From positions 3,858 to 67,857 of the forward strand of contig JBJOPW010000001.1 in the NCBI GenBank assembly GCA_046050355.1: 64,000 bases of DNA. The letters run 5' to 3'. Origin of the DNA: Candidatus Parcubacteria bacterium (GTDB lineage: Bacteria > Patescibacteriota > Minisyncoccia > Phycocordibacterales > UBA918). Every line of letters begins with the position of its first letter. Positions within the stretch are counted from its first letter, which is position 1. This document shows, in pieces, positions 1 to 64,000 of this stretch. Under the pieces are notes generated by a model. It saw only the letters and a program-made list of their open reading frames with translations. It made no database searches and was not told where the DNA came from. A program made the position numbers and the translations under genes.

Positions 1-343
1 TCCAGTTAACCGTCCACTCCTTGAGCCAGCGGCGCTTCGTGGCGTTGTAGTGCGTTCGCCAGATCGTGTAGGCTACGAAGATGGCACCACTCGAGCAGAC
101 AAGCGGCAGCAGAAGGACTTCTCCGACATGCAGCCAGGTCCAGACCCTAGTCGCTTCGCTGACCATGCTGTCGAACTCAAGGATGGTCAAGATAGCTGTG
201 CCATAGGCAAACATAAACCACGTGAGTGGTTCGGCTTCCTTGCCCTCCTTGCGGACAACAAGACGGTAGTAGATGAAGTACCCGATAAGCTGGGTCAGCC
301 CGGCCGCAAGGCCGAGGTATGGTGCATACGTTGCGAGCATTGC
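1..343 (-). CDS. hypothetical integral membrane protein, C-terminal part lies beyond window start
   Basis: Reverse-strand ATG at 341-343 preceded by a GAAAGGGG SD-like motif. The translation MLATYAPYLGLAAGLTQLIGYFIYYRLVV... is strongly hydrophobic and stays open to position 1. Preferred over the overlapping + ORF 50..466, whose product looks compositionally implausible. Confidence 0.4.
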
Positions 344-480
344 GGCCCCTTTCGTAAAAATTTTAAGGATTCAGTTCTGCTAAGAATTATATCACAAATA
401 TACAGAAAAGTAAAGCTTTTGGGGATAAAAAGCTTATTTTGTAAAACTGAACGGCTCTACTTTTAGTTTAGATATAGGAA

Positions 481-620
481 AATTAATGGCACGAGGAGCC
501 ACCAGAAGAAGTATTCTTTTGGTGAGAAGATGGCTTGGATCGGGCTACCCGGGGTCACAAATTCGGTCACCGGCAGGACATGGAAACTAAAGACTATGAC
601 GAGGACAGCATAGATAACAT
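481..620 (-). pseudogene. remnant 3-prime fragment of a paralog of membrane-protein gene 1186..1662
   Basis: Nucleotides 481-620 align by eye at about 85 percent identity to 1210-1335. The reverse translation ...VIVFSFHVLPVTEFVTPGSPIQAIFSPKEYFFWWLL matches the C-terminus of the 1186..1662 product. An in-frame stop lies immediately upstream. Confidence 0.55.
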
Positions 621-632
621 GTAATCAGTGTA

Positions 633-884
633 TTAGCGATATACTTCTGAGCGTTTATCAATTCTGTATACGATAATTATCTCCTCGTTTACTTCAAATA
701 ATATTCGGTAGTCCTCTACCCGCTTTCTGAAGCCTTGGAAAGGAGTCTGTAACTTTTTGATATTTGATGCGCTGGTACCAAGTTGTGATAGTTCTTCTAA
801 AGATTGAACAATTCTTTCTTTGATTTTCTTGTCGAGGTTAAATAATTCCTTTTCTGCAACTTTTGTCAGCAGAATGTTATACAT
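633..884 (-). CDS. type II toxin, RelE/ParE family
   Basis: 83 aa from the internal Met (MYNILLTKV...). The C-terminal DYRILFEVNEEIIIVYRIDKRSEVY is a typical RelE/ParE signature. The start overlaps the upstream antitoxin stop by 8 nt. Confidence 0.8.
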   Translation of the reverse strand: MYNILLTKVAEKELFNLDKKIKERIVQSLEELSQLGTSASNIKKLQTPFQGFRKRVEDYRILFEVNEEIIIVYRIDKRSEVYR

Positions 885-1122
885 ATTTTTTTTTGATGTC
901 TGTCCATTTGACAAGTGGTTCACTTCGATTTTCTTCACGAGCAATCATGAGATCAAGCGCATCTTGCATATCTTCTAGATGCTCAGTATTGATCAGTGTT
1001 GCTACAGCAATCCCCCCCTTTTCTAGGCGGATGTGCTCATTTTTTGTGCGCACACGCTCGACTACAGCACCGAGATTAATACGAGCTTTGGTGATGGGCA
1101 TTGATGTTAGTTTTTGGGACAT
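877..1122 (-). CDS. type II antitoxin, Phd/YefM family
   Basis: 81 aa. ITKARINLGAVVERV...IRLEKGGIAVATLINTEHLEDMQDALDLM matches the Phd/YefM fold pattern. It sits immediately upstream of the RelE-like gene and overlaps it. Confidence 0.75.
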   Translation of the reverse strand: MSQKLTSMPITKARINLGAVVERVRTKNEHIRLEKGGIAVATLINTEHLEDMQDALDLMIAREENRSEPLVKWTDIKKKYV

Positions 1123-1154
1123 GATGAATTGATTAAGATTGATTAATATTCATC

Positions 1155-1183
1155 AATATACCTGTATCAATACATATTGTCAA
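1155..1183 (-). promoter_or_regulatory. sigma70-type promoter TTGACA-N17-TATATT for the Phd/RelE operon, with TTGATTAA-like direct repeats as a possible operator
   Basis: The reverse complement of 1155-1183 reads TTGACA, a 17-nt spacer, then TATATT. AT-rich repeats (gattaagattgattaat) lie between it and the antitoxin start. Confidence 0.4.
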
Positions 1184-1185
1184 AT

Positions 1186-1662
1186 TTAGTTTAAATACAA
1201 GAAAACGAGTGGGGCGAGGAGCCACCAGAAGAAGTAGTTGGCGGGAGCAAAGATAGCCTGGATCGGGCTGCCGGGGGTGACAAATTCGGTCACGGGGAGT
1301 ACATGGAAACTAAAGACCATAACGAGAATGGTACCGCCGGTAGCGAGGAGGAGTTTTTTGCCGAAGCTCTCAAACTTCTTCTCCTGGTAGGCGCGTGGCA
1401 TCAGGCGGGCCATAAGGATGGTTGAGATGACTGTAAAAACAGCAAAGATAATCACTTTCATAAAGGAGTCACCTTCCCCGCCACTCAAGATGGTGTCGTA
1501 GTATGGGAACTCGAGTGAGATAAGCAGGGCAAAGTAGAGACCGACAGTAAGATTGATCACAGCCTGACGACCGCGGACAATGGCGTACACCAAGAAGAAA
1601 CCAAAGACGCCAAGGAGGTATGCGAACTCTTGGATGATGAGGAGTATGTCCCCGGTATTCAT
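1186..1662 (-). CDS. hypothetical integral membrane protein (about 4 TM)
   Basis: 158 aa ORF with hydrophobic segments throughout. Its 3-prime 140 nt are duplicated at 481-620. Confidence 0.6.
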   Translation of the reverse strand: MNTGDILLIIQEFAYLLGVFGFFLVYAIVRGRQAVINLTVGLYFALLISLEFPYYDTILSGGEGDSFMKVIIFAVFTVISTILMARLMPRAYQEKKFESFGKKLLLATGGTILVMVFSFHVLPVTEFVTPGSPIQAIFAPANYFFWWLLAPLVFLYLN

Positions 1663-1908
1663 AGGTATATTATAGAACTCTTTTGGAGTGAGTGGGTGCG
1701 CTATCCACTGTCACTTCAACTGATACGTTTAGTGTATAATAGAAACACAATGCCTGCAGGCGCCATCGTAATAATACACTTTATTACGAATAGAAGAGTG
1801 TTATACTGAGTTACCTCGGAATACTCCTGCAGCGGTTCTGTCCGTTGTGGGGGTATTTCATTTTTCACTATGACGTTGAAGTTCTGGAAGAAACTAGCTT
1901 TCTAAGTA

Positions 1909-1962
1909 TTTTAGGGGTCCAACCCCGTGATTGTGCACAATCACGGGGTTGGACCCCTAAAA
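1909..1962. repeat. 54-nt perfect palindrome (left hairpin) TTTTAGGGGTCCAACCCCGTGATTGTGCACAATCACGGGGTTGGACCCCTAAAA
   Basis: Read directly from the sequence; it is self-complementary. Confidence 0.9.
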
Positions 1963-1980
1963 TGGGTATATGATTTACTT

Positions 1981-2601
1981 ATGCCTCGTGCCGTTGTTCC
2001 GATAGTGGCCGGTGAACTTTACCATGTATACAATCGTGGTGTAGATAAACGTGTTGTTTTTAATAACAAGAGTGATTATCTAAGATTCTATCTGTCTCTA
2101 GCATATTTCAATAACCAGGAGCGTACTGAAACATTTAATTCTGCGAAGTTGAAATTTGCAGATCGAAAAGAACCCCTGGTGCATATACATTCGTACGCAC
2201 TGCTCCCAAACCACTTCCATTTACTAGTAGAACCACTGGTGGACACAGGTCTTAGTGAGTTTATCAAGCGTATCTCCAACGGCTATACTGCATATTTTAA
2301 TGAACGTAATAATAGATCAGGTTCGTTATTTCAAGGGAAATATAAGCGAGTCCATGTTGATTCTGATGAATATAAAAATTATCTATTGGCGTATATCAAT
2401 GAGAACCATGCAGTGCATGGTTTGGCTGAACCAGTAGAAGTATACGAAACAAGTAAGTTTCATTTGCTCGGAACTATGAAGAGTATAGTGATAAATACTT
2501 CTCCGATTACCTCATATAACCAATCAGAATCGAGGTTACTTGCTAGCGATATTTATGAACGCAGATTGGAAATGAAAACACTTCTTTTTGAAGCTGATTG
2601 A
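1981..2601 (+). CDS. REP-associated tyrosine transposase (RAYT) / IS200-like TnpA, Y1 HUH family
   Basis: HUH motif LLPNHFHLLVEP; catalytic-Tyr region GYTAYFNERNNRSGSLFQGKYK; C-terminal YINENHAVHGLAEP resembles the YIHxNPVKxGLV tail of TnpA-REP proteins. The track ORF starts at 1927, inside the palindrome, so the Met at 1981 is the more likely start. Confidence 0.75.
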   Translation: MPRAVVPIVAGELYHVYNRGVDKRVVFNNKSDYLRFYLSLAYFNNQERTETFNSAKLKFADRKEPLVHIHSYALLPNHFHLLVEPLVDTGLSEFIKRISNGYTAYFNERNNRSGSLFQGKYKRVHVDSDEYKNYLLAYINENHAVHGLAEPVEVYETSKFHLLGTMKSIVINTSPITSYNQSESRLLASDIYERRLEMKTLLFEAD

Positions 2602-2613
2602 CTTCGGGAAAAA

Positions 2614-2661
2614 TTTAGGGGTCCAACCCCGAGAGCTTGCTCTCGGGGTTGGACCCCTAAA
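2614..2661. repeat. 48-nt palindrome (right hairpin) TTTAGGGGTCCAACCCCGAGAGCTTGCTCTCGGGGTTGGACCCCTAAA; also the likely dnaJ terminator
   Basis: Read directly; the outer arm is the same as in the 1909-1962 palindrome. It lies 17 nt beyond the dnaJ stop on the other strand. Confidence 0.85.
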
Positions 2662-2677
2662 TGAGGTCTGTGTTGGC

Positions 2678-3748
2678 TTAGAGGCCTTCTTTGCGGAGGT
2701 CTTCGACGAGTTTGCGGGCGGACTTGGAGATGGTCTTTGGGAATCCGATTTCAACCTTCACCATAAAGTCGCCACGAGTGCGACCATCGACAGGGACACC
2801 CTTGCTTTTGATACGCAGCAGTTCGCCATGGGTGATACCCGCCGGGATGGTGAGTGTCACTGGTCCATCAAGCGTCTCGACTTTGTACTCGCCACCGAGG
2901 AGTGCGTCAGTGAGTTTGATACTAAGTCGGGTGTAGAGCGTCGAGCCATCACGTTTGATGGTTGGGTGACCTTCCACGTGGACTTTGATATAGAGGTCGC
3001 CACTTTGAGCCCGCGGCATTGCTTCGCCACGTCCGGTCATACGGATGACTTCCCCATTTTCGATACCAGCGGGTACTTTGATCGAGACTTCTTCTTCGGC
3101 GCGCATGATGCCGGCGCCAGCACAATAACCACAGCGCTCCTTTGGTACCTTGCCGGTCCCATTACAGGTGTTACATTCACGCACGGTCTGGAAGGTGCCC
3201 ATGATACTCTGACGAGTCTCACGGATCTTGCCGTTGCCGTTACAAGTCTCACAGGTAGACATGGCAGTTCCCTTCTTCGCACCCGTGCCATCACAGTGCG
3301 TACAGGTATTGTTTTTATTGAGGAGCACATTGCGCGTGGTACCAAAAACTGCCTCACTGAAGTTGAGGTTGATATCAATCGAGACATCACGGCCACGAGC
3401 CTGCTTCGGCCGACCACCGCCAAATCCAAAGTTCTCAAAGATGTCATTGAGATCAAACTCAAATGAGCCACCTTGGCCTCCATGCCCCGCTCCAAAGTCG
3501 CCCCAATTGAAACCACCAAAACCGCCTCCTCCACCACCCTGTGCAGCAGCGTGGCCATAGGTATCGTATTCGGCCTTTTTCTTTTCGTCACCGAGGACGG
3601 CGTAGGCTTCGGTTATTTCTTTGTATTTGGTTTCGTTACCGGTCTTTTTGTCTGGGTGGTATTCGGCAGCTAACTTGCGAAAAGCTTTTTTTACCTCATC
3701 GCGAGAGGCACCTTTCTCTAGTCCAAGCACTTCGTAGTAGTCGGTCAT
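2678..3748 (-). CDS. dnaJ: molecular chaperone DnaJ
   Basis: J-domain YYEVLGL...HPDK, a Gly-rich linker and four CxxCxGxG zinc-finger repeats. Confidence 0.95.
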
Positions 3749-3750
3749 AT

Positions 3751-5151
3751 TTATTGTGATAGCATAATGTTACTAAATTGCCACGGATCCGTTTTGTCGT
3801 TTGTTGGTTTCCAGTCTGTATATGCACCAAAAACTTTTCCTAAGTACGGTTCTTGAATTGCGAGACAAAACTCATGATCCATTTCCTCTACTTCAACAAT
3901 GCCACAGTGTGGATTCTCGAGCATCCAATGAATACCAGCAATAACTGCAGATGTAACCTGAAGACCCGTTGCGTTTTGGTGCGGTGCTAGAGCCTTTGCT
4001 TCCTCAGTAGAGAGTTTTGAGCCATACCAGTATGCATTTTTGTTGTGTCCAAACAAAAGCACACCGAGTTCATCAAAACCGTCTGAAATTTCTCCTTCTG
4101 TGAGTACAGTAAAAGTATCGAATGAAGTAATTCCTTTGCTCGTGAGACGATTCAATGCTTCGACTGTCGCATCACATGGCCGATAGGCATAGTGCACCGT
4201 CGGTCGGTAGATGACTTTCCCAGATTCATCTCTAACAGTGAGATAATCACTTAGAGACAAGGCCTCGTTATGAGTCACGAGGTATGCTTCGACTTCACCG
4301 TGTGTTGGTACCCAAGTGCGTACCTTTGTTTTCGCTCCGACAGAATCTAGGAATATGCCACACGCCTGTGGGTCTTCATGGTGCTCTGCACCGATGGGTA
4401 ATTCTTGTTCGTGGGTACCCCATCCAAGTTCTGCCGGTTGCAGTGCTTCGGATATTAATCCTTCTACCGACCACGTGTTTACGAATTTTGTTTCTGGAAC
4501 AGTTGTCATTGTAGTTTGGTCATCGCGTTCTGCAATATGTATTCCAACTACACCCAGTTTCTGTGCTAAGTTTGACCATTCACCTCTCGTTTTTGGGATC
4601 TCTGTTACTGTATTGGTATCACGAGCAATTTGTAATAAGGCACGCTTCACCAACCACGAAACCATACCAGGGTTAGCGCCACAGCACGATACCGCTGTAG
4701 GACCTGATGCACTTAGTTCTGTTCGTAGGCTGAGCACTTCCTTACGCAGGTGATAATTGGTTCGTTCGTGTGCGGGTCGATTAAAGTCATCGTATACGCC
4801 AGGCCATGGCTCTACTACTGTATCGATATAGAGAGCATTTCTTTTGTTTGCATAGCGCATGAGCGAAACCGAAGATACTTCAACCGAAAGATTGATAATA
4901 ATCGCTTGTTCTGCGCTCTGCTGAATAATACTGTCTAGGACGTCTTCGTAATTAGATGGTTTTAGTCCAAGATGAAGGTGTGAATATTTGTGGCCGGTAC
5001 CATAATCAAGTTGGCTGAGTTTTGGTTCGATGATTGTGATTTGATTTTCTTGAAAGCTAAAGTGCTTTTCAAAAAGAGCCAAAACCCCTCTACCAATTGA
5101 TCCATAACCAACAAATATGACTGGCCCTTTTACCACGTTCACAGACTTCAT
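3751..5151 (-). CDS. hss: homospermidine synthase (NAD-dependent, saccharopine-dehydrogenase-like fold)
   Basis: N-terminal [23 protein letters not shown] Rossmann motif, [44 protein letters not shown] and C-terminal [10 protein letters not shown]...TDPWQFSNI all match bacterial HSS as I recall it. Confidence 0.8.
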
Positions 5152-5154
5152 ACG

Positions 5155-7041
5155 TTACTTAGTATCGTCCTTCACATCGGCATCTCGTACCGGAGCGTCA
5201 GTATCGTGTGGTGTCTCGGGAGAGGCGCCTTCAGTAGCCGCCGCTTGGTTCATCACTTCGCCAATTTTTTGCATGGCGGTCGAGAGTGCTTCACTCGCAG
5301 ACTTAATAGCGGCGATGTCTTCTTTACCCTTGGCCTCATTCACGAGCTTGATTTTGTCTTCGACATTAGTCTTGATTTCTGGAGTAATCTTGTCACCAAA
5401 GTCCTTGAGTGACTTTTCGGCCGTGTAGACCATCTGCTCGGCGAGGTTCTTGGTATCGATGAGTTCCTTCTTCTTTGCGTCTTCACTCGCGTGCTCTTCG
5501 GCGTCTTTTTGCATGCGTTCGATATCAGCGTCAGTGAGGCCAGAAGAGGCTTCAATCTTGATTGACTGTTCCTTACCGGTAGCCTTGTCCTTGGCGGTGA
5601 CCTTGAGTACACCGTTACTATCGACGTCAAAGGTTACCTCCACCTGCGGGACGCCGCGCGGGGCTGGCGGAATCCCATCGAGCACAAAGCGACCAAGCGA
5701 TTTGTTGTCCGCAGACATGGGTCGTTCACCCTGGGTAATGTGAATCTCAGTTGAGGTCTGGTTGTCAGCTGCGGTTGAGAAAACCTGAGACTTCTTCGTT
5801 GGGATGTGGGTGTTCTTTTCGATGAGCTTCGTGGCTACCCCACCCATAGTCTCGATAGAGAGTGAGAGTGGAATCACGTCAACAAGCGTAATATCCTGCA
5901 CATCACCCTGGAAGATACCGGCCTGGATAGCGGCACCAAGGGCGACTACTTCGTCTGGGTTCACACTCTTGTTTGGTTCTTTACCAAAGAGATTACGGAC
6001 GGCGTCCACAATCGCTGGCATACGAGTCTGACCACCAACAAGGATGATTTCGTTGATGTCTTCTTTCTTGAGACCTGAAGCCTCCATCGCGCGCTTCGTG
6101 ATTTCAATTGAGCGGTCGATGTACTCGTGGGCGAGTTCTTCAAGCTTGGCGCGGGTGATGGTCGTCATCATGTGCACTGGTGCACCATTGTTGTTCGCGA
6201 TAAATGGAATGTTAATGTCGGTTGAGCCAGTAGTTGAGAGTTCCTTCTTGGCTTTTTCAGCGGCGTCGTCAAGGAGACCAAGCGCAAGCGGATCTTTTCC
6301 AAGATCAATACCTTCAGCCTTCTTAAATTCATCAATGAGGAACTGCACGAGGCGGTAGTCGATATCACGGCCACCCATGTGGGCATCGCCGTCGGTAGAT
6401 TGGACCTCGACTACCCCGTCCCCGACTTCGAGCACGGTAACGTCAAAGGTACCACCACCAAAGTCGTACACAACAATCTTCTCGTCCTTCTTCTTGTTAA
6501 AACCGTACGCCAGCGCAGCTGCGGTTGGTTCGTTGATGATACGCTTCACATCAAGACCGGCAATCTTGCCCGCATCTTGGGTGGCCTTGCGCTGACTGTC
6601 ATTAAAGTAGGCCGGTACCGTAATCACCGCTTCGGTAATCTTTTCACCAGTCTTGGCTTCGGCGTCCGCTTTGAGCTTTGAAAGAATCATTGCTGAGACT
6701 TCTTCAGGGCGATAGTCTTTGTCGCCGAGGACCACGACTGCTCCCCCATCGGTTCCGGCCTTTACTTCGTACGGAACAATCGCTTTATCTTTTTGGACTA
6801 CCTCTTCAGCAAAGGTGTGTCCCATAAAGCGCTTGATGCCATAGATGGTGTTCTTTGGGTTCGTCACCGCCTGGCGCTTCGCAATTTGACCGACGAGGCG
6901 TTCGCCAGTCTTTGAAATAGCGACCACTGATGGTGTGGTACGGACACCTTCGTTGTTTTCAATAATAGTTGGTTCACCAGCTTCAATGATGGCCATTGCT
7001 GAGTTGGTGGTACCGAGGTCGATGCCGAGAATTTTTGCCAT
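5155..7041 (-). CDS. dnaK: molecular chaperone DnaK (Hsp70)
   Basis: [18 protein letters not shown] and other canonical Hsp70 motifs; 628 aa. Confidence 0.97.
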
Positions 7042-7087
7042 AATCTAAATAAGAAATTAAATAACTAATGAATGAACATCTTTGCCT

Positions 7088-7699
7088 TTAGGCTGTGTAT
7101 TCGCCAACGGTCACGCGTGCGGGACGGATGATGTCTTCGGAGTCGCCACTCTTACGTATATAGCCGAGCTGCATGACGGTTATTACCTGATTATGCTGGC
7201 TTTCGTTTGTGACCGGAATGGTACTCAGTGCCTCATGCTTAATCGGGTCAAAGGTCTGGCCGGTTGGGTCAACTGCTGCTACCTCATAGCCACGCAGGAT
7301 ACTATCGAGTTGGTTTTTGATACCTTCGATCCCTTTGCGCCACTTCTCGTCGGCTTTTTCCCAAGCAGACTTGTCTAACATTGCTAGGTAAAAGCTGTCG
7401 GCGAGTGGGAGGAGCTTCTCAATATGCTTTACCGTGTCGCGCTCCCTGGTGCGAGTCACCTCGTCCTCAAGACGCTTACGGGCATTAAGGAAATCAGCTT
7501 TTGTCCGTTGGACTTCTTCATGAAGTTCGCGATTTTTATCGGTTGCTTCTTGTAACTTCGTTCGTAATACTTTTAATTTTTGTTCTGCGGTTGCTTCGTC
7601 GTCTACTAATTCAGTATCAGGGTGGCTGTTGTCTTCGTAGGTGAGGTTGTCGCTGTCAGACTGAATAGTAGACTCTTCTTCGTTGTGTTTATTCACCAT
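7088..7699 (-). CDS. grpE: nucleotide exchange factor GrpE
   Basis: 203 aa coiled-coil N-terminal half plus a GrpE C-terminal domain. It sits upstream of dnaK in the same orientation. Confidence 0.85.
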   Translation of the reverse strand: MVNKHNEEESTIQSDSDNLTYEDNSHPDTELVDDEATAEQKLKVLRTKLQEATDKNRELHEEVQRTKADFLNARKRLEDEVTRTRERDTVKHIEKLLPLADSFYLAMLDKSAWEKADEKWRKGIEGIKNQLDSILRGYEVAAVDPTGQTFDPIKHEALSTIPVTNESQHNQVITVMQLGYIRKSGDSEDIIRPARVTVGEYTA

Positions 7700-7787
7700 A
7701 CTCCCCCATTATAAATCGAAAAAGTGGTACTGTCAAAAACAGAAAAAGGGCCGGCTGAAACGCCGACCCTCTCTCGTGTAGAGATGT

Positions 7788-8087
7788 CTACCAGCGGTTG
7801 ATGCGGCGTCGCACCTTCCGTAATAGACCCTCAAGATCGTCAGCATACCGCCGCAGCGGTTGTGTGTCGAATCCATCAGGCGCTCGCATCCATCGCGCTT
7901 CTAGGCAGAATACCCGACCATCGCTGGTCATAGTTTTCTCCAGAAGAACTTTGAAATGACGACGCTTGACTCTCGTGCTTAGGGTACAAATTCGCATGGC
8001 CTGCTCCTTCGTTTGGGTTGTGTATTCACCCACTAAGCACGAGATCCACGAGACTTTTAGATTACTCTCAATTCTTATGCCATGCAA
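7788..8087 (-). CDS. hypothetical small protein (uncertain)
   Basis: A 99-aa ORF in a 550-nt gap between grpE and rpsI, with no recognisable motifs. It is followed on the minus strand by an imperfect hairpin and a T-tract. Confidence 0.25.
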   Translation of the reverse strand: MHGIRIESNLKVSWISCLVGEYTTQTKEQAMRICTLSTRVKRRHFKVLLEKTMTSDGRVFCLEARWMRAPDGFDTQPLRRYADDLEGLLRKVRRRINRW

Positions 8088-8171
8088 GGGGTTTAATTGA
8101 ACACAAAATCCTCCCGAAGGAGGGTTTTGTCAGGAAGCGTTATAAATCAGATGCAGAGCGAGGCGGGCAAG

Positions 8172-8216
8172 AAAAAAGACCCGAATGGGACGAGTAGTCC
8201 AGTGAGGGTCTTTTTT
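8172..8216 (-). terminator. rho-independent terminator after rpsI
   Basis: AAAAAAGACCC ... GGGTCTTTTTT: a stem flanked by A/T tracts 30 nt beyond the rpsI stop. A second hairpin, CCTCC-CGAA-GGAGG, lies at 8105-8128. Confidence 0.5.
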
Positions 8217-8245
8217 CGTAGCCTAACAAAGCTATGCGCTGATTT

Positions 8246-8650
8246 TTAACGCTTACTCCAGGCTGGGCGCTTGCGAGCCTTCAGCAAGCCGAATTTTTTA
8301 CGCTCTACCGCACGCGCGTCGCGCTTGAGGAGACCGGCCTTCTTCAGGGTAATACGACGAGCGTCTTTTTCCTTTACAAGAGCACGGGCGATACCAAGAC
8401 GGATGGCATCAGCCTGTGCTGAGATACCGCCGCCTTCAACCTTCGCTGTAATAGCATAGTGTTCGATACCAGCGTCTGGAGTCGCGAGCACTGACTCTAC
8501 TACCTGCTGGTGACCAAGGTGCTTGAAGTATTCAGTCAGTGGACGGTTGTTCACGATGATTGAAGTCTCTTTGGCTGGCGTAATACGCACACGGGTAGTG
8601 GCAGTCTTACGGCGACCAATGGCTTCAATGTAACGAGTTGCAGTAGCCAT
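8246..8650 (-). CDS. rpsI: 30S ribosomal protein S9
   Basis: The C-terminal ...KARKRPAWSKR is characteristic of S9. Confidence 0.95.
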   Translation of the reverse strand: MATATRYIEAIGRRKTATTRVRITPAKETSIIVNNRPLTEYFKHLGHQQVVESVLATPDAGIEHYAITAKVEGGGISAQADAIRLGIARALVKEKDARRITLKKAGLLKRDARAVERKKFGLLKARKRPAWSKR

Positions 8651-8651
8651 A

Positions 8652-9017
8652 TTATTCAGTAATTATAAGATTCTTAAGCATTGGCTTCTTAAGCTTGTTG
8701 TTTGGAAGCATGCCGCCAATGGTGCGACGAAGCACTTCAGCGTAGCCACGGCGCTCACCGAGGTGGCCAAGCGTTTCACTACGGAGACCGCCTGGATATC
8801 CAGAGTAGGTCTGATAGACTTCGTCTTTCTTTTTCTTTTCAGTGATATCAAGCTTTGATGCGTTTGTGATCGAAACGGTCACATCTGCAACGAGATGTTT
8901 CGCGAAATCAGCCTGATCTTTTCCGAGGAGGACCGAAGCGGCTTCGGTCGCTACCACACCGAGGCGCTTGTTAGCAGCATCGATATTGTGGGTGCGAGTT
9001 GTTGATGAAGTAGTCAT
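8652..9017 (-). CDS. rplM: 50S ribosomal protein L13
   Basis: 121 aa of L13-like sequence immediately upstream of rpsI. Confidence 0.9.
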   Translation of the reverse strand: MTTSSTTRTHNIDAANKRLGVVATEAASVLLGKDQADFAKHLVADVTVSITNASKLDITEKKKKDEVYQTYSGYPGGLRSETLGHLGERRGYAEVLRRTIGGMLPNNKLKKPMLKNLIITE

Positions 9018-9022
9018 ATGTG

Positions 9023-9379
9023 TTATTCAACAAATTCAATTACAGCCTCATCGCGACCAGCTTGTGTGCGGCCAACTTTAATCACTCGAGTGTAGCCACC
9101 CTGACGACTTGCGAACTTTGGTGCCAGCTCATCAAAAACTTTTTTGATAATGGTCGCACTTGGTTCACCGAGACGACTCGCCACAATGCGACGAGCAGCG
9201 ATGGTGTTCTTTTTTCCGTGAGTGACGAGACGTTCAATAAAGGGACGAAGTTCTTTCGCCTTAGCTTCAGTGGTCTTGATCTTGCCATCACGGATGAGTG
9301 AGACAGCCAAGCCACGAACAAGCGCTGTCCGCTGATTGCGGGGTCGCCCAAATGTTCGATTTTTATTTCCGTGTACCAT
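9023..9379 (-). CDS. rplQ: 50S ribosomal protein L17
   Basis: MVHGNKNRTFGRPRNQRTALVRGL... is a typical L17 N-terminus. Confidence 0.93.
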   Translation of the reverse strand: MVHGNKNRTFGRPRNQRTALVRGLAVSLIRDGKIKTTEAKAKELRPFIERLVTHGKKNTIAARRIVASRLGEPSATIIKKVFDELAPKFASRQGGYTRVIKVGRTQAGRDEAVIEFVE

Positions 9380-9390
9380 ATTAGTATTAA

Positions 9391-10350
9391 TTATGCTGCA
9401 AGACTAAGGCCCATAGAAGCCAATAGTTCAATAATTTCTTCCACTCCTTTTGGCCCGATGCCATCGAGTGCGAGAATATCATCTTGTTTCTTTCGAACAA
9501 GGCCGCCAACAGTGCGAATACTCGCTGCTTCAAGTGCCTGCAATGTTCGTGAACTGAGCTCGAGGGTCTCGATTCGGGTCTTCAGTACTTCAGTATCGGG
9601 TTCTGCGGTTACCTCCGGGGCAACCACTTCAGGAGTAGCCGCGCTCGCTGGGGATTGATCCTGGAAACCGATTACTGCCTTCAACTGGTGAATCATGATT
9701 TCAATTGATTGCTCAAGTGCTTGACGAGGACTAATAGTCCCATCGGTTTCAATCATGAGTCGAAGACGATTGTAGTCGGTTCGATCACCCACGCGCATAT
9801 TCTCTACTTCGTAGTTAGCACGACGAATTGGTGTAAAGACAGCGTCAAGAGCGATGGTGCCGATTTCCACTTTATCCTTCTGGTGGACTTCACGTGGGAC
9901 ATAACCAAGACCTCGCTCAATGGTGATCTCCATATCGAGCACTGTACTTTTTTCTGTGATTTCAGCAATCGGCTGATCGGGGCTCAAAATTTCGATTTGA
10001 GAAGGAACGGTCATATGAGCAGCGGTAACAATACCAACTCCTGACTTCTTAAGAGTCACCTTAATTGGACCTTCACCGTGAAGCTTGAAGCGAACACGCT
10101 TAAGGTTGAGTAAGATCGTGACCACGTCTTCACGAACGCCAGCGATAGTGGCAAATTCATGAGGGACGCCTTCAATTTTGACTTGCGTAATTGTAGCACC
10201 AGGCAGTGACGCCAGAATGATGCGACGGAGTGAGTTTCCGAGAGTATGACCATACCCAGGGAAAAGACCATCAATCTCATAAATTCCCTGGAATTCTTCC
10301 TCTGAAACAACTCGTGGCTTTGATGGGAGGGTTACATTTGTTTCCAACAT
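9391..10350 (-). CDS. rpoA: DNA-directed RNA polymerase subunit alpha
   Basis: 319 aa with an N-terminal domain and a C-terminal HhH-like domain (ELSSRTLQALEAASIRTVGGL); sits in the rpsD-rpoA-rplQ context. Confidence 0.93.
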   Translation of the reverse strand: MLETNVTLPSKPRVVSEEEFQGIYEIDGLFPGYGHTLGNSLRRIILASLPGATITQVKIEGVPHEFATIAGVREDVVTILLNLKRVRFKLHGEGPIKVTLKKSGVGIVTAAHMTVPSQIEILSPDQPIAEITEKSTVLDMEITIERGLGYVPREVHQKDKVEIGTIALDAVFTPIRRANYEVENMRVGDRTDYNRLRLMIETDGTISPRQALEQSIEIMIHQLKAVIGFQDQSPASAATPEVVAPEVTAEPDTEVLKTRIETLELSSRTLQALEAASIRTVGGLVRKKQDDILALDGIGPKGVEEIIELLASMGLSLAA

Positions 10351-10392
10351 AATGTGTGTGATTACAACGTGACTAAAACGACGAGTGTTTCA

Positions 10393-11001
10393 TTAACGGC
10401 TATAGTACTCGAGGACCTGCTCTGCATCGAACATAAACTCCGCTGGCATATAATTGGCAGTACCAGTAACTGTACCTTGAAGGGCTTTCACATCAAAAGT
10501 GAGCCAGGCAGGAACAGAGAGTAGCTGATCTGACTCTTGGAGGCCAAGATACATCGCACTTCCCTTACTGCCTTCACGGACAGTCACCACATCACCTACC
10601 TTCACCTTGTGTGAAGGGATTGAGAGGCGGCGCCCATTCACGAGAATGTGGCCGTGGGCAACCATTTGGCGAGCAAAACGACGGGTTTTGGCAAGACCAA
10701 GACGGTAGACGACGTTATCGAGGCGTCCTTCGAGTCGTTCGATCAGCTTTGCAATTGGCTGGTGACCGCTCTCAAGTGCTTCGTTTACATAACGAGAGAG
10801 CTGCTTCTCGGTAATACCGTAAATAAAGCGCATCTTTTGCTTTTCGATGAGCTGCTTCTTAAAGTCACTTGCCTGCCCGGCCCCACGCTTGCGTGGACGC
10901 CCTGGACGTTGCTCAGAGAGTGCGAATTTTGCACTCTGAGTTTTTTCAAAGATTGGAGCACCGAGACGCTTCGCAATCTTGTATTTAGGACCAATTTTCA
11001 T
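10393..11001 (-). CDS. rpsD: 30S ribosomal protein S4
   Basis: MKIGPKYKIAKRLG..., an S4 domain and an RNA-binding motif. Confidence 0.93.
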   Translation of the reverse strand: MKIGPKYKIAKRLGAPIFEKTQSAKFALSEQRPGRPRKRGAGQASDFKKQLIEKQKMRFIYGITEKQLSRYVNEALESGHQPIAKLIERLEGRLDNVVYRLGLAKTRRFARQMVAHGHILVNGRRLSIPSHKVKVGDVVTVREGSKGSAMYLGLQESDQLLSVPAWLTFDVKALQGTVTGTANYMPAEFMFDAEQVLEYYSR

Positions 11002-11015
11002 ATGAGTGTTGGTGA

Positions 11016-11447
11016 TTAGATACGACGAGGCTTAGGTGGACGTGGACCATTAAATGGTACCGGCGTCATGTCGACGATGCGAGTAATACCGATGCCCTTG
11101 CCAGCAAAAGCGCGGAGTGCAGATTCACGACCTGCGCCCACACCACGGACAATGACTTCTGCGTCCTTCATACCCATCTGGGTGGCTTTTTCGCCGATGA
11201 TTTCGCCTACTTTTGCGGCTGCAAATGGTGTACTTTTGCGTGATCCCTTGAACCCAAGGGCGCCAGATGAGGCACTCATCACCGCGTTCCCTTTAGGGTC
11301 GCAGAGGGTTAAGAGGGTGTTATTAAAGGTGGCCAAAATGTTCAAGCGGCCAGTAGCTACTTTACGTTTTGGAATGCGGTTCAAGGCTCGTGAAGAACCT
11401 GCTACATCCGAGCCACCGCTCTTTTTCATGATTCGTTTCTTTCCCAT
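11016..11447 (-). CDS. rpsK: 30S ribosomal protein S11
   Basis: The C-terminal ...TPVPFNGPRPPKPRRI is an S11 signature. Confidence 0.93.
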   Translation of the reverse strand: MGKKRIMKKSGGSDVAGSSRALNRIPKRKVATGRLNILATFNNTLLTLCDPKGNAVMSASSGALGFKGSRKSTPFAAAKVGEIIGEKATQMGMKDAEVIVRGVGAGRESALRAFAGKGIGITRIVDMTPVPFNGPRPPKPRRI

Positions 11448-11478
11448 ATATTATAGACTGAATTACGAGAGACTTATT

Positions 11479-11856
11479 TTAAGTCTTTTCGAGCTTACGG
11501 CGACCACTACCCATCGTCTTCTTCACACCCTTGAGGGTACGAGCGTTGGTCTTGGTGCGCTGGCCACGGGCAGGTAGTCGCTTAGCATGACGTGAGCCAC
11601 GGTAGCTTTGGATGTCCTTGAGACGCTTAATATTGGCAGAAACCTCACGCTTAAGTTCTCCTTCGATAGTGAAGGACTCCACACTTTCACGGATGAGGTT
11701 TTCCTGTTCGGTGGTTAGATCAGTAGGTTTTACTGTCTCGTTGATCTTGTGCGAGGCAAGGATCTTTTTCGCGCGCGAAAGTCCAATGCCATAAACAGCG
11801 GTGAGACCATAGGCCAGCTGTTTATCGTCGGGGATTGTGATACCTGAAATACGCAT
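11479..11856 (-). CDS. rpsM: 30S ribosomal protein S13
   Basis: MRISGITIPDDKQLAYGLTAVYGIG... is a typical S13 start. Confidence 0.93.
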   Translation of the reverse strand: MRISGITIPDDKQLAYGLTAVYGIGLSRAKKILASHKINETVKPTDLTTEQENLIRESVESFTIEGELKREVSANIKRLKDIQSYRGSRHAKRLPARGQRTKTNARTLKGVKKTMGSGRRKLEKT

Positions 11857-11869
11857 ACACTGTTATTAA

Positions 11870-11986
11870 CTAGCCTTGTCGTTGTTTGTGACGTGGCTTC
11901 TTTTTATTAATTACGAAGACAACACCTCGTCGCTTGACGATGATGTCATCAGGACTCATCTTTTTGACTGATGAACGAACTTTCAT
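11870..11986 (-). CDS. rpmJ: 50S ribosomal protein L36 (non-zinc type)
   Basis: Not in the ORF track. The reverse strand encodes [38 protein letters not shown], 38 aa, sitting in the canonical infA-rpmJ-rpsM slot. Confidence 0.8.
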
Positions 11987-11996
11987 GTTGTTCTTC

Positions 11997-12227
11997 TTAC
12001 ATTCTTTTACTAATACGTGCTTTGCCACCGTATGGGTCGATGATCATGCCAACCCGATCGCCAACAAGCACTCTGATTCTAAACCGTCGCATTTTACCAG
12101 CGAGATAGGCAATCTGTGATTCATTCGTATCGTCACGAATAACGCGGAAAAGCGCATTTGGGAGCGCTTCTTCCACTGTGCCGAAGACAAGGTCTTCACG
12201 AGAATTGTCGAGGTCTTGCTGATCCAT
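11997..12227 (-). CDS. infA: translation initiation factor IF-1
   Basis: S1-like OB fold; ...[36 protein letters not shown]... parallels the IF-1 consensus. Confidence 0.9.
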
Positions 12228-12280
12228 TTAGACGGGAGTGAGTGTAGCAAAAGAATAGCAATTCGTCAATAGATATAGGG

Positions 12281-13765
12281 TTAATTCTCCCCGATTTGCT
12301 CGGTAATCGTAATATCTTCGTGGTTATCAGGCATACCACGCTTCCAGATTGGTCGGATTTTCACCTCACTTTTTTCGATACCGGTGTAGCTTTTGAGTAT
12401 TTGTGGTATTGCAGTCTTTTCTTTATTAACGAGATCTAGTGCCAGTTTTCCTTCGTCCACCACCCAGACAATTTTTGGTACACCAACAATCTTGAAGCGG
12501 AGATTGTCTTCGTTGGCTAGGACACTTTGGCTGGTGGTGGCACTTTCGTAGGCGAAAGTCAGCAAATCAATATTATCAATCCGGACGGGATCGTTTTCGT
12601 AGCCGACGATTGTTTCTTTGGCGATAAAGGAAGCAAAATCACTAGCCTTAAATAGAGGCATCTGTAAGACCGCCTGTTCTTTTATGGTGACCAGTTTATC
12701 GCCGTACTGCACTGCAGGGAGTTGACTGTACACGATCGCTACCGAGTCTTTGAAAGTAGTGTAACCGGCCGGTCGTTCAGATTCGACACGGGCAAGGAGT
12801 GTATCGCGCAGTTCTGCTTGGAGACTCTGCCGTGCTGTCGCGAGAGCGTCTTCATTAATAATAAATTTCGGACCAGCAAAGCCATTGGTAAAGGCAGCTG
12901 TGTTCTTAGCACTGATAGCATTGTAGAGATCCATGTAGTTTCCTTCTTTGAAACCAGGTACTTTCATGTCCGTTCCTGCTTTGAGATTATATTTGTCACC
13001 TGCTTCGTCAGCAAAGACTTTTGCTCTGATGGTTCCGGGGACCGACTTCCCATCTACGGTTACTGCCCCTGGTACTACCACCGATTCTTCAATTCGAAAG
13101 ACCAGTCCATCAAGCGTTTCAAAGCGGGTGTTTTTAATGAGACGTTCAGCACCTGGGGTAATCTTCGTGATTTCAATTTCTCCCGTTGCTTGCACTTTGA
13201 CTTCCTCTTGACCACTCGCTTCGACTTGACGTTCACTAGTTGCTTCGAGGGTGAGAATTTCGTAACTGAGTTCTTCCGACTTCTCTTCTTTGTAGGCGGT
13301 GAAGGTAGCGTTAACATTTAACTCTTTAACTTTTGGATGGTAGGTCACTGTGGCGCCACCAGTGAGGTAGCTAATAAAAATACCCAAACCTGTAATCCCT
13401 AAAAAGAGAGCCGAAGCAATGATGAGGTGATGTCGACTTTTCTTTTTGCCATTTATAACGGGGATTTCATCATACGTCGTATCGACATCCTCAGGGGCAA
13501 AACTTGATGGTGTTGACGGTGGGAGGCTGTCTCGTTCACGCTGAGGCATGCGCATATCAACACCAACATTTGGCGTTGTGCGTACATCGCCGTGTCGAGT
13601 AGGAACCGATGTTGACTCGTTGCTAGTTGGACGATTAATTATTACCGGACGACTATCTGAACGTGGTCGACGCGGCTCGGTCGGACGAATGTCCTGGAGG
13701 TTCCATTTTTGTGTCATAGACTTTATACAGTATAGCGCTTTATAACTGCGTAAAGTCACTAGCAC
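12281..13765 (-). CDS. hypothetical bitopic membrane protein: Pro/Ser-rich cytoplasmic N-terminus, one TM, large extracytoplasmic domain
   Basis: 494 aa with a TM segment HLIIASALFLGITGLGIFISYL near residue 125. The start may instead be the Met at about 13717. It is co-oriented with and abuts the actin-like ATPase gene. Confidence 0.5.
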   Translation of the reverse strand: MLVTLRSYKALYCIKSMTQKWNLQDIRPTEPRRPRSDSRPVIINRPTSNESTSVPTRHGDVRTTPNVGVDMRMPQRERDSLPPSTPSSFAPEDVDTTYDEIPVINGKKKSRHHLIIASALFLGITGLGIFISYLTGGATVTYHPKVKELNVNATFTAYKEEKSEELSYEILTLEATSERQVEASGQEEVKVQATGEIEITKITPGAERLIKNTRFETLDGLVFRIEESVVVPGAVTVDGKSVPGTIRAKVFADEAGDKYNLKAGTDMKVPGFKEGNYMDLYNAISAKNTAAFTNGFAGPKFIINEDALATARQSLQAELRDTLLARVESERPAGYTTFKDSVAIVYSQLPAVQYGDKLVTIKEQAVLQMPLFKASDFASFIAKETIVGYENDPVRIDNIDLLTFAYESATTSQSVLANEDNLRFKIVGVPKIVWVVDEGKLALDLVNKEKTAIPQILKSYTGIEKSEVKIRPIWKRGMPDNHEDITITEQIGEN

Positions 13766-14990
13766 TACCCTGTTTGTGGAAAAACAAAGCGCTCATCAGG
13801 ACCCCAGTGTCAATATTACGCTTTAATAAGTCAATTTTTTGTTCTCCCGTGAACTGTGTCAGCATCAGCTCATGAGATAGGGTGTGAACCGTATGGGCGG
13901 AGTTGGTTGCTGCCTTGGCTGCGGCAGCTATGTAGTCATCAAAAAATCGTTCGTGTAGGTAACTACTATGCAAAAAGAGGATTTTAGGAATGGCGAGACT
14001 ATCTCCTGTCTCGTGAAATAGTGCCTCAAGTGCCTCTTGGTACTCGAGCATCAGGGCGGTTATTTGGTCTTTTTCAGTCGCGGTAACGGCATCAAGAGAG
14101 TCAGCATCATAGGCTCGTTTCAAAAGAGTCATGGCCTCACCCTCTGGGATATCAAGACGCGCGGCCAGATTACGTACCAATGTGTTGAGTCCGGTGGCGG
14201 TATACGTGGTGTACTGTAATGCACCACCACGGATAATGGCCAGCTCAGTAGCTTCGTACGTGAGATCAACCAAGCAGTATTCAGTCATATCAGGGTAGAG
14301 ATCCTTGATGGTGCTATGGAAGACGAGCATCGTTGAATACCGTTCAAGCTTGGTTTTGGTAAACATGCGCTGGCGTAAATCTTCAATTGCCCCTGTCATC
14401 AGACTTTGGGCTATTGCAGACACTTGTGTTACTGAAACCGTTGAGGCTATTTGGCCGATGGGGTCCATAGTTCGGTACCCATTGGCGGTGATATCAGTCG
14501 TAGCTCGGGTCATAATAGTCAGTCCAGAACCACGTTCTTTTTCACTTTCCGAGAGTGCTTCCATAGTACGTGCGTTCGCTTTTTCGGTGAGGGTTTCAAT
14601 CAGCGCGGCTGTGATAGTAAAGGGCACATCATTTTCGTACTCGATGATTTTGCTGATGGTATAAGCCCAGGGTGCTGTAATTGATACTTGTAAGGTGTCA
14701 ATTTTACGTCGTGGAAAATTGGCTTCAAGAGCTGCCCGTCCTTCGGTATCAAGGGCCATCATACTATTCATAAGCGCCGTAAGCATACTCTTGATACTAC
14801 GCGCAAAATCATAATCAATACCGATGGTAGCAAACTCACGATTGGCCCAGACAATAGTCGGTTGCTTGGCGCTGGCTGGTGAGACAACCACGGCTGTCAG
14901 TACACTACCTGAACCAATCTCAATGATGGCACCAATTTTTTCAGTGTCGTTATGCTGACCAAAGAGCTTCATGCATGAGTAGTATAGCAA
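13740..14990 (-). CDS. actin-fold (ASKHA) ATPase, FtsA/PilM-like
   Basis: N-terminal IGAIIEIGSGSVLTAVVV resembles the phosphate-1 loop of FtsA/PilM/Ppx-type proteins. A later CLVDLTYEATELAIIRGG resembles phosphate-2. 416 aa. Confidence 0.4.
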   Translation of the reverse strand: MLYYSCMKLFGQHNDTEKIGAIIEIGSGSVLTAVVVSPASAKQPTIVWANREFATIGIDYDFARSIKSMLTALMNSMMALDTEGRAALEANFPRRKIDTLQVSITAPWAYTISKIIEYENDVPFTITAALIETLTEKANARTMEALSESEKERGSGLTIMTRATTDITANGYRTMDPIGQIASTVSVTQVSAIAQSLMTGAIEDLRQRMFTKTKLERYSTMLVFHSTIKDLYPDMTEYCLVDLTYEATELAIIRGGALQYTTYTATGLNTLVRNLAARLDIPEGEAMTLLKRAYDADSLDAVTATEKDQITALMLEYQEALEALFHETGDSLAIPKILFLHSSYLHERFFDDYIAAAAKAATNSAHTVHTLSHELMLTQFTGEQKIDLLKRNIDTGVLMSALFFHKQGSASDFTQL

Positions 14991-15000
14991 GAATCTCGAT

Positions 15001-15040
15001 GAATATGGAATATAGAATATGGAATAGTGAATATGGAAAT
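15001..15040. repeat. three tandem copies of the 14-mer GAATATGGAATA(TA) immediately upstream (minus sense) of the FtsA/PilM-like gene
   Basis: Period-14 units start at 15001, 15015 and 15029. The same 14-mer recurs at 57810-57823, upstream of ddl. Confidence 0.8.
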
Positions 15041-15047
15041 TACAAAA

Positions 15048-15077
15048 GTAACCCGAAGTGCTAGCACTTCGGGTTAC
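15048..15077 (-). terminator. rho-independent terminator of alaS
   Basis: A perfect 14-bp stem, GTAACCCGAAGTGC-TA-GCACTTCGGGTTAC, followed on the minus strand by TTTTGTAATTT; 30 nt beyond the alaS stop. Confidence 0.7.
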
Positions 15078-15106
15078 TGTCTTCTTTATTTTATATTCAA
15101 TCTTCT

Positions 15107-17053
15107 CTATTCAAGAATCGCTTTGATGCGACGCACACCAGCCGAAGATGATTCTTCTTTGGTGATCTTAAACGTACCTTTGATGTCGGAGAGATCATCA
15201 ACGTGTGGGCCACCACAGAGTTCTTTGGATACCACCACCCCATCGTTTGTAGTCATAGTGTAGACCTTTACCTCATCCGGGTAGCGGTCCCAGAACGAGG
15301 CTTCGATAGTGGGGTCGTTTTGGGCATCAACTTTGCTCATCATGCTGATCGTGACCGGGCCTCCCTGCTTGATAGCATCGTTCACGTAGGTCTCGACTTG
15401 ACGAAGCGCTTCGTCAGAAATCTTATCGGGATGGGTGACATCGTAGCGGAGGCGTTCGCCAGTAATATTACTCCCGGCTTGGTGGACGTGGGTTCCGAGT
15501 ACCTGTCGGAGTCCTGCGAGCATGAGGTGGGTGGCCGTATGGTATTGCACGACAATCTCAGATTGGTCGGCGAGGCCACCCTTAAACTTCTGTTCTGCGC
15601 CAGCCCGGCTTTTGGCCCGGTGCTCTTCCATCAGCTTTTCAAAGCCGGCACGCTCAACGACGAGTCCTTTTTCAGCCGCAATTTCTTCCGTCAGTTCAAT
15701 CGGGAAACCGTAGGTGGTGTAGAGATCAAAGGCTTTTTCGGCATTAATCGCCTGCTTGGTGACCGGCGCGATGTCACGGTCAATCACCTTCTGTCCATCA
15801 ACTTCCTTGCTCGTGAGGTGGATTTGGAGGGAAACCTTGTTAAATTGTTTGAGCCCTGCTTCGAGGGTCTTGCGGAACTGTTCTTCTTCACGACTGATAG
15901 CCGCCTTGATATCACCGCGCTTTTCACCCAAGTTTGGATAATGAGCTTCGTAGGTTGAAATCACACTCTCCGCTAATTCAGCAAATTTACCGGCTGGGAT
16001 ACCAATTTTGTCGGCATAGCGCACCGCGCGACGGAGGAGGCGGCGGACAAAGTATCCTTGTTGATCATTACTTGGATACACGCCATCACCAATCATAAAG
16101 ACGGCTCCACGGATGTGGTCAGTAATGACACGAAAGGCTACTTCGTTGCCGGCATAGAGCTGACCTGAGAGAGAAGCAATCTGTTTTACTACCGTATGGA
16201 GCAAATCTACATGGAAAACGTCTGGATTCCCGACCTTCGCGGCGGCGATACGTTCGAGTCCACCACCAAAATCCACATTACGCTGGGGGAGCTTCGCAAA
16301 ACTACCATCCTCCTGCTTGATGTACTCAATAAACACCGAGTTACCGATTTCTAGGAATTGTCCGGAGTCACTATTCGGGTGTGCTGCCTGAGTACCATAG
16401 ACCGGATGGGTCGCATGTTCTGGGCCAAAGTCATAAAAGACTTCACTGTCTGGTCCACCAATTTCGCCAGCTGGCATATTACTTGGCTTGCCACTACGAC
16501 TCCACCAATTTTTGCCGGCGTCATAGTAGAAGATGCGACCACCTTGCATACCAACTTCGTAGCCATCTTCTTCACTGCCGATAAAGACGTCTTTCGCTTC
16601 AATACCGCGTTCGGCAAAAAGTTCTTTCCAAATGGCCACTGATTCATCATCACGTGGAATACCAAGTGCTTCGTCTCCGGCAAAGACAGTTACGTAAATA
16701 CGAGCCGGATCAAGCCCGACTTCATCAACGAGGAAGGTGAAGAACCACCGGAGTTGTTCCTTTTTGAAGTAGTCACCAAGTGACCAGTTACCAAGCATTT
16801 CAAAGAAGGTGGTGTGACGATTGTCCCCTACTTCTTCGATGTCATTCGCCCGAAAACACTTCTGCGAGTCAGCGAGACGGGTACCCATCGCATGCTTTTC
16901 ACCCATAAGGTATGGGATGAGTGGCTGCATCCCGCTGCCGGTGAAGAGCGTGGTCGGGTCATTTTCCGGTACGAGCGCGGCAGACGGAATAACCGCATGA
17001 CCATTTTTGGCCATGAAGTCTAAATACCGCTGTCTGATCTCATTTCCACTCAT
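15107..17053 (-). CDS. alaS: alanine--tRNA ligase (catalytic, tRNA-recognition and editing domains; lacks the C-terminal C-Ala domain)
   Basis: N-terminal IRQRYLDFMAKNGHAVIPSAALVPENDPTTLFTGSGM; editing-domain motifs HTATHLMLAGLRQVLG and CGGPHV. At 648 aa it is about 220 aa shorter than canonical AlaRS. Confidence 0.9.
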   Translation of the reverse strand: MSGNEIRQRYLDFMAKNGHAVIPSAALVPENDPTTLFTGSGMQPLIPYLMGEKHAMGTRLADSQKCFRANDIEEVGDNRHTTFFEMLGNWSLGDYFKKEQLRWFFTFLVDEVGLDPARIYVTVFAGDEALGIPRDDESVAIWKELFAERGIEAKDVFIGSEEDGYEVGMQGGRIFYYDAGKNWWSRSGKPSNMPAGEIGGPDSEVFYDFGPEHATHPVYGTQAAHPNSDSGQFLEIGNSVFIEYIKQEDGSFAKLPQRNVDFGGGLERIAAAKVGNPDVFHVDLLHTVVKQIASLSGQLYAGNEVAFRVITDHIRGAVFMIGDGVYPSNDQQGYFVRRLLRRAVRYADKIGIPAGKFAELAESVISTYEAHYPNLGEKRGDIKAAISREEEQFRKTLEAGLKQFNKVSLQIHLTSKEVDGQKVIDRDIAPVTKQAINAEKAFDLYTTYGFPIELTEEIAAEKGLVVERAGFEKLMEEHRAKSRAGAEQKFKGGLADQSEIVVQYHTATHLMLAGLRQVLGTHVHQAGSNITGERLRYDVTHPDKISDEALRQVETYVNDAIKQGGPVTISMMSKVDAQNDPTIEASFWDRYPDEVKVYTMTTNDGVVVSKELCGGPHVDDLSDIKGTFKITKEESSSAGVRRIKAILE

Positions 17054-17225
17054 ATAAAAAGCTTTAGATTGATAGATTCATACTATACCAAATAAATCGC
17101 GCTTGGCGAGGAGGTATGGTTTTCCGTTTGTGTAGCAAAAACCTTCGTCCTAAATACTACCATATATGATAGTATTTAAATGATGGAATTTTTGGGCTGT
17201 CATCAAAATCACGGTCGTACCTTCC

Positions 17226-19085
17226 CTATTTTTTACTTTGTTTCTTCGCAAGCTTGGCGAAGGTTTTGATGTCCGCTTCGAGTTTCGTGAGCGCAGCTTC
17301 GAAGGTGGCGGCCTTCGTGGTATCGATACCAGCGTCTTTGTAGATGTCTTTGATGAGTTTTGATTCGCCTGAAGTAAGGAATTGGTCAATCTTCGCACCA
17401 TAGGCACGATCGGCGCGGAAGCGAGCCGCCATGATACTGCTCATCATAAGGCCATAGGCGTAGCTGTAGGTGTAAAAGCCCATACGGAGGTGTGAGACGT
17501 ACACATAGGTGTAGCCATCGTCAGGGGTCAATTTGACGCCTTTCCCAAGATACGCAGCGAGGTGCTTGTTCATGAGGGTCGCGTACTCCTCTTTAGTGAG
17601 GCCACCTTCGCGCATCACTGACTCGTGGATATCAAGTTCAGCATTAAAGAAGGCAATCTGGCGCTGGATGGTCGAGATATCACGGAGGATGCGGTCATGA
17701 AGCAAGACAAACTGCGTATGCTCGTCCATCTGCGCATACACAGCGTCAAACACCAAGTTTTCAAACAAAGTACTCGCGGTCTCGGCGGTCACAATTGAGT
17801 GTCCGTCATAAAACGGCGACTGCCCATCCATGCTCCGGCGGGCATGGATGGCGTGACCCATCTCGTGGGCGAGGGTCTCAAGTGATTTGAAGTCGGTGAC
17901 GTGATTGAGAAAGACATTGATTGGTTGTCCACTCTGCGCTGACATAAAGGCGCCACCCGATTTACCACTCTTGGGCCAGACATCAATTTGTCCCTGCGTT
18001 AACATGGTGTCAAAGAGTTCACCGTAGCGCGGGTTTACGTCATAAAAGACATCGCGACAAATAGCGACCGCATCGGGAAAAGAGATTTTTACATCTTCAC
18101 CAATTGACTCGTTGCGCTGACTATAATCGAGGTGTGCTACGCCATGATACTTCGCCTTGAGTTCATAGAACTTACGGCTGAGGGCAAAGCCCTTCTTCCC
18201 CACTACCTCACGGAGCGTGGTGAGGGCTTCTTCAGTATCTTGGTAGCTCTGTACAGTCGCACTGTATGGATGTTTGTAGCCGCGGATATCGTCTTCGGTA
18301 CGGGCATCGGTCACAATGGCGTTCATCTCGTGCTCGGCCACTTCACTGATCTGTACGAGTTCTTTGGTAATCAATGCCCAGAGCTTTGGCTTGTCGGCAA
18401 ACTTCTGCACGTTGATAAGCTCGATAGCTTCAGGAATCGCCGCGCGCTTCCCTTTCCAGGTGATGTGACGGTCGGTGATGATTTTGTCGACCATATCAAC
18501 CCAGCGACCACTGGCCTGACGGCTCTTGAGACTAACAATTTTTTCTTCGGCTTCACTGAGGTGATGGGCAGCGCCGACAAATAGTCGCTCGAGGTAATAG
18601 TGGTACGAGGCGAGCTTTGGATCTTTAAGCAGTTGTTTTTGCGTCGCTTTAGGAATCTTCCCCAGTTCAAGCGGAAAAAAGAGTGTCTCATCGCTGGCCT
18701 TACGGAGGCGATTTTGGATCAGTGAAAGTTGCTTGGTGGCATTGGTATCTTTGGTATCGACGCAGGAGCGGAGCCAGAAGTAACGGGTAGCCCGTGAGTA
18801 GGTCGGATTCCCGGCCATGCCCTCACTCTCTTTGAGGGCCGCTAAGAGAAGGTCGGTGTTGGTGGCAAAGGCTTTGCCCCGCCATTTTTTGGCAAAGCTA
18901 CGATAAGCCGCTTCAGTCGCGGCGACATCTTTTTCAATCTGCGGGTCTTTGCTATTTTTGTAGTACAAAGAAAAGTCCCATGATTCTTTTATAGTCACGG
19001 GCTGGCGACTCACGGTAGGGGTGTATTTAAAACTCTTTTTCTTGGGATTTTTGGACGGCATAGATAAATTCTTTGTAACTTTCAA
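17226..19085 (-). CDS. pepF: oligoendopeptidase F, M3B family
   Basis: HEMGH zinc motif in an M3-like context (LAHEMGHAIHARRS...); about 620 aa. Confidence 0.8.
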   Translation of the reverse strand: MKVTKNLSMPSKNPKKKSFKYTPTVSRQPVTIKESWDFSLYYKNSKDPQIEKDVAATEAAYRSFAKKWRGKAFATNTDLLLAALKESEGMAGNPTYSRATRYFWLRSCVDTKDTNATKQLSLIQNRLRKASDETLFFPLELGKIPKATQKQLLKDPKLASYHYYLERLFVGAAHHLSEAEEKIVSLKSRQASGRWVDMVDKIITDRHITWKGKRAAIPEAIELINVQKFADKPKLWALITKELVQISEVAEHEMNAIVTDARTEDDIRGYKHPYSATVQSYQDTEEALTTLREVVGKKGFALSRKFYELKAKYHGVAHLDYSQRNESIGEDVKISFPDAVAICRDVFYDVNPRYGELFDTMLTQGQIDVWPKSGKSGGAFMSAQSGQPINVFLNHVTDFKSLETLAHEMGHAIHARRSMDGQSPFYDGHSIVTAETASTLFENLVFDAVYAQMDEHTQFVLLHDRILRDISTIQRQIAFFNAELDIHESVMREGGLTKEEYATLMNKHLAAYLGKGVKLTPDDGYTYVYVSHLRMGFYTYSYAYGLMMSSIMAARFRADRAYGAKIDQFLTSGESKLIKDIYKDAGIDTTKAATFEAALTKLEADIKTFAKLAKKQSKK

Positions 19086-19623
19086 ATACGTGATTAAATT
19101 CGTTCAGAAGTGGTCCTTCGAGGCGATTATTGATAACGTTTGCAACTGTCTGGTAGACCTCGAGGCGCTCGGTGAGATTCTTACCAAAGTCTTGGAGGAA
19201 GCGTGCTGGTGCCTCATAGTATTCTTCGACAATAGTACGGAAATTGTGGGCTTTGTCAGCGGCCGCAATCATCACGGCTTCTTTAGGTCCTTTTTTAAGT
19301 TGGACAGCATAGGCTTTTTTCTTTTCAGTCCACGACATCTTTCGCTCACCATCGTGAGTGGGTTCAGACAGTGCTTCGACGAGCACGCGCACGGTCCCAC
19401 CGAAGTCTTCCTCGAGCTCATCGAGGGTGTAGTCAGTGTCCTCGACAGTATCGTGGAGGAGGGCTGCGACTATCACGTCTTCATTCTCTGTGTAGTCATG
19501 CAAGATGAACGCCACCGACATCAGGTGGGTAATATAGGGATACGGCATCGAACCCTTTCGCTCCTGGTCGCGATGAAGAACGGCGGCGGCACGGATAGCT
19601 TGTTCAATGCGGTAGGAGTACAT
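19027..19623 (-). CDS. HD-domain phosphohydrolase (RelA/SpoT N-terminal HD_4-like)
   Basis: ...PYITHLMSVAFILHDY...VIVAALLHDTVEDTDYT... carries the H..HD metal-binding pattern. It overlaps the annotated pepF start by about 59 nt. Confidence 0.7.
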   Translation of the reverse strand: MYSYRIEQAIRAAAVLHRDQERKGSMPYPYITHLMSVAFILHDYTENEDVIVAALLHDTVEDTDYTLDELEEDFGGTVRVLVEALSEPTHDGERKMSWTEKKKAYAVQLKKGPKEAVMIAAADKAHNFRTIVEEYYEAPARFLQDFGKNLTERLEVYQTVANVINNRLEGPLLNEFNHVFESYKEFIYAVQKSQEKEF

Positions 19624-19632
19624 AAATATGAT

Positions 19633-20193
19633 TTAACGGAGTCCGCTGATCCGACGTCCTGGATTACCGGCGGACGCTTTATTTGTATTAGCCAGATTAG
19701 CTTTTTGTTGATTTGCAATTGCACGAGTGAGATCTGCCTGGAGATTACCAAGTGAACTACGCTTTTGTCTAATTTCACTATCAAGCGTATTGATTTCGCG
19801 CATGCGAGTATCGCGAGCTCGTCGTTCGGCTTCACCTTGATCTCTTGTGATGCCGTTCAGTTTTGTGTTGAGGTCGTTAAAACGATTATGCTGGTCATTG
19901 TGCTTGCGCTGCAGAGCAGACTGTTCCTCTTGGAGCTTATTGAGCTGATTCTGAAGCTTGGTTTGCTCTTTTTGATAGTAGTCAATATCTTCTTGGAGAG
20001 CTTTGAGATTATTCTGCAAGGTTTGGATTTCTTGTGCGACTTTACGTTTGTCACCGGCATACTTAACTTGAATTGCATCAAGTTCAGTCTGCATCATCAA
20101 ACTGACCCGCTGTTTCTTCGTTTCTAAATCAGTGACCCGCTTTTGCTGGTCAGTCAGGAGATCTTGTTTTGCTCGCACGTCATCAAAAGCCAT
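19633..20193 (-). CDS. hypothetical coiled-coil protein
   Basis: 186 aa with a Q/L/K-rich heptad-like composition (LQNNLKALQEDIDYYQKEQTKLQNQLNKLQEEQ). Confidence 0.5.
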   Translation of the reverse strand: MAFDDVRAKQDLLTDQQKRVTDLETKKQRVSLMMQTELDAIQVKYAGDKRKVAQEIQTLQNNLKALQEDIDYYQKEQTKLQNQLNKLQEEQSALQRKHNDQHNRFNDLNTKLNGITRDQGEAERRARDTRMREINTLDSEIRQKRSSLGNLQADLTRAIANQQKANLANTNKASAGNPGRRISGLR

Positions 20194-20198
20194 AGTAC

Positions 20199-20456
20199 CT
20201 AGAGTATAGCACCTTCTTTTTGTAAAATCTTCCTTTTTTCTACTTCCCCACCCCGGTTGTAGCCGCCAAGCCCACCGTCACTGCGGATGACCCGGTGGCA
20301 CGGAATATCGGGATTGTAGTTCTTGGCCATGAGATTCGCGACCGCTCGCGCGGCTTTCGGATTCCCTGCTCGCTTTGCTACCTCGTTGTAGGTAAGCACT
20401 TGCCCTTTTGGGATGGCTTTTACCACGCTATGCACTTTTTCACTAAACTCTGACAT
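20199..20456 (-). CDS. MGMT-family protein: methylated-DNA--protein-cysteine methyltransferase DNA-binding domain
   Basis: PCHRVI active-site motif within an 85-aa winged-helix-like domain. Confidence 0.75.
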   Translation of the reverse strand: MSEFSEKVHSVVKAIPKGQVLTYNEVAKRAGNPKAARAVANLMAKNYNPDIPCHRVIRSDGGLGGYNRGGEVEKRKILQKEGAIL

Positions 20457-20502
20457 ACGTTGATTTTACTTATTTTGCCTAGGGGTACCCTAGGCAAACG
20501 GC

Positions 20503-21285
20503 TTATTTGCTTGATTTTTTGATGGCGATGAGCTTTTTGCCACAGGCTTCACGGTACGGGCAGTATTCGCACGATGAACCGCTTTCTGGGTACATATCGG
20601 AGTCAAGCGTGGCTTTGATAGCACTAAGCGTCTTTCCTATCCAACTGGTATCCCCGACGCATGGTACGAGCGTCGTATCAAAGTGGAGGGTATCAAAGAA
20701 ACCGTCGTGGTCTTTGGTGGCGTTCGCGTACACAAAGTAGCCGGTATCCGAGACGGTAAAGCCGTTTTGGCGCAGGAGCCACTGGTAGACGCCCATTTGG
20801 CGGGCATACTGGGCACTCCAGGACGAATCATCGAGGGTGAGGATCTCACCGTCTTTGGAGGTGGCTTTATAATCAACGACAATCAATTCCCCATCCGGTG
20901 TCTGCCAGATGTCGTCGACTGCACCAGAGACGACGAGGCCTGTTTCTTTATCGGTCCACTCGATACCGGAAAAGTTGTCACGCCAGGCATCCATACTCTC
21001 GTGGACAAATGGTACCGCATCAATCTTGTACTTCTCGGCAATCGGGTGCCGGGTACCGGCGACACGGTGTGCATCAAATTCCTTTTTGAGGAGTTCATCA
21101 ACGGCAATGTTGAGATTAAATGACGGCATGCCCGGGCGTTTAGTGCCGAGTTTGTTATCAAGATAGAAACAGCGTGGACACTCCACAAAAAATTCAATCT
21201 TTGAGCGAGACAATCGCCACTTGGCGCCGCCATAATTCCACTCAGCACTCCGGTTCGGGTTGTATTTCTTTACGTATTCGGCCAT
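20503..21285 (-). CDS. PD-(D/E)XK nuclease with a Cas4/AddB-like four-cysteine cluster
   Basis: N-terminal CPRCFYL plus C-terminal CEYCPYREAC give a 1+3 Cys arrangement. An internal D..E.K-type region is present. The start was moved to the Met at 21285 because the track start would run through a perfect hairpin. Confidence 0.55.
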   Translation of the reverse strand: MAEYVKKYNPNRSAEWNYGGAKWRLSRSKIEFFVECPRCFYLDNKLGTKRPGMPSFNLNIAVDELLKKEFDAHRVAGTRHPIAEKYKIDAVPFVHESMDAWRDNFSGIEWTDKETGLVVSGAVDDIWQTPDGELIVVDYKATSKDGEILTLDDSSWSAQYARQMGVYQWLLRQNGFTVSDTGYFVYANATKDHDGFFDTLHFDTTLVPCVGDTSWIGKTLSAIKATLDSDMYPESGSSCEYCPYREACGKKLIAIKKSSK

Positions 21286-21304
21286 ATGATGCCATGAGTA
21301 TAGC

Positions 21305-21339
21305 ACAAACGGGCGGAACCGAAGGTTCCGCCCGTTTGT
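21305..21339 (-). terminator. hairpin terminator after gene 21363..21893
   Basis: Perfect 16-bp stem ACAAACGGGCGGAACC-GAA-GGTTCCGCCCGTTTGT. Confidence 0.5.
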
Positions 21340-21362
21340 ATCAAGAAAGGTCAATTATGAAC

Positions 21363-21893
21363 CTATTCTGCCTTAAACGTAGTAAATACGGTGTCTAATT
21401 GTTTGTCAGTTGCAGAGTTAAAAGACTTGTCACCACCACTGGTGTACATCATGACCGCATACTCTCGCCCTGCCACCGTTGGGGTTACGAGAGGAATTGC
21501 TGTAGGTACAACATTTCCTGCCTTACTAAAGCGAATCACACCGTTGATGTAACCAAGCTTGCCATCGTTGTACTCACGAACGCCAATCCAACCTTCTTCA
21601 ATTGGGTAAGATACTTCAGCAAGGTTAACTGAACGTCCAGCCTTCTTGTCGTTGACTACTACCTTACCATCACCCATTGGGAGAGTAGTAACTGGTGTTT
21701 CAGCTGCACCCTCTTCATTTTTTGTTTCTTCACTTGAGGTAGCGGTAGCGTCTTCCTTCTTTTCATCAGCTGGCTTCTTGTCATTGCCATTATCGCCACC
21801 CATAAATGCCCATACAAGGAGACCACCAATAAGGAGTCCAAACACAAATGAGACTACGGTCTTCTGAGATTCTTCTTTTTGTACGTCTGTCAT
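21363..21893 (-). CDS. hypothetical N-terminally anchored membrane protein with an acidic low-complexity linker
   Basis: TM helix VVSFVFGLLIGGLLVWAF, a K/E/T-rich linker, then a roughly 100-aa globular part. Confidence 0.5.
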   Translation of the reverse strand: MTDVQKEESQKTVVSFVFGLLIGGLLVWAFMGGDNGNDKKPADEKKEDATATSSEETKNEEGAAETPVTTLPMGDGKVVVNDKKAGRSVNLAEVSYPIEEGWIGVREYNDGKLGYINGVIRFSKAGNVVPTAIPLVTPTVAGREYAVMMYTSGGDKSFNSATDKQLDTVFTTFKAE

Positions 21894-21971
21894 ATACGAT
21901 TACACCAATTAGTTTAATACCCGTAATTATACCACGGATAAAAATAACGCTGATAGTTGACACTCACCCGG

Positions 21972-22817
21972 TTATTGTGCGCTGGTATGGTGACGAGTCA
22001 GTGATGTCACTTCATTAAGGACGGCCGTTTGGCGTTCTTGGCTCAAATTTAAGCCTCGTAACATATGTGGTTTTTGTATTATGTCGTTTGTCACAATCAC
22101 ATCCCGCTCAATCAAACGAGCGATTTGTTGCCGGTTAAGTGTCTGGAGCACTGTGATGGGATAAATATGGGCTCGCTGGATGCGGTCATGGAGATTATCT
22201 TTACGGGGATAATCCCAGGAGAGGAGCTTGATACCAACACATTCACTATATTTTTCGGCTGTAATGGTGAATTTGGTGTTGGTGATGAGCCAAAACTCTT
22301 TGACACCACAGATGTCGCCTTGGCAGATCTTTTGGTCACGGAGGTCCAAGAGCCGTGCGTATGAGTACATCGCTACCTGGAGGTCGGTCTTGATACCGGG
22401 CCGGGCATGGAACTTTGCTTCGCCAACAAACGCATGGTTGTCTTTATACGCAGCGATATCGATTTCATGCGGAGCACAGTGACCTTGGAGGGTGATGCCG
22501 GTATCTGTTGTATAGCCGCTCGCTTCAAAAAGTCGTGCGAGGAAGCGTTCGAATGGGAAACCAGTGGGACCAAGGCCAAGTAAGGCACGACGGAGCGCGT
22601 ACCGGGTGGCGGCGGTCGCACCGATATCGCGCAAGAGATCAAAGGCAATGCGATAGATCTCTTGGGTGCGCATACCATTGTAGAGCTGGTGCTCAATACG
22701 GGCAATAATGGTCGTTATTTCTTCGACACTGGCTCCCGCCCGACGCAACGAGCGTCGCAGCTTTTCAACTTTAAAGTACTCTGTCGTACCGTCCGCTTTT
22801 TCAACAAGAAATGTCAC
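21972..22817 (-). CDS. ATP-cone domain protein fused to a Mrr-like restriction-endonuclease (PD-(D/E)XK) domain
   Basis: N-terminal FLVEKADGTTEYFKVEKLRRSL is an ATP-cone. It is followed by GFPFERFLARLFEASGY...HEIDIAAYKDNHAFVGEAKF, which carries D...E.K. Confidence 0.5.
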   Translation of the reverse strand: MTFLVEKADGTTEYFKVEKLRRSLRRAGASVEEITTIIARIEHQLYNGMRTQEIYRIAFDLLRDIGATAATRYALRRALLGLGPTGFPFERFLARLFEASGYTTDTGITLQGHCAPHEIDIAAYKDNHAFVGEAKFHARPGIKTDLQVAMYSYARLLDLRDQKICQGDICGVKEFWLITNTKFTITAEKYSECVGIKLLSWDYPRKDNLHDRIQRAHIYPITVLQTLNRQQIARLIERDVIVTNDIIQKPHMLRGLNLSQERQTAVLNEVTSLTRHHTSAQ

Positions 22818-23881
22818 TACCGCATCATACCACCCCCCAGGCAGCGACCACCCTCATATAGTACACAGGATTGACCACTTGCGCCTTGTTCAATTGGTGT
22901 GGTTGGTTTGAGTATGAGCTCGTCTTTGGTGATCGCTACGATCGTCAATGGAAACGGTGTCTGACGGTAACGGAATTGCGCTTCGACGACGTGTCCAACC
23001 GCTGGCGCAATCGGATCTCGCCAGATCACATGACGGAGGGTGATACTGTCGTCGTTACCAAGTATTGGTGGTGTGTTTCCGACGGTGATAGTGTTCTGCT
23101 TCACGTCCTTTGCAACTACATACTGCGGCTTACTATCAGCACTGGTGTGGTGAAGGGTAAAGCCGTGACGCTGTCCTAAGGTATATACAAAAGCACCGCG
23201 ATGCTCCCCAATAACATCGCCTGCTTCATTCAAGACGGATCCGGGTACGAGATCAATATAGTGTGACAGGAATTCAGGAATATCAATATGGCCAAGGAAA
23301 CAGACACCTTGACTGTCTTTTTTGGTAGCGGTTGGGAGTCCGGCTGCGGCCGCTTCGGCCCGCAGGTCGGTCTTGACCGTGTCCCCTACCGGAAAGAGGA
23401 TTTTTTCGAGTTGTTCTGTCTTCAGTGACCAGAGGAAGTATGATTGGTCCTTCTGAGAGTCAACTCCACGCCAGAGCTCCCCTGCCCCCACTTCACCTGC
23501 ACCCTTTTGTGCGTAGTGCCCGGTGGCTACATAGTCAGCACCGTGTTCGAGCGCAAACCGTAAAAAAGCGCCAAACTTCACTTTCTCATTACAAAGGACA
23601 TCAGGATTCGGTGTGAGACCGTCTTTGTAACTCTCAATAAAGTAACTCGCCACCTCATCACGATAGGCAGCCACCGCGTCGCAGGTCAAAAACGGGATAC
23701 CAAGGTGTGCCGCGACCCGCATGGCATCAAGACGCTCTTCTTCCCAGTTACAGACGAGCCAATCTGGGTGCCAGACTTTGATGAAAACGCCCACGACTTC
23801 ATAGCCCTGGTTTTTGAGACGGAGGGCGGCGACCGATGAGTCTACCCCGCCTGATAGTCCAACAAAGACTTTTTTGCTCAT
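22817..23881 (-). CDS. mnmA: tRNA-specific 2-thiouridylase MnmA
   Basis: PP-loop VFVGLSGGVDSSVAA; matches MnmA over the full 354 aa. Confidence 0.9.
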   Translation of the reverse strand: MSKKVFVGLSGGVDSSVAALRLKNQGYEVVGVFIKVWHPDWLVCNWEEERLDAMRVAAHLGIPFLTCDAVAAYRDEVASYFIESYKDGLTPNPDVLCNEKVKFGAFLRFALEHGADYVATGHYAQKGAGEVGAGELWRGVDSQKDQSYFLWSLKTEQLEKILFPVGDTVKTDLRAEAAAAGLPTATKKDSQGVCFLGHIDIPEFLSHYIDLVPGSVLNEAGDVIGEHRGAFVYTLGQRHGFTLHHTSADSKPQYVVAKDVKQNTITVGNTPPILGNDDSITLRHVIWRDPIAPAVGHVVEAQFRYRQTPFPLTIVAITKDELILKPTTPIEQGASGQSCVLYEGGRCLGGGMMR

Positions 23882-23964
23882 ACGATGTGGCTACTATAGC
23901 CGATAATGGTAGATTTGAGAATATTTGTAGCTGACTGTATGGGACGATGTTAGAACTTTTTTGA

Positions 23965-24423
23965 CTAAAATGAATCTTTAAAATCAGCAGGGTCGAATAT
24001 ATTTGGCAAGGGTGTCACTTGACCGTCTAGACCAAGACTACCTAATTCCTCTAGACTGAAAAATTCAATTGCTTCACATTCTTCACTTGGGGTGATGTTT
24101 AGATCTTCAAACTCCACACGGTACGCTAATACGCAAGAATAAAACCAATCCATCCCTCTTCGGTCTTCATATTTCCAAGTCCAAGTATAAACTGGAGCTT
24201 TAGACATTTTAGTTACTTTTAGACCCATCTCTTCTTCAATTTCACGCCTAAAAGCGGTTGGTATATCTTCTCCAAAATCTAAACCACCACCTGGCAATTC
24301 CCATTTCTGGCCACTTAGACTTTCTGACTCTCGAGCAAGGAGTAATTTACCATCTCTAACACACAATCCTTTAATAGTTACTCGATAAAAGCAATCAGGA
24401 AACAATGGTGAAATTTGTGACAT
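23965..24423 (-). CDS. NUDIX hydrolase
   Basis: Nudix box GGGLDFGEDIPTAFRREIEEEMGL. Confidence 0.85.
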   Translation of the reverse strand: MSQISPLFPDCFYRVTIKGLCVRDGKLLLARESESLSGQKWELPGGGLDFGEDIPTAFRREIEEEMGLKVTKMSKAPVYTWTWKYEDRRGMDWFYSCVLAYRVEFEDLNITPSEECEAIEFFSLEELGSLGLDGQVTPLPNIFDPADFKDSF

Positions 24424-24529
24424 TCTAATAGTATATCAGAAACTTGCATCAGGGACTCGAACTTTTATATGTTGCTAAATATAGCTAAATTGTTGTTGCT
24501 GGCCGTCTGGGACTCGAACTTTTGGTAGT

Positions 24530-25528
24530 CTACTTCAAATACCGGGCAATATTTCGTTTGTGGTCTTCGTAGGTGGTGGCGTAGTAGAAGATGCCGTCAT
24601 TGCCGGTGATATAGAAATAGTAGTCGCTAGGTGTGGGGTCAAGGACTGCATCGATTGAGACAGCACCGGGGTTCCCAATTGGGGTTGGTGGGAGGCCATT
24701 GTTGAGGTACGTGTTGTACGGTGAGTCGATCTTGAGGTCGTCGGGAGTCAGTTCTTCGAGCGGTTTATCAAGGACGTATTCAATTGAAGCATCCGCCTGG
24801 AGTGGCATGCCATCACGGAGACGATTTTGGAGGATGCCGGAGACCATGCCCATGGATTCAACGTCATTGGCTTCACGTTCGATAATGGAGGCGAGGATTA
24901 TTACCTCAGCTTCAGATAGGCTGGTCGCTGCTATCGCAGCCCGTCTTGTGGTCATATACTCTTCGTATTTGTCCGTGAGCGTCTTCACGACATCTGTGGC
25001 AGTAAAGTGTGGCGGGATGAAGTACGTCTCAGGAAAAAGCCTACCCTCATACGGAAGTGCTGCCGCAACAAAATCAGCTTCACTAATGGTCGGCAGTGCT
25101 TCGTGGACGGTTTTCGCCAGTTCGGATACCCGCTCCCCCTCACGATGGGTGACGCGGACGAGGTTACTGGTGAAGTCGCCGGTTGCGAGTTTATCAGCTA
25201 CCTGAAAGACATTGTATGGTTTATCAAATACATACTGACTAGCTTTTATATCTTGTGGTGAGTATTTTGTGAGAATAATTGTGTAGAGGAGAAATGGTGA
25301 GCGAACTACTCCATTGGTCTTCATGGTATCGACAATTTCACTGATACTGGAACCGTCTTCAATTGTAACCGGATTACCAACGGGAAAATTGGCTGGAGGT
25401 GGCGTGAAGCGAACCAAAAAATAGATTACGCTAATAGCCAGAAGACCGAGGAGACAGAGTAAGACCATCAGATACTTGAGCGCACGCTTCGGAGTAACAA
25501 CGGTAAATGGTGATGGAGTTCCTTCCAT
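24530..25528 (-). CDS. mltG: endolytic murein transglycosylase MltG (YceG-like)
   Basis: N-terminal TM, then a YceG-like domain with EGRLFPETYFIP and a catalytic-Glu context. Confidence 0.8.
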   Translation of the reverse strand: MEGTPSPFTVVTPKRALKYLMVLLCLLGLLAISVIYFLVRFTPPPANFPVGNPVTIEDGSSISEIVDTMKTNGVVRSPFLLYTIILTKYSPQDIKASQYVFDKPYNVFQVADKLATGDFTSNLVRVTHREGERVSELAKTVHEALPTISEADFVAAALPYEGRLFPETYFIPPHFTATDVVKTLTDKYEEYMTTRRAAIAATSLSEAEVIILASIIEREANDVESMGMVSGILQNRLRDGMPLQADASIEYVLDKPLEELTPDDLKIDSPYNTYLNNGLPPTPIGNPGAVSIDAVLDPTPSDYYFYITGNDGIFYYATTYEDHKRNIARYLK

Positions 25529-25531
25529 AGA

Positions 25532-26860
25532 TTATGATCCAAAATCTCCAGTTGGTAGATTTGGTGGAGCTTCTTTACGAGTAGATGGAATTCGTGATAG
25601 CCCTGGTGTCATGACGGTACTGCTAGGGATATGGAAGATCGTAGCCAGCTCCTCAACCGACATAATTTGCATGGGCATGCTTGGCTGGAGACTGTCACCA
25701 TGAGTGATCGCACGCTGCTTGTAGCGGTTCAACTCTTTAATTTTGAGCTTTACTTTCTTATTGCCAGACCAGTCAGAGAACCAGTTATAGTCAAAGTCTG
25801 TACGCCACGCCACGCCAATTTGGTTGCGCCCGATATAATCGTACGCTGCAAAAGACCGAATAGTAGGGGCAATCATATTGCCATCAAAAGCACCCTTCTT
25901 GGTTGCGTAGACCCAGCGGATACCAACTTCGTATGCGTACTTACTCTTTTGTCGTTCCATGGCTTCAACCATACTCCGCTCGCCAGGGGTAAGGCGTGGT
26001 TGGTCAGCAAATTCAGGCGTACCATGCTTGTTTTTGTCTCGACCCATCAATTCATTAATCTTGGCTTCAATGCGCTTTTCCCACGTTCCGTGCTCATGAA
26101 AGTAGCCGGTTTTGAAATTCTTCTTGGCATGCGGAACGCAAAGAAACTGTACCCAGAGGTGCTCGTATGGCTTACACGACCCGAGATGTTCAATCATGGC
26201 AGACATTGGATCAAGCTTCTGTTCTTCTTTGGGGAGTTTGTCCATGCCAAAATCGATATAGGTTTTGATTGGGAATTCCTCATCTCCCTTTTGCTTCATA
26301 TGAAAGGCAAACAGATCATGCTGATTGATATCGGGCACGACACAAGCAGTGTAATCAATGTCTTCTTCAATCACTTCAACGCCAGGATAGTTAGCGTACA
26401 ATTGTGATTCAACTGCATTTTTAACCTTTTTGGTTGCGCAGTTTATGTAGAGGCGCACATCACCGCCAATTGAAACAATCTCAAGTGACATGACGAGGGG
26501 ATGTTTCCCATCAATATACGTCTGCCAGAGGTTGTCTGGTGACTGGACATTATGAACTTGAGCCAACACGTTTTCCATGGCTTCGGGAGACTTGAATACT
26601 TCTGCTGGCAATTTGATGCGAAGGGTCGTTCGACCTTGCTGATGCATGAATTTGTGTTTTGCAAATTCCATCCACTTTTCGTAAAGAAGCCAAAAAAGTA
26701 AAAATGGCAACCAAACCGGCGTGAAGGCAATGATAAGCGAGAGCATTGGTTCGATATCCACGCCCATGATATTGAACGTCGTGCGCATCACGAGAATGCC
26801 GATGATAATAAGAATCGGTGCTGCCAAGAATCCAAGCATGGCTTTGAACAAATCAGACAT
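25532..26860 (-). CDS. hypothetical membrane protein (2 N-terminal TM plus about 350-aa soluble domain), co-operonic with mltG
   Basis: 442 aa. Hydrophobic segments at residues about 10-30 and 40-60. I could not match it to any family. Confidence 0.55.
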   Translation of the reverse strand: MSDLFKAMLGFLAAPILIIIGILVMRTTFNIMGVDIEPMLSLIIAFTPVWLPFLLFWLLYEKWMEFAKHKFMHQQGRTTLRIKLPAEVFKSPEAMENVLAQVHNVQSPDNLWQTYIDGKHPLVMSLEIVSIGGDVRLYINCATKKVKNAVESQLYANYPGVEVIEEDIDYTACVVPDINQHDLFAFHMKQKGDEEFPIKTYIDFGMDKLPKEEQKLDPMSAMIEHLGSCKPYEHLWVQFLCVPHAKKNFKTGYFHEHGTWEKRIEAKINELMGRDKNKHGTPEFADQPRLTPGERSMVEAMERQKSKYAYEVGIRWVYATKKGAFDGNMIAPTIRSFAAYDYIGRNQIGVAWRTDFDYNWFSDWSGNKKVKLKIKELNRYKQRAITHGDSLQPSMPMQIMSVEELATIFHIPSSTVMTPGLSRIPSTRKEAPPNLPTGDFGS

Positions 26861-26880
26861 AGTTGCGTATATTGTACACT

Positions 26881-26919
26881 AAAACACGCGGTCAGGGTGG
26901 TACCCTGACCGCGTGTTTT
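26881..26919. terminator. perfect 18-bp-stem hairpin AAAACACGCGGTCAGGGT-GGT-ACCCTGACCGCGTGTTTT, bidirectional terminator-like
   Basis: Read directly; it lies between the convergent ends of 25532..26860 and 26925..27950. Confidence 0.5.
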
Positions 26920-26924
26920 GAGGA

Positions 26925-27950
26925 TTAGTCGGCCAATGAGTACTGACCATTACTCAGCCGCTTGAAGAGATTGGTATCCTGGAGATTCACGATAATCGTG
27001 TTGTCCTTGACATAACGCTCTTTGCGAACCTTTTCGATGAGTTCTTCTCGTGAGAGTGGTCCTTCATGTTCGAGGATTTCACGAAGCACATCCTTCACTA
27101 CACCAGCGGTGTAACCCCATTCCGTCAGGGCATAGAGACCGCGACCGACGAGTACAAACCGTTCATCCTTGATAAGCTCGTTGTGAGTAGTCGCTACGTG
27201 TGCCTTGTGATCAAAGAGATCCTGGATTGCCTTTGAAACTTCTTTGAAGTGCATCGGTGAGCCGTGACGTTTGACGGCGAGGTAGGCGTAGTCACGAATG
27301 CCCTTGACGCGTACATTTGGACTGTCAGCGGGACCCCAATCACCAAGTGGATTTTTGGCAATTTGTTTTGAGATCAAGAGCCACCGTTTCAAGGTCTCAT
27401 CATCATGCTTCTCAGCAATTTCGATGAGTTCGTTGCGGAATCGATTGAGGATTTCGCTCTCTGATACCAGGTCATCGCGATTGAGTGTGCCATGAACATT
27501 TTTGAGCGCTTTTTCGACTGCCTCAGCGATCTTCTTCTCAGTAAACCAACGGTGGTGGTAGAGCGGGTTTTCTTTGCCTTTGTAGAAGGCATCACCAACA
27601 ACGAGGAGGAAGTAGAGGTGGTTGCGAGTACTTTCGTCTTTGGTCAAACTATCGAGCAGAACATTTTCAGCGACTACTCCGCCACCAAGAAGGCGGATAG
27701 CTTCTTGGAGTTCTGCGAGGAGTTCAGCATGTTCACTGTAAGCGGCAGATTTTTGAATAGTGGAAATACCATAATTCTCAATCTGGCGGACGCGCTCACG
27801 GGTGATACCGTAGGTTTGGCCGATGGCTTCGAGGGTAAAAGTCTCGTTGTCATTGCCCAGACCGTAGCGTTTTTCAAGTACATCTCGGGCCCGTTCACCA
27901 ATAGCGCCAAGCAGCTTTTTGGTGACTTGTTTTGGTTTAAAGGTAATCAT
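26925..27950 (-). CDS. DNA-binding protein with an N-terminal sigma-70 region-4 HTH (no region 2) and a C-terminal winged-helix-like domain
   Basis: LEAIGQTYGITRERVRQIENYGISTIQ is a canonical sigma-70 region-4 motif. The start was moved to the Met at 27950 to avoid the overlap with leuS. Confidence 0.5.
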   Translation of the reverse strand: MITFKPKQVTKKLLGAIGERARDVLEKRYGLGNDNETFTLEAIGQTYGITRERVRQIENYGISTIQKSAAYSEHAELLAELQEAIRLLGGGVVAENVLLDSLTKDESTRNHLYFLLVVGDAFYKGKENPLYHHRWFTEKKIAEAVEKALKNVHGTLNRDDLVSESEILNRFRNELIEIAEKHDDETLKRWLLISKQIAKNPLGDWGPADSPNVRVKGIRDYAYLAVKRHGSPMHFKEVSKAIQDLFDHKAHVATTHNELIKDERFVLVGRGLYALTEWGYTAGVVKDVLREILEHEGPLSREELIEKVRKERYVKDNTIIVNLQDTNLFKRLSNGQYSLAD

Positions 27951-28062
27951 AGTGAGTTCCGCAAATATATTGGTTTTATAATCGAATTGACCACCTCCAA
28001 GTAGTCGTTGTGCCTTGTTATAGCATGCCATTTGACAAACGTCAAACACCATCGTAAAGCCT

Positions 28063-30912
28063 CTAGACCACGATAATGTTGAGTATTTTGCCAGGGATGT
28101 AGATAACTTTGCTAATAGTTCCCCCACTCACGTACTTGCTAATGTTGTGGTCTCCACGGGCGAGTTCTAGTGCCAGACTTTCCGCTGCGTCTTTGGAAAC
28201 AGTGATGTTACCGCGGAGCTTACCATTGACTTGTACCCCAATCACCACCTCAGTATCTTCGGCGAGACTGTCGTCCCCTACCGGATAGGTTTCCAGGTGG
28301 ATACTCGTACTGTGGCCGAGTTCCTGCCAGATCTCTTCGGTGAGGTGTGGAGCAAATGGTGCCAAAAGTCGCACGAATAGTTCGTATGATTCTTTTGTTA
28401 ATCCAACTTTTTCGGCGACGTTCACAAAAATCATCATGGCACTGATAGCGGTGTTAAACTTAAAATCAGCGATATCATTCCCTACTTTGATAATGGTCTT
28501 GTGTAACTGGCGGGTCACTTCAGCACTTTCCTCCCCACGTACATGTTCTGATAGTCCGTACACCCGTTCGAGGAAGCGGCGGATACCGGCGATACCACCC
28601 ATATCCCACGGATAATTGCTCCCTTCATACGGTCCCATGAAGGCAAGATACATTTTGACGGTATCTGCCCCCACCAATTTCACTTGTTCGTCGGGGTCAA
28701 TCACGTTCCCTTTACTCTTACTCATCTTGTTGCCGTCAGGGCCAAGGATAAGACCGCGGTTGATACGACGGCGGTATGGCTCACTTTCGGTCACAAGCCC
28801 AAGGTCAAAGAGCGCCTTCTGCCAGAAGCGTGAATAGAGGAGGTGCATGGTGGTGTGTTCAGCCCCACCAAAGTAGATATCAATGGGCATCCAGTCTTTT
28901 TGCTTTTCAAGGCTCGCGAGAGCATTACCGTTTTGGTTGTCGAGATAGCGGAGGAAGTACCAGGAAGAGTCCACGAAGGTGTCCATGGTCTCAACTTCAG
29001 GTGTCCAGCCTTTGCCAAATATTTCTTCGGTTCGTTTTTTCAGCACCTCACTTTTCGCGAGCGGTGGCTCACCGGTTGGCGTGAAGTCGACATCCTCGGG
29101 GAGCGTCCAGGGGAGATGTTCTTCGGGAACGATATGGGCCTCGCCCTCTGGACTGTAGACAATCGGGATTGGGACACCCCAGTAGCGCTGCCGGCCGATA
29201 GACCAGTCGCGGAGACGATAGGTCGAGGTCATGCGACCACGGACTTTTTCAACGATTTTTTCCTTGGCCTCCTCGCTGTCCATGCCGTCAAATTCAGCCG
29301 AATTACAGAGATTACCTTTGCCGGTAAACGGTATATTTGTATCAAGTTGTGCCAAGGCGTATTTTGCTTCATCAAGAGTGAGTTTTTCAAAGAGTTCTGA
29401 TTTAGTTAGCCAAACTGGTTCTTGTTTTTCCATTTCTTCGACTGGAATTTCATGCTGAATGTCAGACGTAAGTTCAAGTAATACCCGTCGGCTCGTAAGC
29501 GACCGATTAACTTTTTTACCAGGATGATAAAAATGTGCCTCAGTTTCTTCTGTTAAGAAACGGACGAATTTTGTTTCGTAGCCCATTTCTTCGCGAGTCT
29601 CACGAATAGCCGCTTCTTCATAGGACTCACCGTCTTCCATTCCGCCAAAAACAAAATCAAAGTTATTGAACTCGTGACTATGCTGCACCAAATATTTGTC
29701 AGTCTTGGGATCGTAGACTATGGCCCCAACTGCGGTGCGAGGTACAGGGTTTGGTAATGGCTCACCAAAAACCTTTCGAACTACCTGCCGTACTGGCAAA
29801 CCAAATTTCTTCGCAAACTCACCATCGCGTTCATCATGGGCTGGTACGGCCATAATGGCGCCGGTACCATAGCCGCCAAGGACGTAGTCCGCGACAAAGA
29901 CCGGAATCACTTCCCCACTAGCTGGATTCGTAGCTGTTACTCCTTCGAGCTTGACCCCAGTCTTTTCTTTGGTGGCATCGAGACGGTCTTGTTCATCCTT
30001 TTGCTTGGCCTTGGCTACATAGGCATCGACTTCAGCCAAGTTCGAGGTCTTGCCTCGAACTTCCTCCGTACTGAGAAGTGGGTGTTCAGGAGCGAGTACA
30101 AGATACGTGGCGCCATAGAGTGTGTCTGGACGCGTCGTAAACACTGTCACCTCACCTAGGACATCCGATGTCCTAGGTGAGGTGTTTTCTGAGTTTGCGT
30201 GAAGGGTGAAGTTGATTTCGGCACCGCGGGAGCGGCCAATCCACTGGCGCTGAGCTTCTTTGATATGTTCGGGCCAATCAAGAGCAGCGAGGTCGTCAGT
30301 GAGTCGGTCAGCGTACTTGGTGATTCTGAGCATCCACTGTGGCATCTCGCGCTTCTCAATCATGTCACCCGAACGCTCACAGGTACCATCGGCGAGCACC
30401 TGTTCGTTGGCTATCACCGTATTACACCCCGGACACCAGTTCACCACTCCTTTGCCGCGGTAGGCAATGCCGTTATTAAAAAATTGGGTGAACATCCACT
30501 GCGTCCATTTGTAGTAGCTCTCGTCCGTACTTGAGGCGGTCTTGTCCCAGGCGAACATGTTGCCCATACTGGCGAGCTGTTCACGCATGTACGCCATGTT
30601 GTCGTAGGTCCAGGTCTTAGGGTTGAGGCCGCGCTTGATAGCGGCGTTCTCAGCTGGTAGACCAAAAGCGTCAAAACCCATTGGGAAGAGTACTTGTTTG
30701 CCTTGCATACAGCAAAAGCGAGCGTAGATATCGGGTACGGCAAAGGCGTACCAGTGACCGATATGGAGGTTCCCAGACGGGTATGGCCACTCGACGAGAA
30801 TGTATTCTTTGTCCTTGGCAGTGTCGCGCGCACCGACGTCGTAGAGTTTATCGGCTTGCCACTGGTGTTGCCACTTTTTTTCGATGACACCACTATCAAA
30901 TTTTTTGTGCAT
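28063..30912 (-). CDS. leuS: leucine--tRNA ligase with an inserted NUDIX hydrolase domain
   Basis: HIGH-type motif HIGHWYAF; KMSKS; editing-domain AVPAHDERDGEFA. A roughly 130-aa insertion after GLPVRQVV carries a perfect Nudix box GGMEDGESYEEAAIRETREEMGY. At 949 aa it is about 100 aa longer than typical LeuRS. Confidence 0.9.
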   Translation of the reverse strand: MHKKFDSGVIEKKWQHQWQADKLYDVGARDTAKDKEYILVEWPYPSGNLHIGHWYAFAVPDIYARFCCMQGKQVLFPMGFDAFGLPAENAAIKRGLNPKTWTYDNMAYMREQLASMGNMFAWDKTASSTDESYYKWTQWMFTQFFNNGIAYRGKGVVNWCPGCNTVIANEQVLADGTCERSGDMIEKREMPQWMLRITKYADRLTDDLAALDWPEHIKEAQRQWIGRSRGAEINFTLHANSENTSPRTSDVLGEVTVFTTRPDTLYGATYLVLAPEHPLLSTEEVRGKTSNLAEVDAYVAKAKQKDEQDRLDATKEKTGVKLEGVTATNPASGEVIPVFVADYVLGGYGTGAIMAVPAHDERDGEFAKKFGLPVRQVVRKVFGEPLPNPVPRTAVGAIVYDPKTDKYLVQHSHEFNNFDFVFGGMEDGESYEEAAIRETREEMGYETKFVRFLTEETEAHFYHPGKKVNRSLTSRRVLLELTSDIQHEIPVEEMEKQEPVWLTKSELFEKLTLDEAKYALAQLDTNIPFTGKGNLCNSAEFDGMDSEEAKEKIVEKVRGRMTSTYRLRDWSIGRQRYWGVPIPIVYSPEGEAHIVPEEHLPWTLPEDVDFTPTGEPPLAKSEVLKKRTEEIFGKGWTPEVETMDTFVDSSWYFLRYLDNQNGNALASLEKQKDWMPIDIYFGGAEHTTMHLLYSRFWQKALFDLGLVTESEPYRRRINRGLILGPDGNKMSKSKGNVIDPDEQVKLVGADTVKMYLAFMGPYEGSNYPWDMGGIAGIRRFLERVYGLSEHVRGEESAEVTRQLHKTIIKVGNDIADFKFNTAISAMMIFVNVAEKVGLTKESYELFVRLLAPFAPHLTEEIWQELGHSTSIHLETYPVGDDSLAEDTEVVIGVQVNGKLRGNITVSKDAAESLALELARGDHNISKYVSGGTISKVIYIPGKILNIIVV
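29355..29760 (-). other. NUDIX hydrolase domain embedded in LeuS (approximate DNA span)
   Basis: Gx5Ex7REUxEExGU is fully satisfied; the segment is flanked by LeuRS-alignable sequence on both sides. Confidence 0.7.
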
Positions 30913-30981
30913 AGAATACTTCCCAAATTACGATTAACGTATTTGTTAGTATGCCATGAATTACGGAAATGTAAAAAAGCA

Positions 30982-31005
30982 AGGCTGGCGCCTAAGCGCC
31001 AGCCT
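30982..31005 (-). terminator. rho-independent terminator
   Basis: AGGCTGGCGC-CTAA-GCGCCAGCCT followed on the minus strand by TGCTTTTTTACATTT. Confidence 0.7.
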
Positions 31006-31019
31006 CGATCGTTAGGGTG

Positions 31020-31187
31020 TCAGTCAAACACCTACCGCTTTTCACCAATAGGCGTCCCGACGAGACCGATCGCACAAATCAGCTGCACAAACAACAGGAC
31101 GACACTGCCGGTACCGCAGTAGGATATCCCTGTATAAAGCCAGAATCCGCCTACCGGCAAGAAATGGCAAGTGATACATTTTCTCAT
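31020..31187 (-). CDS. hypothetical small membrane peptide (55 aa)
   Basis: Not in the track. Reverse-strand ATG at 31187 with GGGG six to nine nt upstream; MRKCITCHFLPVGGFWLYTGISYCGTGSVVLLFVQLICAIGLVGTPIGEKR. The stop is 10 nt before the strong terminator at 30982-31005. Confidence 0.3.
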
Positions 31188-31245
31188 AGCATTACCCCAC
31201 TCATTTACCTACTACTAGCAATGATATATGAAGTATCAAATTTGT

Positions 31246-31623
31246 CTATTCTGCGGTATGGACGAGCAATCTAATTTGTTTTATAAGGTCATCGAGACTG
31301 TGGTGGGCTTTGATGAAGTAATCAAGCGGCTTTGCTTCGTGCGCTAGACCGATGTTTTTTACATCGTCCATGGCGGTGAGAATAACTACCTTGGCATGTT
31401 GCCCCCATACATCTTCTCGTAGTCGACGGAACATCTCCTGGCCATCCATGATTGGCATCATCAGATCAAGCAAAATGAGATCAGGGTGCAGTTGTAGGGC
31501 CAGCTCAAGACCAACTTGGCCATTTTCAGCCCCGCTCACTTTGTACCCTTCTTCATGGAGGGCTTCCATCATTGCCTCGCGAAGGTCAATTTCATCTTCG
31601 ACGATGAGAATATGCTTTTCCAT
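31246..31623 (-). CDS. response regulator, receiver domain only (CheY-like)
   Basis: HILIVEDE...LILLDLMMPIMDG...K: the acid pocket and the conserved Asp and Lys. The start was moved to MEKH. Confidence 0.8.
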   Translation of the reverse strand: MEKHILIVEDEIDLREAMMEALHEEGYKVSGAENGQVGLELALQLHPDLILLDLMMPIMDGQEMFRRLREDVWGQHAKVVILTAMDDVKNIGLAHEAKPLDYFIKAHHSLDDLIKQIRLLVHTAE

Positions 31624-31686
31624 GTCCACGATTGTACCATACACACCTATAGCCTGTCTCGAGTCACATTGGTATGATGGTGCTAT

Positions 31687-32955
31687 ATGCAAATCAAGGT
31701 CGGCTTTAGCACTTGGCGAGCCGTTCGAATGTTCCTCATAGTAGTAGCTTTGACGATTGTCTTTGGGGGGATTTATTTTGTCGTGTCTCTCCTCCTTCCA
31801 TCATTAGTGGTACCGACAATTCTCATAAGCTTTGTTTTGTTGCTTGCCTTTGGCGTAGTGACCGTCGGTTCTCCTGATGATGCATTGAAAGCCTGGCACG
31901 AGGAACAACTGTTATCGACACGTGAATTGTACGCTACCTTGTATACCCAAAGTCCAGTACCCTATCTCACCCTTGATACTCTCGGCAAAATCACTACCTG
32001 TAATCAGGCGGCGGCTCGTCTCTTAGGACGTTCCATGGAGGAGTTGGTGGGAACTACTATTCATGATCGTTTTACCCACGAAGACGAGGTACATCTCTCG
32101 GTGATTTTGGGCAAATTTGTGGCCGGTTCGCCGATTGTTGATAGTGAACTACAACTTAAGACCTATACCGAAGAATTACGGTGGGTTTCTTTGTACTTCT
32201 TTGTTAATGCTACTTTTGAGCAACGCCTCATTTCACTCATTGATGTCACTCAACATAAGATTGTTGACAAAGCTAAAAGTGAGTTCGTAGCGCTGGCGAC
32301 CCACCAGCTCCGCACTCCTGTTGCGGCCATTCGTTGGAATGTAGAACTATTGGAGCGCTCTATGCGCGCGACCGCCAGTGAAAAACAAGCAACCTATCTC
32401 ATGAAAGTTGGCCGAAATGTTACCCGTATGCTTGCACTTATCAATGACTTTTTGAGTGTTTCCAAACTTGAAACTGGTACTTTTGCGACGTCACCTGAGC
32501 CAATTGAGCTTTCGACGTACCTCCCAACTATTGTGGAGGAATTTGAAGGGCAAATCAAAGAAAAACAAATACAGCTCACGACCGAATACAACCCTGCACC
32601 CTTCACCTATACCGCTGATAGCCGCTTGTTCCATATCATTACGAGTAATCTCCTCTCAAACGCGGTGAAATATGTGCGACCAAATGACAAAATCTCATTT
32701 GGCTACGTGGTCACTGGTAATGAGTTAGTGTTCACTGTCGCAGACAGTGGGATTGGTATCCCCGCCGAGCAGCTCCCGCGGCTCTTTAGCAAGTTCTTCC
32801 GTGCCTCTAACGCCATGCAGCACCGTGCCGAAGGCACCGGCCTTGGTCTCTATATTGTGAAGGAATCAGCCGTCCAGCTTGGCGGCACGGTCGAAGTGCA
32901 GTCAGTTGAGAATCAGGGTACAACGTTTACCGTGCGGTTGCCAATAGCGCAATAG
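31687..32955 (+). CDS. sensor histidine kinase (2 TM, PAS-like, HisKA and HATPase_c)
   Basis: H-box ATHQLRTPVAAIRWNVELL; N box LLSNAVKY; G boxes DSGIGIP and GTGLGL. Confidence 0.85.
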   Translation: MQIKVGFSTWRAVRMFLIVVALTIVFGGIYFVVSLLLPSLVVPTILISFVLLLAFGVVTVGSPDDALKAWHEEQLLSTRELYATLYTQSPVPYLTLDTLGKITTCNQAAARLLGRSMEELVGTTIHDRFTHEDEVHLSVILGKFVAGSPIVDSELQLKTYTEELRWVSLYFFVNATFEQRLISLIDVTQHKIVDKAKSEFVALATHQLRTPVAAIRWNVELLERSMRATASEKQATYLMKVGRNVTRMLALINDFLSVSKLETGTFATSPEPIELSTYLPTIVEEFEGQIKEKQIQLTTEYNPAPFTYTADSRLFHIITSNLLSNAVKYVRPNDKISFGYVVTGNELVFTVADSGIGIPAEQLPRLFSKFFRASNAMQHRAEGTGLGLYIVKESAVQLGGTVEVQSVENQGTTFTVRLPIAQ

Positions 32956-32956
32956 A

Positions 32957-32995
32957 CAAAGGCCGGTCCTTCGTTTGACGAAGGACCGGCCTTTG
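32957..32995. repeat. copy 1 of a 17-bp-stem palindromic repeat family: CAAAGGCCGGTCCTTCG-TTTGA-CGAAGGACCGGCCTTTG
   Basis: Begins 2 nt after the HK stop. Near-identical copies at 35354 and 59755. Confidence 0.85.
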
Positions 32996-33017
32996 TTCGA
33001 CTATTGCTTTTGGTGTA

Positions 33018-33920
33018 TTAACTTTTGGTCACACGATCAAAACAATATCGTCCTGCTTTGTAGTTCCAACTATCTGGGTTTTTGATACGGGCCGCTGGGT
33101 CGGTGAAGCTGGGTGAAGCAAAGTCGCTTGGTACACTATCACGAGAGAACGTAGCACAAAGCTTGAAGCCTTTGTCTGTTCGTTCGTAACTGTAGGCTTC
33201 GCGGCTTTCTGGCGCCGAAGGGGATATACTTCCATTATAAGCAAATGCTTGTTCGATACTCTCAGGTAAGGTTGAGCTACTCATGGTCATGTAGGCGTCT
33301 ATCTGCCACTGGATGTTCTGGAGGTCACTTACTTGTTTCTCATCAAGTTTCATTTCTCGCACAACACTTGGTGTCTCGATGTTGGCGAGTCCATACGCAA
33401 CCGCAAGGAAGACCATGAGGGCTGCGCCCACACCAAACATAATCGACTTACCTTCCTCTTTAATCCAAACGCCACGCGCATCAAGAAGGTAGTAATGGAA
33501 GGCTGCCCCCACTACTCCAACAACCGCGGCGGCCTTGAGGAGGAAACGGGTAGTCATTTCACCATTAAGAAATGTATAGATGGTGGTCACGAGGGTGCCC
33601 AGGAGTACAAGTCCGCCGATCAAGAGTGAGAGGTAAATAAGCCACTTAGTGATAGTTTGATAGAGCGCTCCCTGCTCGGCGCGGCGAAAGCGGTTCATGT
33701 AGCGTGTAAGCACAATATAGGTCGGGAAAAAGACAATGAGCATCGCCACCCCAAGACGAATGTTATCGGTTGCACTTTCAATTTGCCAGTATGATTCGCT
33801 TGGATCGGGATAATTGATATTAATCAAACCAAAAATAAGCGTCAGGAAAAATGAAGCTGATACATAAAGCGCTATTAATGACCCAACTTGCAAAACAATG
33901 TTGCGTGGTGTGTTTTCCAT
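33018..33920 (-). CDS. hypothetical polytopic membrane protein with a C-terminal extracytoplasmic domain
   Basis: 300 aa with about 6 predicted TM segments by hydrophobicity. Confidence 0.55.
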   Translation of the reverse strand: MENTPRNIVLQVGSLIALYVSASFFLTLIFGLININYPDPSESYWQIESATDNIRLGVAMLIVFFPTYIVLTRYMNRFRRAEQGALYQTITKWLIYLSLLIGGLVLLGTLVTTIYTFLNGEMTTRFLLKAAAVVGVVGAAFHYYLLDARGVWIKEEGKSIMFGVGAALMVFLAVAYGLANIETPSVVREMKLDEKQVSDLQNIQWQIDAYMTMSSSTLPESIEQAFAYNGSISPSAPESREAYSYERTDKGFKLCATFSRDSVPSDFASPSFTDPAARIKNPDSWNYKAGRYCFDRVTKS

Positions 33921-33959
33921 ATATATTTAGTATACTCCTAATATTGTAGAAAAGTAGGT

Positions 33960-34223
33960 CTAGTGTAAACTCTCGCCGTTTAAAAGGCGGCTGATCTCTG
34001 CTTCTATACGTTTGCGATTTTTGGAGTTGGTGTTGAAGGAATATGAAGTCGTTCTACCAGAAACAGTACATAACTGTACAGTAAATGTATCTGCCTTGTA
34101 GTCTTCTGTTACAACATACTTACAGAGGAGGCGATTATTTTCATCCCGACATGACAATACAGCATCCAAAATCACTTCAGCACTATCGGGTTTCTCAAAA
34201 TTCATAATGACAGAACTACCCAA
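33960..34223 (-). CDS. hypothetical small protein
   Basis: 87-aa ORF tightly spaced between its neighbours; no motifs. Confidence 0.35.
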   Translation of the reverse strand: MGSSVIMNFEKPDSAEVILDAVLSCRDENNRLLCKYVVTEDYKADTFTVQLCTVSGRTTSYSFNTNSKNRKRIEAEISRLLNGESLH

Positions 34224-34228
34224 ACAAA

Positions 34229-34822
34229 TTATCGATTTTTATTCGTCCAAAGATCCTTCCACCACTCTGACGGATCCCGTTCATAGAGGGTCTTGCCGAG
34301 CGTCTTGGCGACGTCTGTCTTGAGGCGGTCTAGTGGTCGTGAGTCGACATCGTTCCGTTTGCCAGCGAGCCAGATTTGGGCTTCTTTACTTCCCTGCCAT
34401 TCGTACTCCCGCAAGAGGAGGATTTGATCGATAATATCAGCGTCTTTGGCACAGAGCGATTCGAGTGACTCACGCTCCTCATACTCCTGATTGAGGGTGA
34501 GAAGGTCATCAAATGGCAAGGTACCGAGCTGGTCTGAGGCGATTTCAGTATCATAAACCTTTACGTAGCGTTTGTGTACCCAGTTGTGGTCATTACTGCG
34601 GATTTCGCCAAGGTCGTGGATAAGACACATCATGACGGTCTTGTACGGGTCAGCACCGGCGAGTTTCGCCAAGTGCCAACCGATAAGAGCAACCCGGTAG
34701 GAGTGTGACGCGATGGTATCGGACGAATCCTCAACGAGGAGCGTCTGTCGGTGCATACGCTGTAGGCGACGCATGGTACCGACCTCGAATAAAAAGTCCG
34801 CCAACCGCTTACTGGTGTCCAT
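34229..34822 (-). CDS. HD-domain metal-dependent phosphohydrolase (YfbR/5-prime-deoxynucleotidase-like)
   Basis: ASHSYRVALIGWHLA...LIHDLGEIRSNDHNW carries H...HD...D. Confidence 0.75.
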   Translation of the reverse strand: MDTSKRLADFLFEVGTMRRLQRMHRQTLLVEDSSDTIASHSYRVALIGWHLAKLAGADPYKTVMMCLIHDLGEIRSNDHNWVHKRYVKVYDTEIASDQLGTLPFDDLLTLNQEYEERESLESLCAKDADIIDQILLLREYEWQGSKEAQIWLAGKRNDVDSRPLDRLKTDVAKTLGKTLYERDPSEWWKDLWTNKNR

Positions 34823-35074
34823 GCACCCATTATACGCCTGTTTCAGAATGTGAACAATAAAGAAAAAGGCGCAAAGATGCGCCCGAGTGCCATATTGGCA
34901 CCAAGTATCGACAGTGCGGGCAGCGGACTACCCAGTCGAAACTTGACGTGAAGAACAGTTGGTTGCAGTGATGACAAAATACGAACATCGATTGTCTCCT
35001 GGTTGCTCTTATCTATGACGGTAGAAAGTGCCAAAAGGTTACAGAAACTACGAAGCAAGGTATACTCAGTACAT

Positions 35075-35344
35075 ATGAAACCAGATGATTTGAAACAAGC
35101 ACCAAAACTATTTTGCGAAAGTATTAATATCGGCTTTACGCCAGAATTCTTTGTGATGGGGCTATCCTCAGGCAATCAGGCAGCTATTTATTCACTCACG
35201 CCCCAACACGCGAAGCGTCTCCAGCAGTACCTCTCCCACCAGCTCGCCGACTACGAAAAAGCTCATGGCGCAATCAAAGCGGAATGGTCACCGACGGTTG
35301 TCAGTCCCGTCCAGCGTGCCAATCCGCCCTCGGATTTGAGTTAA
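35075..35344 (+). CDS. DUF3467-like small protein
   Basis: KLFCESINIGFTPEFFVMGLSSGNQAAIYSLTPQHAKRLQQYLSHQLADYEKAHGAIK matches the DUF3467 pattern as I recall it. Start chosen at the Met at 35075; the track ORF begins at 35003. Confidence 0.55.
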   Translation: MKPDDLKQAPKLFCESINIGFTPEFFVMGLSSGNQAAIYSLTPQHAKRLQQYLSHQLADYEKAHGAIKAEWSPTVVSPVQRANPPSDLS

Positions 35345-35353
35345 TTGAGCTAA

Positions 35354-35393
35354 CAAAGGGCCGCCCTTCGTGAAAACGAAGGGCGGCCCTTTG
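35354..35393. repeat. copy 2 of the palindromic repeat family: CAAAGGGCCGCCCTTCG-TGAAAA-CGAAGGGCGGCCCTTTG
   Basis: Read directly; 10 nt after the DUF3467 gene stop. Confidence 0.85.
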
Positions 35394-35491
35394 TGTGGGT
35401 GTTTCTCCTTGCTATTTGGCGAGGGATTTTCTATAGTTAGCTCCAATGCAAACCTCAGGGACGTGCAGACGTTCCTACAACATCAGGGAGA

Positions 35492-36079
35492 GTGACAATG
35501 CATTACGTGCTGCCCGAAAAGGATAACGATAACAAATACCTCACCGAGATGCGTGATCCCACGCTTACACGCTCTCTCTTCCGGGAGCACATGCATCACT
35601 TCGGCGGTCGGTTGTACACGCATGCACTGGATAAGTTTCAGCTGGTGCCGGACAATCTATATGCTGTGGCAGTGATGCGTGCCGGGTGGGGTCTTTGCAA
35701 CGGCGCCATGCTGAGTAACTACCAAGGCGACATCGGGATCATCGATGCGAAGCGTAATGAGCAAACGCTCAAATCGAAGATCAACGTCTACAAGTGCAAC
35801 CGTGATTTGGAGCACTATGTGACCTTGGTCTTTGAGACCATGCTCGCAACCGGTGGGTCCCTTTCAAATTCCATTCGGCTGTTGAAGGAGCGGTCGCGGG
35901 CGCGAGACATCATCGCACTCACGCTTCTGTCTGCGCCACAGGGTCTCACACGGATGCAAGAAGACCATCCCGATGTGGACATCCTCACGGTTCGGATTGA
36001 TGAAGGGCTCAACGGGCACGGATTCATCGTTCCTGGCCTCGGCGACGCGGGCGATCGCTACTTTGGACCGATCGAATGA
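35492..36079 (+). CDS. upp: uracil phosphoribosyltransferase
   Basis: PRPP-binding DIIALTLLSAPQGL... and the C-terminal IVPGLGDAGDRYFG signature. Visibly more GC-rich than its neighbours. Confidence 0.85.
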   Translation: MTMHYVLPEKDNDNKYLTEMRDPTLTRSLFREHMHHFGGRLYTHALDKFQLVPDNLYAVAVMRAGWGLCNGAMLSNYQGDIGIIDAKRNEQTLKSKINVYKCNRDLEHYVTLVFETMLATGGSLSNSIRLLKERSRARDIIALTLLSAPQGLTRMQEDHPDVDILTVRIDEGLNGHGFIVPGLGDAGDRYFGPIE

Positions 36080-36088
36080 CAATGAAAA

Positions 36089-36114
36089 CGACCGGCACCC
36101 CTGGGTGCCGGTCG
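36089..36114. terminator. bidirectional terminator between upp and ychF
   Basis: CGACCGGCACCC-CT-GGGTGCCGGTCG with T-rich flanks on both strands. Confidence 0.65.
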
Positions 36115-36129
36115 AATCTATTTCTCTAT

Positions 36130-37230
36130 CTAAATCAAAAACTCAATCACGTCGCCGTCTTTGACGATATACTCCTTCCCTTCCATGCGGAGTTTGCCGG
36201 CTTCACGGGCCTTTGCAATCGATCCACACTCCACGAGGTCAGCGAAGGTCACGACCTGTGCTCGGATATACTTCTTTTCAAAATCAGTATGGATGGCTGC
36301 CGCTGCTTTCGGCCCAGTTGAGCCAATTGGTACCGTCCAGGCGCGCGTCTCCTTTTCACCAGTGGTGAAGTACGACATGAGACCAAGACGGGTGTAACAG
36401 GCACGAATCAGGGTACTAATACCGCTATCCTGCGCACCATATTCCCGTCGAAAATCCATTTTCTCCTCTTCAGCGAGATCGCGCAGTTCGTGTTCCATCC
36501 CGGCGTCGACAACGACATACTCCGCTCCGTTAGCGTCAAAGAAGTCGAGGAGGGCATGCCAGCGTTCGTCACTTTGGTCATCGAGGTTCATACCTCCGTG
36601 CTTTTTGTTACAGATATACAAAAACGGCTTCATCGTGAGGAGGTGGAGATTTTTGGCGGCTTTATGTTCCTCTTCATTCATCTCAAGTTGATTCGCGAGG
36701 AGGCCGTCAGCGAGATGTTGTTTGAGGCGAACGAGGAGGTCACGTTCGATAATGGCATCTTTGTCTCCCCGCTTGGCATCACGTTCAACGTTTCCGAGCC
36801 GCTTCTCGACAGTCTCAGCGTCTGCGAGAATGAGTTCGAGGTTGATTACTTCGATATCACCGCGGGGGTCAATGCGACCAGCCACATGGTGAATGTCTTC
36901 GTCTTCAAAAATGCGGACGACCTGGCCGATCATATCAGTCTCACGGATGTTGGCGAGGAATTTGTTGCCAAGACCTTCTCCACTCGAAGCCCCTTCTACC
37001 AAACCAGCAATATCAACAAACTCCACCACGGCTGGGATGATTTGCTGTGAGTTTGAGATGCTGCTCAAGGTCTCAAGACGACTATCAGGTACGGCGACGA
37101 CACCCACTGCGGGATCTATGGTGGCAAAGGGATAATTAGCAATCAATACTTCATTACGGGTGAGCGCAGTGAAGAGAGTTGATTTTCCTACATTTGGTAA
37201 ACCAACAATTCCGACACTTAGTTTTGACAT
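36130..37230 (-). CDS. ychF: ribosome-binding ATPase YchF
   Basis: [15 protein letters not shown]-loop, a TGS-like C-terminus and DGDVIEF. The start was moved to [10 protein letters not shown]. Confidence 0.9.
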
Positions 37231-37390
37231 ACGACGGTGAGTGTAGCAGAAAAATATATATAAAGAAACCACCCCATTGCAGAAGTGGTGTGTCGAGGGA
37301 GCTACACCGGTCAGTACCCAGCAGTAGAACAGTGCACGTGAAAATACACGCAGCTCACCTCGACACCATAATTATGACATAGAATACTAA

Positions 37391-38230
37391 TTAAATCAAT
37401 GGTGGAACGTACTCACAAAACTTAATCTCACTCATATCCTTGCCGAGCTTCACCGCGAATACTTCTTTGACTGCATCTCGTCCGCCGAGAATGTCGACGA
37501 GTTTTTTCTCCTGAGCTCTTTTTCCAGTTAATGTAGAGCCATCGGCCAAAGAGGCAATCTCGTCTCGATTAATGTTGCGGTACTTGCTGACCAAATCAAT
37601 AAAGTAGTCATGTATCTCACTGAGTTGAGCCTCAAGGAGCGAACGTTCTTCATCAGTCAGTGGCTTGTTTGGATTACCCATGTCTTTGAACTTTCCAGAA
37701 TGCAGTGGTACGTAGGTGATACCTTCCTCTTCATTTTTTTCTGACTCCTCAGTGTATGACATAGTGACACCTATACTCCCGACATCAGACATCGGTGAGG
37801 CGACGATGGTGTCAGCCGCTGAGGCGATCATATACCCACCCGAAGCCGCCATGTCGCCAATGAGTGCTACATTTGGTAAATCAAGAGCTGCAACCTGACC
37901 AGCGATATCTTCAGAAGCGACGGGAGTGCCACCTGGTGAATTGATTTCAAACAGTACTCCTTCGATCGTCGTCTCGTACTCAAGACTTGCGATGAAGTCT
38001 CGAACATCGGTCGGGGTGGTCACAAAATCCTCGTACATAACACCGTTACCAAACGGCATAATCACACCAGTGATAGGCATGATGGCAATATTACATTCTC
38101 CATCGCTGATACTCGTGAGACTAAAAGTAAAGACTCCAATCATCCCGATGATAATTGCGATAGTAAGGATTACCGCAAAGACTTTGAGTAAGACACTGGC
38201 GAGCTCGCGCCCGAACGACATATGAGACAT
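37391..38230 (-). CDS. sppA: signal peptide peptidase SppA (S49 family, 36K type)
   Basis: N-terminal TM, then a ClpP/crotonase fold with EINSPGGTPVASE and ASGGYMIASAAD. Confidence 0.8.
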   Translation of the reverse strand: MSHMSFGRELASVLLKVFAVILTIAIIIGMIGVFTFSLTSISDGECNIAIMPITGVIMPFGNGVMYEDFVTTPTDVRDFIASLEYETTIEGVLFEINSPGGTPVASEDIAGQVAALDLPNVALIGDMAASGGYMIASAADTIVASPMSDVGSIGVTMSYTEESEKNEEEGITYVPLHSGKFKDMGNPNKPLTDEERSLLEAQLSEIHDYFIDLVSKYRNINRDEIASLADGSTLTGKRAQEKKLVDILGGRDAVKEVFAVKLGKDMSEIKFCEYVPPLI

Positions 38231-38265
38231 ATAGTCCTCAGTATAACAGAAAGACAGCTAGACGC

Positions 38266-38661
38266 TTACCAATTAAGGTACGTAATAGTGAATTGGAGGA
38301 CAGTAGCAAAAGAGACCCAGAGCAGGTATGGGATATTTACATACGTGACCCAGGGGAAGTACGGGTGGATGAAGTAAAGGGCGGCAACGAGGGTTGCGAG
38401 CACTAGAGTGATATCAATAGCGGCGAGGAGATTACTCTGTAATCCGAACTGGAGGGGTGTGAAGAGGGCGTTCGCGATAAGGTTGAGGAGAAAGATACCA
38501 GCAATGAAGTAGGGCACTTCACCGGTGTAGGCTTTATAAAACACATAGGAGAAGCTCACTGCAATGATGACATACAGCACACTCCACACCGGGCCAAAGA
38601 GCCATGCTGGTGGTGCCCACGTTGGTTTGATTAGGGTCGCGTACCACGAGTAGGATTCCAT
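38266..38661 (-). CDS. tspO: TspO/MBR family tryptophan-rich sensory protein
   Basis: KPTWAPPAWLFGPVWSVLY plus 5 TM helices. Confidence 0.85.
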   Translation of the reverse strand: MESYSWYATLIKPTWAPPAWLFGPVWSVLYVIIAVSFSYVFYKAYTGEVPYFIAGIFLLNLIANALFTPLQFGLQSNLLAAIDITLVLATLVAALYFIHPYFPWVTYVNIPYLLWVSFATVLQFTITYLNW

Positions 38662-38693
38662 ACGTGTATTGTACCATGGTAGACAAACGAAAA

Positions 38694-38729
38694 GGCGGAG
38701 AGACGGAAGTCTAACTCCGCCTCTCCGCC
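38694..38729 (-). terminator. terminator after the lipoprotein gene (also immediately upstream of tspO)
   Basis: GGCGGAGAG...CTCTCCGCC stem followed on the minus strand by TTTTCGTTTG. Confidence 0.55.
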
Positions 38730-38744
38730 GTGGTTTTCAGCTGA

Positions 38745-39086
38745 TCAAGTACCAGTGTAGAATCTCGGCTTCACCGGGCTAAAGTCATTCCAGATCGTCA
38801 CGCCGTTGTGGATGTCACGTACAGGGCTGCCCTCGAGAGGTCCAATCCAGCACCCAGCTCCATCACCGTTGTCGATGTAGTTGTAGAGCATCCATTGCGT
38901 TTGGCAGATAACAAACTCGTACCCGGCATACCAACGCTCTGTCCGAGGCGGAGTGATGGTGATCTGGACACCAGCCGAGGCATTTCCGCTTTGATAAAGG
39001 ATTGTCTTTCCCGATGCAGTCTTCATCCCTCCCTCCACGCAAGCAGTGAGAGAAAAGAATATGAGAAGAGCGATAATAGCGCGCAT
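38745..39086 (-). CDS. hypothetical lipoprotein
   Basis: Signal peptide MRAIIALLIFFSLTAC with the lipobox LTAC. Confidence 0.6.
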   Translation of the reverse strand: MRAIIALLIFFSLTACVEGGMKTASGKTILYQSGNASAGVQITITPPRTERWYAGYEFVICQTQWMLYNYIDNGDGAGCWIGPLEGSPVRDIHNGVTIWNDFSPVKPRFYTGT

Positions 39087-39131
39087 AGCGTCCTCCTTGA
39101 TGTACGATTCCCAAGACTATATCACACAAAA

Positions 39132-39167
39132 CAAAGAAAATCAATGCTCCAGCATTGATTTTCTTTG
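39132..39167 (-). terminator. rho-independent terminator of the NAD(P)H oxidoreductase gene
   Basis: Perfect 16-bp stem CAAAGAAAATCAATGC-TCCA-GCATTGATTTTCTTTG followed by TTTTGTGTG on the minus strand. Confidence 0.7.
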
Positions 39168-39186
39168 TTTGCAGTTAATTTTCCTA

Positions 39187-39765
39187 TTAAATTGCTTTCT
39201 TCCCCATTGATTCGACTTCTCGGAGCCACTTTTCGCGGCATGGTTGCCCGACCTTTTCACACGGACCATAGGCAGTCACTGCGGTGCGGATACCAGCAAA
39301 TTCGAGGATTCCGTACTGGATTTCGTTCGTGAAATCACCAAAACGCCACCAGGTCTGAAATGGTGAGTGAGTACCCGAGAGCACAATCACTCGAGCGGTA
39401 CGCCCTTTGAGGTGTTTATCAATCCGCTTGGTTTCTTTGTTGAAGTTAAACGCAAAGCCAGGCAACCAAAAGCGGTCAAAGAGACCTTTGAGGATGGCTG
39501 GCATCGCACACCACCAGTTTGGGTAAACTATCATGATATGCTCAGCTTCACGAAAGCGATTCTGGAGCTCTATCAGATCAGGCTCAAGTTGTTGAATCTC
39601 CTTGTACCCCTTGTGGAGAATTGGATCAAAGTTGAGTTGGCCAATATTTACCCGAGTCACATCGTGACCAGCTTCGCGCGCAGCGGTTTCGTATCGTGTT
39701 GCTACTTCCCCACTAAATGACTCGTGGTCAGGGTGACCACAAAGAACTAAGATCTTTTTTGACAT
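39187..39765 (-). CDS. flavodoxin-like-fold NAD(P)H-dependent oxidoreductase (MdaB/KefF-like)
   Basis: MSKKILVLCGHPDHESFSG...; 192 aa of flavodoxin-like fold. Confidence 0.75.
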   Translation of the reverse strand: MSKKILVLCGHPDHESFSGEVATRYETAAREAGHDVTRVNIGQLNFDPILHKGYKEIQQLEPDLIELQNRFREAEHIMIVYPNWWCAMPAILKGLFDRFWLPGFAFNFNKETKRIDKHLKGRTARVIVLSGTHSPFQTWWRFGDFTNEIQYGILEFAGIRTAVTAYGPCEKVGQPCREKWLREVESMGKKAI

Positions 39766-39784
39766 AGATACCTAGAGTATACGG

Positions 39785-39816
39785 CAACACAGCGCATCTA
39801 AAGATGCGCTGTGTTG
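39785..39816. promoter_or_regulatory. perfect 14-bp inverted repeat CAACACAGCGCATC-TAAA-GATGCGCTGTGTTG, 20 nt upstream of the oxidoreductase start; candidate operator
   Basis: Read directly. No T-tract follows on either side, so it is less terminator-like. Confidence 0.35.
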
Positions 39817-39971
39817 ATAATCCGTCAATTAAATTTATTTCGAGATTGAGAATTAAACAAGCGGCCCGAGATTCTAGGCGTCGAGACAAAGTATCATGAG
39901 GCGTACATCGTTGTACGATGAGTGATGCTTTGTTGAAGACAACAACGAAGATTGGGCTGATTGTTTGATTC

Positions 39972-40286
39972 CTACCTCCTAATAGTGCCGTTCGGGTTAA
40001 ATTGTCCCTGACTCCCCATCTGCATCTTTGCGAGTTTCTCCTTCATTTCTGGACTCATAACCGCGAGAATCTCCTGCTGGTACTTGGGGAGTACCTTCAT
40101 GGCAGCGGCCATTTGGTTGTTACCGTTGGTTTTTAGTTCTGCCTGCATTTCTTTGGCAATTTTTTCAAAGAGCTCGGGCTTCTTTTCGAGCATCTCAATA
40201 ATCATTTGCTGTTGCTCGACTGGGACGTTTTTCATTTGCGATTGCACGAGCTTCTTAATCGCCATGTTCTTTAATTTTCCAAACAT
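39972..40286 (-). CDS. hypothetical K/E/Q-rich small protein
   Basis: 104-aa ORF, probably helical, with no motifs. Confidence 0.4.
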   Translation of the reverse strand: MFGKLKNMAIKKLVQSQMKNVPVEQQQMIIEMLEKKPELFEKIAKEMQAELKTNGNNQMAAAMKVLPKYQQEILAVMSPEMKEKLAKMQMGSQGQFNPNGTIRR

Positions 40287-40409
40287 ATGTGTCGCCTATG
40301 GTAGCACACCGGCACTGCCTCTGCCTATATTTGAAGGTCTCGCAGAGTATAGACAAGTGTGAAAAATAATGTTATTATAAGGATTATTTGAAAAAGTAAG
40401 CGCCTATGT

Positions 40410-42002
40410 ATGCAGTCTATGTTAGGAGTAATTTTATCTGTGTTTAAGGATTTGGTGGCCTTTAGTAAACAACCATTTGGTATGAAGTGGACGCGCAAGC
40501 GAGTGATTGCTACCCTTTTGGCTCTTTTAGCCGTCGCGTGGTTCGTTTCGCGTGGTCAAAATGACGAAGTGGTAGCGCCCGTTGAAACTACCCCCGAAGT
40601 AAGGGTGGCCCAGGTAGCAAATCTCTCTGGTGGAGCCGGCTTTGCTATCACCGGATCAGTCGAAGCGCTTGCTGAAGCCCAGCTTAAGGCCGAAGCTGGC
40701 GGTCGTGTGACTGCGGTTACCACTGAAATCGGTAAGTTCGTCTCAGCTGGTCAGGTGATTGCCACCCTTGAAAATGCAGGACAGCGAGCTGCCCTTCTCC
40801 AGGCTCAAGGTGCCTACGAAGCTGCGCTTGCTGCCAATCGTCAAGGTGCAGTGGGTATCGGTGAGGCCACTACTGCAGTTGAAACTGCGAAGCGTAATGC
40901 GGTCACCGGTAATGCTGGTGCCTACAATACGGTGAGTGGTGTCGTGAGAACCACGGTTGATGCTTATTTTTCAAATCCAACCTCAATCACTCCTGGACTA
41001 CGTATCGACGGTCAGGGTAATGCCACGAGTATTACTGCTGCCCGGGCTGCTATCGAAGCTTCTCTCACCAAGTGGAAAACTGAAAGTGCATCACTGACAC
41101 CAGTCGGTACTATCACGGACGCCATTGAAAATGGCCGCCGCTATACCAAAGAAGTGGTAGTGCTCGTCGATAGTCTTATATCAGCTATTGAACGTGATAC
41201 CGATAGTGGTTCGGCTGCGGCTACAGCCCGGGCTGCTGATATTGCACTTTTAACAACCGCCCGTAGTACACTACTTGGTGTAGAAAGTTCACTCCAAGGT
41301 TCACTCACAGCTATCAGAGCGGCAGAGGATGCGAAGAGTCGTGCTGAAATCACCGCTGGTCAAGGTGGTCCAACTGCCAACAGTGCCGCCCTGACTCAGG
41401 CCCTTGGTGCCGTCCGTGCTGCACAGGCTCAATACGAAAAGACCCTCGTGCGCACCCCAATTAGCGGTGTCGTAAATGCGCTATACCTTAAACGTGGTGA
41501 CTTCGTGGCACCCCAGGCTGATGCGGCAGTGATTGCCAACAATAATGGCAAGCAGGTGGTTGGTGCCATTACCGAAGCTGATAGTCAGACGATCAAAATC
41601 GGTGATACCGTCCGCTTCGATGATGTGGCGACCGGTACCGTGACCGCAATCGCAGGTGCGGTAGACCCAAAGACGGGTAAAGTTGCGATCAAGATGAGTG
41701 TTTCAAATCCAGAGCTGCTCACCACCGGTACTACTGTCTCAGTCTCATTTGCCGATACTGGTACGAATACCTCACCAGTAGAGACGCCAATTATTATTCC
41801 ACTCACGGCGGTGAAGCTCATGGCCGATAGTGCGGTGGTGTTCACCATTACGAGTGATGCAAAGCTCGAAGCTCGTACTATCACCCTCGGACGAGTGCTT
41901 GGCGACACAATCATCGTGACCGAAGGACTCTCGAAGTCAGACACTATTGTCGTGGATGTCCGTGGCCGCAAAGCGGGAGAAACCGTAACTGTTTCCTACT
42001 AA
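40410..42002 (+). CDS. efflux RND transporter periplasmic adaptor (membrane-fusion protein) with an extended coiled-coil
   Basis: N-terminal TM, a long Ala/Thr-rich helical hairpin, and C-terminal beta-barrel/MP domains. It directly precedes the RND pump with a 1-nt gap. The start may be the Met at 40482. Confidence 0.75.
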   Translation: MQSMLGVILSVFKDLVAFSKQPFGMKWTRKRVIATLLALLAVAWFVSRGQNDEVVAPVETTPEVRVAQVANLSGGAGFAITGSVEALAEAQLKAEAGGRVTAVTTEIGKFVSAGQVIATLENAGQRAALLQAQGAYEAALAANRQGAVGIGEATTAVETAKRNAVTGNAGAYNTVSGVVRTTVDAYFSNPTSITPGLRIDGQGNATSITAARAAIEASLTKWKTESASLTPVGTITDAIENGRRYTKEVVVLVDSLISAIERDTDSGSAAATARAADIALLTTARSTLLGVESSLQGSLTAIRAAEDAKSRAEITAGQGGPTANSAALTQALGAVRAAQAQYEKTLVRTPISGVVNALYLKRGDFVAPQADAAVIANNNGKQVVGAITEADSQTIKIGDTVRFDDVATGTVTAIAGAVDPKTGKVAIKMSVSNPELLTTGTTVSVSFADTGTNTSPVETPIIIPLTAVKLMADSAVVFTITSDAKLEARTITLGRVLGDTIIVTEGLSKSDTIVVDVRGRKAGETVTVSY

Positions 42003-42003
42003 T

Positions 42004-45000
42004 ATGCATAATCTATGGTTTTTCTTCTTACGTAAGCAAGAATTTAGTTGGCTTGTCATCCTGACCCTGATTGCGCTTGGGGTGTATGCACTTATTGCCA
42101 TCCCGAAGGAAGCCTCGCCTGAGGTAATTGTGCCGGTGGGTATTGTGACGACTGTCTACCCTGGTGCCTCTGCTCGTGATATCGAGGAACTTATCACCAA
42201 TCGCCTTGAAGACGCAATTGAGAATGTTGACGATATCAAAGAAATCACCTCAACGTCACGTGATGGTGTGTCTTCAATCACCGCTGAGTTTAATGCTTCA
42301 GCCAACATCGACGATTCAATCCAGGCACTGAAGGATGCCATTGATACCGCCAAGGCTGAACTCCCGCGCGATGCTGAAGACCCCATTGTGTCTGAGGTGA
42401 ACTTTGCCGATCAGCCGATTTTTGTTATCTCGATTTCTTCTGATGCTACTCCGGCCGATTTCACGACGCTCAGTGAGACTTTAACCGATGAGTTCAAAGA
42501 TGTGCTCGGTGTGAGTAAGGTTGATGTTCAGGGTGTTCGCCCTCGTCAGGTACAGGTCGTCATTCCACCTGAGCGTCTCACGGCTTTTGGTGTAACCTTA
42601 AACGATGTCACTGGAGCACTAGCTCAGAGTAACAATGGCTTCCCGGTTGGTGCTATCACTGCCGGTGGCGTTGAGTACAGTGTACGTCTGGAGGGTAAAC
42701 TTTTGACCCCGAAGGATGTCGAAAATGTCATTGTCACAACCAAAGCTGGTACACCGGTCTATCTCAGTGATGTCGCGACCGTGGTCGAGACTGTCGACGA
42801 AGCTTCGTCGCTCGCTCGCGTGTCGGTGGGTGGCCAACCGTCAGAACTGGCGATGACCATCTCGATTTACAAAAAGTCTGGGGTGAATGTCACGACGATG
42901 TCCGACGCCGTGAACGAAAAGCTCGCTGCTATGCGGGCAGAGGGAGGACTCCTCGCCAGCTCACAGGTACTCGTTATCTTTGACCAGGGAGAAGATACTA
43001 AAGAGCAGCTGAATGAACTCGTGAAGGCTGGTGCCGAGACGGTAGTCCTCGTGATGATTTCGCTCCTCCTCACTATCGGGTGGCGTGAATCAGTGGTGGC
43101 TGGTCTCTCGATCCCCCTCTCATTTGTGATTGCCTTTATTGGACTCTATGCTTCAGGGAACACGATTAACTTCCTTTCTCTCTTTGCGCTTATCCTCGCG
43201 GTCGGTATCCTCGTGGACTCCGGCATTGTGGTGACCGAAGCCATCCATACACGCCTCAAACGTACTGGCAACCCACTGAAGGCAGCTCAAGAAACTATTC
43301 GTGAGTACGCCTGGCCGCTGATTGCTGGTACGATGACAACAGTAGCGGTATTCGCTCCCCTCTTCTTCCTGTCCGGCATTGTTGGACAATTTATTGCCTC
43401 AATTCCGTTTACGATTATCTTCGTACTGATTGCGTCGATTATTGTAGCGCTTGGGATGGTGCCGCTCATCGCAATTCTCTTTACGAGTAGTAAAGCACCA
43501 AACCGCTTCGAAGTAATGCAAGAGCACTACACCGAACTCGCTCAGGCGTGGTACCGTGCGCACCTCGTAACCTTCCTCCAGAACTTCCGTGCCCAACGCT
43601 GGTTCTTGTGGTCACTCTTTGGCGGCTTCTTGCTAGCGCTTCTGTTGCCAATTTCGGGGCTTCTTAGTGTTATTTTCTTCCCGCCGGAAGACGTTGACTT
43701 TATTTATATCGACATTGAAGCCAAAGAAGGGACTCCGCTTGCTGTTACTAATGTTGCTGTTCGTCAGGTGGAAGAGCTGCTCTACGAAGTGCCAGAAATT
43801 GAATCTTTCTCATCAGCTGCCGGTGGTGGTTCGGCCTTTACTGGATCTGGTGCCGCTGATGCCCGCTACGGTAACGTCACTGTCGCCCTCAACAAAGAGC
43901 GCGAGCGCTCGAGTGCCGAAATCTCGACTGATCTCCGCGCCAAACTCGCTACTATCAAGGACGTAACGGTGGCAATTACCGAACAGCAAAATGGCCCACC
44001 AACTGGGGCACCCATCTCATTTACTTTTACTGGAGATGATATGAATGCGCTTGCTAAAGCGGCTGAAGATACGAGTCTTCTTCTCGAAAATGAGAAGGGC
44101 GTCCGAGATGTCACCAGTAGTGCGGACTCTAGTTCGGCTGAGTTTGTCCTTCGGATTGATAATGCCAAGGCCAGCCTCCTTGGTGTCAATTCAGCGAGTG
44201 TTGGTCCAGTCCTCCGGGCGGCGGTGTATGGACTCACGGCGACTACCCTCCGCCGTGATGGTGACGATATCGATGTGGTGGTACGTCTTGGTAACCCAGA
44301 TGAGATTCTCAGTTGGTCGACGACACCAGAGATTACCCTTGATACCCTCCGCAATATCCAAGTACAGACTATGACGGGTGAGACAGTCCTCCTTGGGTCT
44401 CTCCTCACGGACGACTATACGCCAGCGAACTCCGCAATTAATCACAAGGCCAAGGAACGAATTGTGACCGTTGATGCCTTTACCGCAGGCGATGTCACCG
44501 CGACAGAAATTGTGGCCGCGATTACTCCACAGGTGCAAGCAATCGCCAAGAACAATGGTGTTACGCTTTCTCTCGGTGGTGAAGCCGAAGATATCAATCA
44601 GTCATTTACCGAGATGTTCCTGGCCTTGATTGCCGGACTTCTCCTCATGCTTGCGATCCTCGTACTTTCCTTCAACTCTGTCCGCTACTCGTTCTACCTC
44701 CTGCTCGCCGTACCATATTCACTCATTGGTGTGTTTGTCGGTCTAGCTGCCACTGGATTGGCACTGTCGTTCACCTCGCTCCTGGGGGTGATTGCGCTCG
44801 CTGGGGTGATTATCAACCATGCGATTATTCTCATGGACTCACTGATCACCGCGAAGGCGTCACACGGTACTACCGGATCACTCATTGATCAGGTAGCTGA
44901 TGCGTCAGTATCACGACTTCGTCCAATCTTCCTTACGACCATTACTACGGTCGTGGGTATGATCCCACTCTCACGCATCTCAGACTTCTGGAGTCCACTG

Positions 45001-45171
45001 GCGTTTGCGATTATGTTTGGACTTTCCTTTGCGATGGTGTTAACGCTCGTTCTGATTCCAACCTTGTATTACCGTAACGAACTACGCTTACGTGAAGGTC
45101 GCCGAGGGATATTTTTCCGGTTTGGAGCGTGGCTATTCACCCAGGGTGTACGCTTCTATCGCTGGCTATAA
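42004..45171 (+). CDS. efflux RND transporter permease (AcrB/HAE1-like)
   Basis: 1055 aa with 12 TM in a 1+5 / 1+5 arrangement and two large periplasmic loops, typical of RND. Confidence 0.85.
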   Translation: MHNLWFFFLRKQEFSWLVILTLIALGVYALIAIPKEASPEVIVPVGIVTTVYPGASARDIEELITNRLEDAIENVDDIKEITSTSRDGVSSITAEFNASANIDDSIQALKDAIDTAKAELPRDAEDPIVSEVNFADQPIFVISISSDATPADFTTLSETLTDEFKDVLGVSKVDVQGVRPRQVQVVIPPERLTAFGVTLNDVTGALAQSNNGFPVGAITAGGVEYSVRLEGKLLTPKDVENVIVTTKAGTPVYLSDVATVVETVDEASSLARVSVGGQPSELAMTISIYKKSGVNVTTMSDAVNEKLAAMRAEGGLLASSQVLVIFDQGEDTKEQLNELVKAGAETVVLVMISLLLTIGWRESVVAGLSIPLSFVIAFIGLYASGNTINFLSLFALILAVGILVDSGIVVTEAIHTRLKRTGNPLKAAQETIREYAWPLIAGTMTTVAVFAPLFFLSGIVGQFIASIPFTIIFVLIASIIVALGMVPLIAILFTSSKAPNRFEVMQEHYTELAQAWYRAHLVTFLQNFRAQRWFLWSLFGGFLLALLLPISGLLSVIFFPPEDVDFIYIDIEAKEGTPLAVTNVAVRQVEELLYEVPEIESFSSAAGGGSAFTGSGAADARYGNVTVALNKERERSSAEISTDLRAKLATIKDVTVAITEQQNGPPTGAPISFTFTGDDMNALAKAAEDTSLLLENEKGVRDVTSSADSSSAEFVLRIDNAKASLLGVNSASVGPVLRAAVYGLTATTLRRDGDDIDVVVRLGNPDEILSWSTTPEITLDTLRNIQVQTMTGETVLLGSLLTDDYTPANSAINHKAKERIVTVDAFTAGDVTATEIVAAITPQVQAIAKNNGVTLSLGGEAEDINQSFTEMFLALIAGLLLMLAILVLSFNSVRYSFYLLLAVPYSLIGVFVGLAATGLALSFTSLLGVIALAGVIINHAIILMDSLITAKASHGTTGSLIDQVADASVSRLRPIFLTTITTVVGMIPLSRISDFWSPLAFAIMFGLSFAMVLTLVLIPTLYYRNELRLREGRRGIFFRFGAWLFTQGVRFYRWL

Positions 45172-45176
45172 ATAAC

Positions 45177-45228
45177 CTCCATAACAAAACCACCGCCACT
45201 GTAACGTGGCGGTGGTTTTGTTATGGAG
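45177..45228. terminator. bidirectional terminator: perfect 23-bp stem CTCCATAACAAAACCACCGCCAC-loop-GTGGCGGTGGTTTTGTTATGGAG
   Basis: Lies between the convergent RND pump gene and the membrane-protein gene. Confidence 0.65.
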
Positions 45229-45235
45229 TGAAGGC

Positions 45236-45799
45236 CTACGTATTGGCTACACTAGGAGCAGGCACCACCTCCTTTTTGCGGGCATTGAGTAGGGCCATAA
45301 TGCCGTTCACGAGACCAACAGCTAAGCACAAAATTGCCAGGTACCCAAGCACAAATTGTCCGTAAGTAAAGGTAGTAAGCTGTAGTGGTATGAGTGCAGC
45401 GATCGTCCCGAGAGTATACCAACTTCCCGCTTGAAGACCTGGACCAAAGGTACTTGGCATAATCCGGAGTGTCATCAAGATGGCATTGCTATACAAAACC
45501 AAAATAACTGTCCACTGCGCAAAAAGTATCGGATTTAGTGCGGCTGCACCGAGTTGATAAGTTTTGTAGGCGGTGAGCAAGGTGAGGGTAAAAAAGAGCA
45601 ACACCATAGCTACTCGCAGCACCACATATACGACTGACATCATCTTTCGTTCTGTAATATCGATTGATCCATCAGCGATAGCCACAAAAAAATTAGTAAT
45701 AGCTAACGTTGATGCCCCAACTCCAAGTGAAGTGGCAAAACTAAAAATAATCGCAACAAAAAGCATTATAAGTTCCATATAAGCGTATAGTAACACCAT
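45236..45799 (-). CDS. hypothetical polytopic membrane protein
   Basis: Hydrophobic throughout; alternative start MELIMLF at 45778. Confidence 0.5.
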   Translation of the reverse strand: MVLLYAYMELIMLFVAIIFSFATSLGVGASTLAITNFFVAIADGSIDITERKMMSVVYVVLRVAMVLLFFTLTLLTAYKTYQLGAAALNPILFAQWTVILVLYSNAILMTLRIMPSTFGPGLQAGSWYTLGTIAALIPLQLTTFTYGQFVLGYLAILCLAVGLVNGIMALLNARKKEVVPAPSVANT

Positions 45800-45870
45800 T
45801 GTTTGCTGAGTTTGACCGGGGATGTTAATTAACTATACATGCACCATGAGCATGGTACGATCGCCACCGT

Positions 45871-46638
45871 CTAGAATGCTTGTTCTGACCAATTGAGTGA
45901 ATGGACAGCCACACCTGTTTCAGTCATCGTTCCTTTAACTTCTGCGTAGGCAGCTTCTTTGAATGTTGTTTCGTCGCAGGTGGTAGTGACACCGGCGATC
46001 TGGCAGGTGCTTGAAGCTGTTACGAGCAGTGGTACAACGTGCCCACGGGTACCATTTTCAGTAAATACCAAATGCCATTTTGTATTATCAAACGGAGCCG
46101 GTACATTCTTCAACAGTTGTCCTTTGGTATCAAAACTAAACTCCCGTGCCTCGAGCACGTCACCCGTAGAGCAATTGATGGCAGTGATCACCCAGTCCTG
46201 TCCTACCACTTCCATAGTCACCACGGCATACCCACTTGGTGTACCAGTGGCAAATTTTGACATCACCATGAGCTCTACTTCAGTCGGGAGTTTGTGCACG
46301 TATTTCATTCTCAATTTATCGGGCGTTGCACTCTGACAAAGCAGTGGATCAGAGGCTCCTCCGGTGTTGAGGTCAGCAATAAGCTTGTCTTTTACGGTGC
46401 TGGTGAGTATCGTTTGGCTAAGGAGAATATTATCTGGTTTAACTTTACCATTGGTCTTGGTTTCTTCGAGCCAGGCGTTATAAAAGTCAAAAGCAACATC
46501 TAATGCATCGGGAAGTTCACGAACCTGATCGTTCTTAACGGTCAGTGATGTGCTGTACCACAAGAGTGAACAGAGCGCCAAAAGTCCCAAGACAAAGCCT
46601 GCATAAATAATATACTGCCGTTTGTTTACTGTTTGCAT
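45871..46638 (-). CDS. hypothetical N-terminally anchored secreted/membrane protein
   Basis: TM segment YIIYAGFVLGLLALCSLLWY, then a 220-aa domain with several Cys. Confidence 0.5.
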   Translation of the reverse strand: MQTVNKRQYIIYAGFVLGLLALCSLLWYSTSLTVKNDQVRELPDALDVAFDFYNAWLEETKTNGKVKPDNILLSQTILTSTVKDKLIADLNTGGASDPLLCQSATPDKLRMKYVHKLPTEVELMVMSKFATGTPSGYAVVTMEVVGQDWVITAINCSTGDVLEAREFSFDTKGQLLKNVPAPFDNTKWHLVFTENGTRGHVVPLLVTASSTCQIAGVTTTCDETTFKEAAYAEVKGTMTETGVAVHSLNWSEQAF

Positions 46639-46717
46639 AAGATTACTAGTATATCAGGTGATGACGAGGACGCTTGCATTTACTTACTAGTAGTTCTGTG
46701 GTCAGTGTGGCTACAAT

Positions 46718-47782
46718 TTGAAGGACCGCTTTGTCCATAGGCCAAGCATAAAAACCGGTACATGGTATACTCTAAAAATGTCACCGAAACAGAATTGGAG
46801 CACAAAGAACACTGAATTTCGAGGTAATGGAAAAAATATTCCGCTGCATAGGTACGTGCTTCTGGCTGTGCTTATGTCTACGTTCATGATTGTTTGGCAC
46901 TATGTTAAGTTAATTCACTCAACCGACCCAAATTCAGACAATGAATACTTTGCTGTGCCAAATACTGAACAACAAAGTCAGTTCGCATACTCAACAACAA
47001 GTAATTCAATCTATCGATCAAATGCACCTCAAAGTAACTTCCAAAAAGTTAGCGGTACGCTTATGTGCGGTAGTGAGGTTGTGTCTAATGACCCGTCATT
47101 AGAGCTGACAGATTGTTCATTCTTGAAAAATCGCGAAATTAGATTGTACTGCCCTGGTTCATATCGCGATGACAATCGGCTATATATTGCACCATCCGAG
47201 TCTTGTTTGGGCTGGTTTTCAATTGATGTTAACTCAATTAAAACTCTGTCATCATTGTACTTTGCTGATCGTGATAATGTATACACTGCAATAAATGGCA
47301 TTGACACTAATGTGATTAAAATTGTATCAACTGAACCTGAAACATTTAAAGTTTTAAGTGTTGGGTTTGCAAGTGCAAGCGACAAGTTGCTCTTTGCCTA
47401 TAATCTGATGGGACGAAGCAGCTCTCCTGTTATCCCTGATGCAGACCCAAGCACCTTTTCAATCATAAATAGTTACTACGCAAAGGATAGTAAACAGGTA
47501 TATTTTATCCGACCTCCGAAACATGAAGGATTTCCTGAAGTAACTGTTGCTAGTGCTATAGATGCTCAAACCGCGTCAATACTCTCTACTGAGTGGCCTG
47601 AATTAATAGCCGATGACACAAGTGTCTATCTCTACGGCCTCGCCGAGCAAGGTATTGATGCGCGTACATTTAGAATTTCATCAACTACAGGAGATGTTGC
47701 AATTGCAACAGATAACCTGCGAGAATACTTCATTAAACGAAGTGGTGACGACACAAGGCTCGTTCAAATCACTGTACGTTAA
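46718..47782 (+). CDS. DKNYY-repeat domain protein, N-terminally membrane anchored
   Basis: Repeated YFADRDNVYTAI / YAKDSKQVYFIR / VYLYGLAEQG motifs resemble DKNYY repeats. The gene is visibly AT-rich relative to the window. The start may be the Met at 46778. Confidence 0.5.
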   Translation: MKDRFVHRPSIKTGTWYTLKMSPKQNWSTKNTEFRGNGKNIPLHRYVLLAVLMSTFMIVWHYVKLIHSTDPNSDNEYFAVPNTEQQSQFAYSTTSNSIYRSNAPQSNFQKVSGTLMCGSEVVSNDPSLELTDCSFLKNREIRLYCPGSYRDDNRLYIAPSESCLGWFSIDVNSIKTLSSLYFADRDNVYTAINGIDTNVIKIVSTEPETFKVLSVGFASASDKLLFAYNLMGRSSSPVIPDADPSTFSIINSYYAKDSKQVYFIRPPKHEGFPEVTVASAIDAQTASILSTEWPELIADDTSVYLYGLAEQGIDARTFRISSTTGDVAIATDNLREYFIKRSGDDTRLVQITVR

Positions 47783-47989
47783 GGAAAAACACTAGCTACC
47801 TTTTCTTCGCAAATAGAAACAAGGAAATATATAATATTGATCTTCAACTACAAGGATCGTTTCTTATATAGCCAGTACAATGTGTAACGTAAACGAATCG
47901 GTTACCAGTCACTTAGTACATTTGTTCGCTTCGCTCCAAATATAATAAGTTAAGTGTTGATGACTCGTAAGAAGCAAGATTGATTGTTT

Positions 47990-48235
47990 CTCACTACTGG
48001 TCCTTACAGGACCAGTACACCTTGTGGTTATAATTATTTCGCTACGCTTATAATCTAACTCACAAGGTCTTCGATTCCCCCGTAACGGAATCGGTCACGC
48101 TCATGGGTTTTCATTCGCTTTGCTCATAAAACCTCATTCGCCCGACCCGGACTGTTCCGGCCCTAAAGGGGACCACGGAACAGTCTTTCGATTCCCCTAA
48201 GGTCTCACAATGACAACGACCGCAATGCATGCGCA
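47990..48235. repeat. hairpin-dense region beside tRNA-Ala(GGC) containing two inverted partial copies of the tRNA 3-prime end
   Basis: Stem-loops CTGGTCC-TTACA-GGACCAG, GGACTGTTCCG...CGGAACAGTC and GACCGCAATGC-ATGC-GCATTGCGGTC. The + strand carries TTCGATTCCCCC at about 48069 and TTCGATTCCCCTAAGGTC at about 48189, the reverse complement of the tRNA gene strand. Confidence 0.7.
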
Positions 48236-48252
48236 TTGCGGTCGGTCATATG

Positions 48253-48325
48253 TGGACCTTAGGGGAATCGAACCCCTCACCTCTTCCATGCCATGGAAGC
48301 GCTCTACCAAATGAGCTAAAGGCCC
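48253..48325 (-). tRNA. tRNA-Ala (anticodon GGC)
   Basis: Manual fold GGGCCTT / D-arm GCTC..GAGC / anticodon stem CTTCC-ATGGCAT-GGAAG / T-arm AGGGG-TTCGATT-CCCCT / AAGGTCC-A. G3:U70 Ala identity pair is present; no encoded CCA. Confidence 0.85.
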
Positions 48326-48363
48326 GGTGCGTACGATTCTATCATGAAAAATAATGCGAGCAA

Positions 48364-49404
48364 CTAGAGAATCAGCATCGCATCGCCAAAGGAATAAAAC
48401 CGATAGTGTTCCCTGATGGCTTCTTCGTAGAGCTCGACGATATGTCGCCGGCCACCCTTATGCTCGATATACGCCTGTACGAGACACATAAGTGACGAAC
48501 GCGGTACATGGAAGTTCGTCATGAGGATATCTGGATACGTAAAGGCATACGGCGGATAGATAAAGAGGTCTGCCGCACCGACTGTTCCCTGTCCTGCTGC
48601 CACACTTTCTTTGCTACTCTCGAGTGTGCGCACCACCGTGGTACCTACTGCCATGATTGGTCTCCCTGTGTCTCGCGCTCTCTTGATGCGCTCTGCAGTA
48701 GTGTCTGGCACGACGTAATATTCTTCGTGCAGTTTCTTATTTTGGAAATTCTCGGCAAATATTGGTGCAAAGGTACCAAGTCCGGCCTGGAGGGTAACCG
48801 GATCGATTGAAACTCCATTTGCTTTGAGAGTAGCTATTAGTTCCGGGGTGAAGTGGAGCGACGCTGTTGGTGCGGCGACTGATGGTGCGGCTGCTGCAAA
48901 TACTGTCTGGTAGTCCGTTCGCTTCAGGGACTCCTCGGCGCTACTCTTGATATATGGCGGCAGTGGTGTCTCGCCATGGGCAAGGAGGAGAGCATGGAGG
49001 AGTTCTTCCTTACCTTCAAACTTGAGCACCATACTCTTTTCACGGTTATCTACTACCGTGAAGTACGTATCAAACACTTCAATTGTCTCTCCGACCGCGA
49101 CGCCACGATTCACGAGTGCTCGCACGGCACCATCGGGATTTATCCCCTGGTCGACGAGGATGAGGAGTTCTATTGGTGAACCATCATAGACACCCTGTAG
49201 CCGAGCAGGTAGTACCTTGGTATCGTTCACTATTATCGCTGCTCCAGCGACAAACTGTGGCAAGTCGCTAACCCGAGCGTGCGTCACGGTATCGTGCTTC
49301 GTATCGTAGACTAACAACCGTGCACTATCACGTGGTGTGGCTGGTGCGTGCGCAATCAGATCTGTCGGAATCTCGTAGGCAAATTGATCGAGAATAGTTT
49401 CCAT
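48364..49404 (-). CDS. queA: S-adenosylmethionine:tRNA ribosyltransferase-isomerase
   Basis: The N-terminus FAYEIPTDLIAHAPATPRDSARLLVY...VNDTKVLPARL parallels QueA. Confidence 0.85.
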   Translation of the reverse strand: METILDQFAYEIPTDLIAHAPATPRDSARLLVYDTKHDTVTHARVSDLPQFVAGAAIIVNDTKVLPARLQGVYDGSPIELLILVDQGINPDGAVRALVNRGVAVGETIEVFDTYFTVVDNREKSMVLKFEGKEELLHALLLAHGETPLPPYIKSSAEESLKRTDYQTVFAAAAPSVAAPTASLHFTPELIATLKANGVSIDPVTLQAGLGTFAPIFAENFQNKKLHEEYYVVPDTTAERIKRARDTGRPIMAVGTTVVRTLESSKESVAAGQGTVGAADLFIYPPYAFTYPDILMTNFHVPRSSLMCLVQAYIEHKGGRRHIVELYEEAIREHYRFYSFGDAMLIL

Positions 49405-49425
49405 AGGTGTCTCTCGCGACGCCTA

Positions 49426-49860
49426 TTATAAATCATTATCACGCTGGTGGGTGATTTCACTGAGGTTAGCGATGAGGTCGTCGTAACCTTCACGTGCTGT
49501 CGCTGCATCACGCGCGGTGAGTCGGGCATCTTCTTCAATATAGCCAACAAAGGCTGGACTCGCCACCACATCAAGCGCGGTCTTTAGTCCCCCTTCAATG
49601 TGAGCGCGGCGGTCAGACAGCTGGCGAAGGTAGGTTGAGAGGTCGTAGCGCACTGCCTCGATATTGGCAAGGATGTCACTCGCTTCCTCTGCTTCCTCGT
49701 CTTCACTCGTTACCGATTCCAAATTGGCCTCTGCCTGGCGCAAAAAGCGCTCTACAGCGATCAATCGCACCGCCAGACGCTCTTCTTCACGCTTCAGTGC
49801 TTGGAGCTGCTTTTGGGCAGATTCCTGGCTGTTTTTGAGGGTAATAAGGAGTTGTTCCAT
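49426..49860 (-). CDS. hypothetical coiled-coil protein
   Basis: 144 aa with E/A/L-rich heptads. Confidence 0.45.
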   Translation of the reverse strand: MEQLLITLKNSQESAQKQLQALKREEERLAVRLIAVERFLRQAEANLESVTSEDEEAEEASDILANIEAVRYDLSTYLRQLSDRRAHIEGGLKTALDVVASPAFVGYIEEDARLTARDAATAREGYDDLIANLSEITHQRDNDL

Positions 49861-50346
49861 AACCGTATACTACCACTATCAGTCAGGGGGACAACTTGAC
49901 AGAGTGTCTATTTCAGTCGAGTTTACATGCAAAAAGGCCTTTTCAAGCTATTGACATCTCCCACTTTTATTTTGCTATACAGTATTTTCACACCCGACAA
50001 AGCAGGAGGAAAATTGAGTTGTGTTTTTGAAAAGTTATTGTGTGGTATAGATAGACATCGTCATCCCTTTACCAATTTGTTTCAAGTGAAAAGCGCCCAG
50101 GGTAAGCCATGGGCGCTTTCAGGCGGGTTAATTCCCGCAGGCACTAGTTACTGTTTGCTTCGATACAAGCAGCACGGGTCGTGTGAATGAACCCGTATTT
50201 GTCGACATAATATGTCTTTTGCATGTGTGTACTCCTCTGGTTAAAAAACGTAGTTCCCAGAGGCTCTTCAAATCTTTACATCGTATAAAGTAAGCCTCTG
50301 TAGAGGCAGTAAACCACAGGATTATTGATTTTGCAATTGCCAGAAA

Positions 50347-50643
50347 TCAGCTTTTAATTTTATTTCGGATTTGTGCAATCACGAGACCCAACCCCATAGC
50401 CATTAACGAAAATATAATCATTGCTGTATATGGATTACTAAATACATCTTGCGGCATTATATTGATTTTAGTGAGAGCTGTGTATGTCAGCGCTACAAAT
50501 GCAAAACCCCAAAAGAAAGATTGGATAATGTGACCAAATTCACTTTTAAATTCAAACCCACCTACGGCTAAAAGAAAGTACCCTGGAATAGAAAAAAGTA
50601 CTAGATGCAAAATCTCAAGATTTTCTAAGTTGAACATTTCCAT
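50347..50643 (-). CDS. hypothetical small membrane protein (3 TM), last gene of the defence-like operon
   Basis: Start moved to MEMFNLENL so that it abuts the stop of the upstream nuclease gene instead of overlapping it. Confidence 0.45.
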   Translation of the reverse strand: MEMFNLENLEILHLVLFSIPGYFLLAVGGFEFKSEFGHIIQSFFWGFAFVALTYTALTKINIMPQDVFSNPYTAMIIFSLMAMGLGLVIAQIRNKIKS

Positions 50644-50644
50644 A

Positions 50645-51814
50645 TTATTTATTACCTTTCGCAATATTATGTGGTCTACATAGCATCTGACAGTTCTTAA
50701 TATCAGTTGGCCCATTTTTGCTCCAGGCAGTTACATGATCAGCATCCATTTCTTTGAGCTGCCAAATTTTGTCTTTGTTTACATCATGACCAACTGCGCA
50801 AAGTGGACAGTTTGAGATTCCTGTCTTCTTCGCATCAGCAGTTTGCGCTTCATATACAACGCGTTTTGTTGATTCCTCAAAGACTCGTAGTTCAAGCAAT
50901 TTTGCATCCACTTCCCCGCCGAGGACATATTCAAAGATGCCGGATCGTTTTTTTACGAAACCATCAGCATAGAGTCGTTTAACTGCAGCAGACACAGCTA
51001 TAGGATCGTATTTGGTCTTGTGGTATGTCTTATACAGGCGGTGCCACTCGAGACCTTTCATTTCATTTTCAACGTCTGTAAACGTGGTCGAAATCCAATC
51101 AATTACCTTATTGAAATGCTTTTTTAGTTCGGTGATCTCAGTATCGTGACGATGGAGACTCATGTAGTTGTCTATTGCTCCATCAGACACCCAATCTAGA
51201 GTAGTTTCGAGGTATGCTTGACGTTTGATGTCTCCCTTTAGATACGCACTCCATTTCTGTACGTTCGCATTTTGACTGTTGCTAAACTCACTGCGTGCGA
51301 GCGTGACAAACGGACCGGAATACACCGCGTTAAGGATCTCTTGCTGTGTAAGTGGTACACCCGATATATTAATAGTGCGGAACCAGTCTTTGATCTCTGG
51401 TTCATCTCCTTCGCAGATATAGATATGGAGCTTTGTTTTGAGAATTTGCTCCCGTTGACTACTAGCCATACCACTATAGTATTGCTCGTGACCATTTTTA
51501 TCTTTCACTGCAAATTTGCCTGTGACAAAACGACCGATACTTGTGATGCGCTGTTGACCATCAAGTACGTCAAAGGTGTCTTTGCCAGTTTTGTTGAAAT
51601 AGAACAGACCAATTGGATAGCCTTTCAGTAGAGATTCGATGACTAAAATTTCTCGTTTACCTCCATCTTCTGCATATATGTAGTTGCGTTGATACTCAGG
51701 CTGTATGGTTAGCTTCCCAGATAAGCCAAAGAGGCCCTTACCTTCAAGTTCACTGTATTCAAATCCTTCGCTGATTTCGCGAATGGTAATGTCACTTCGT
51801 AAAAGGGTTTTCAT
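50645..51814 (-). CDS. DUF262 (ParB/Srx-like NTP-binding) - HNH endonuclease fusion, GmrSD-like
   Basis: N-terminal QPEYQRNYIY and VLDGQQRITSI (the DGQQR signature of DUF262). C-terminal CPLCA...DADHVTAWSKNGPTDIKNCQMLCRPHNIAKGNK is a canonical HNH motif with a zinc-binding Cys. Confidence 0.75.
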   Translation of the reverse strand: MKTLLRSDITIREISEGFEYSELEGKGLFGLSGKLTIQPEYQRNYIYAEDGGKREILVIESLLKGYPIGLFYFNKTGKDTFDVLDGQQRITSIGRFVTGKFAVKDKNGHEQYYSGMASSQREQILKTKLHIYICEGDEPEIKDWFRTINISGVPLTQQEILNAVYSGPFVTLARSEFSNSQNANVQKWSAYLKGDIKRQAYLETTLDWVSDGAIDNYMSLHRHDTEITELKKHFNKVIDWISTTFTDVENEMKGLEWHRLYKTYHKTKYDPIAVSAAVKRLYADGFVKKRSGIFEYVLGGEVDAKLLELRVFEESTKRVVYEAQTADAKKTGISNCPLCAVGHDVNKDKIWQLKEMDADHVTAWSKNGPTDIKNCQMLCRPHNIAKGNK

Positions 51815-51816
51815 AT

Positions 51817-53010
51817 TTACTTTTGTTTGTGTTTTATTAAGACTCTTTGGTATACCTTTTCACGTAAGCCATTTTTTACTAATACACCACTTGCATTTAA
51901 ATCGTATGTTCCAGGTTTTCCAAATTTGTCATAATACGCTTGTTTACACTCTGTAGATGTATATATTTTTGTTTTTTGTTTATATAAATCTTCATTTTCA
52001 CACATCCCAACAATTTCAAATTGTTCTGGGGAATACTTGTCTAAAAAACTAATCGGAACACCCATTACACCATTGTAATCACTCGGTATTGCGCTCGTAA
52101 ATGAAACTTCAAGTGCATCATAATTTTCATATTTATCATACGTACTTTTACCCTGCAATTTTTTGTTGAATTTTAAATTGTCAGCAATAGTCATTAATGA
52201 TAAAGGTCTATGTCTACGACCATGATCTAGATTAGTAAACCAACATGAATTTCCTAATCGCGTATAGTCACCTATATATCCAAGTCTAGCGGCCTTTTCT
52301 TTGTCTTCTTTTGCAATGTCTGCACCATTAGGTACTGCAAACACCATGTCGCTACCATTTCCAGTTGCGCCTAACCAAAGTTGATTTGCCTTAATTAAAG
52401 AAAAAATTTCTTTATATGTTATTGCGTTCATATTGCCAATAATAAGAACCTTTTTTTTATTCACAAAAAGTTGTGATACATACTCTCGAAACAAACTAAA
52501 AGGAGGATTGGTTACTACAATATCTGATTGTTTCAGTAACTCTACACATTCTGGACTACGAAAGTCACCGTCACCTTCCAATGGTGTCCATTCATTGTTC
52601 TTATTAGCTTTGAGTTGCTTCGCGATATCAGCGAGTGTAAAAGACCCATCACCATCAACATCGCCTACTTCGTTGATGATGAATTTGTTGGCTGTGATTT
52701 TTGGGCGACCTTTTACTGGTTCAAGGGTGAGATCATCACCAAAAAGTCCTATCTGGGTATTTGCAACCGGCGATGGTTTGTAACTTGTCGTAATAAGTGA
52801 CTTAAGTCCAAGACGTTTGAAATTGAGAACAAAGTATCTGAAAAAATTGCTTTCAAATGGGTCATCGCAGTTGCAATAGACTACTTTATCTTTGAAAGTG
52901 TTTTTGTCGTATTCGAGATAGGACTCAACTTCTTTTTGAATATCAGAAAACTGCGTATAGAACTCGTCGTTCTTTGCCTTTTTTGCCGCAGTGAGATTCT
53001 TATTTGCCAT
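51817..53010 (-). CDS. N6-adenine DNA methyltransferase, EcoRI-methylase family
   Basis: KNDEFYTQFSDI...KVVYCNCDDPFESNFFRYFVLNF..LGLKSLITTSY and DIVVTNPPFSLFREY parallel M.EcoRI closely, as I recall it. The start was moved to MANKNL. Confidence 0.8.
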   Translation of the reverse strand: MANKNLTAAKKAKNDEFYTQFSDIQKEVESYLEYDKNTFKDKVVYCNCDDPFESNFFRYFVLNFKRLGLKSLITTSYKPSPVANTQIGLFGDDLTLEPVKGRPKITANKFIINEVGDVDGDGSFTLADIAKQLKANKNNEWTPLEGDGDFRSPECVELLKQSDIVVTNPPFSLFREYVSQLFVNKKKVLIIGNMNAITYKEIFSLIKANQLWLGATGNGSDMVFAVPNGADIAKEDKEKAARLGYIGDYTRLGNSCWFTNLDHGRRHRPLSLMTIADNLKFNKKLQGKSTYDKYENYDALEVSFTSAIPSDYNGVMGVPISFLDKYSPEQFEIVGMCENEDLYKQKTKIYTSTECKQAYYDKFGKPGTYDLNASGVLVKNGLREKVYQRVLIKHKQK

Positions 53011-53011
53011 A

Positions 53012-53404
53012 CTATAGTATATTACTATATTCTGGATAATGCTCGGTGATGAGCTTTTGCCAAGCGGCAGTTTCATTCTTACTTGCGAGATCGGTCTTGC
53101 TATATACAAGCAAGACCGATACTCGATGTTCTTCAGTGTGCCAGGCTACAATGGTGCGGTTGCCTGATGTTTTAGCAGATTCTTTGGTACCAACGACGCG
53201 GAATTGCGTTTTGATAATTTTTATAGTTTCAGTTTCTGAAATAATTGTTGCCTTATCTGTCTGTAGTAATGCTTCAATACGCGTCAACTCGGCTATGATA
53301 GCGTCGAGTGTTACATCCCAGTGATGTTTGTATTTTTTAGCAAATGACTTGAGAAAATGGCTCGTTGCAAAGTCTTCTATCACTACTACAGCATTGCCAG
53401 ACAT
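53012..53404 (-). CDS. putative toxin (RelE/ParE-superfamily-like fold) partnered with the Panacea-domain antitoxin
   Basis: 130 aa. The C-terminal GNRTIVAWHTEEHRVSVLLVYSKTDL resembles the RelE/ParE tail. It sits immediately downstream of the antitoxin-like gene. Confidence 0.45.
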   Translation of the reverse strand: MSGNAVVVIEDFATSHFLKSFAKKYKHHWDVTLDAIIAELTRIEALLQTDKATIISETETIKIIKTQFRVVGTKESAKTSGNRTIVAWHTEEHRVSVLLVYSKTDLASKNETAAWQKLITEHYPEYSNIL

Positions 53405-53416
53405 ACCTAACCGTTG

Positions 53417-54154
53417 TTAGAACACTTTATCAGGGTCTTCTTGGGTAATAAGAGCGTATGGTATAAGCTCATCAATTTTGCATATCGTATACGGTAGTTG
53501 GTTGTGAGTGAAATTGACGATATCAATAGTCTTTTTATCTTTCCATTTTGTACCGATTTTTTTCATCAGTTTTACTTCGTCAGAACTGAGTGTAGATATC
53601 TTCTCATTAGTGTTTGATTCTGATTCACTAATAAGGAACATCGTACGACCTTTGTCGTCGGTCTTTCGATCAATGAGAATTTTTCCGGCATCTTCTAATT
53701 CGTCGATGGCACGGAAAAAAGCATCCGGCACTGGGCCATGTTCGATCTTGCGATACTGCATGCCACTCATGCTACTCATGGTATCGTAAAACCATGCAAA
53801 GTCAGCTAGGTAGAGTAACTTTGCTAGTTTGGTCTTCGGAATTTTGCTGTCAGGAGAAAGATTCATTCGCAAGTACGTCAGTATCATATGCTTGTACTTT
53901 TGGATATTGGGAATATTTCCTGATAGCAAGTCATCGACGCTCAGTGCGTACAGATTAGCTAGTTTCTTCACTTCGTCAGTATCGAGTTTTTGTTTGCCTG
54001 ATTCAACAGCAGCGTAGGTTGGGCGAGAGACACTGATGGCATTTGCGACTTCTTCTTGTGACAGCTTATTTTTAATACGCAAATCTTTGAGAATCCTCTG
54101 CATATACATGGTCATATGACCAAGTATATGCAGATATGTAAAAAAGTCAAGCAA
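53417..54154 (-). CDS. HTH-XRE plus Panacea (DUF4065/SocA-like) domain antitoxin
   Basis: N-terminal LKDLRIKNKLSQEEVANAISVSRPTYAAVESGKQ is a Cro/C1-type HTH. The C-terminal KLAKLLYLADFAWFYDT...IEHGPVP matches the Panacea domain. The start may be the Met at 54103. Confidence 0.65.
   Translation of the reverse strand: MLDFFTYLHILGHMTMYMQRILKDLRIKNKLSQEEVANAISVSRPTYAAVESGKQKLDTDEVKKLANLYALSVDDLLSGNIPNIQKYKHMILTYLRMNLSPDSKIPKTKLAKLLYLADFAWFYDTMSSMSGMQYRKIEHGPVPDAFFRAIDELEDAGKILIDRKTDDKGRTMFLISESESNTNEKISTLSSDEVKLMKKIGTKWKDKKTIDIVNFTHNQLPYTICKIDELIPYALITQEDPDKVF
54110..54123. promoter_or_regulatory. perfect palindrome TGGTCATATGACCA at the 5-prime end of the antitoxin gene; candidate autoregulatory operator
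   Basis: Read directly. Confidence 0.4.
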
Positions 54155-54265
54155 AAAATGTCAGAAAACTGACAAAATTAGATTTTATTGGCAGAATAGC
54201 AGTTAATCAATAGATAAAGTTTGTAGGCACAGAGACACCTAGTATGAGTGATTTAAGAGGTATAA

Positions 54266-54826
54266 CTAGGCAAACTTCATCGCTTTGGTCACAACCGGCT
54301 TCAAATACTGTTGGTAGCGGGGGTTGGCGGGGGTGAGTTTGTAGTTGATACGATTGAGGACTATCTGGTACTGGCGGCCGACTTTACCCCGGACGGTGAT
54401 GGTGAGTTCGAGCTCACTCTTCTTGCCCGCTGGCAGGGTCACATACCGCAGGGTGCCGATACTCGTCTCCGTGAGGGCACGCGTGCGGATAGCGACCGAG
54501 GCGCTTACGATACTGCTCTCCCCTGTTCCTTCGATCTGGTACATAAAGCCGGCGACAGTCTTGCCCGAGGCGATACTGAGTGGAATAGAGACAGGTGCGC
54601 GTTTGGTTGTCAGTTCGAGGATGATGCGGAATTCTCCCACGGCTTTGTCTGGGCAGTCTTCGACTTTGGTGCGGCTAAAGCGAAATTTGTTGCCTGCGAT
54701 GCGTCCCGCAAGGTACTCGTCGATTCCCTCACGCTTTTTGGCGTCGACTAAGTCGGCCTGGAGCGACTTCAGCTGCGCTTTCATATTGGATAATGAGCTA
54801 CGTTCAGCTCTGGTTAGCTTCTTCAT
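54266..54826 (-). CDS. hypothetical protein
   Basis: 186-aa ORF with a basic N-terminus and no motifs. Confidence 0.45.
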   Translation of the reverse strand: MKKLTRAERSSLSNMKAQLKSLQADLVDAKKREGIDEYLAGRIAGNKFRFSRTKVEDCPDKAVGEFRIILELTTKRAPVSIPLSIASGKTVAGFMYQIEGTGESSIVSASVAIRTRALTETSIGTLRYVTLPAGKKSELELTITVRGKVGRQYQIVLNRINYKLTPANPRYQQYLKPVVTKAMKFA

Positions 54827-54875
54827 ACCAGTAAGTATGAGACGAGACTCTCTTCACTGCAAGTATGGGGTGGTA

Positions 54876-55292
54876 CTAGAGGGCAAAGCCGATAAAAGCG
54901 GCACCGAGCCAACAAGATACCGAGACAGCACCAGATACAAGGAGCGAGAGTTTTTGACCTTTGGTGAGGCTTGTAAAAGGTGTGGTGGTCGAGAGCGCCG
55001 ATAGTCGACCGATGACAAAGCCGTTCACGAGGAGAGCGGCTACCATGAGCATTTTGACCGCAAAGGTAGGTTCTTCAAGGACAAGAGGGTTCTGTCTGAC
55101 GAGCATGATACCGGTTACAATCATACCCGCGAGACCAACCCAGGCGAGTTGGTGGAGACGCTTCACCTTCGTAGCATTGAGGACGGCCTTCTTGCCACGC
55201 ATATAGAGGTAGCCGTCGTGGTCGGCAATGATGATAACAAGTGCGACAATGGCGAGTGAAGCGAGGTGAAAGGCTCCGATTTCGATTTCCAT
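54876..55292 (-). CDS. hypothetical membrane protein (4 TM)
   Basis: 138 aa of hydrophobic sequence. Confidence 0.5.
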   Translation of the reverse strand: MEIEIGAFHLASLAIVALVIIIADHDGYLYMRGKKAVLNATKVKRLHQLAWVGLAGMIVTGIMLVRQNPLVLEEPTFAVKMLMVAALLVNGFVIGRLSALSTTTPFTSLTKGQKLSLLVSGAVSVSCWLGAAFIGFAL

Positions 55293-55400
55293 AATAGCGC
55301 TATGGTAGCACTGGGAGGTAGGTTTCTCAATATTTTGTGGTTGATTAGTAACCTTATGGCTTCAACATCGGCACGGAAGCCATGACTGACCCGAGAAGTT

Positions 55401-55416
55401 CGTCCTGACGGTCACA
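55401..55416 (-). repeat. direct partial copy (15 of 16 nt) of the tRNA-Ala(UGC) 3-prime end
   Basis: + strand GACCCGAGAAGTTCG versus GACCCGAGAAGATTCG at the tRNA 3-prime end (55643-55658). Confidence 0.6.
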
Positions 55417-55514
55417 AAGCTATATTATTTCGCAATGCTCATAATCTAGCAGGTGCCGCGGGACACGCCTCGACCGTCGTACTCGCTAACGCTCCGTGCG
55501 ACATGTCTCCGGCG

Positions 55515-55570
55515 TTCGAATCTTCACGCAAGGTGCATTAGCACCTTGCTTCGGGTCCACTTTCGACGCA
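55515..55570 (+). repeat. inverted copy of the last 21 nt of tRNA-Ala(UGC), split by a 25-nt hairpin insertion
   Basis: + strand GTTCGAATCTTC[ACGCAAGGTGCATTAGCACCTTGCT]TCGGGTCCA versus the tRNA sense GTTCGAATCTTCTCGGGTCCA. Confidence 0.7.
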
Positions 55571-55602
55571 AGCAAATTCATTTGCTTGCTAGACAACAAA
55601 AA

Positions 55603-55622
55603 AACCACCTTGCTAGGTGGTT
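55603..55622 (-). terminator. rho-independent terminator of tRNA-Ala(UGC)
   Basis: AACCACC-TAGCAA-GGTGGTT then TTTTTTTGTTG on the minus strand, 20 nt beyond the tRNA 3-prime end. Confidence 0.75.
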
Positions 55623-55641
55623 CTTTTGTTGTCTTCGAAAG

Positions 55642-55714
55642 TGGACCCGAGAAGATTCGAACTCCCTGCCTCCTCAGTGCAAATGAGGCGCTCTACCAAG
55701 TGAGCTACGGGCCC
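55642..55714 (-). tRNA. tRNA-Ala (anticodon UGC)
   Basis: Manual fold GGGCCCG / GCTC..GAGC / CCTCA-TTTGCAC-TGAGG / GGGAG-TTCGAAT-CTTCT / CGGGTCC-A, with G3:U70; no encoded CCA. Confidence 0.85.
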
Positions 55715-55785
55715 AAGTTTTGCAAGCGCGACACCTGCAAAGCTGGTCAATATACTACTTAATCTGGGTTAAATAGTCAATAGGA

Positions 55786-56385
55786 CTATTCTGTAGCTTG
55801 AAGCTTCCACGGGGTGATGGCAGCGGCTGAGCTGTAGCTACCAATCGTGATTGTGTCACCATTCCAAGCGGCGGTAAGTGCGTCACTAATAGTCGTGATG
55901 AACTTCTTGCCGTCAAATGACACTGGTTGAATAACATTCTCAGTGGCATCAAAAATGAAGTGTGTACATTCGTCAGCGTCAGTTTGCTGTTCGCAGAAGT
56001 GGACAAAGTTGCCATCAGCTGAAGAACTGTAGGTAGGAATCTTTTTGTGAATACCCTGAGTAGCAAAACCTTCTACATTCTCAACGGGCATCACTTCGTT
56101 ACTGAGTGAGAGCACGAAACGGTCACCATGTACATAAGCATAGAGTTTGCCGTCTTCGTACCGAGCAACTTCTCCACCGCCAGCGGTTGCTGCACTTTCA
56201 TCGCTTGGTGGCGGCGTATCTGGTGGCGTGTACCCTTCAGGAATAAAAGCATTTGGAGTAGTTGATTCAAGCGCTTGCGATCCAGCTTGGGTTACGCCAA
56301 AGCCAATAAAACCTGATGTGAGCCCAATAATGTATGCCAGTACGACCAGTACGGCTTTTTCGTGTTTGGTACCTTCTAAATTCAT
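55786..56385 (-). CDS. hypothetical N-terminally anchored secreted protein
   Basis: TM segment AVLVVLAYIIGLTSGFIGF followed by a Pro/Thr linker. The start was moved to MNLEG. Confidence 0.45.
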   Translation of the reverse strand: MNLEGTKHEKAVLVVLAYIIGLTSGFIGFGVTQAGSQALESTTPNAFIPEGYTPPDTPPPSDESAATAGGGEVARYEDGKLYAYVHGDRFVLSLSNEVMPVENVEGFATQGIHKKIPTYSSSADGNFVHFCEQQTDADECTHFIFDATENVIQPVSFDGKKFITTISDALTAAWNGDTITIGSYSSAAAITPWKLQATE

Positions 56386-56455
56386 ATACATACAGTATAC
56401 GACCAAAGCTACACTTTGTGTGATGTATGTGTTGAAAAGATACAAAGACTGTTCT

Positions 56456-56806
56456 TTATGCCCGACTCATGATGATACGGTTGATGCGTTCTGCCATCAA
56501 GAGGTCGGCTTCGGTCACCGCCTTTATGTCTTTGGTCTGGAGGGTAACTTTGACCAACTCTGGGGTAATACAGATTTCCGGATAGTGCTTTTGCACTTCA
56601 GCGTAGACGGTGATGCGGGTGGCGAACATAAAGGCGTCAAGGTAGCGAGTAAAAGCAAATTCACCAACGAGCTCTTGGCGCTTCGTATTATGCACCCAGT
56701 GTGATCCAAGCGACTTGAGGCGTTTTGGCGGTACTTTTGGTGCCACTACCTTCTTTGCGGTAGTTTTTCTTGGAGCAGTCTTGTTGGTGATAGTAACTTT
56801 GGCCAT
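56456..56806 (-). CDS. pterin-4a-carbinolamine dehydratase (PCD/DCoH)-like protein with a basic N-terminal extension
   Basis: FAFTRYLDAFMFATRITVYAEVQKHYPEICITPELVKVTLQTKD...TEADLLMAERIN follows the [EDKH]-H-[HN]-P...Y...H...D PCD pattern. Confidence 0.6.
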   Translation of the reverse strand: MAKVTITNKTAPRKTTAKKVVAPKVPPKRLKSLGSHWVHNTKRQELVGEFAFTRYLDAFMFATRITVYAEVQKHYPEICITPELVKVTLQTKDIKAVTEADLLMAERINRIIMSRA

Positions 56807-56810
56807 AGCA

Positions 56811-57782
56811 TTATGAATACACCCGGGCTGTTTTAACCAGATGATCAATCAATTCATTAAAACTCAAGCCAACTGCTACCGCCGCTTTGGGGAAGAGGGA
56901 TTCACTCGTGAGGCCGGGTAGGGTGTTTACTTCAAGGAAGTACACTTCCCCATCTTTGATGATACAGTCGGTGCGGGAGTACTGCGAGAGACCGAGGACT
57001 CGATGTACCAGTCGGGCGAGCTCTGCGATCTTTTCTTTTTCTTCGTACGAAAATCGACCAGGACAGAGTTCGGTGGTGCTACCGTCGTATTTTACCGTTT
57101 CATCAAAGAAGGCACGCCCTTGCGGCGGAATGATTTCGATAGCCGGGAGGCTGTAGAGGTCGTTGTCACGGAAGTCACTAAGGACGGCACAGGTTGCTTC
57201 GGTCCCCTGTATATGTTCTTCTACCATACATTCACCATACTGTGAGACAGCAGCGTAGAGGGCGTCTTTGAGCGTATCGGCTGCAACGATTTGGACACCG
57301 TGGGATGAGCCACTTTGCGTGGGTTTGAGCACGTACGTTGGTCCGAAGCTATCGGCAATGACCCGTGAGACAGCTTCGATATCGAGGAGATTATCATTGG
57401 TAACCCGGACGTGTCGCGGTAAGTGGAAGATGTGCTCGCGGAGCGCCCGCTTGGTCATATCTTTGTTAAACGCCATGGCTGAAGCAAAAGAATTACTGCC
57501 GGTAAAGGGGATGTGGAGACGCTCACAAATACGTTGGACGGTACCATCTTCACCATAGGCACCATGCATAGCAATGAAGACGACATCAGTGGTGAGAAGC
57601 GCCTTATCTGGGTCCTTGACTCGCCCATCAACAATCCATTCGCCAGTTTTTGACACAGTGATATCTGTCACGTGGTAGCCGAGGTCAGCAAGGGCACGGA
57701 GTACCCCCGCGCCGGTCTGCATCGACACGTCGTATTCACTACTCGGACCTCCACGCAAAACTGCGACACGAGTCTTGGTCAT
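56811..57782 (-). CDS. ddl: D-alanine--D-alanine ligase
   Basis: RVAVLRGGPSSEYDVSMQTGAGV..., ATP-grasp motifs and the C-terminal EVNTLPGLT. Confidence 0.9.
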   Translation of the reverse strand: MTKTRVAVLRGGPSSEYDVSMQTGAGVLRALADLGYHVTDITVSKTGEWIVDGRVKDPDKALLTTDVVFIAMHGAYGEDGTVQRICERLHIPFTGSNSFASAMAFNKDMTKRALREHIFHLPRHVRVTNDNLLDIEAVSRVIADSFGPTYVLKPTQSGSSHGVQIVAADTLKDALYAAVSQYGECMVEEHIQGTEATCAVLSDFRDNDLYSLPAIEIIPPQGRAFFDETVKYDGSTTELCPGRFSYEEKEKIAELARLVHRVLGLSQYSRTDCIIKDGEVYFLEVNTLPGLTSESLFPKAAVAVGLSFNELIDHLVKTARVYS

Positions 57783-57806
57783 AGCGATATTTTAGCATAA
57801 TGAATC

Positions 57807-58154
57807 GTGAATATGGAATATATAAACCTGATGCAGTGTGCTGTTTGGTATACTGTAGTAGTTATGATTACTACCTTGTCAGCCGCACAATTTAATTTCA
57901 TTGAAGGTTGGTTCTGGTTACTGCTTGGCGCTGTTTGTCTGGTACTGTACCGGTTGATACCCACTCCCTACCGCACGCTTACACTCTATGCAGCCTTTAT
58001 TCTTGTGACATTTGGCGTTTCAGACTTTGTCGAAGCATATTATGGCAGCTTCCTTGTACCGGGAATGGAGTGGCTTTTTATCTGGAAGGCACTTGATGTT
58101 ATTGGTCTAATTTCAATTGTGCTATGGTACGGTGTCCTACGAATACGAAACTAA
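57807..58154 (+). CDS. hypothetical small membrane protein
   Basis: 115-aa ORF with 3-4 hydrophobic helices, convergent with uvrC. Confidence 0.45.
   Translation: MNMEYINLMQCAVWYTVVVMITTLSAAQFNFIEGWFWLLLGAVCLVLYRLIPTPYRTLTLYAAFILVTFGVSDFVEAYYGSFLVPGMEWLFIWKALDVIGLISIVLWYGVLRIRN
57810..57823. promoter_or_regulatory. GAATATGGAATATA 14-mer upstream of ddl, identical to the tandem units at 15001-15040; adjacent extended -10 TGCTAAAAT on the minus strand
   Basis: Exact string match read by eye. Confidence 0.6.
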
Positions 58155-59386
58155 GATAAAGTCCGCTTGCGTTGTTTTTGACGGAAATAGGTGATGGAGA
58201 AGCGGTGGGCTTCGGCATTGGCGTGAAGGATTTCGAGCTTATGGGCGTCGATGAGTGCTTGTGGACCAAGGATATGGTGGGCCTTGTGGCGGTCGTCCTT
58301 CACCACGGCTACGACCGGTACAAGGAGTGCATGTTCAGCCAGAACCAGTTCCGCCGTGAGCTTTTGGACCTCGTTGCCATCTACCACGATGATATTCGGG
58401 AACGGCCACTCGGGGTGTGCCAGCCGGCGAGTAAGGACTTCCTTTAGTGCCGCCGGATCGTTGGCATCTATGAGTGTCTTAATCTTGAACTTACGGTACT
58501 CGTCTTTCTGTGGTTCGCTTCCCTCGACCACGGTCATGACACCGACCATGTCCTGGCCATCCATATGCGCGACGTCGTAGGCTTCGATACGGAGCGTTCG
58601 TCCGGTGCGTAGAGTTGATCGTTCGGCTTTGATGAGGGCAATATCTTGGATGTGCTCAAGGGCAAATATCTGACGCTTGATCTTCCCCGCCATTTCAAAG
58701 TGTTCGAGTTTTGCCTCACGAAGCATGTCGCGAGTAAGCTCTTTGATGATTTGTCCCTTCTTGCCATCAAAAAGGAGCTTCAGATGCCGGATGGTGCGGT
58801 CGTAGACCACTTTGTCCGTGTGGTTCGGGTAGAGACCAATCTGACGGTTGAAGTCAACCTTCCCACGGGCAAGTTTTGTACGCTCGAAACCCACTGGTTC
58901 GTTGGTGTCATAAAATTGGAAGAGTTTGCGGACAATCTTGAGGGCTTCACGCAAGAGGCCACCACTCGGGAACGGGCCAAAGTGGTATTTGATTTCTTTT
59001 TCCGTAAACTGTTCGGTCAGGTCTTTACCGCGGACGACCAGTACCCGAGGCCACGGTTCGTTGGTGATCACGAGGTGGTTGTATGACTTATCGTCTTTGC
59101 TGCGGGTGTTATACCGTGGCTTGTGACTGCGGATGAGATTTGTTTCGAGGATAAGTGCTTCAAGCACACTTTCGGTCGGGGTGACCTCAATGGAGGCAGC
59201 TTCAGCTACCATATTTTCGATCAGTTCCGAGCGCTTTTCTTTGATGTCGTTGGCGAAGTAACTCCGGACACGACTCTTGAGTGAGGTGGCTTTGCCGATG
59301 TAGAGAATGGCTTTCTTGGAATCCAGAAAAAAGTACACCCCGGGAGTATCAGGTAAGTCGTGGTTTTTGAGGTCAGCTTTATTCAT
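58151..59386 (-). CDS. uvrC: excinuclease ABC subunit C, short form (GIY-YIG, UvrBC-interaction and RNase H-like endonuclease domains; no C-terminal HhH)
   Basis: GIY-YIG PGVYFFLDSKKAILYIGKATSLKSRVRSY and RIEAYDVAHMDGQDMVGVMTV. About 410 aa versus roughly 600 typical. The start codon is uncertain by a few nt. Confidence 0.8.
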   Translation of the reverse strand: MNKADLKNHDLPDTPGVYFFLDSKKAILYIGKATSLKSRVRSYFANDIKEKRSELIENMVAEAASIEVTPTESVLEALILETNLIRSHKPRYNTRSKDDKSYNHLVITNEPWPRVLVVRGKDLTEQFTEKEIKYHFGPFPSGGLLREALKIVRKLFQFYDTNEPVGFERTKLARGKVDFNRQIGLYPNHTDKVVYDRTIRHLKLLFDGKKGQIIKELTRDMLREAKLEHFEMAGKIKRQIFALEHIQDIALIKAERSTLRTGRTLRIEAYDVAHMDGQDMVGVMTVVEGSEPQKDEYRKFKIKTLIDANDPAALKEVLTRRLAHPEWPFPNIIVVDGNEVQKLTAELVLAEHALLVPVVAVVKDDRHKAHHILGPQALIDAHKLEILHANAEAHRFSITYFRQKQRKRTLS

Positions 59387-59459
59387 TGCAAAATACTCTA
59401 CCACAAAATATGCGAAAACCGCCCTACGGGAGGGCGGCCATCATCTTGTGCTGAGGGTG

Positions 59460-59663
59460 TCAGATTGACGCCCAGTCATTGAAAGTCGTTTCACCTGTGC
59501 TGTCGTCTTGTTGCGACTGACCTGGGTTGTTGCCACCGCCTTGTTGCTGTTGATTCTGGGCTGCGCCAGTCTTAGGCGTGTTCCCTGTTTGCTTTTTGGC
59601 GTCGGGATTGATGGTACCTTGTCCATCATCGGCAGAACCCTGCTGACCGTAGTCTGTCATCAC
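59460..59663 (-). CDS. hypothetical low-complexity (Q/G/N/T-rich) small protein
   Basis: 67-aa ORF between uvrC and uvrA; may be spurious. Confidence 0.3.
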   Translation of the reverse strand: MMTDYGQQGSADDGQGTINPDAKKQTGNTPKTGAAQNQQQQGGGNNPGQSQQDDSTGETTFNDWASI

Positions 59664-59754
59664 GAATTTCCTTACTTTGTGCTGTCCTGCCTCCTATCAT
59701 ACTCCTTGGGAGCATAGGGCAAAGGAGTGGGTTGTGCTTAACTAACTCATTGAA

Positions 59755-59794
59755 CAAAGGGCCGTCCTTCGTGGATACGAAGGACGGCCCTTTG
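59755..59794. repeat. copy 3 of the palindromic repeat family: CAAAGGGCCGTCCTTCG-TGGATA-CGAAGGACGGCCCTTTG; likely the uvrA terminator
   Basis: Read directly; 10 nt beyond the uvrA stop. Confidence 0.85.
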
Positions 59795-59804
59795 TGGATA
59801 CTGG

Positions 59805-62468
59805 TTACAGCACCTTCTTCAAATAGCGGCCGGTGTGTGACTTGGGATTCTCAGCCACCTCCTCTGGGGTACCTTTGGCGACAACTTCCCCACCACCAGC
59901 ACCACCCTCAGGGCCGATGTCGATAATATAGTCGGCACACTTCACGAGGTCGAGGTTGTGTTCGATCACCATGACGGTATTGCCTTTGTTCACGAGCTCT
60001 TGGAGGATCTCGATGAGCTTGCGGACGTCGTCGTAGTGAAGACCAATCGTTGGTTCGTCAAGGAGGTAGATGGTCTTTTGGGTATGTGGTTTGTAGAGTT
60101 CAGAGGCAATCTTCACGCGCTGCGCTTCTCCACCGGAGAGAGTGGTCGCACTCTGGCCGAGCTTCAGGTACGAAAGTCCCACATCAAGGAGGGTCTTCAG
60201 ACGTTCTTCGATAGACGGCACGTCTTTATAAAATTCGTACGCTTCCTCAATGGTCATCTCGAGGACTTGGTAGATGTTCTTTTTCTTGTAGAGCACCTCA
60301 AGGGTTTCTTTGGTAAAGCGCTTACCTTCACAGACGTCACACTCGACGTATACGGTCGGGAGGAAGTGCATCTCGACCGCTATCTCCCCGTTGCCCTGAC
60401 AGGCTTCGCAGCGCCCGCCTTTCACATTGAACGAGAAGCGACCAGGCTTCCAGCCACGAGCGCGGGCTTCACCACTAGCTGCAAAGAGATCGCGGATATG
60501 AGTAAAAGCCCCCGTGTATGTGGCTGGGTTACTGCGTGGTGTCCGACCAATTGGCGACTGATCGATGAGGATAGAACGACCGAGGTACTCACTCCCCGTG
60601 AAGCTCGCACAGTTGAAGGTCTTCGCGGTACGGTAGGCTTTTTCGAGACGAGCTTTGAGGTTCTTATCGACTATCTCATACATGAAGGTCGACTTACCAG
60701 AACCAGACACACCGGTGACACAGATAAGACGTCCGAGTGGGATGTCGATGTTCATATTCTTGATGTTGAAGGCTTTGCCCCCTTTGATCTTGAGTGAACC
60801 CTTCTCGCCGGTGCGACGATCAGGAATCGGAATAGTCTTTTCGTGACGGAGGTAAGCTAGGGTCGATGAGCCGGAATCGTTTTTCTTGGCCTTAAGCAGA
60901 TCTTCGAGCCAACCGGCTACTACTACCTGTCCACCATGGATACCAGCGCCTGGGCCAATATCGACAATGTAGTCTGACGCGTAGATGGTGTCTTCGTCGT
61001 GTTCGACCACGATGATGGTGTTACCGAGGTCGCGGAGCTCAGAGAGCGTCTGCACGAGCCGGTCATTGTCCCGTTGGTGGAGACCAATCGTTGGTTCATC
61101 AAGTACGTACAAGGCACCGACGAGACCGGAACCGAGCTGGGAGGCGAGACGGATTCGCTGCGCCTCGCCACCAGAGAGAGTGTTCGCGCGACGATCAAGA
61201 GTGAGGTACTCGATACCGACGTTGTTCATAAATTCGAGTCGTTCGATTACTTCACGCAGGGCCGGCCACGCAATTTCTTGTTGGTACTTTGAGAGCTTGA
61301 GGTTCTCAATAAACTTCGTCGCTTCTTTGACCGTCATCGCGGTGAACTCGACAATGTTGATACCGAGGTTGTTCGCGTCGCCACCGAGGAAGACACGGAG
61401 GGCCTCCTTGCGCAGACGGGCACCGTTACAAACTGGACAGACATCACTCTGGAAGATACCAACGACTCCCAGACCATTACACTCAGGACAGGCGCCATAT
61501 GGTGAGTTAAACGAGAAGAGACGAGGTTCAACTTCAGGGAATGACGACCCATCGACCGGACAGATGAACTTGGCTGAGAGCATGCGCGACGAGCCATCTG
61601 GTGACTCGATCTTTACGAGGCCATTGGCAAGACCAAGGGCCACTTCAACGGCCTCTGAGAGACGTTCGTGTGAGCCTTTTGGATCATCGGTGAATTCACT
61701 GACGTAGATTTCGTCTACCAGGACGTCGATATCGTGACGCTTCGTTTTACTCAGTTCAATTCGTTCACGGAGATGCTTCACTTCCCCATCGATTTTGATG
61801 GTTTCAAAACCTTTACCAAGGAGATCGTAGAGAAGCTGGTAGTATTCACCTTTACGTCCAACCACGACCGGTGCAAAGATCACCACTCGGCCTTTTGATA
61901 CCTCAATTCCCATCACCTTTTGTGACTGCGCTTTGGTCGCAGTCTTCACCTCTTTGGATTCGATTGATTCGAGGACGACCCGGAGGATTTCGTCTTGAGA
62001 CATCTTTTGGATAGGCACATCTACATCAAGACAGTATGGTTGGCCAACCCGGGCATAGAGGATACGGAGGTAGTCGTAGATTTCGGTGATGGTAGCGACG
62101 GTCGAACGTGGATTGCGACTGGCAGACTTTTGGTCAATCGAGATGGCTGGTGAAAGGCCAGAGATCTCGTCAACGTCAGGCTTTTGCATCTTGTTGAGGA
62201 ATTGCCGCGCGTATGGCGAAAGCGATTCGACATACCGGCGCTGTCCTTCAGCAAAGATGGTGTCAAAGGCGAGGGATGACTTGCCCGAGCCAGAGGGGCC
62301 GGTGATCGCAATCATGGCACCGCGAGGCATTTCAACTGAGATATCTTTGAGGTTGTGGGTACGAGCGCCACGCACGATGATCTTTTGAGATCGGTCGTCC
62401 ATGTTGGTACGGGTGATTTTCTTGCCCGTGTCTTTTGTCTCCTTCTTGTTGTCTGAAGCTTTGGCCAT
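59805..62468 (-). CDS. uvrA: excinuclease ABC subunit A
   Basis: Two ABC ATPase modules ([14 protein letters not shown] and [10 protein letters not shown]) and zinc-finger Cys pairs; 887 aa. Confidence 0.93.
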
Positions 62469-62469
62469 A

Positions 62470-62833
62470 CTAAAACTACCCCTAAATTATCTAAATAAGC
62501 GAAACGCCACTGCCTGGCGGTAGTGGTCGGTTAGGGAGAGTATAGCAGACTGAATTGAATATAAAAAGAAAAGGCCCAGAGGTCGTCGTCACGACTTGGG
62601 CCTTGTGTGCCATCCGGATGCCTCCGTCTAGCAAATTGCGCTGAGCATCAGCGCCACCTCACTCTGCTGTCCAGGACGTCCTGGCAATGTTCGAACCCAA
62701 GCTATCACTACTTTGAGTTAGTCTGAATTGGGCCTTACGACCCTCCATGGTCCGGGAACTCACTCACCCAGCTGAGACTGCGGCAATCATCTTCCGCAAT
62801 GTTTATATATTAGCATACTACAATACAAAAGTC
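62470..62833. other. 364-nt GC-rich hairpin-dense spacer between uvrB and uvrA; candidate structured RNA or long leader
   Basis: No credible ORF. Multiple local stems: GGCCCAGAGGTCGTCGTCACGACTTGGGCC, CCAGGACGTCCTGG and GCGCTGATGCTCAGCGC. Confidence 0.3.
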
Positions 62834-62882
62834 AAGCACCTTGAAGGGTGCTTGTAATCCTCCCTAGGCCGGGCCTAGGGAG
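62834..62882 (-). terminator. tandem-hairpin terminator of uvrB
   Basis: CTCCCTAGGC-CGG-GCCTAGGGAG and CAAGCACC-TTGAAG-GGTGCTTG, then TTTTGTATTG on the minus strand. Confidence 0.6.
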
Positions 62883-62889
62883 AGCATTG

Positions 62890-64000
62890 TTACATAAGGG
62901 TTTTCTTGTTTTTCTTTGGTTTGCCGGCGGCTTCGGCTTCGAGGTAGACGATTTCGTCACGGATGATGGCGGCGGTCTCGAAATCGAGGATAGAGACGGC
63001 GTCTTGCATCTGCTGGCGCTTTTCCTTGAGTACCTTTGCTGGGTTGCGCTTGAATAGCTCCATGTCGACTTTGAGCATCGTCTCGACTGTATCGTCGTGC
63101 TGGGTGCGGAGTTGATCAGCAATGGATTTGATTTCCTTGGCAATCGTCGTCGGTGTGATGCCGTGTTCGGTGTTGTAGGCGACCTGGATGGCGCGACGGC
63201 GGTTGGTTTCGTTCACGGCGTAGGTCAGTGCATCGGTCATCTCGTCGGCATAGAGGACTACTCGCCCATTCACATTTCGAGCGGCGCGACCAATGGTCTG
63301 GATAAGCGCGGTCTCACTGCGAAGGAAGCCGGCTTTGTCGGCATCGAGGATAGCGACGAGCTCTACCTCAGGCAGGTCGAGGCCTTCACGGAGGAGGTTT
63401 ACCCCGACAAGACAATCAAACTTACCTTTACGGAAGTCGGTGAGGATTTCGATACGTTCAAGTGTCTCCACATCACTATGGATGTACTTGGTGTTGATGT
63501 TGCGAGCGGTGAGGAATTCGGCAAGGTCTTCAGCCATCTTCTTCGTGAGCGTCGTTGTGAGTACCCGCGCGCCACCAGCAATTACCTTCACTGCCTCTTC
63601 GATGAAGTCTTTGATTTGGCCCGGGTAATTCCCTACCTCAGAAACGGGACTTATCCCGTTACTGCGGAGCGATTTTTGCTTTTCATATTCCTTATGGATT
63701 TTTGTTTGTGGTTCTGTGTACGCAGTAACGGGACGAGTATCAATCTCAGGATCAATGAGACCAGTCGGACGAATGATCTGCTCAACCACACTGCCTTCAG
63801 CCACACAGCGATTGATATCAACCCCACGGAAGTACGCGGATTGACTTTCGGTACCACTTTTGCTCTTTTTGTCGGTGTTAATGGCACTTGGTGGACAGCA
63901 GTGTTCGAACTCGTACTTACCGGGTGTCGCAGAGGTGTAGATACACTGCCCCACACGAGCTTCAAATTCATCAAATTTCAGCGGGCGGTTATCAACCGCA
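62890..64000 (-). CDS. uvrB: excinuclease ABC subunit B, C-terminal two thirds (N-terminus beyond window end)
   Basis: The frame stays open to position 64000 (..DNRPLKFDEFEARVGQCIYTSATPG). Helicase motifs V/VI LVGVNLLREGLDLPEV and QTIGRAARN, plus the C-terminal UVR domain. It carries an extra roughly 30-aa Cys-containing insertion after YEFEH relative to E. coli UvrB. Confidence 0.9.
   Translation of the reverse strand, partial: AVDNRPLKFDEFEARVGQCIYTSATPGKYEFEHCCPPSAINTDKKSKSGTESQSAYFRGVDINRCVAEGSVVEQIIRPTGLIDPEIDTRPVTAYTEPQTKIHKEYEKQKSLRSNGISPVSEVGNYPGQIKDFIEEAVKVIAGGARVLTTTLTKKMAEDLAEFLTARNINTKYIHSDVETLERIEILTDFRKGKFDCLVGVNLLREGLDLPEVELVAILDADKAGFLRSETALIQTIGRAARNVNGRVVLYADEMTDALTYAVNETNRRRAIQVAYNTEHGITPTTIAKEIKSIADQLRTQHDDTVETMLKVDMELFKRNPAKVLKEKRQQMQDAVSILDFETAAIIRDEIVYLEAEAAGKPKKNKKTLM

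Follow-up and report, generated by a model that had tools for sequence, protein, structure and literature searches.

Folded non-coding cassettes with mirror copies of tRNA 3' ends behind two alanine tRNA genes of a Parcubacteria bacterium

What is the hairpin-dense stretch that follows the tRNA-Ala(GGC) gene of this Candidatus Parcubacteria bacterium? In the 64,000 nucleotides of DNA analysed here (the window), the gene is followed by inverted copies of its own 3' end and, further on, by a gene of the DKNYY family. A preliminary description saw in this arrangement the remnants of site-specific recombination at a tRNA, with the DKNYY gene as possible laterally acquired cargo. Here, we find that the stretch is best read as an array of small (~120-190 bp), non-coding and strongly folded cassettes behind the tRNA. 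The features are collected in Table 1.

Table 1. Features of the two tRNA-Ala loci and of further genes in the window.
Feature	Position	Strand	Evidence and remarks
RAYT-like Y1 transposase gene	1981-2601		PF01797 31 bits (cut-off 23); NF047646 37 bits (below cut-off 80)
DKNYY-family gene	46778..47782 (ORF may start TTG 46718)	+	Pfam PF13644 45.8 bits (cut-off 25), E=1.3e-11
Unit A, farthest from tRNA, most decayed	47888..47951	-	nhmmer; partial covariance-model match 47910-47951
Unit B, decayed cassette	47995..48083	-	partial covariance-model match 48017-48069, E=4e-4
Unit C, intact cassette body	48084..48199	-	covariance model R1 110.7 bits, E=3e-25
Mirror (antisense) copy of tRNA-Ala(GGC) 3' end	48187..48204	-	exact over 18 nt; proximal end of unit C
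Large palindrome (tRNA positions ~54-72, trailer, hairpin, mirror copy)	48187..48272	.	39 bp, -66.6 kcal/mol fold
Perfect 12-bp hairpin	48217..48244 (stem 48217-48228/48233-48244)	-	terminator-like centre of large palindrome
tRNA-Ala(GGC) gene	48252..48325	-	ARAGORN; Rfam RF00005 62.4 bits (threshold 29)
Probable extended -10 element TGATAGAAT of tRNA-Ala(GGC) promoter	48336..48344	-	sequence inspection
Cassette body behind tRNA-Ala(UGC)	55384..55527	-	nhmmer E=1.5e-12; covariance model 35.3 bits, E=2e-6
Mirror copy of tRNA-Ala(UGC) 3' end	55514..55560	-	split by inserted 20-nt hairpin 55529-55548
Strong bidirectional terminator hairpin behind tRNA-Ala(UGC)	55590..55636 (core stem 55603-55622)	.	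sequence and fold
tRNA-Ala(UGC), second tRNA of window	55641..55714	-	ARAGORN and Rfam

ARAGORN and Rfam both place a tRNA-Ala(GGC) gene where the preliminary description had called it. The gene does not encode CCA, has G3:U70 and is 100% identical to that of the relative L001. The sequence TGATAGAAT upstream of it probably functions as the extended -10 element of its promoter; it lies in a segment that is inverted between L089 and L093 and travels with the module. The hairpin behind the tRNA indeed has a perfect stem, which comprises 12 rather than the reported 11 bp. On the tRNA strand it is terminator-like, with the weak U-tract TTGTCATTGT as its tail, and it shows compensatory changes among the window, L001, L085, L089 and L094. 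A GC-rich hairpin followed by a U-rich tract, as in an intrinsic terminator, is thus found at this locus (weak tract) as well as behind tRNA-Ala(UGC) (T7).

The inverted copy of the tRNA 3' end is also confirmed as exact over 18 nt. The 18-mer TTCGATTCCCCTAAGGTC occurs at 48187-48204(+) and inside the tRNA at 48255-48272(-), i.e., twice in the window against 0.04 expected matches, and none of 100 shuffles gave two. The second copy, described as 12 nt long and 120 nt further on, is an exact 11-mer (TTCGATTCCCC, 48070-48080) at a distance of 117 nt; it occurs three times in the window, with 0.04 matches expected (0/100 shuffles), so that both repeats exceed chance. The complementarity between tRNA and mirror copy is longer than 18 nt. 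Apart from small bulges, it continues along the trailer and into the hairpin, and the suspected pairing of the tRNA 3' end with its copy agrees with the computed fold of the large palindrome.

One intact and two decayed units are located behind tRNA-Ala(GGC). Unit C forms a three-way junction of P0 (48189-48197 with 48087-48093), arm A (48150-48185) and arm B, the apical loop of which reads GA-[GC AAA GC]-GAA. In unit B, two hairpins are recognisable, one at 47995-48017 and one, similar to arm B, at 48019-48068; the second T-loop segment copy also belongs to this unit and has collapsed to a short hairpin (48072-48078 with 48087-48093). Unit A exhibits the arm-B subtype of L001 and L109a, with 83% arm-B identity to their units, and is also present in the sister genome L124.

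Relatives carry such units behind tRNA-Ala, tRNA-Asp and tRNA-Met, and the cassettes share a common anatomy. The proximal end is the reverse complement of the neighbouring tRNA tail, from the T-loop via the acceptor 3' strand into the trailer, such that tRNA tail, trailer, terminator and copy represent a single hairpin of 38-66 bp. This layout was found in 12 loci with four tRNA identities (-58.5 to -104 kcal/mol). The three-way-junction core carries the motifs GAAAGCC / GAGGCGGGGTCG / GTGACC. At the end of well-preserved cassettes, the same tRNA tail is repeated in direct orientation, and a second terminator is present; in L096 these repeats are exact over 23 nt (Asp) and 18 nt (Met), each followed by the second terminator, and decayed versions were found at further loci. 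At most loci, including the GGC locus of the window, the direct repeat is missing or decayed. The mirror copy is exact over 16-20 nt in eight GGC loci (among them L001, L085, L089, L093, L094 and L109), while tRNAs at unrelated non-Paceibacteria loci, taken as a control, show mirror matches of at most 8 nt. The copy tracks its own tRNA, as seen for Ala-UGC in the window, for Ala-UGC in L002, which has a different T-stem, and for Asp and Met in L096. The mirror copy turns G:U pairs of the tRNA into A:U pairs and is therefore presumably templated from the 3' strand.

The fold is well supported by the alignment, in which 86.3% of the cells are paired, compared to 67.6% in shuffles (0/500), and double changes occur in 26 out of 36 pairs; slid controls give 31-44%. 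The covariance model R1 replaced MAFFT alignments, which were too poor for full-structure covariation. All 16 covariance-model matches in 195 kb adjoin tRNAs and lie on the tRNA strand, and at several loci neither strand offers space for a promoter of the cassette's own. The tRNA-sense strand folds better by 1-13 kcal/mol in 13 out of 13 units and has more G:U pairs than the other strand (55 vs 26 in MFE folds, 21 vs 10 in the fitted alignment), the bias being modest and the alignment having been fitted on the tRNA strand. Rfam (15) yields only tRNA in the window at gathering threshold, as do local searches up to an E-value of 10, all other scores being far below, and no account of such tRNA-flank elements was found in the literature searched. 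We conclude that the cassette family is new to Rfam and to this literature, and that its fast turnover among relatives makes it more than one old integration scar.

The same layout recurs at tRNA-Ala(UGC). An A-tract precedes its terminator hairpin and a T-tract (T7) ends it. The mirror copy reads GTTCGAATCTTC-ACG-[hairpin]-CTT-CGGGTCCAC, with the break at the T-stem/acceptor junction, and is split in this way also in L110, L109a, L099 and the Asp locus of L096, i.e., in five loci including this one. It matches tRNA-Ala(UGC), not tRNA-Ala(GGC). The distal end of the body (55388-55402, GACCCGAGAAG-TTCG on the plus strand) repeats, when read on the tRNA strand, the tRNA 3' end in direct orientation (15/16). 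Arm B is 86-88% identical to the GGC units of L089, L093 and L094, which belong to other genera, whereas the unit is only 57% like the window's own GGC unit. The host is a tiny-genome CPR/Paceibacteria bacterium, and both alanine tRNA genes of its window carry cassettes.

Number, subtype, order and orientation of the units vary among close relatives. Even relatives with an 81-90% identical 255-aa neighbour protein differ in unit subtype and number. L085 carries 2.2 tandem unit copies with 99% identity; L089 and L093 differ by a clean inversion of ~290 bp that spans promoter, tRNA and unit; and tRNA-Ala(GGC) stands without a unit in L095 and L002. In L099, an islet of 1.65 kb (CsoR/MauE/DUF305) is located between tRNA-Ala(GGC) and its hairpin and unit, and this islet is bordered by a degenerate copy of the tRNA 3' end in direct orientation. 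In L087, a large serine recombinase gene abuts the 3' end of tRNA-Ala(GGC). Because of the latter two loci, the view of tRNA-Ala(GGC) as a hot spot of recombination and insertion in this clade is supported. Insofar, the earlier proposal of site-specific recombination at the tRNA holds, but not its reading of the inverted copies as decayed att sites.

The DKNYY gene is AT-rich as described, with 40.1% GC and 33% GC3, where the window averages 48%. It has the unit array on one side and the conserved gene of the 255-aa neighbour protein on the other, outside the cassette. The syntenic comparison confirms a variable region: the units vary, and the DKNYY slot is empty in L001, L085, L089, L093, L094, L099, L109 and L110 and filled only in the sister L124, the version of which is 95.9% identical while the flanks reach just 84-88%. 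The low GC3, the lone presence in L124 and the excess of identity over the flanks make the gene look laterally acquired. It is probably a separate, horizontally acquired insertion distal to the array, i.e., foreign as suspected, but not cargo delivered between the tRNA and its copy.

How, then, did the cassettes arise? Our preferred, though tentative, reading is that they are non-autonomous mobile or recombining elements that target tRNA genes at their T-loop and 3' flank. The element would land in or beside the conserved GTTC box of the T-loop, supply a replacement tRNA 3' end together with a terminator, and shift the old tail downstream. Through successive insertions, an array would grow whose older members degenerate, with collapse of their palindromes; one intact and two decayed units at GGC and one unit at UGC would be the outcome in the window. 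A fixed mobile element does not by itself explain an end that matches each tRNA, and a hypothetical templating or gene-conversion step would be needed. Movement of the units, the mode of mirror-copy templating and the acting enzyme are what we infer from these arrangements; a candidate for the enzyme is a transposase acting on single-strand hairpins (Y1/HUH), e.g., the product of the RAYT-like gene. For the units, neither an excision product nor an orthologous site empty in one strain and filled in another nor linkage to a transposase was seen. Viral contigs yielded no units either, since pattern scans of IMG/VR returned chance matches alone, and a phage origin was rejected.

The rival that comes closest, although we regard it as somewhat unlikely, takes the unit as a functional RNA, a structured 3' trailer that is co-transcribed with the tRNA. 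If transcription reads through the hairpin, the antisense segment could pair with the tRNA 3' half to form a long duplex, which could be cleaved by RNase III, act as a fail-safe terminator or signal quality control; alternatively, the antisense segment could pair with the unit's distal sense segment (P0) and free the tRNA, while the three-way junction would act as a protein-binding or stability module. This is in good agreement with the position of every unit right after the tRNA on the tRNA strand, with the more stable tRNA-sense fold and its G:U pairs, with purine-rich loops (GA-[mini hairpin]-GAA, tandem G:A), with the terminators that follow the L096 units on the tRNA strand, with conserved junction nucleotides and strong covariation, and with the movement of the module en bloc with the tRNA promoter. 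That the 18-mer and the junction nucleotides are very highly conserved could equally mean an RNA function, and the better tRNA-strand fold fits RNA and single-stranded DNA alike. However, strong canonical terminators between tRNA and unit (the U7 tract of the window's UGC locus, L109/L110, L002) let us expect little read-through, units are missing behind many tRNAs and from some relatives, and array decay and subtype swaps among close relatives are unexpected for an essential RNA; moreover, no Rfam family matches, and the strand bias carries the reservation given above. Quite unlikely, in our opinion, is a neutral origin of the mirror copy, in which template switching in the terminator palindrome extends the hairpin outward. 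Such quasipalindrome correction is established in bacteria; here, the tRNA side cannot change, the downstream side would be overwritten with the complement of the tRNA tail, and the hairpins of the body would be extragenic repeats of separate origin. In favour of this process, the copy shows perfect Watson-Crick complementarity, G:U positions included, it also spans the non-functional trailer, and its arms diverge among species yet remain complementary. It leaves unexplained, however, the constant outer limit in the T-loop of four tRNA types, the hairpin inserted at the same position in five loci, the distal direct repeat with the second terminator, and the obligatory link to a conserved three-way-junction body.

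Classical integrase-mediated integration, with the copies as att scars and DKNYY as cargo, could draw on relatives which use tRNA-Ala(GGC) as an integration site (the direct-repeat islet of L099, the serine recombinase of L087), on the foreign composition and lineage-specific occurrence of DKNYY, and on the direct tRNA-tail repeats that flank the L096 units. For the inverted copies this model is largely refuted, and we consider it very improbable overall. The copies in the window are inverted, and a direct tRNA-tail repeat that bounds an insert is found in L099 and L096 instead; the copies are exactly kept in relatives without DKNYY, where the same structured units occur, so they are not leftovers of a DKNYY-delivering event; they belong to a covarying fold; and the layout recurs at a second tRNA with a copy matched to that tRNA. 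DKNYY itself lies outside the interval between tRNA and copy, and att-like repeats are missing from its flanks. Pfam detected neither an integrase nor a recombinase in 43 larger ORFs of the window (out of ~60 candidate ORFs of at least 100 aa); QueA, the membrane-anchored 255-aa protein, DKNYY and unknown small proteins are the neighbours of the units, and a recombinase is present only in L087. An explanation as a guide-RNA-like molecule, i.e., a scaffold with an 18-20 nt match to the tRNA gene (OMEGA/TnpB/IscB, CAST homing), would account for a conserved scaffold beside a variable segment of ~18 nt that matches nearby DNA and changes with the target. It is extremely improbable and was rejected, as neither in the window nor in relatives a TnpB, IscB, Cas or Tn7-like gene stands next to any unit, the 'guide' is broken by a hairpin in five loci, its match runs on as a palindrome into trailer and terminator, and several loci leave no visible space for a promoter of its own.

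To return to the preferred reading of a mobile or recombining element, the RAYT-like protein of the window exhibits the HUH motif NHFHLLV. Its gene is flanked by two perfect palindromes (1909-1965 and 2612-2663), i.e., the combination of a RAYT gene with inverted REP palindromes is present, and the palindrome arms resemble the antisense T-arm of tRNA-Ala(GGC). The gene is 46 kb away from the GGC unit array. TAGGGGTCCAACCCCG (up to three mismatches) is restricted to the four arms that flank this gene and occurs in none of the loci or units, and no homologues of the protein were found in the other fetched loci, which are short pieces only. Unlikely, but worth stating, is the broader proposal that the cassettes represent a new class of structure-dependent mobile elements or, alternatively, a new tRNA-coupled RNA. 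As a mobile element, the cassette would have the conserved T-loop as its landing pad, rebuild the tRNA 3' end and template its terminal hairpin from the tRNA behind which it lands; for the enzyme, a domesticated Y1/HUH transposase is conceivable, with T-arm-like hairpins of single-stranded DNA as its recognition sites.

If mobile, the cassettes would colonise tRNA genes although they encode no integrase, and would leave the tRNA intact, and their target-adapting end would bear on tRNA genes as hot spots of plasticity in minimal CPR genomes. If they act as RNA, they would be tRNA-coupled structured RNAs that include antisense of their own tRNA, and would suggest that hosts with a reduced RNase repertoire have a further, hitherto unrecognised level of 3'-end processing, termination or surveillance of tRNAs. 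From a practical point of view, palindromes of 40-66 bp may disrupt short-read assemblies at tRNA genes.

Several other identities were considered and rejected. A group IIC intron 5' end (GUGCG/GUGAG after the terminator) lacks intron domains and an Rfam match, and a 5S rRNA-like three-way junction lacks an Rfam 5S match, although the loop motif AGUGAAACG was seen. A retroviral-type primer-binding site does not fit a copy that matches the genomic trailer (CACAA) and not the mature CCA end, nor does a riboswitch or leader of the downstream gene fit four relatives in which the inverted module faces no gene. With an iterated nhmmer profile, the unit seemed to share an extended homology with tRNAs, but this was an artefact, as tRNAs had entered the profile.

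Among known systems, tRNA-like RNAs (the tRNA-like domain of tmRNA, Y RNA/YrlA, plant mitochondrial t-elements) resemble the L096 Asp unit and the window UGC unit, the ends of which pair as an acceptor/T-stem-like helix carrying the tRNA's own 3' strand, trailer and terminator. Unlike these RNAs, the units have neither a T-arm hairpin nor G3:U70, and most have lost the acceptor-like helix. A tmRNA, permuted tmRNA or split tRNA was rejected: the T-arm 5' strand is absent, ARAGORN reports no tmRNA, the 12.7 bits of tmRNA_permuted stem from the tRNA T-arm alone, and the mirror copy gives A3:U70. Correia/ERIC-type MITEs share with the units short non-coding repeats, inverted ends and long RNA duplexes; their transcripts form long hairpins that can act as terminators or as RNase III substrates. 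MITE ends, however, are fixed transposase-binding sequences of dispersed copies, whereas the inverted ends of the units change with the adjacent tRNA they copy, and all 16 copies are at tRNAs, such that this identity was rejected, too.

REP/REPIN-RAYT systems and non-autonomous hairpin elements derived from IS200/IS605 are likewise small extragenic palindromic or hairpin repeats after genes, often terminators; the strand-biased folding is consistent with single-stranded DNA substrates, and the window has a RAYT-like gene with its perfect palindromes. Unlike REPs, the units do not share this palindrome and are found only behind tRNAs. Elements of the IS200/IS605 type insert 3' of a fixed tetra- or pentanucleotide, without target duplication or terminal inverted repeats. 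For the GGC, UGC and Asp units, the distal junction lies at C56 of the GTTC; the units also contain direct and inverted repeats derived from the target, and such repeats are not a product of IS200/IS605 transposition. To our knowledge, a target-adaptive end has not been described for integrases, MITEs, REPs or IS200/IS605 elements.

Genomic islands and integrative elements that target tRNAs insert at the 3' end or T-loop, in 'sublocation' classes according to their integrase, and cis-mobilizable elements accrete there in tandem. Like these islands, the units are sited at the 3' part of the tRNA gene, would regenerate its tail, form tandem arrays and vary in content between relatives, with a direct tail repeat on the far side in L096 and L099. 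Unlike them, the units are only ~120-190 bp long, encode neither a gene nor an integrase, and form a giant hairpin with the tRNA via their inverted tail copy, and the same unit body stands behind four different tRNAs, its ends adapted to each.

The window derives from a CPR bacterium, and its nearest genomes are Paceibacteria/Nomurabacteria MAGs. Behind tRNA-Ala(GGC), the preliminary description had reported a perfect 11-bp hairpin, an exact 18-nt inverted copy of the tRNA 3' end and a 12-nt second copy 120 nt further on, and had read them as recombination remnants, with the DKNYY gene as possible cargo. The tRNA gene is real, and the stem is indeed perfect but comprises 12 bp; the hairpin scores as a terminator on the tRNA strand. 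The 18-nt copy is exact and beyond chance (two matches observed against 0.04 expected; none of 100 shuffles reached two), while the second copy turned out to be an exact 11-mer, 117 nt from the first. Complementarity between tRNA and copy runs on through the trailer into the hairpin, and the pairing envisaged earlier is predicted as a 39-bp hairpin of -66.6 kcal/mol, comprising the tRNA from the T-loop onward, trailer, hairpin and copy. Independent short-read (Logan) contigs L081, L082 and L084 stop at or near this tRNA gene, L084 within the gene, immediately ahead of the T-arm; the assembly graph was probably broken there by the long palindrome or by sequence in common with the other tRNA-Ala gene.

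Features of the window with their positions and strands
Feature	Position	Strand	Remarks
Palindrome	1909-1965		flanks the RAYT-like gene
RAYT/IS200-like Y1 (HUH) transposase gene	1981-2601		206 aa; motif NHFHLLV
Palindrome	2612-2663		flanks the RAYT-like gene
Leucyl-tRNA synthetase	28063-30912	-	949 aa; NUDIX domain at residues 391-516
AcrB-like pump	42004-45171	+	first in local gene order
187-aa gene	between AcrB-like pump and 255-aa gene	-	
255-aa membrane-anchored protein	45871-46638	-	
DKNYY gene	46778-47782	+	between 255-aa gene and non-coding stretch
Non-coding stretch	between DKNYY gene and tRNA-Ala(GGC)		470 nt
Promoter-like site	47806-47835	+	TTCGCA-18-TATAAT, 10/12
Unit A	~47888-47951		behind tRNA-Ala(GGC); decayed
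Unit B	~47995-48083		behind tRNA-Ala(GGC); decayed; holds the second copy
Unit C	48084-48204		behind tRNA-Ala(GGC); intact
tRNA-Ala(GGC)	48252-48325	-	
queA	48364-49404	-	beyond tRNA-Ala(GGC)
Defence islet, low GC (35-42%)	~50300-54200		between queA and tRNA-Ala(UGC) module
tRNA-Ala(UGC) module	55384-55714		strong bidirectional terminator, split mirror copy, three-way-junction body, distal sense copy

Relatives were gathered by two routes, via QueA and via the 255-aa neighbour protein. In loci whose neighbour protein is 43-66% identical to that of the window, a hairpin and an inverted copy of the tRNA 3' end again lie downstream of tRNA-Ala(GGC). The copy is exact over 16-20 nt in L001, L085, L089/L091, L093, L094 and L109, and interrupted by an inserted hairpin in L099 and L110. 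Between genomes, hairpin stems and trailers diverge with complementarity kept; at the unrelated, non-Paceibacteria tRNA loci collected as a control, inverted matches within 400 nt downstream do not exceed 8 nt. All of these unit-bearing relatives lack a DKNYY gene in the locus. The inverted copy is thus a conserved feature and not a recombination scar. Overall, the earlier observation is confirmed and its interpretation partly supported.

The non-coding stretch is made of folded repeat units with the common motifs GGAATCGGTCAC and loop TTCGCNNNGCT. Read on the tRNA strand, the mirror copy, i.e., the reverse complement of the tRNA 3' end at the tRNA-proximal end of the unit, terminates in ...GGGGAATCGAA, and in helix P0 GGGAATCG pairs with CGATTCC(C). 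Arm A is variable, arm B has the apical loop GA-[2-bp mini-hairpin]-GAA, and the junction holds the conserved nucleotides GAAAGCC, GAGGCGGGGTCG and GTGACC. The mini-hairpin (e.g., 48114-48125 and 47925-47936) belongs to the GCGAAGC type (GC-GAA-GC, GU-GAA-AC, GC-GUA-GC), and its closing pairs covary; its tRNA-strand sequence is that of an unusually stable DNA mini-hairpin. A covariance model built on six units yielded 16 matches in 195 kb, every one beside a tRNA and on the tRNA strand. In the unit alignment, which was fitted to the model and therefore leans towards structure, 86.3% of cells are paired against 67.6% in shuffles (0/500) and 31-44% in slid controls, and both sides have changed in 26 of 36 pairs.

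Each mirror copy corresponds to its own tRNA. Behind tRNA-Ala(UGC) (55641-55714), a profile search located a fourth unit of the window; its mirror copy, GTTCGAATCTTC-ACG-[20-nt hairpin]-CTT-CGGGTCCAC, corresponds to the UGC and not the GGC tail; together with the strong bidirectional terminator it is predicted to form a 66-bp hairpin of -104 kcal/mol. Where the T-stem of the UGC tRNA differs (L002), the mirror copy differs accordingly, and in L096, a more distant relative, tRNA-Asp and tRNA-Met each have a unit mirroring their own tail. The mirror copy is the Watson-Crick complement of the tRNA 3' strand. Since the pairs G3:U70 and G4:U69 turn into A:U, it was templated from that strand and not from the 5' half.

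Among relatives, the units turn over rapidly. At least three arm-B subtypes occur, tracking neither tRNA identity nor host relationship: type I occurs in L089 and L093, type II in L099 and type III in L001, with 255-aa neighbours 81-90% identical; L109 has two types, and in the window type III comes after type II. The UGC unit of the window has 86-88% identity with GGC units of L089, L093 and L094 but only 57% with its GGC counterpart in the window; units of L093 and L094 share 95% identity, their neighbour proteins 47%. L085 holds 2.2 tandem copies at 99% identity, and L095 and L002 have tRNA-Ala(GGC) without a unit. Relative to the 255-aa gene, the module of promoter, tRNA, hairpin and unit points one way in five unit-bearing loci (window, L001, L089/L091, L099, L109) and the other way in four (L085, L093, L094, L110). 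Between L089 (263-552) and L093 (749-1038), which have 90% identity in the 255-aa neighbour, this module of ~290 bp is cleanly inverted within collinear flanks, at which no inverted repeats were recognised.

What we observe is a structured cassette family restricted to tRNA flanks, with a target-matched mirror end. No Rfam family matches the units, and neither Rfam nor the literature searched describes such a family. The evidence favours non-autonomous, fast-turnover cassettes with specificity for tRNA genes, at their 3' flank and T-loop. Each landing would supply a new tRNA tail and terminator and displace the old ones, arrays would grow on the tRNA side, and older palindromes would collapse; CGATTCC-cccgtaac-GGAATCG at 48072-48093 looks like one such collapsed palindrome. 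The mirror end may be fitted to each tRNA by fold-back/template-switch copying or by palindrome-spanning gene conversion. The principal alternative, itself plausible, is a trailer RNA transcribed together with the tRNA; its antisense segment would pair now with the tRNA tail, now with the distal segment of the unit. The tRNA strand folds better in 13 of 13 units tested, G:U pairs outnumber A:C cells, which would be G:U on the other strand (55 vs 26 in MFE folds, 21 vs 10 in the fitted alignment), and the loops are rich in purines on the tRNA strand. This bias modestly favours a single-stranded tRNA strand, be it RNA or DNA. Terminator and unit leave no space for a promoter between them; on the other strand, the same applies to the sequence upstream of the L093 unit. 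The plus-strand promoter-like site is directed from the DKNYY gene end into the array, antisense towards the tRNA; the sister genome L124 keeps both hexamers at 20-nt spacing.

Returning to the cassettes, the L096 units end in a direct repeat of the tRNA tail (Asp, exact 23 nt; Met, 18 nt), each followed by a second terminator. Decayed distal repeats occur in the window's UGC unit (55388-55402), in L089 (GCTTCGATTCCCCTTC) and at the L001 UGC locus, and in GGC, UGC and Asp units tRNA identity resumes at C56, in the GTTC box of the T-loop. In L099 (1001-2700), a 1.65-kb, three-gene CsoR/MauE/DUF305 islet, with a degenerate direct copy of the tRNA tail at its boundary, lies between tRNA and hairpin plus unit; in L087 (6441-8083), an element carries a large serine recombinase (543 aa) that abuts the tRNA, the recombinase ORF running into the tRNA gene. 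Ordinary integration therefore also occurs at tRNA-Ala(GGC) in relatives; to this extent recombination at the tRNA is supported, but not as the origin of the inverted copies.

The region varies among relatives in unit subtype, number and orientation as well as in the DKNYY gene, whose slot lacks it in all relatives except L124 and holds an unrelated 100-aa gene in L109. Its composition is atypical (40.1% GC; GC3 33% vs 45-53% in neighbours). In L124 (819-1715) the arrangement is that of the window, and the gene is 95.9% identical, against 85.9% for the adjacent 255-aa gene and 84-88% for flanking genes and spacers. Lateral acquisition or a recent sweep by recombination is the likely background of this pattern, and the excess identity suggests recent exchange or uncommonly strong constraint. 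The gene is distal to the array and no att-like repeats were found flanking it, so that a link to tRNA-directed recombination is conjectural; lateral acquisition as such fits its composition and lineage-specific occurrence. On the other side of queA, the defence islet encodes a GmrSD-N+HNH protein, an EcoRI-type adenine methyltransferase and an HTH+SocA/Panacea antitoxin-like protein. The same genes lie on L081, a contig whose QueA is identical. The leucyl-tRNA synthetase has its NUDIX domain directly behind the editing domain, an unusual domain fusion.

The palindromes flanking the RAYT-like gene are perfect, ~50 bp long and share the arm TTTAGGGGTCCAACCCCG; they have no further occurrence in the window and are missing from the units. 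Their arm, TTAGGGG-TCC-AACCCC, is similar to the T-arm of tRNA-Ala(GGC) read in antisense, TTAGGGG-AATCG-AACCCC, and the RAYT-like Y1/HUH transposase is a possible candidate enzyme for the cassettes.

What the first reader, a model, noticed from the sequence alone, without database searches (positions are those of the whole stretch)
50347..54154. AT-rich five-gene island: Panacea antitoxin, toxin, EcoRI-family m6A methyltransferase, DUF262-HNH nuclease and a small membrane protein; candidate novel R-M or modification-sensing defence system
Five co-directional, tightly packed or overlapping genes, visibly lower in GC than the flanks. The cognate nuclease of a clearly M.EcoRI-like methyltransferase is not an EcoRI-like PD-(D/E)XK enzyme. 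Instead it is a fusion of a DUF262 (ParB-like NTP-binding, GmrSD/SspE/BrxU-type) domain to a canonical zinc-HNH nuclease. DUF262 nucleases are normally modification-dependent or modification-sensing (type IV, BREX, PT systems), so tight coupling to an m6A methyltransferase is unusual. It suggests either a non-canonical Type II pair or a system where methylation status is read by the ParB-like module. The operon ends with a 3-TM mini-protein and starts with a toxin-antitoxin pair, so it may be an integrated multi-layer defence cassette.
Basis: partly seen in the sequence, partly recalled or inferred. Interest (0 to 1): 0.75.

Follow-up and report, generated by a model that had tools for sequence, protein, structure and literature searches.

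The report
Common restriction-modification pair plus toxin-antitoxin pair
This AT-rich island joins two separate, horizontally acquired modules in one operon: a widespread restriction-modification pair (an EcoRI-family adenine methyltransferase with a ParB-like/HNH nuclease) and a toxin-antitoxin pair, so it is a new example of known kinds rather than a new five-gene defence system.

Summary
Five tightly packed minus-strand genes lie in a low-GC stretch (0.31-0.43 against about 0.50-0.55 in the flanks), and every domain call was confirmed.

The EcoRI-family methyltransferase and the DUF262-HNH nuclease form a real two-gene module. The methyltransferase sits directly upstream of the nuclease in 135 of 138 assessable loci, across many phyla, small plasmids, phages and viral contigs. 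The pairing still holds at 35% nuclease identity.

The pair is not new. The nuclease matches a PADLOC "Type II restriction enzyme" profile over its full length (E 1.4e-83). The methyltransferase is 46% identical to the methyltransferase next to the EcoRI enzyme on an E. coli plasmid.

The HTH-Panacea antitoxin and the 130-aa toxin (RelE/HigB fold) are an independent module. They occur elsewhere without any restriction-modification genes. The small membrane ORF has no counterpart in 104 related loci.

In this window all five genes appear to share one promoter with a palindromic operator, but that arrangement is local.

Still open: the recognition site, whether the conserved ParB-like NTP pocket makes cutting NTP-dependent, and why the nuclease is more conserved than its methyltransferase.

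The parts
54123..54150 (-). Sigma-70-like promoter, TTGACT-16 nt-TATACT, upstream of the antitoxin gene.
   Evidence: This is the joint best consensus match in the region, 10 of 12 positions. The sequence was read. The total number of promoter-like hits in the region is no higher than in shuffled sequence, so the position is suggestive only.
54097..54134 (.). Inverted repeat with 19-nt arms, 95% complementary. It overlaps the -10 box and the first in-frame ATG codons. Probable operator for the HTH antitoxin.
   Evidence: Inverted repeat I3. The operator role is inferred, not shown.
53417..54115 (-). Antitoxin and repressor: an N-terminal Xre-type HTH fused to a Panacea (SocA-like) domain.
   Evidence: Pfam HTH_3 at 6e-13 and SocA_Panacea at 4.9e-13. 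Homologs of 227-234 aa sit directly upstream of toxin homologs in three independent contexts.
53012..53404 (-). 130-aa toxin with a RelE/HigB-type fold.
   Evidence: No Pfam family passes threshold; RelE scores only E 0.1. The AlphaFold2 model has pLDDT 91 and pTM 0.86. The top Foldseek PDB hits are RelE 1wmi_A (probability 1.00, TM 0.74 normalised to the target), HigB2, HigB, YoeB and YafQ. A profile search of PDB sequences finds only HigB-2, at E 1.3. About 170 homologs exist.
51817..53010 (-). EcoRI-family N6-adenine DNA methyltransferase, 397 aa: the modification (self-marking) enzyme.
   Evidence: Pfam EcoRI_methylase at 2.3e-123 over the full profile. PADLOC MTase_II at 4.4e-102. NPPF motif near-invariant. 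46% identity (152 of 334 residues, E 1e-82) to the methyltransferase next to 'type-2 restriction enzyme EcoRI' on plasmid NZ_CP103650.1.
50645..51814 (-). Restriction nuclease, 389 aa: a ParB-like DUF262 NTP-binding domain, a helical middle region and a C-terminal zinc-ribbon HNH domain.
50347..50643 (-). Orphan 98-aa ORF with two to three hydrophobic segments. Not a conserved part of either module.
   Evidence: No hit in Pfam, PADLOC, NCBIfam or PHROGs. No tblastn hit in the 85 loci or the 58 viral loci. None of 104 loci has a small multi-TM ORF after the nuclease.
50294..50307 (-). Terminator-like hairpin 40 nt after the last ORF.
   Evidence: A second GC-rich hairpin at 50090-50119 is inverted repeat I7.
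49982..54288 (.). Approximate extent of the variable, low-GC segment.
   Evidence: DNA similarity to related metagenome contigs stops at about 49981 and resumes at about 54289. In relative L154 the same site, between homologs of the flanking genes, holds different genes: a RhuM/Fic-like protein and RNase H. GC profile. No flanking direct repeats above chance.

Best explanation
The island is a composite of two independent mobile modules that in this genome are read as one operon.

Module 1 is a type II toxin-antitoxin pair. A RelE/HigB-fold toxin is neutralised by a Panacea-domain antitoxin. The antitoxin's Xre-type HTH probably represses the shared promoter through the 19-nt palindrome.

Module 2 is a classical, modification-blocked restriction-modification pair.
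- The EcoRI-family methyltransferase puts N6-methyl groups on adenines in its target site on host DNA.
- The DUF262-HNH nuclease attacks DNA in which that site is unmethylated. It cuts with its zinc-ribbon HNH (beta-beta-alpha-metal) active site.
- Its conserved ParB-like DGQQR pocket probably binds or hydrolyses a nucleotide to license or reset cleavage, as in BrxU, GmrSD and SspE.

What is shown: gene content, domain identity, motif conservation, the strict methyltransferase-then-nuclease coupling and its horizontal spread.

What is inferred: that methylation blocks cutting, NTP involvement, the recognition site, and co-transcription and autoregulation.

The small membrane ORF is most likely an unrelated passenger or not a gene.
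For: Coupling.
- The methyltransferase lies directly upstream of the nuclease, on the same strand, in 79 of 85 genome and metagenome loci and 56 of 58 viral contigs. Five of the eight exceptions are contig edges.
- The methyltransferase stop and the nuclease start are within 6 nt in 58 of 76 loci.
- Searches seeded with the methyltransferase find the nuclease downstream.
- The pairing persists at 35% nuclease identity.
- The pair travels alone on 9-11 kb plasmids and in Flavobacterium phage laban6-1, gp007/gp008. This is the behaviour of a self-sufficient restriction-modification unit.

Family membership.
- Full-length PADLOC REase_II and MTase_II hits.
- 46% identity to the methyltransferase that partners the EcoRI enzyme.

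Active sites. All catalytic and NTP-pocket residues are invariant.

Logic. A nuclease that required the neighbouring enzyme's methyl mark would kill its own host.

Independence of the toxin-antitoxin pair. Three of three toxin-homolog contexts have an HTH-Panacea gene immediately upstream and no restriction-modification genes.

Operon features. Promoter, palindrome and terminator-like hairpin, and gaps of 1-12 nt between genes.
Against: - No biochemical or methylome data were available.
- The recognition site could not be inferred. AATT-core palindromes are not specifically depleted in the window or in 84 host loci.
- Three intact nucleases lack a neighbouring methyltransferase: L022, L059 and L115. 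This is unexpected for a toxic restriction enzyme unless the methyltransferase lies elsewhere in those genomes.
- The nuclease is more conserved than the methyltransferase (77% against 61% mean pairwise identity). It does not co-diverge with the two methyltransferase clades. Type II restriction enzymes usually evolve faster than their methyltransferases.
- A conserved NTP pocket is not a feature of canonical Type II enzymes.
- The promoter and terminator are consensus matches only.
Confidence: 0.75

Rival explanations
1. Modification-sensing restriction in the manner of SspE. The ParB-like domain of the nuclease reads the m6A mark on host DNA, and this reading tunes NTPase activity and nuclease licensing. 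Methylation would not simply block cutting at a fixed site. The pair would then be an NTP-dependent restriction-modification class distinct from Type II.
For: - The DGQQR pocket is invariant.
- The closest solved folds are BrxU and SspE.
- SspE is a DUF262 nuclease functionally tied to a host modification module (PMC10952713).
- The nuclease is unusually conserved along its whole length and does not track the methyltransferase clades.
- No site-specific palindrome avoidance was detected.
Against: - PADLOC files the family under Type II restriction enzymes.
- The C-terminal nuclease is a classical HNH, not the DUF1524 domain of SspE and GmrSD.
- Nothing here shows that the DUF262 domain contacts methylated DNA.
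Confidence: 0.15
2. An integrated five-gene, multi-layer defence cassette. The toxin-antitoxin pair, the restriction-modification pair and the membrane protein would depend on each other functionally. For example, the antitoxin would act as the control protein of the restriction-modification genes, and the membrane protein as an effector.
For: - Gaps of 1-12 nt between genes, and a single promoter-like site with a palindrome.
- The HTH weakly matches the PADLOC control-protein profile at 1.3e-6.
- The same toxin-antitoxin and restriction-modification modules also co-occur in L006.
Against: - The toxin-antitoxin pair accompanies the restriction-modification pair in 1 of the 143 nuclease-seeded loci, and there in a different gene order with a DUF4145 gene between them.
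- The toxin-antitoxin pair stands alone in three of three other contexts.
- The membrane ORF occurs in none of 104 loci.
- The control-protein match is a generic Xre HTH similarity.
Confidence: 0.07
3. The nuclease is a modification-dependent (Type IV, GmrSD-like) enzyme aimed at foreign modified DNA. The methyltransferase would be an unrelated neighbour, or would protect against something else.
For: - The DUF262 N-terminal domain is shared with GmrSD and BrxU.
- Three intact nucleases stand alone.
- The HNH domain resembles those of McrA and TagI.
Against: - The nuclease is coupled to one methyltransferase family, in a fixed order, in 135 of 138 loci and down to 35% identity. Chance neighbourhood cannot explain this.
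- There is no DUF1524/GmrSD_C domain.
- Type IV enzymes are not normally linked to a dedicated methyltransferase.
Confidence: 0.03

Closest known systems
Type II restriction-modification families as catalogued in PADLOC-DB (REase_II profile PDLC03418 with MTase_II profile PDLC03297)
   Same: Both proteins match these profiles over their full length, at 1.4e-83 and 4.4e-102. The layout is two separate genes with the methyltransferase first. The pair is mobile on plasmids and phages.
   Different: The tools do not show which characterised enzyme seeded the profile or what site it recognises. The nuclease carries a ParB-like NTP-binding domain, which is not part of the textbook Type II mechanism (Mg2+ only, no nucleotide).
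EcoRI restriction-modification system (M.EcoRI with R.EcoRI)
   Same: The methyltransferase is 46% identical to the one beside 'type-2 restriction enzyme EcoRI' on plasmid NZ_CP103650.1. It shares the NPPF motif and the conserved N-terminal segments.
   Different: The nuclease is unrelated to R.EcoRI, which from my own knowledge is a PD-(D/E)XK enzyme. Gene order is reversed: the methyltransferase comes first here, the nuclease first in EcoRI. The methyltransferase has a divergent stretch at about residues 70-145 and about 60 extra C-terminal residues. Target GAATTC is not established.
GmrSD / BrxU Type IV restriction enzymes
   Different: The C-terminal domain is a classical zinc-ribbon HNH (PF01844), not DUF1524/GmrSD_C. 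The protein is 389 aa, against about 580 aa for BrxU. It is coupled to a methyltransferase, whereas those enzymes attack modified DNA and have no cognate methyltransferase.
SspABCD-SspE (phosphorothioate-sensing defence)
   Different: The modification here is base methylation by a single enzyme, not backbone phosphorothioation by four proteins. The nuclease domain is HNH rather than DUF1524.
Panacea-antitoxin toxin-antitoxin pairs, and HigBA/RelBE pairs
   Same: The antitoxin has the SocA_Panacea domain. The gene order is antitoxin then toxin. The toxin has a RelE/HigB fold.
   Different: The toxin family (about 170 proteins) belongs to no Pfam family. The antitoxin carries an added Xre HTH. 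In this window the pair is fused into one operon with a restriction-modification pair.

Membership tests
Type II restriction-modification system | Separate, adjacent methyltransferase and nuclease genes that are inherited together | tested here: met
   135 of 138 assessable loci; gap of 6 nt or less in 58 of 76.
Type II restriction-modification system | Sequence membership in a catalogued Type II nuclease family and methyltransferase family | tested here: met
   PADLOC REase_II PDLC03418 at 1.4e-83 over 7-372 of 372 positions; MTase_II at 4.4e-102.
Type II restriction-modification system | Cleavage at or near a fixed sequence, blocked by the cognate methylation, needing only Mg2+ | not testable with these tools
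   No biochemical data. Site inference from palindrome avoidance failed. The invariant DGQQR pocket hints at nucleotide use.
EcoRI_methylase family (PF13651) | Full-length profile match and the N6-adenine catalytic motif | tested here: met
   E 2.3e-123 over 1-345 of 345 positions. NPPF near-invariant. 46% identity to the EcoRI-partner methyltransferase.
EcoRI_methylase family (PF13651) | Methylation of GAATTC | tested here: inconclusive
   GAATTC observed/expected is 0.60 in the window (8 against 13.4) and 0.84 in the pooled loci. This is no stronger than the general avoidance of palindromes.
GmrSD / BrxU Type IV enzymes | N-terminal DUF262 with a DGQQR nucleotide pocket | tested here: met
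   Pfam GmrSD_N at 1.6e-20. D85-R89 invariant. BrxU is the top structural hit.
GmrSD / BrxU Type IV enzymes | C-terminal DUF1524/GmrSD_C nuclease domain | tested here: not met
   No PF07510 hit. The C-terminus is PF01844 HNH with a four-cysteine zinc ribbon.
GmrSD / BrxU Type IV enzymes | Stand-alone, with no cognate methyltransferase | tested here: not met
   A methyltransferase lies upstream in 135 of 138 loci.
Panacea-type toxin-antitoxin pair | Antitoxin with the SocA_Panacea domain next to a conserved partner gene | tested here: met
   PF13274 at 4.9e-13. The same two-gene arrangement occurs in L088, L089/ERZ1426739, L090 and L006.
Panacea-type toxin-antitoxin pair | The partner is toxic and is neutralised by the antitoxin | not testable with these tools
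   Only the fold is known: RelE/HigB-like.
RelE/ParE toxin superfamily | Sequence-profile membership | tested here: not met
   Pfam RelE at E 0.1, 13.3 bits against a cut-off of 27. Profile against PDB: HigB-2 at E 1.3.
RelE/ParE toxin superfamily | RelE-type fold | tested here: met
   Model pLDDT 91. Foldseek 1wmi_A probability 1.00, TM 0.74 normalised to the target. The hit list is dominated by RelE, HigB, YoeB and YafQ.
C-protein-controlled restriction-modification system | A small stand-alone HTH control protein conserved with the restriction-modification genes | tested here: not met
   The HTH is fused to a Panacea domain. It accompanies the restriction-modification pair in only 1 of the 143 nuclease-seeded loci.

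The most novel reading that the evidence does not exclude
The EcoRI-family methyltransferase / DUF262-HNH pairs may form a large, uncharacterised class of nucleotide-dependent restriction-modification systems. In this reading the ParB-like switch senses m6A status and licenses the HNH nuclease, rather than acting as a plain Type II enzyme. This could explain three observations: the nuclease is conserved at about 77% across phyla; it is indifferent to which methyltransferase clade it sits beside; and the junction between the two genes acts as a docking site for other defence genes.
Probability: 0.2. Interest if true: 0.6.

Novelty: new member of a known kind. Interest (0 to 1): 0.3.

Why it matters
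For genome annotation, this is a clear example. An apparently exotic five-gene "system" resolves into two ordinary mobile modules that happen to be fused into one transcription unit.

The restriction-modification pair is among the more widely transferred defence modules. Public records still label it only "DUF262 domain-containing protein" or "hypothetical", and I found no paper on its biochemistry. A methylome and a cleavage assay on one cultured carrier would therefore annotate thousands of genes. They would also show whether a ParB-like nucleotide switch can operate inside a classical restriction-modification system.

In CPR/Patescibacteria genomes such as this one, the pair is a likely barrier to phage and DNA uptake.

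Tried and rejected
1. Inferring the recognition site from palindrome avoidance.
- In the window only GATC stands out (observed/expected 0.63, z -6.2).
- In 1.23 Mb from 84 carrier loci only the generic GGCC and GATC depletion appears. AATT, GAATTC, CAATTG and AAATTT are at 0.84-0.97.
- I rejected this as uninformative.

2. Finding a named or characterised relative.
- PDB sequence searches gave only BrxU at E 0.27 for the nuclease and nothing for the methyltransferase.
- NCBIfam gave nothing for either.
- Source names in protein clusters are only "DUF262 domain-containing", "HNH endonuclease" or "hypothetical".
- The afdb50 fold library was unavailable.

3. Literature. Seven full-text searches and ten papers read found no description of a DUF262-HNH nuclease paired with an EcoRI-family methyltransferase. 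They gave only the general statement that COG1479/DUF262 fuses to HNH and is linked to restriction-modification systems (PMC3632139), and that COG1479 is widely transferred but uncharacterised (PMC6287321).

4. A conserved third gene. No downstream ORF family is shared, and none of 104 loci has a small membrane ORF.

5. Flanking direct repeats or att sites. Only short matches at chance level were found. The two tRNA-Ala genes are 1.4-2 kb away and do not abut the island.

6. The antitoxin as a restriction-modification control protein. Rejected because it is not conserved with the pair.

Full report
**What is in the sequence**

Five minus-strand ORFs occupy 50347-54154. They lie inside a stretch where GC falls to 0.31-0.43, against about 0.50-0.55 on both sides.

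- ORF 53417-54154 has an Xre-type HTH (HTH_3, 6e-13) followed by SocA_Panacea (4.9e-13).
- ORF 51817-53109 matches EcoRI_methylase over the whole profile (2.3e-123).
- ORF 50645-51814 has GmrSD_N/DUF262 (1.6e-20) and HNH (2.7e-6).
- The 130-aa ORF and the small last ORF hit nothing in Pfam, NCBIfam or PHROGs beyond weak matches.

The window comes from a Candidatus Parcubacteria MAG. All three proteins searched have 100% identical entries named "hypothetical protein RLZZ360_59/60/61".

**Corrected gene starts and operon signals**

The methyltransferase starts at ATG 53010 (397 aa; homologs are 390-400 aa).

The antitoxin most likely starts at one of the ATGs at 54115, 54109 or 54103, for two reasons. 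Homologs are 227-234 aa. The listed TTG start lies just upstream of, and partly overlaps, the -35 box of a TTGACT-16-TATACT promoter-like site at 54150-54123.

An inverted repeat with 19-nt arms (54097-54134, 95% complementary) spans the -10 box and these ATGs. I read it as the operator of the HTH antitoxin. That reading is an inference.

With these starts the gaps between genes are 12, 1, 2 and 1 nt. A terminator-like hairpin follows the last ORF at 50307-50294. The five genes therefore look like one transcription unit in this genome.

**The methyltransferase-nuclease pair is a real, conserved, mobile module**

- The nuclease has more than 8000 relatives at the 90%-identity cluster level, many at 70-79% identity. 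They come from Patescibacteria, Saccharimonadales, Gammaproteobacteria and others.
- A scan of species-representative genomes found at least 591 carriers. They span Bacteroidota, Chloroflexota, Verrucomicrobiota, Bacillota, Desulfobacterota, Planctomycetota and many CPR phyla.
- In 85 loci the EcoRI-family methyltransferase is upstream on the same strand in 79. Four of the six exceptions are contig edges.
- In 58 viral contigs it is upstream in 56, and one exception is a contig edge.
- The methyltransferase stop and the nuclease start are within 6 nt in 58 of 76 loci.
- Starting from methyltransferase homologs gives the same picture.
- A nuclease homolog at only 35% identity still has an EcoRI_methylase gene upstream.
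- The pair occurs on 9-11 kb plasmids of Moraxella, Pediococcus, Apilactobacillus and Lactiplantibacillus, on Enterococcus faecium megaplasmids and on actinobacterial plasmids. It also occurs as gp007/gp008 of Flavobacterium phage laban6-1.

**But it is not a new kind of system**

- The nuclease matches the PADLOC profile PDLC03418, labelled "Type II restriction enzyme", over positions 7-372 of 372 at E 1.4e-83. The methyltransferase matches MTase_II at 4.4e-102. From my own knowledge these PADLOC restriction-modification profiles derive from REBASE sequences. I could not see which enzyme seeded this one.
- The methyltransferase is 46% identical (152 of 334 residues, E 1e-82) to the methyltransferase beside "type-2 restriction enzyme EcoRI" on E. 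coli plasmid NZ_CP103650.1. It is a true EcoRI-family enzyme with a non-homologous partner nuclease and the opposite gene order.
- ParB-like COG1479/DUF262 domains fused to HNH and linked to restriction-modification systems were noted in PMC3632139.
- COG1479 was flagged as widely transferred but uncharacterised in PMC6287321.
- I found no paper on the biochemistry of this particular pair.

**Anatomy of the nuclease**

The following are invariant in 47 homologs: the QPEYQR and DGQQR motifs of the ParB-like nucleotide pocket, four zinc-ribbon cysteines, and the HNH residues D359-H360, N374 and H382-N383.

An AlphaFold2 model (pLDDT 77, pTM 0.46) finds these best matches:
- ParB/Noc CTPase domains and sulfiredoxin

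There is no DUF1524/GmrSD_C domain. It is therefore not a GmrSD-family member, although it may share that family's nucleotide switch.

**Most likely mechanism**

Because the nuclease is tied to one methyltransferase family in a fixed order, the simplest reading is ordinary host-dependent restriction. A nuclease that depended on the neighbouring enzyme's mark would be suicidal. So the methyltransferase marks self DNA with m6A, and the nuclease cuts DNA that lacks the mark.

The conserved nucleotide pocket suggests that cutting is licensed by nucleotide binding or hydrolysis. That step is inferred from BrxU, GmrSD and SspE (PMC10952713).

I could not infer the site. The window shows only GATC depletion (0.63), and 84 carrier loci show only generic palindrome avoidance.

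**The other three genes**

The HTH-Panacea gene and the 130-aa gene form an independent toxin-antitoxin module. Three unrelated contexts of toxin homologs each have an HTH_3 + SocA_Panacea gene of 227-234 aa immediately upstream and no restriction-modification genes nearby.

The toxin model is confident (pLDDT 91, pTM 0.86). Its best structural matches are RelE, HigB2, HigB, YoeB and YafQ. Sequence profiles barely detect this relationship.

Among the 143 nuclease-seeded loci (85, 58), the toxin-antitoxin and restriction-modification modules co-occur only in L006. There the order is different: methyltransferase, nuclease, a DUF4145 gene, another gene, then the toxin-antitoxin pair.

The 98-aa hydrophobic ORF has no counterpart anywhere. 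None of 104 loci has a small membrane ORF after the nuclease.

So the "five-gene integrated cassette" is a local fusion, not a system.

**The island**

DNA similarity to related contigs ends at about 49981 and resumes at about 54289. A relative (L154) carries different genes at the same site, a RhuM/Fic-like protein and RNase H. The site is therefore a variable region. No att-like repeats were found.

**Points that remain odd**

- The nuclease is more conserved than its methyltransferase in 96% of locus pairs (77% against 61% mean identity).
- Two methyltransferase clades, about 50% identical to each other, carry nucleases that are no more different between clades than within them. The loci were chosen by similarity to the nuclease, which biases this comparison somewhat.
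- Three intact nucleases have no adjacent methyltransferase.
- In 16 of 76 loci other genes are embedded between the methyltransferase and the nuclease: RhuM, DUF2130, an OLD-like ATPase, PIN_8, Bro-N, AntA, MUG113 and Dam. A more distant locus has an HNH_3 homing-type gene there.

These features keep alive a minority reading in which the pair is a nucleotide-dependent, methylation-sensing class rather than plain Type II.

**Verdict**

This is a new member of known kinds, with modest interest (0.3).

Noticed in passing
Loci L001-L085 compared with window 50645-53010: The nuclease is more conserved than its methyltransferase in 96% of locus pairs (mean 77% against 61% identity; r = 0.22). Two methyltransferase clades, about 50% identical to each other, carry nucleases that differ no more between clades (0.768) than within them (0.772). 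This is the reverse of the usual Type II pattern.
   Followed up: partly
L013, L016, L018, L020, L023, L028, L029, L035, L036, L045, L057, L060, L066, L076, L081, L082, L159: The junction between the methyltransferase and nuclease genes is an insertion hotspot. It holds 0.3-3.1 kb of same-strand genes: RhuM (at least six loci), DUF2130, an OLD-like AAA_15/TOPRIM ATPase, PIN_8, Bro-N, AntA, MUG113, Dam, and an HNH_3/NUMOD4 gene.
   Followed up: partly
L022:4454-5623, L059:1095-2264, L115:4001-5176: Three intact nucleases keep the DGQQR, CxxC, DH and HN motifs but have no adjacent EcoRI-family methyltransferase. Their upstream neighbours are RhuM (L022) and a Shedu SduA_C protein (L059). L115 has a 1.2 kb stretch upstream with no ORF of 100 aa or more.
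   Followed up: partly
Whole window: GATC is clearly under-represented: 177 observed against 281 expected, z -6.2. It is the strongest of all 4-bp palindromes. This hints at a GATC-specific restriction system somewhere in this genome, or in its past.
   Followed up: no
window 46500-48000, ORF 46718-47782 (+), tRNA-Ala(ggc) 48252-48325 (-): A second low-GC stretch (0.39-0.41) holds a 354-aa DKNYY-family ORF next to a tRNA-Ala gene. It may be another acquired segment.
   Followed up: no
window 54097-54150: The -10 box ends at 54123 and the first in-frame ATG is at 54115. The antitoxin mRNA would therefore be leaderless or nearly so. The 19-nt-arm palindrome covers both features.
   Followed up: partly
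L006:1869-6979: A Nomurabacteria contig carries the same restriction-modification pair (75% and 79% identity) and the same toxin-antitoxin pair (68% and 58%). The order is permuted, with a DUF4145 gene after the nuclease. The two modules may travel together in some CPR lineages.
   Followed up: partly
L154:2241-6073 and L155:1-2817: In relatives of this genome the same chromosomal site, between homologs of the 186-aa and 144-aa flanking genes, holds a RhuM/Fic-like gene and RNase H instead of the island.
   Followed up: partly
window 51817-53010 compared with L160:864-1844: The methyltransferase has about 60 extra C-terminal residues compared with the 326-aa methyltransferase that partners EcoRI. 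It also has a divergent stretch at about residues 70-145. Among 65 family members the least conserved blocks are residues 200-240 and 320-397.
   Followed up: no

Follow-up and report, generated by a model that had tools for sequence, protein, structure and literature searches.

A probable PanAT-type toxin–antitoxin module with a Panacea-domain antitoxin and a RelE/HigB2-like toxin, at the head of restriction–modification genes in a Parcubacteria genome

Does a Panacea-domain gene that immediately precedes a restriction–modification (R-M) cluster form a toxin–antitoxin module with the small gene behind it, or does it chiefly serve the R-M genes that follow? The question is raised by a locus in a 64 000-nucleotide stretch of a Candidatus Parcubacteria genome (the window), for which a reading of the sequence alone had proposed a PanA-like antitoxin, a RelE/ParE-like toxin and a palindromic operator. 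We consider it likely that the locus is a type II toxin–antitoxin module of the PanAT kind, acting by the mechanism proposed below.

All genes of the PanA/toxin/R-M stretch lie on the minus strand (Table 1), and the two open reading frames of the sequence-only reading were found at 53012..53404 and 53417..54154. The gap from panA to panT measures 12 nt; the panT stop codon lies 1 nt before the methylase ATG, and the methylase stop codon 2 nt before the ATG of the restriction gene. In gene content, the adjacent methyltransferase and restriction endonuclease genes correspond to a type II R-M system. No direct repeats of note were found flanking the low-GC island. A circularly permuted version of the methylase/restriction/PanA/toxin order (loci L017, L039, L052 and L061) was ruled out for the island, as the 122-aa open reading frame is not common to them and the genes in between are not the same.

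Table 1. Features of the panAT locus and the adjoining R-M genes (positions in the window).
Feature	Coordinates	Strand	Description and source
Second conserved motif, TGTCAG-TTTT-CTGACA	54159..54174	-	~9 nt upstream of -35; flagged terminator-like
-35 hexamer of panAT promoter, TTGACT	54145..54150	-	best sigma-70-like match in region
-10 hexamer, TATACT	54123..54128	-	within palindrome left arm; sigma-70-like match
Putative operator, 38-bp palindrome	54097..54134	.	19-nt arms, one mismatch, 95% complementary, no spacer
panA	53417..54115	-	232-aa antitoxin, HTH_3 + Panacea; Pfam
HTH_3 (Cro/C1-type) DNA-binding domain	53927..54091	-	residues 9–63 of 232-aa PanA; Pfam
Panacea domain (PF13274, formerly DUF4065)	53492..53827	-	residues 97–208 of PanA; Pfam
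panT	53012..53404	-	130 aa, RelE/HigB2-like fold; AlphaFold2 model, Foldseek
EcoRI-type adenine methyltransferase	51817..53010	-	PF13651, E 1.7e-123; PADLOC MTase_II, E 5.4e-102
Type II restriction endonuclease, DUF262 (GmrSD_N) + HNH	50645..51814	-	Pfam; PADLOC REase_II PDLC03418, E 1.4e-83, full length

The antitoxin reading frame is present as proposed, but its start is likely the ATG at 54115, giving 232 aa, rather than the TTG at 54154, because the identical NCBI protein has 232 aa and the gene calls of homologues give 227–234 aa. The proposed combination of an XRE-type helix–turn–helix (HTH) with a Panacea domain was borne out: a search with the 245-aa frame from the TTG scored 49 bits for Pfam HTH_3 (cut-off 23, E 6e-13) and 50.4 bits for SocA_Panacea (cut-off 25.7, E 4.9e-13), with the Panacea match spanning positions 1–111 of the 113 in the profile. 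The latter domain is also precomputed for all 120 PanA homologues listed. The structure model of PanA is moderately confident (pLDDT 72.9, with the conserved C-terminal 36 residues below 50). Its HTH superposes on 434 repressor/Cro, DdrO, C.AhdI and C.BclI at 1–1.7 Å, with C.EcoT38IS also among the structural matches; the fold search returned matches to the HTH domain only and no solved Panacea structure.

The two genes keep together. In 87 of 88 related loci the gene immediately upstream of the toxin homologue encodes a PanA homologue, and the pair recurs in seven of seven annotated contexts with unrelated neighbours. Because it stays adjacent amid unrelated genes in most of these 88 loci, the pair is an autonomous module. 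As far as our searches show, the toxin family is confined to ultrasmall Patescibacteria: in a scan with one genome for each species, the 80 loci listed came, with a single exception, from Patescibacteria or unclassified bacterial MAGs. One member is carried by the cultured Minisyncoccus archaeiphilus, and no toxin relatives were found in IMG/VR viral contigs or PLSDB plasmids.

The regulatory DNA upstream of the pair is conserved as well. The panAT promoter, with a 16-nt spacer between its hexamers, agrees with the sigma-70-like pattern at 10 of 12 positions; of 78 homologous upstream regions, nearly all keep TTGAC, and alignment A2 shows no variation at the T, the A and the last T of the -10 hexamer. 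Only 7 nt separate the end of the -10 hexamer from the ATG (6–9 nt in homologues), and because the two lie so close the panA mRNA is probably leaderless or near-leaderless. The second motif, further upstream, has the family consensus ATGTCAA-N5-TCGACA and is partly symmetric (67.6% paired). It is unlikely to be a terminator of the preceding gene, since its position is kept despite different upstream genes and a T-run is usually absent.

The perfect 14-bp palindrome noted at the 5′ end of the antitoxin gene, TGGTCATATGACCA, was confirmed at 54109..54122. Perfect palindromes of this length number nine in the window against ~3.5 expected, so that the 14-mer by itself is not beyond chance. It is, however, the core of a 38-bp palindrome, whose 19-nt arms exceed anything in 30 simulated sequences, where arms allowed up to one mismatch reached 14 nt at most. 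The long palindrome takes in the -10 box and the first six codons, with the likely transcription start between them. Across 54 loci, its 16 outer pairs are 86.8% paired, against 28–53% in slid controls; it is absent from the more distant quarter of the family. At the sequence level the locus carries the mark of type II autoregulation, a putative palindromic operator that overlaps its own promoter. The suggested autorepression site accordingly gains support from promoter overlap and conservation, although it measures 38 rather than 14 bp and covers the -10 box too.

No terminator-like site was predicted between the toxin, methylase and restriction genes on the minus strand, and because the R-M genes also abut the toxin gene they are probably read, at least partly, from the panAT promoter; a weak promoter-like site at 53063..53036 is a candidate second source. 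The placement at the head of an R-M operon, to which an island-stabilizing role had been attached, is real here but is not a feature of the family: the R-M family is present in five of the 88 PanA–toxin loci and absent nearby in 83, and in the other four loci that have it the R-M genes lie upstream of the pair with separate intergenic DNA, not downstream. The restriction gene, for its part, accompanies the methylase in all related loci examined that have enough upstream flank to show it.

These arrangements might be read to mean that the HTH–Panacea protein is mainly a controller, equivalent to a C protein, which governs the downstream R-M genes by timing the making of the restriction enzyme and has its toxin–antitoxin role only second here. 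The tight gene spacing and the uninterrupted run into the R-M genes speak for this, as does the resemblance of the HTH to C proteins, seen in the structural matches named above and in a PADLOC Control_protein match (E 1.3e-6). Moreover, small HTH_3 proteins occupy the slot just upstream of the methylase in five of 60 loci of the R-M family, and many C-protein genes are leaderless and autoregulated via palindromes (PMC2632904). However, the pair occurs with the same promoter and palindrome in the 83 loci without such an R-M system, the R-M genes of its four further R-M-bearing loci lie upstream of it, set apart by intergenic DNA, and tight coupling to an upstream gene is missing from 44 of the 60 R-M loci. 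The methylase would, in addition, need expression independent of the repressed promoter, for which the weak site is the candidate. We therefore regard a mainly R-M-directed function as unlikely.

Known C proteins (C.PvuII, C.AhdI; PMC2632904) resemble PanA in part. Shared features are a Cro/C1-type HTH, a palindrome beside the start codon of its gene, an mRNA that is probably leaderless and, in this window, the position at the head of an R-M operon. In contrast to a small stand-alone HTH protein dedicated to R-M, PanA has 232 aa, a Panacea domain and a toxin gene as its regular partner, and most members of its family are not beside R-M genes. C-dependent promoters lack a recognisable -10 box and are activated, whereas the panAT boxes are near-consensus and overlapped by the palindrome, which implies repression.

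A further proposal, doubtful in our estimate, is that the PanAT promoter and operator have replaced a controller, such that PanA would gate both toxin and restriction enzyme, and that the head of this highly mobile cassette is a slot exchangeable among C proteins, AbiE, Fic and PanAT in different lineages. Where the slot is filled, the upstream gene ends with a stop codon 1–3 nt short of the methylase ATG, a distance that grows to ~10 nt in L093, the Fic locus. If the proposal were true, the R-M genes would be expressed in this genome via a leaderless, PanA-repressed promoter.

For the palindrome itself, the 54 loci hold a complication. Eleven of its pairs have changed on both sides in a compensatory manner, and none of 500 shuffles reached the observed values, but the HTH recognition helix does not vary along with the operator: it is invariant, whereas the arms covary. 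The pattern is not what simple sequence-specific recognition predicts. It would suit a nucleic-acid hairpin in place of an operator, either an RNA fold on read-through transcripts that hides the start codon or a DNA cruciform, and as RNA the palindrome indeed has a folding energy of -24.5 kcal/mol (z -6) and carries the AUG at the hairpin tip. Yet the left arm holds the conserved -10 hexamer and promoter spacing puts the start of transcription at the centre of the palindrome, which would leave the left arm out of the mRNA that the module itself makes. Read-through from outside is not conserved either, because upstream genes differ between loci, and Rfam gave no credible match at the palindrome. 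Quasi-palindromes can, furthermore, acquire covariation without any hairpin function when template switching homogenizes their arms. We consider the hairpin improbable and take the palindrome as a putative operator.

The 130-aa protein was recognized by fold rather than by family. Pfam, NCBIfam and PADLOC gave nothing above threshold (nothing relevant in NCBIfam), so the Pfam check suggested for both proteins succeeded for the antitoxin domains and left its partner without a family. Curated RelE/ParE models (PF06296, PF05016 and similar) had no significant match; PF06296 scored 13.3 bits where 27 are required (E 0.1) and matched at this sub-threshold level in just two of 50 alignment members, and ten distant members were without any Pfam match. 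The AlphaFold2 model (pLDDT 89.5), in contrast, runs through a strand, two long helices and a short one, four strands and a C-terminal helix, and has the N-terminal helices, antiparallel sheet and C-terminal helix of a RelE-like alpha/beta fold. Its best Foldseek matches in the PDB were RelE (1wmi), HigB2 (8a0x, 5ja8, 5mje), HigB (5ycl, 6kml) and RelE1 (9g12), and the first 31 all belonged to the RelE superfamily (RelE, HigB, HigB2, PfiT, YoeB, the Cami1 RelE domain and one ParE). No match reached E 0.001 (best E 2.6e-3), and TM-scores among the top matches were moderate (0.41–0.47 query-normalized, 0.52–0.67 target-normalized), with Foldseek probabilities of 0.9–1.0 for the RelE, HigB and HigB2 matches. 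The absence of Panacea or toxin-fold hits, which the sequence-only reading had named as the outcome that would speak against it, was not what we found: Panacea scored above its cut-off and the toxin fold matched the RelE superfamily.

The predicted active site narrows the assignment. A PDB profile search with the toxin-family alignments had V. cholerae HigB-2 as its sole match (E 1 for alignment A1 and E 0.02 for A3, which is more diverse), and in this weak HMMER alignment HigB2 Arg51, Arg64, Tyr82 and Lys84 correspond to R/K69, R83, Y101 and K103 of the toxin. The first is kept in 49 of 50 homologues and the other three in all 50; a set of 70 members, some as little as 28% identical, keeps R83 throughout and Y101 and K103 in at least 90% of sequences. 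Alanine at each of the four HigB2 positions cuts activity 170- to 3000-fold (PMC5416850). The alternative that the toxin poisons DNA gyrase as ParE does, or uses the fold for some other non-nuclease activity, deserves mention since RelE and ParE are one fold whose members differ in activity (PMC10440598), ParE domains are recorded among PanT partners (PMC8832971) and ParE2 structures appear among the Foldseek matches. The ParE matches, however, rank 31 and 44 with probabilities of 0.51 and 0.20, and neither the profile search nor the kept HigB2 active-site positions favours them, which makes this reading very improbable. From the much lower rank of the ParE structures and the retained HigB2 catalytic residues we infer a toxin of the RelE/HigB2 (mRNase) rather than the ParE (gyrase poison) type. 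The RelE/ParE-like label thus holds for the superfamily fold, by model and catalytic positions; its sequence hint was sub-threshold, and its ParE half is the improbable one.

Chromosomal toxin–antitoxin genes often decay, but a remnant, decayed or domesticated, with a RelE-fold protein that has lost its toxicity is scarcely credible here: both reading frames are intact, the regulatory DNA is conserved, and the family is strongly constrained, with 21 invariant columns among 50 toxin sequences that include all predicted catalytic positions.

From what was computed directly (domain content, toxin fold, catalytic positions, gene pairing, and promoter and palindrome conservation) we infer toxicity, neutralization, DNA binding, leaderless start and co-transcription as parts of one mechanism. 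The toxin would be a ribosome-dependent mRNA endonuclease, HigB2-like within the RelE superfamily, and PanA would neutralize it by direct binding, most likely via the Panacea domain, since the rest of PanA has no recognisable domain but the DNA-binding HTH. PanA dimers would bind the 38-bp palindrome through their N-terminal Cro/C1-type HTH and so repress the module's own strong sigma-70-type promoter, from which the toxin gene would be co-transcribed with panA on a probably leaderless mRNA.

PanAT is among the closest described systems. Kurata et al. (2022; PMC8832971) described 343 PanA sequences with an N-terminal HTH and PanT partners with ParE, MqsR or PemK domains, and RelE/ParE is among the commonest folds in the NetFlax type II toxin–antitoxin network (Ernits et al., 2023; PMC10440598). 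The present locus agrees in its PF13274 antitoxin, N-terminal HTH, conserved two-gene module and classical type II toxin fold. It differs in a toxin family without a Pfam or NCBIfam model and in its antitoxin-first order, whereas 78% of the Panacea systems analysed are toxin first (Ernits et al., 2023; PMC10440598). V. cholerae HigB2–HigA2 (Hadzi et al., 2017; PMC5416850) shares the RelE-like toxin fold, including the basic loop before strand beta3, the equivalents of the four catalytic residues and an XRE-type HTH in the antitoxin. The locus is nevertheless not a HigBA2-type module: HigBA2 is toxin first, HigA2 has a disordered N-terminal neutralizing segment and a C-terminal HTH where PanA has an N-terminal HTH followed by Panacea, and the sequence similarity between the toxins is marginal (E 0.02–1).

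The sequence-only reading was largely right, and the locus adds a member to the already described PanAT kind. What it contributes is a further partner for the Panacea antitoxin domain, a RelE/HigB2-like toxin family without a curated model, and an unusually clear regulatory anatomy of consensus promoter, 38-bp palindrome and probably leaderless start, conserved in more than 50 genomes. Autoregulation by an HTH–Panacea antitoxin is therefore directly testable, and the member in cultured Minisyncoccus archaeiphilus opens the system to study in its own host. The recurrence of toxin or regulator modules just before one widespread R-M cassette, finally, offers a small, concrete case of modular defence-operon assembly.

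The sequence-only reading proposed an HTH-XRE plus Panacea antitoxin (PanA), and Pfam bears this out, with matches to HTH_3 (E 6e-13) and SocA_Panacea (PF13274, E 4.9e-13; 50.4 bits, cut-off 25.7) and no recognizable domain beyond these two. The TTG at 54154 from which that reading started the gene has to be given up: translation almost certainly begins at the ATG at 54115 and yields a protein of 232 aa, because an exact database copy of the protein has this length, homologues are called at 227-234 aa, and the conserved promoter falls within the TTG-extended reading frame. In the AlphaFold model of PanA (pLDDT 72.9), a five-helix HTH domain superposes at 1-1.7 Å on 434 repressor/Cro, DdrO, C.AhdI and C.BclI, the latter two being controller proteins of restriction-modification (R-M) systems. 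A fold search with the model returned no solved Panacea structure among its matches, and the final 36 residues are strongly conserved, yet are modelled at pLDDT < 50. Given that no other domain is recognizable, and given the precedent of Ernits et al. (PMC10440598), the Panacea part would be the likeliest toxin-neutralizing surface.

The putative toxin encoded next to panA matched no curated family in Pfam or NCBIfam, the sole relevant sequence hint being PF06296 (RelE) at E 0.1. Its family is compact, with 170 near-full-length relatives at ∼60% identity in a set of 5.8 billion proteins, and 217 cluster representatives at E ≤ 0.001 among 1.84 billion. When a structural model (pLDDT 89.5, pTM 0.85; 50-sequence alignment) was compared with the PDB by Foldseek, RelE-superfamily proteins took all of the first 31 places, including archaeal RelE 1wmi (probability 1.00), Vibrio cholerae HigB2, HigB of Escherichia coli and Shigella, Mycobacterium tuberculosis RelE1/RelE2 and the RelE domain of Cami1; ParE structures ranked well lower. 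As the E-values were modest (best 2.6e-3), this model-based evidence for the fold is good without being overwhelming. Among all PDB sequences, the family profiles matched HigB-2 alone, at E 1 with a narrow alignment and at E 0.02 with a 70-member alignment reaching down to 28% identity. Alanine substitution of HigB2 Arg51, Arg64, Tyr82 or Lys84 cuts activity 170- to 3000-fold (PMC5416850); in the profile alignment with HigB-2, these residues correspond to R/K69, R83, Y101 and K103 of the toxin, which are kept in 49, 50, 50 and 50 of 50 sequences respectively. Both proteins also share a basic, glycine-containing loop before strand β3 (KESAKTSGNR in the toxin, ASKGKGRGGS in HigB2). Together, the fold matches, the HigB-2 profile match and the retained HigB2 residues lead us to read the protein as a predicted active mRNase of the RelE/HigB2 type, not a ParE-type gyrase poison; of the earlier label 'RelE/ParE-like', the superfamily stands and the subtype is narrowed to RelE/HigB2.

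Antitoxin and toxin (together PanAT) travel as a pair. An HTH-Panacea gene lay directly upstream of the toxin homologue in seven of seven annotated contexts, and the neighbours varied from housekeeping genes to an MmeI-type enzyme, type I R-M genes and an Mrr/helicase cluster. With one genome scanned per species, relatives turned up in 112 genomes, including the cultured Minisyncoccus archaeiphilus; of the 80 loci listed, 79 belong to unclassified bacterial MAGs or Patescibacteria, and one (L037) is binned as a Methanosarcinales archaeon. By tblastn, a PanA homologue was immediately upstream of the toxin in 87/88 loci, the remaining one being cut by a contig end. Searches of viral contigs in IMG/VR and of plasmids in PLSDB yielded no toxin relative. 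The PanA-toxin pair is an autonomous module. Directly behind the first pair, two loci (L006, 5460-6591; L021, 2411-3049) carry another, divergent gene that combines HTH_3 with Panacea and has 26-28% identity to the first such gene; the L006 copy is trailed by a 125-aa ORF with the RelE-like motif NRNIRVIYAY...IEIYFKGDK, which makes this locus a tandem of PanAT modules. The M. archaeiphilus PMX.108 chromosome (L069, 1242711-1251082) carries a distant PanA-toxin pair (∼50% identity) with a promoter-like region and no long palindrome, and this cultured strain could serve as an experimental host.

Features of the PanAT and R-M block (window coordinates)
Feature	Position	Strand	Remark
Upstream motif ATGTCAA-N5-TCGACA/TTGACA	54174..54159		∼9 nt upstream of -35
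-35 TTGACT	54150..54145	minus (coding)	
Spacer between -35 and -10			16 nt
-10 TATACT	54128..54123	minus (coding)	7 nt before ATG
38-bp palindrome	54097..54134		19-nt arms, one mismatch
14-mer core	54109..54122		perfect palindrome
panA ATG	54115	minus	
panA ORF as called	TTG 54154, end 53417	minus	
Toxin ORF	53404..53012	minus	130 aa; 12 nt after panA
Methylase ORF	ATG 53010	minus	397 aa; 1 nt past toxin stop
Restriction ORF	ATG 51814	minus	389 aa; 2 nt past methylase stop
Hydrophobic small ORF	50347-50715	minus	122 aa; overlaps restriction gene 3′ end, in low-GC island
Terminator-like hairpin	50307..50294	minus	past 122-aa ORF
QueA gene	48364..49404		housekeeping boundary
D-Ala-D-Ala ligase gene	56811..57782		housekeeping boundary

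The perfect 14-bp palindrome reported earlier at the 5′ end of the antitoxin gene is present, and is only the core of a 38-bp one. Nine perfect 14-bp palindromes occur in the window versus ∼3.5 expected, and such a palindrome alone is unremarkable there; the 19-nt arm exceeds the longest found in 30 simulated sequences (14 nt). The 38-bp palindrome is centred just 5′ of the panA ATG; its left arm contains the -10 hexamer, and its right arm coincides with the opening 19 nt of the panA reading frame. No Shine-Dalgarno sequence precedes this ATG, and in homologous loci the -10 hexamer is 6-9 nt from the start codon (read by eye); the panA mRNA would therefore be leaderless or nearly so. The motif upstream of the -35 box, which is only partly symmetric and resembles inverted plus direct copies of the -35 hexamer, is kept at the same position in the 88 homologous loci (L001-L088). 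Other long palindromes in the window are perfect ones of 56 bp (1908-1963) and 32 bp (15047-15078), two with no more than one mismatch near 2637 and 39149 (arms of 25 nt and 21 nt), and those at 15399-15416, 42795-42810 and 47695-47710; all are above the simulated maximum or at its edge.

Homologous loci with unrelated upstream genes repeat the promoter and palindrome architecture. Across 54 aligned regions, the 16 outer palindrome pairs are 86.8% complementary; shifting the partner 1-3 columns from its true place lowers this to 28-53%. Both members of the pair vary in 11 of the 16, and none of 500 shuffles reached the observed values. For instance, TATACT/AGTATA is replaced by TAAACT/AGTTTA in L008 and by TATGCT/AGCATA in L028. 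Among the most divergent quarter of family members, a promoter-like region persists, with no long palindrome beyond what shuffling would give. The HTH recognition helix (GVSRPTYTAIE) is essentially invariant in the 54 loci with covarying arms. PanA specificity may lie partly in its N-terminal arm, which is itself encoded by the right arm of the palindrome; template switching, too, may have homogenized these quasi-palindromes. Selection as a hairpin or cruciform may also be considered, as the palindrome folds as RNA at -24.5 kcal/mol (z -6), but the -10 hexamer sits in the left arm, which makes an RNA hairpin less likely in transcripts of the module itself, and there was no credible Rfam match.

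All four genes, from panA to the restriction gene, are tightly packed on the minus strand within a block of ∼39% G+C (∼50000 to 54200; flanks ∼51%) bounded by housekeeping genes, and identical proteins are on record from a 'Candidatus Parcubacteria bacterium' assembly. The methylase is of the EcoRI type (PF13651, E 1.7e-123; PADLOC MTase_II, E 5.4e-102), and the restriction enzyme combines DUF262 with HNH and matches PADLOC REase_II over its full length (E 1.4e-83); judged by sequence, the two form a bona fide type II R-M pair. Predicted terminator-like sites are absent between the toxin and R-M genes on the minus strand, and co-transcription of these genes therefore seems likely. The 122-aa ORF at the end of the block had no Pfam or PADLOC match and no homologue in related loci. 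A second low-GC patch (45500-48000, 39-43% G+C) holds two ORFs without family (45236..45799 and 45871..46638) along with a DKNYY-family protein (46718..47782); given tRNA-Ala(GGC) at 48252..48325, it may be another acquired segment.

The PanAT family as a whole is not linked to R-M. Only four other PanAT loci (L017, L039, L052 and L061) contain the window's R-M family, in each case upstream of PanAT with other DNA between. Conversely, the R-M cassette has > 8000 homologues, of which the 120 best-scoring listed are 71-100% identical and come from Patescibacteria and other bacteria, one gammaproteobacterium included; PanAT was present in 0/84 further cassette loci. Where the sequence extended far enough upstream (60 R-M loci), a tightly coupled preceding gene was absent from 44; directly before the methylase, five loci have small HTH_3 proteins of C-protein size, three AbiEi/AbiEii and two Fic proteins, and MerR-type HTH proteins and a few others, including T5orf172 and DUF5655 genes, also occur. 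The stop codon of such genes is usually 1-3 nt ahead of the methylase ATG. The arrangement in the window fits a pattern in which the position at the cassette head is occupied variably, by regulators or by toxin modules. The proposed position at the head of an R-M operon holds for this locus as a local, possibly functional arrangement and not as a family feature. The data would be compatible with PanAT stabilizing the island or controlling the R-M genes. Genes for C proteins frequently lack a leader themselves and use palindromes for autoregulation (PMC2632904), which makes a controller role of PanA worth testing.

Overall, the initial observation is confirmed and its interpretation supported, with corrections to start codon, palindrome size and toxin subtype. 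Kurata et al. (PMC8832971) reported dozens of toxin domains as partners of Panacea antitoxins, ParE, MqsR and PemK types among them, as well as N-terminal HTH domains, which PanA has here too, in 343 PanA sequences; in the type II toxin-antitoxin network that Ernits et al. (PMC10440598) charted with NetFlax, RelE/ParE ranks with the most frequent folds. Modules of this kind are therefore already known. The antitoxin gene comes first here, whereas the toxin gene leads in 78% of the Panacea systems of the NetFlax network (Ernits et al., PMC10440598). What PanAT adds is this gene order, a well-defined promoter with a predicted operator anatomy, and an uncurated toxin family that is, as far as the loci listed show, restricted to Patescibacteria (79/80 with unclassified bacterial MAGs counted in).
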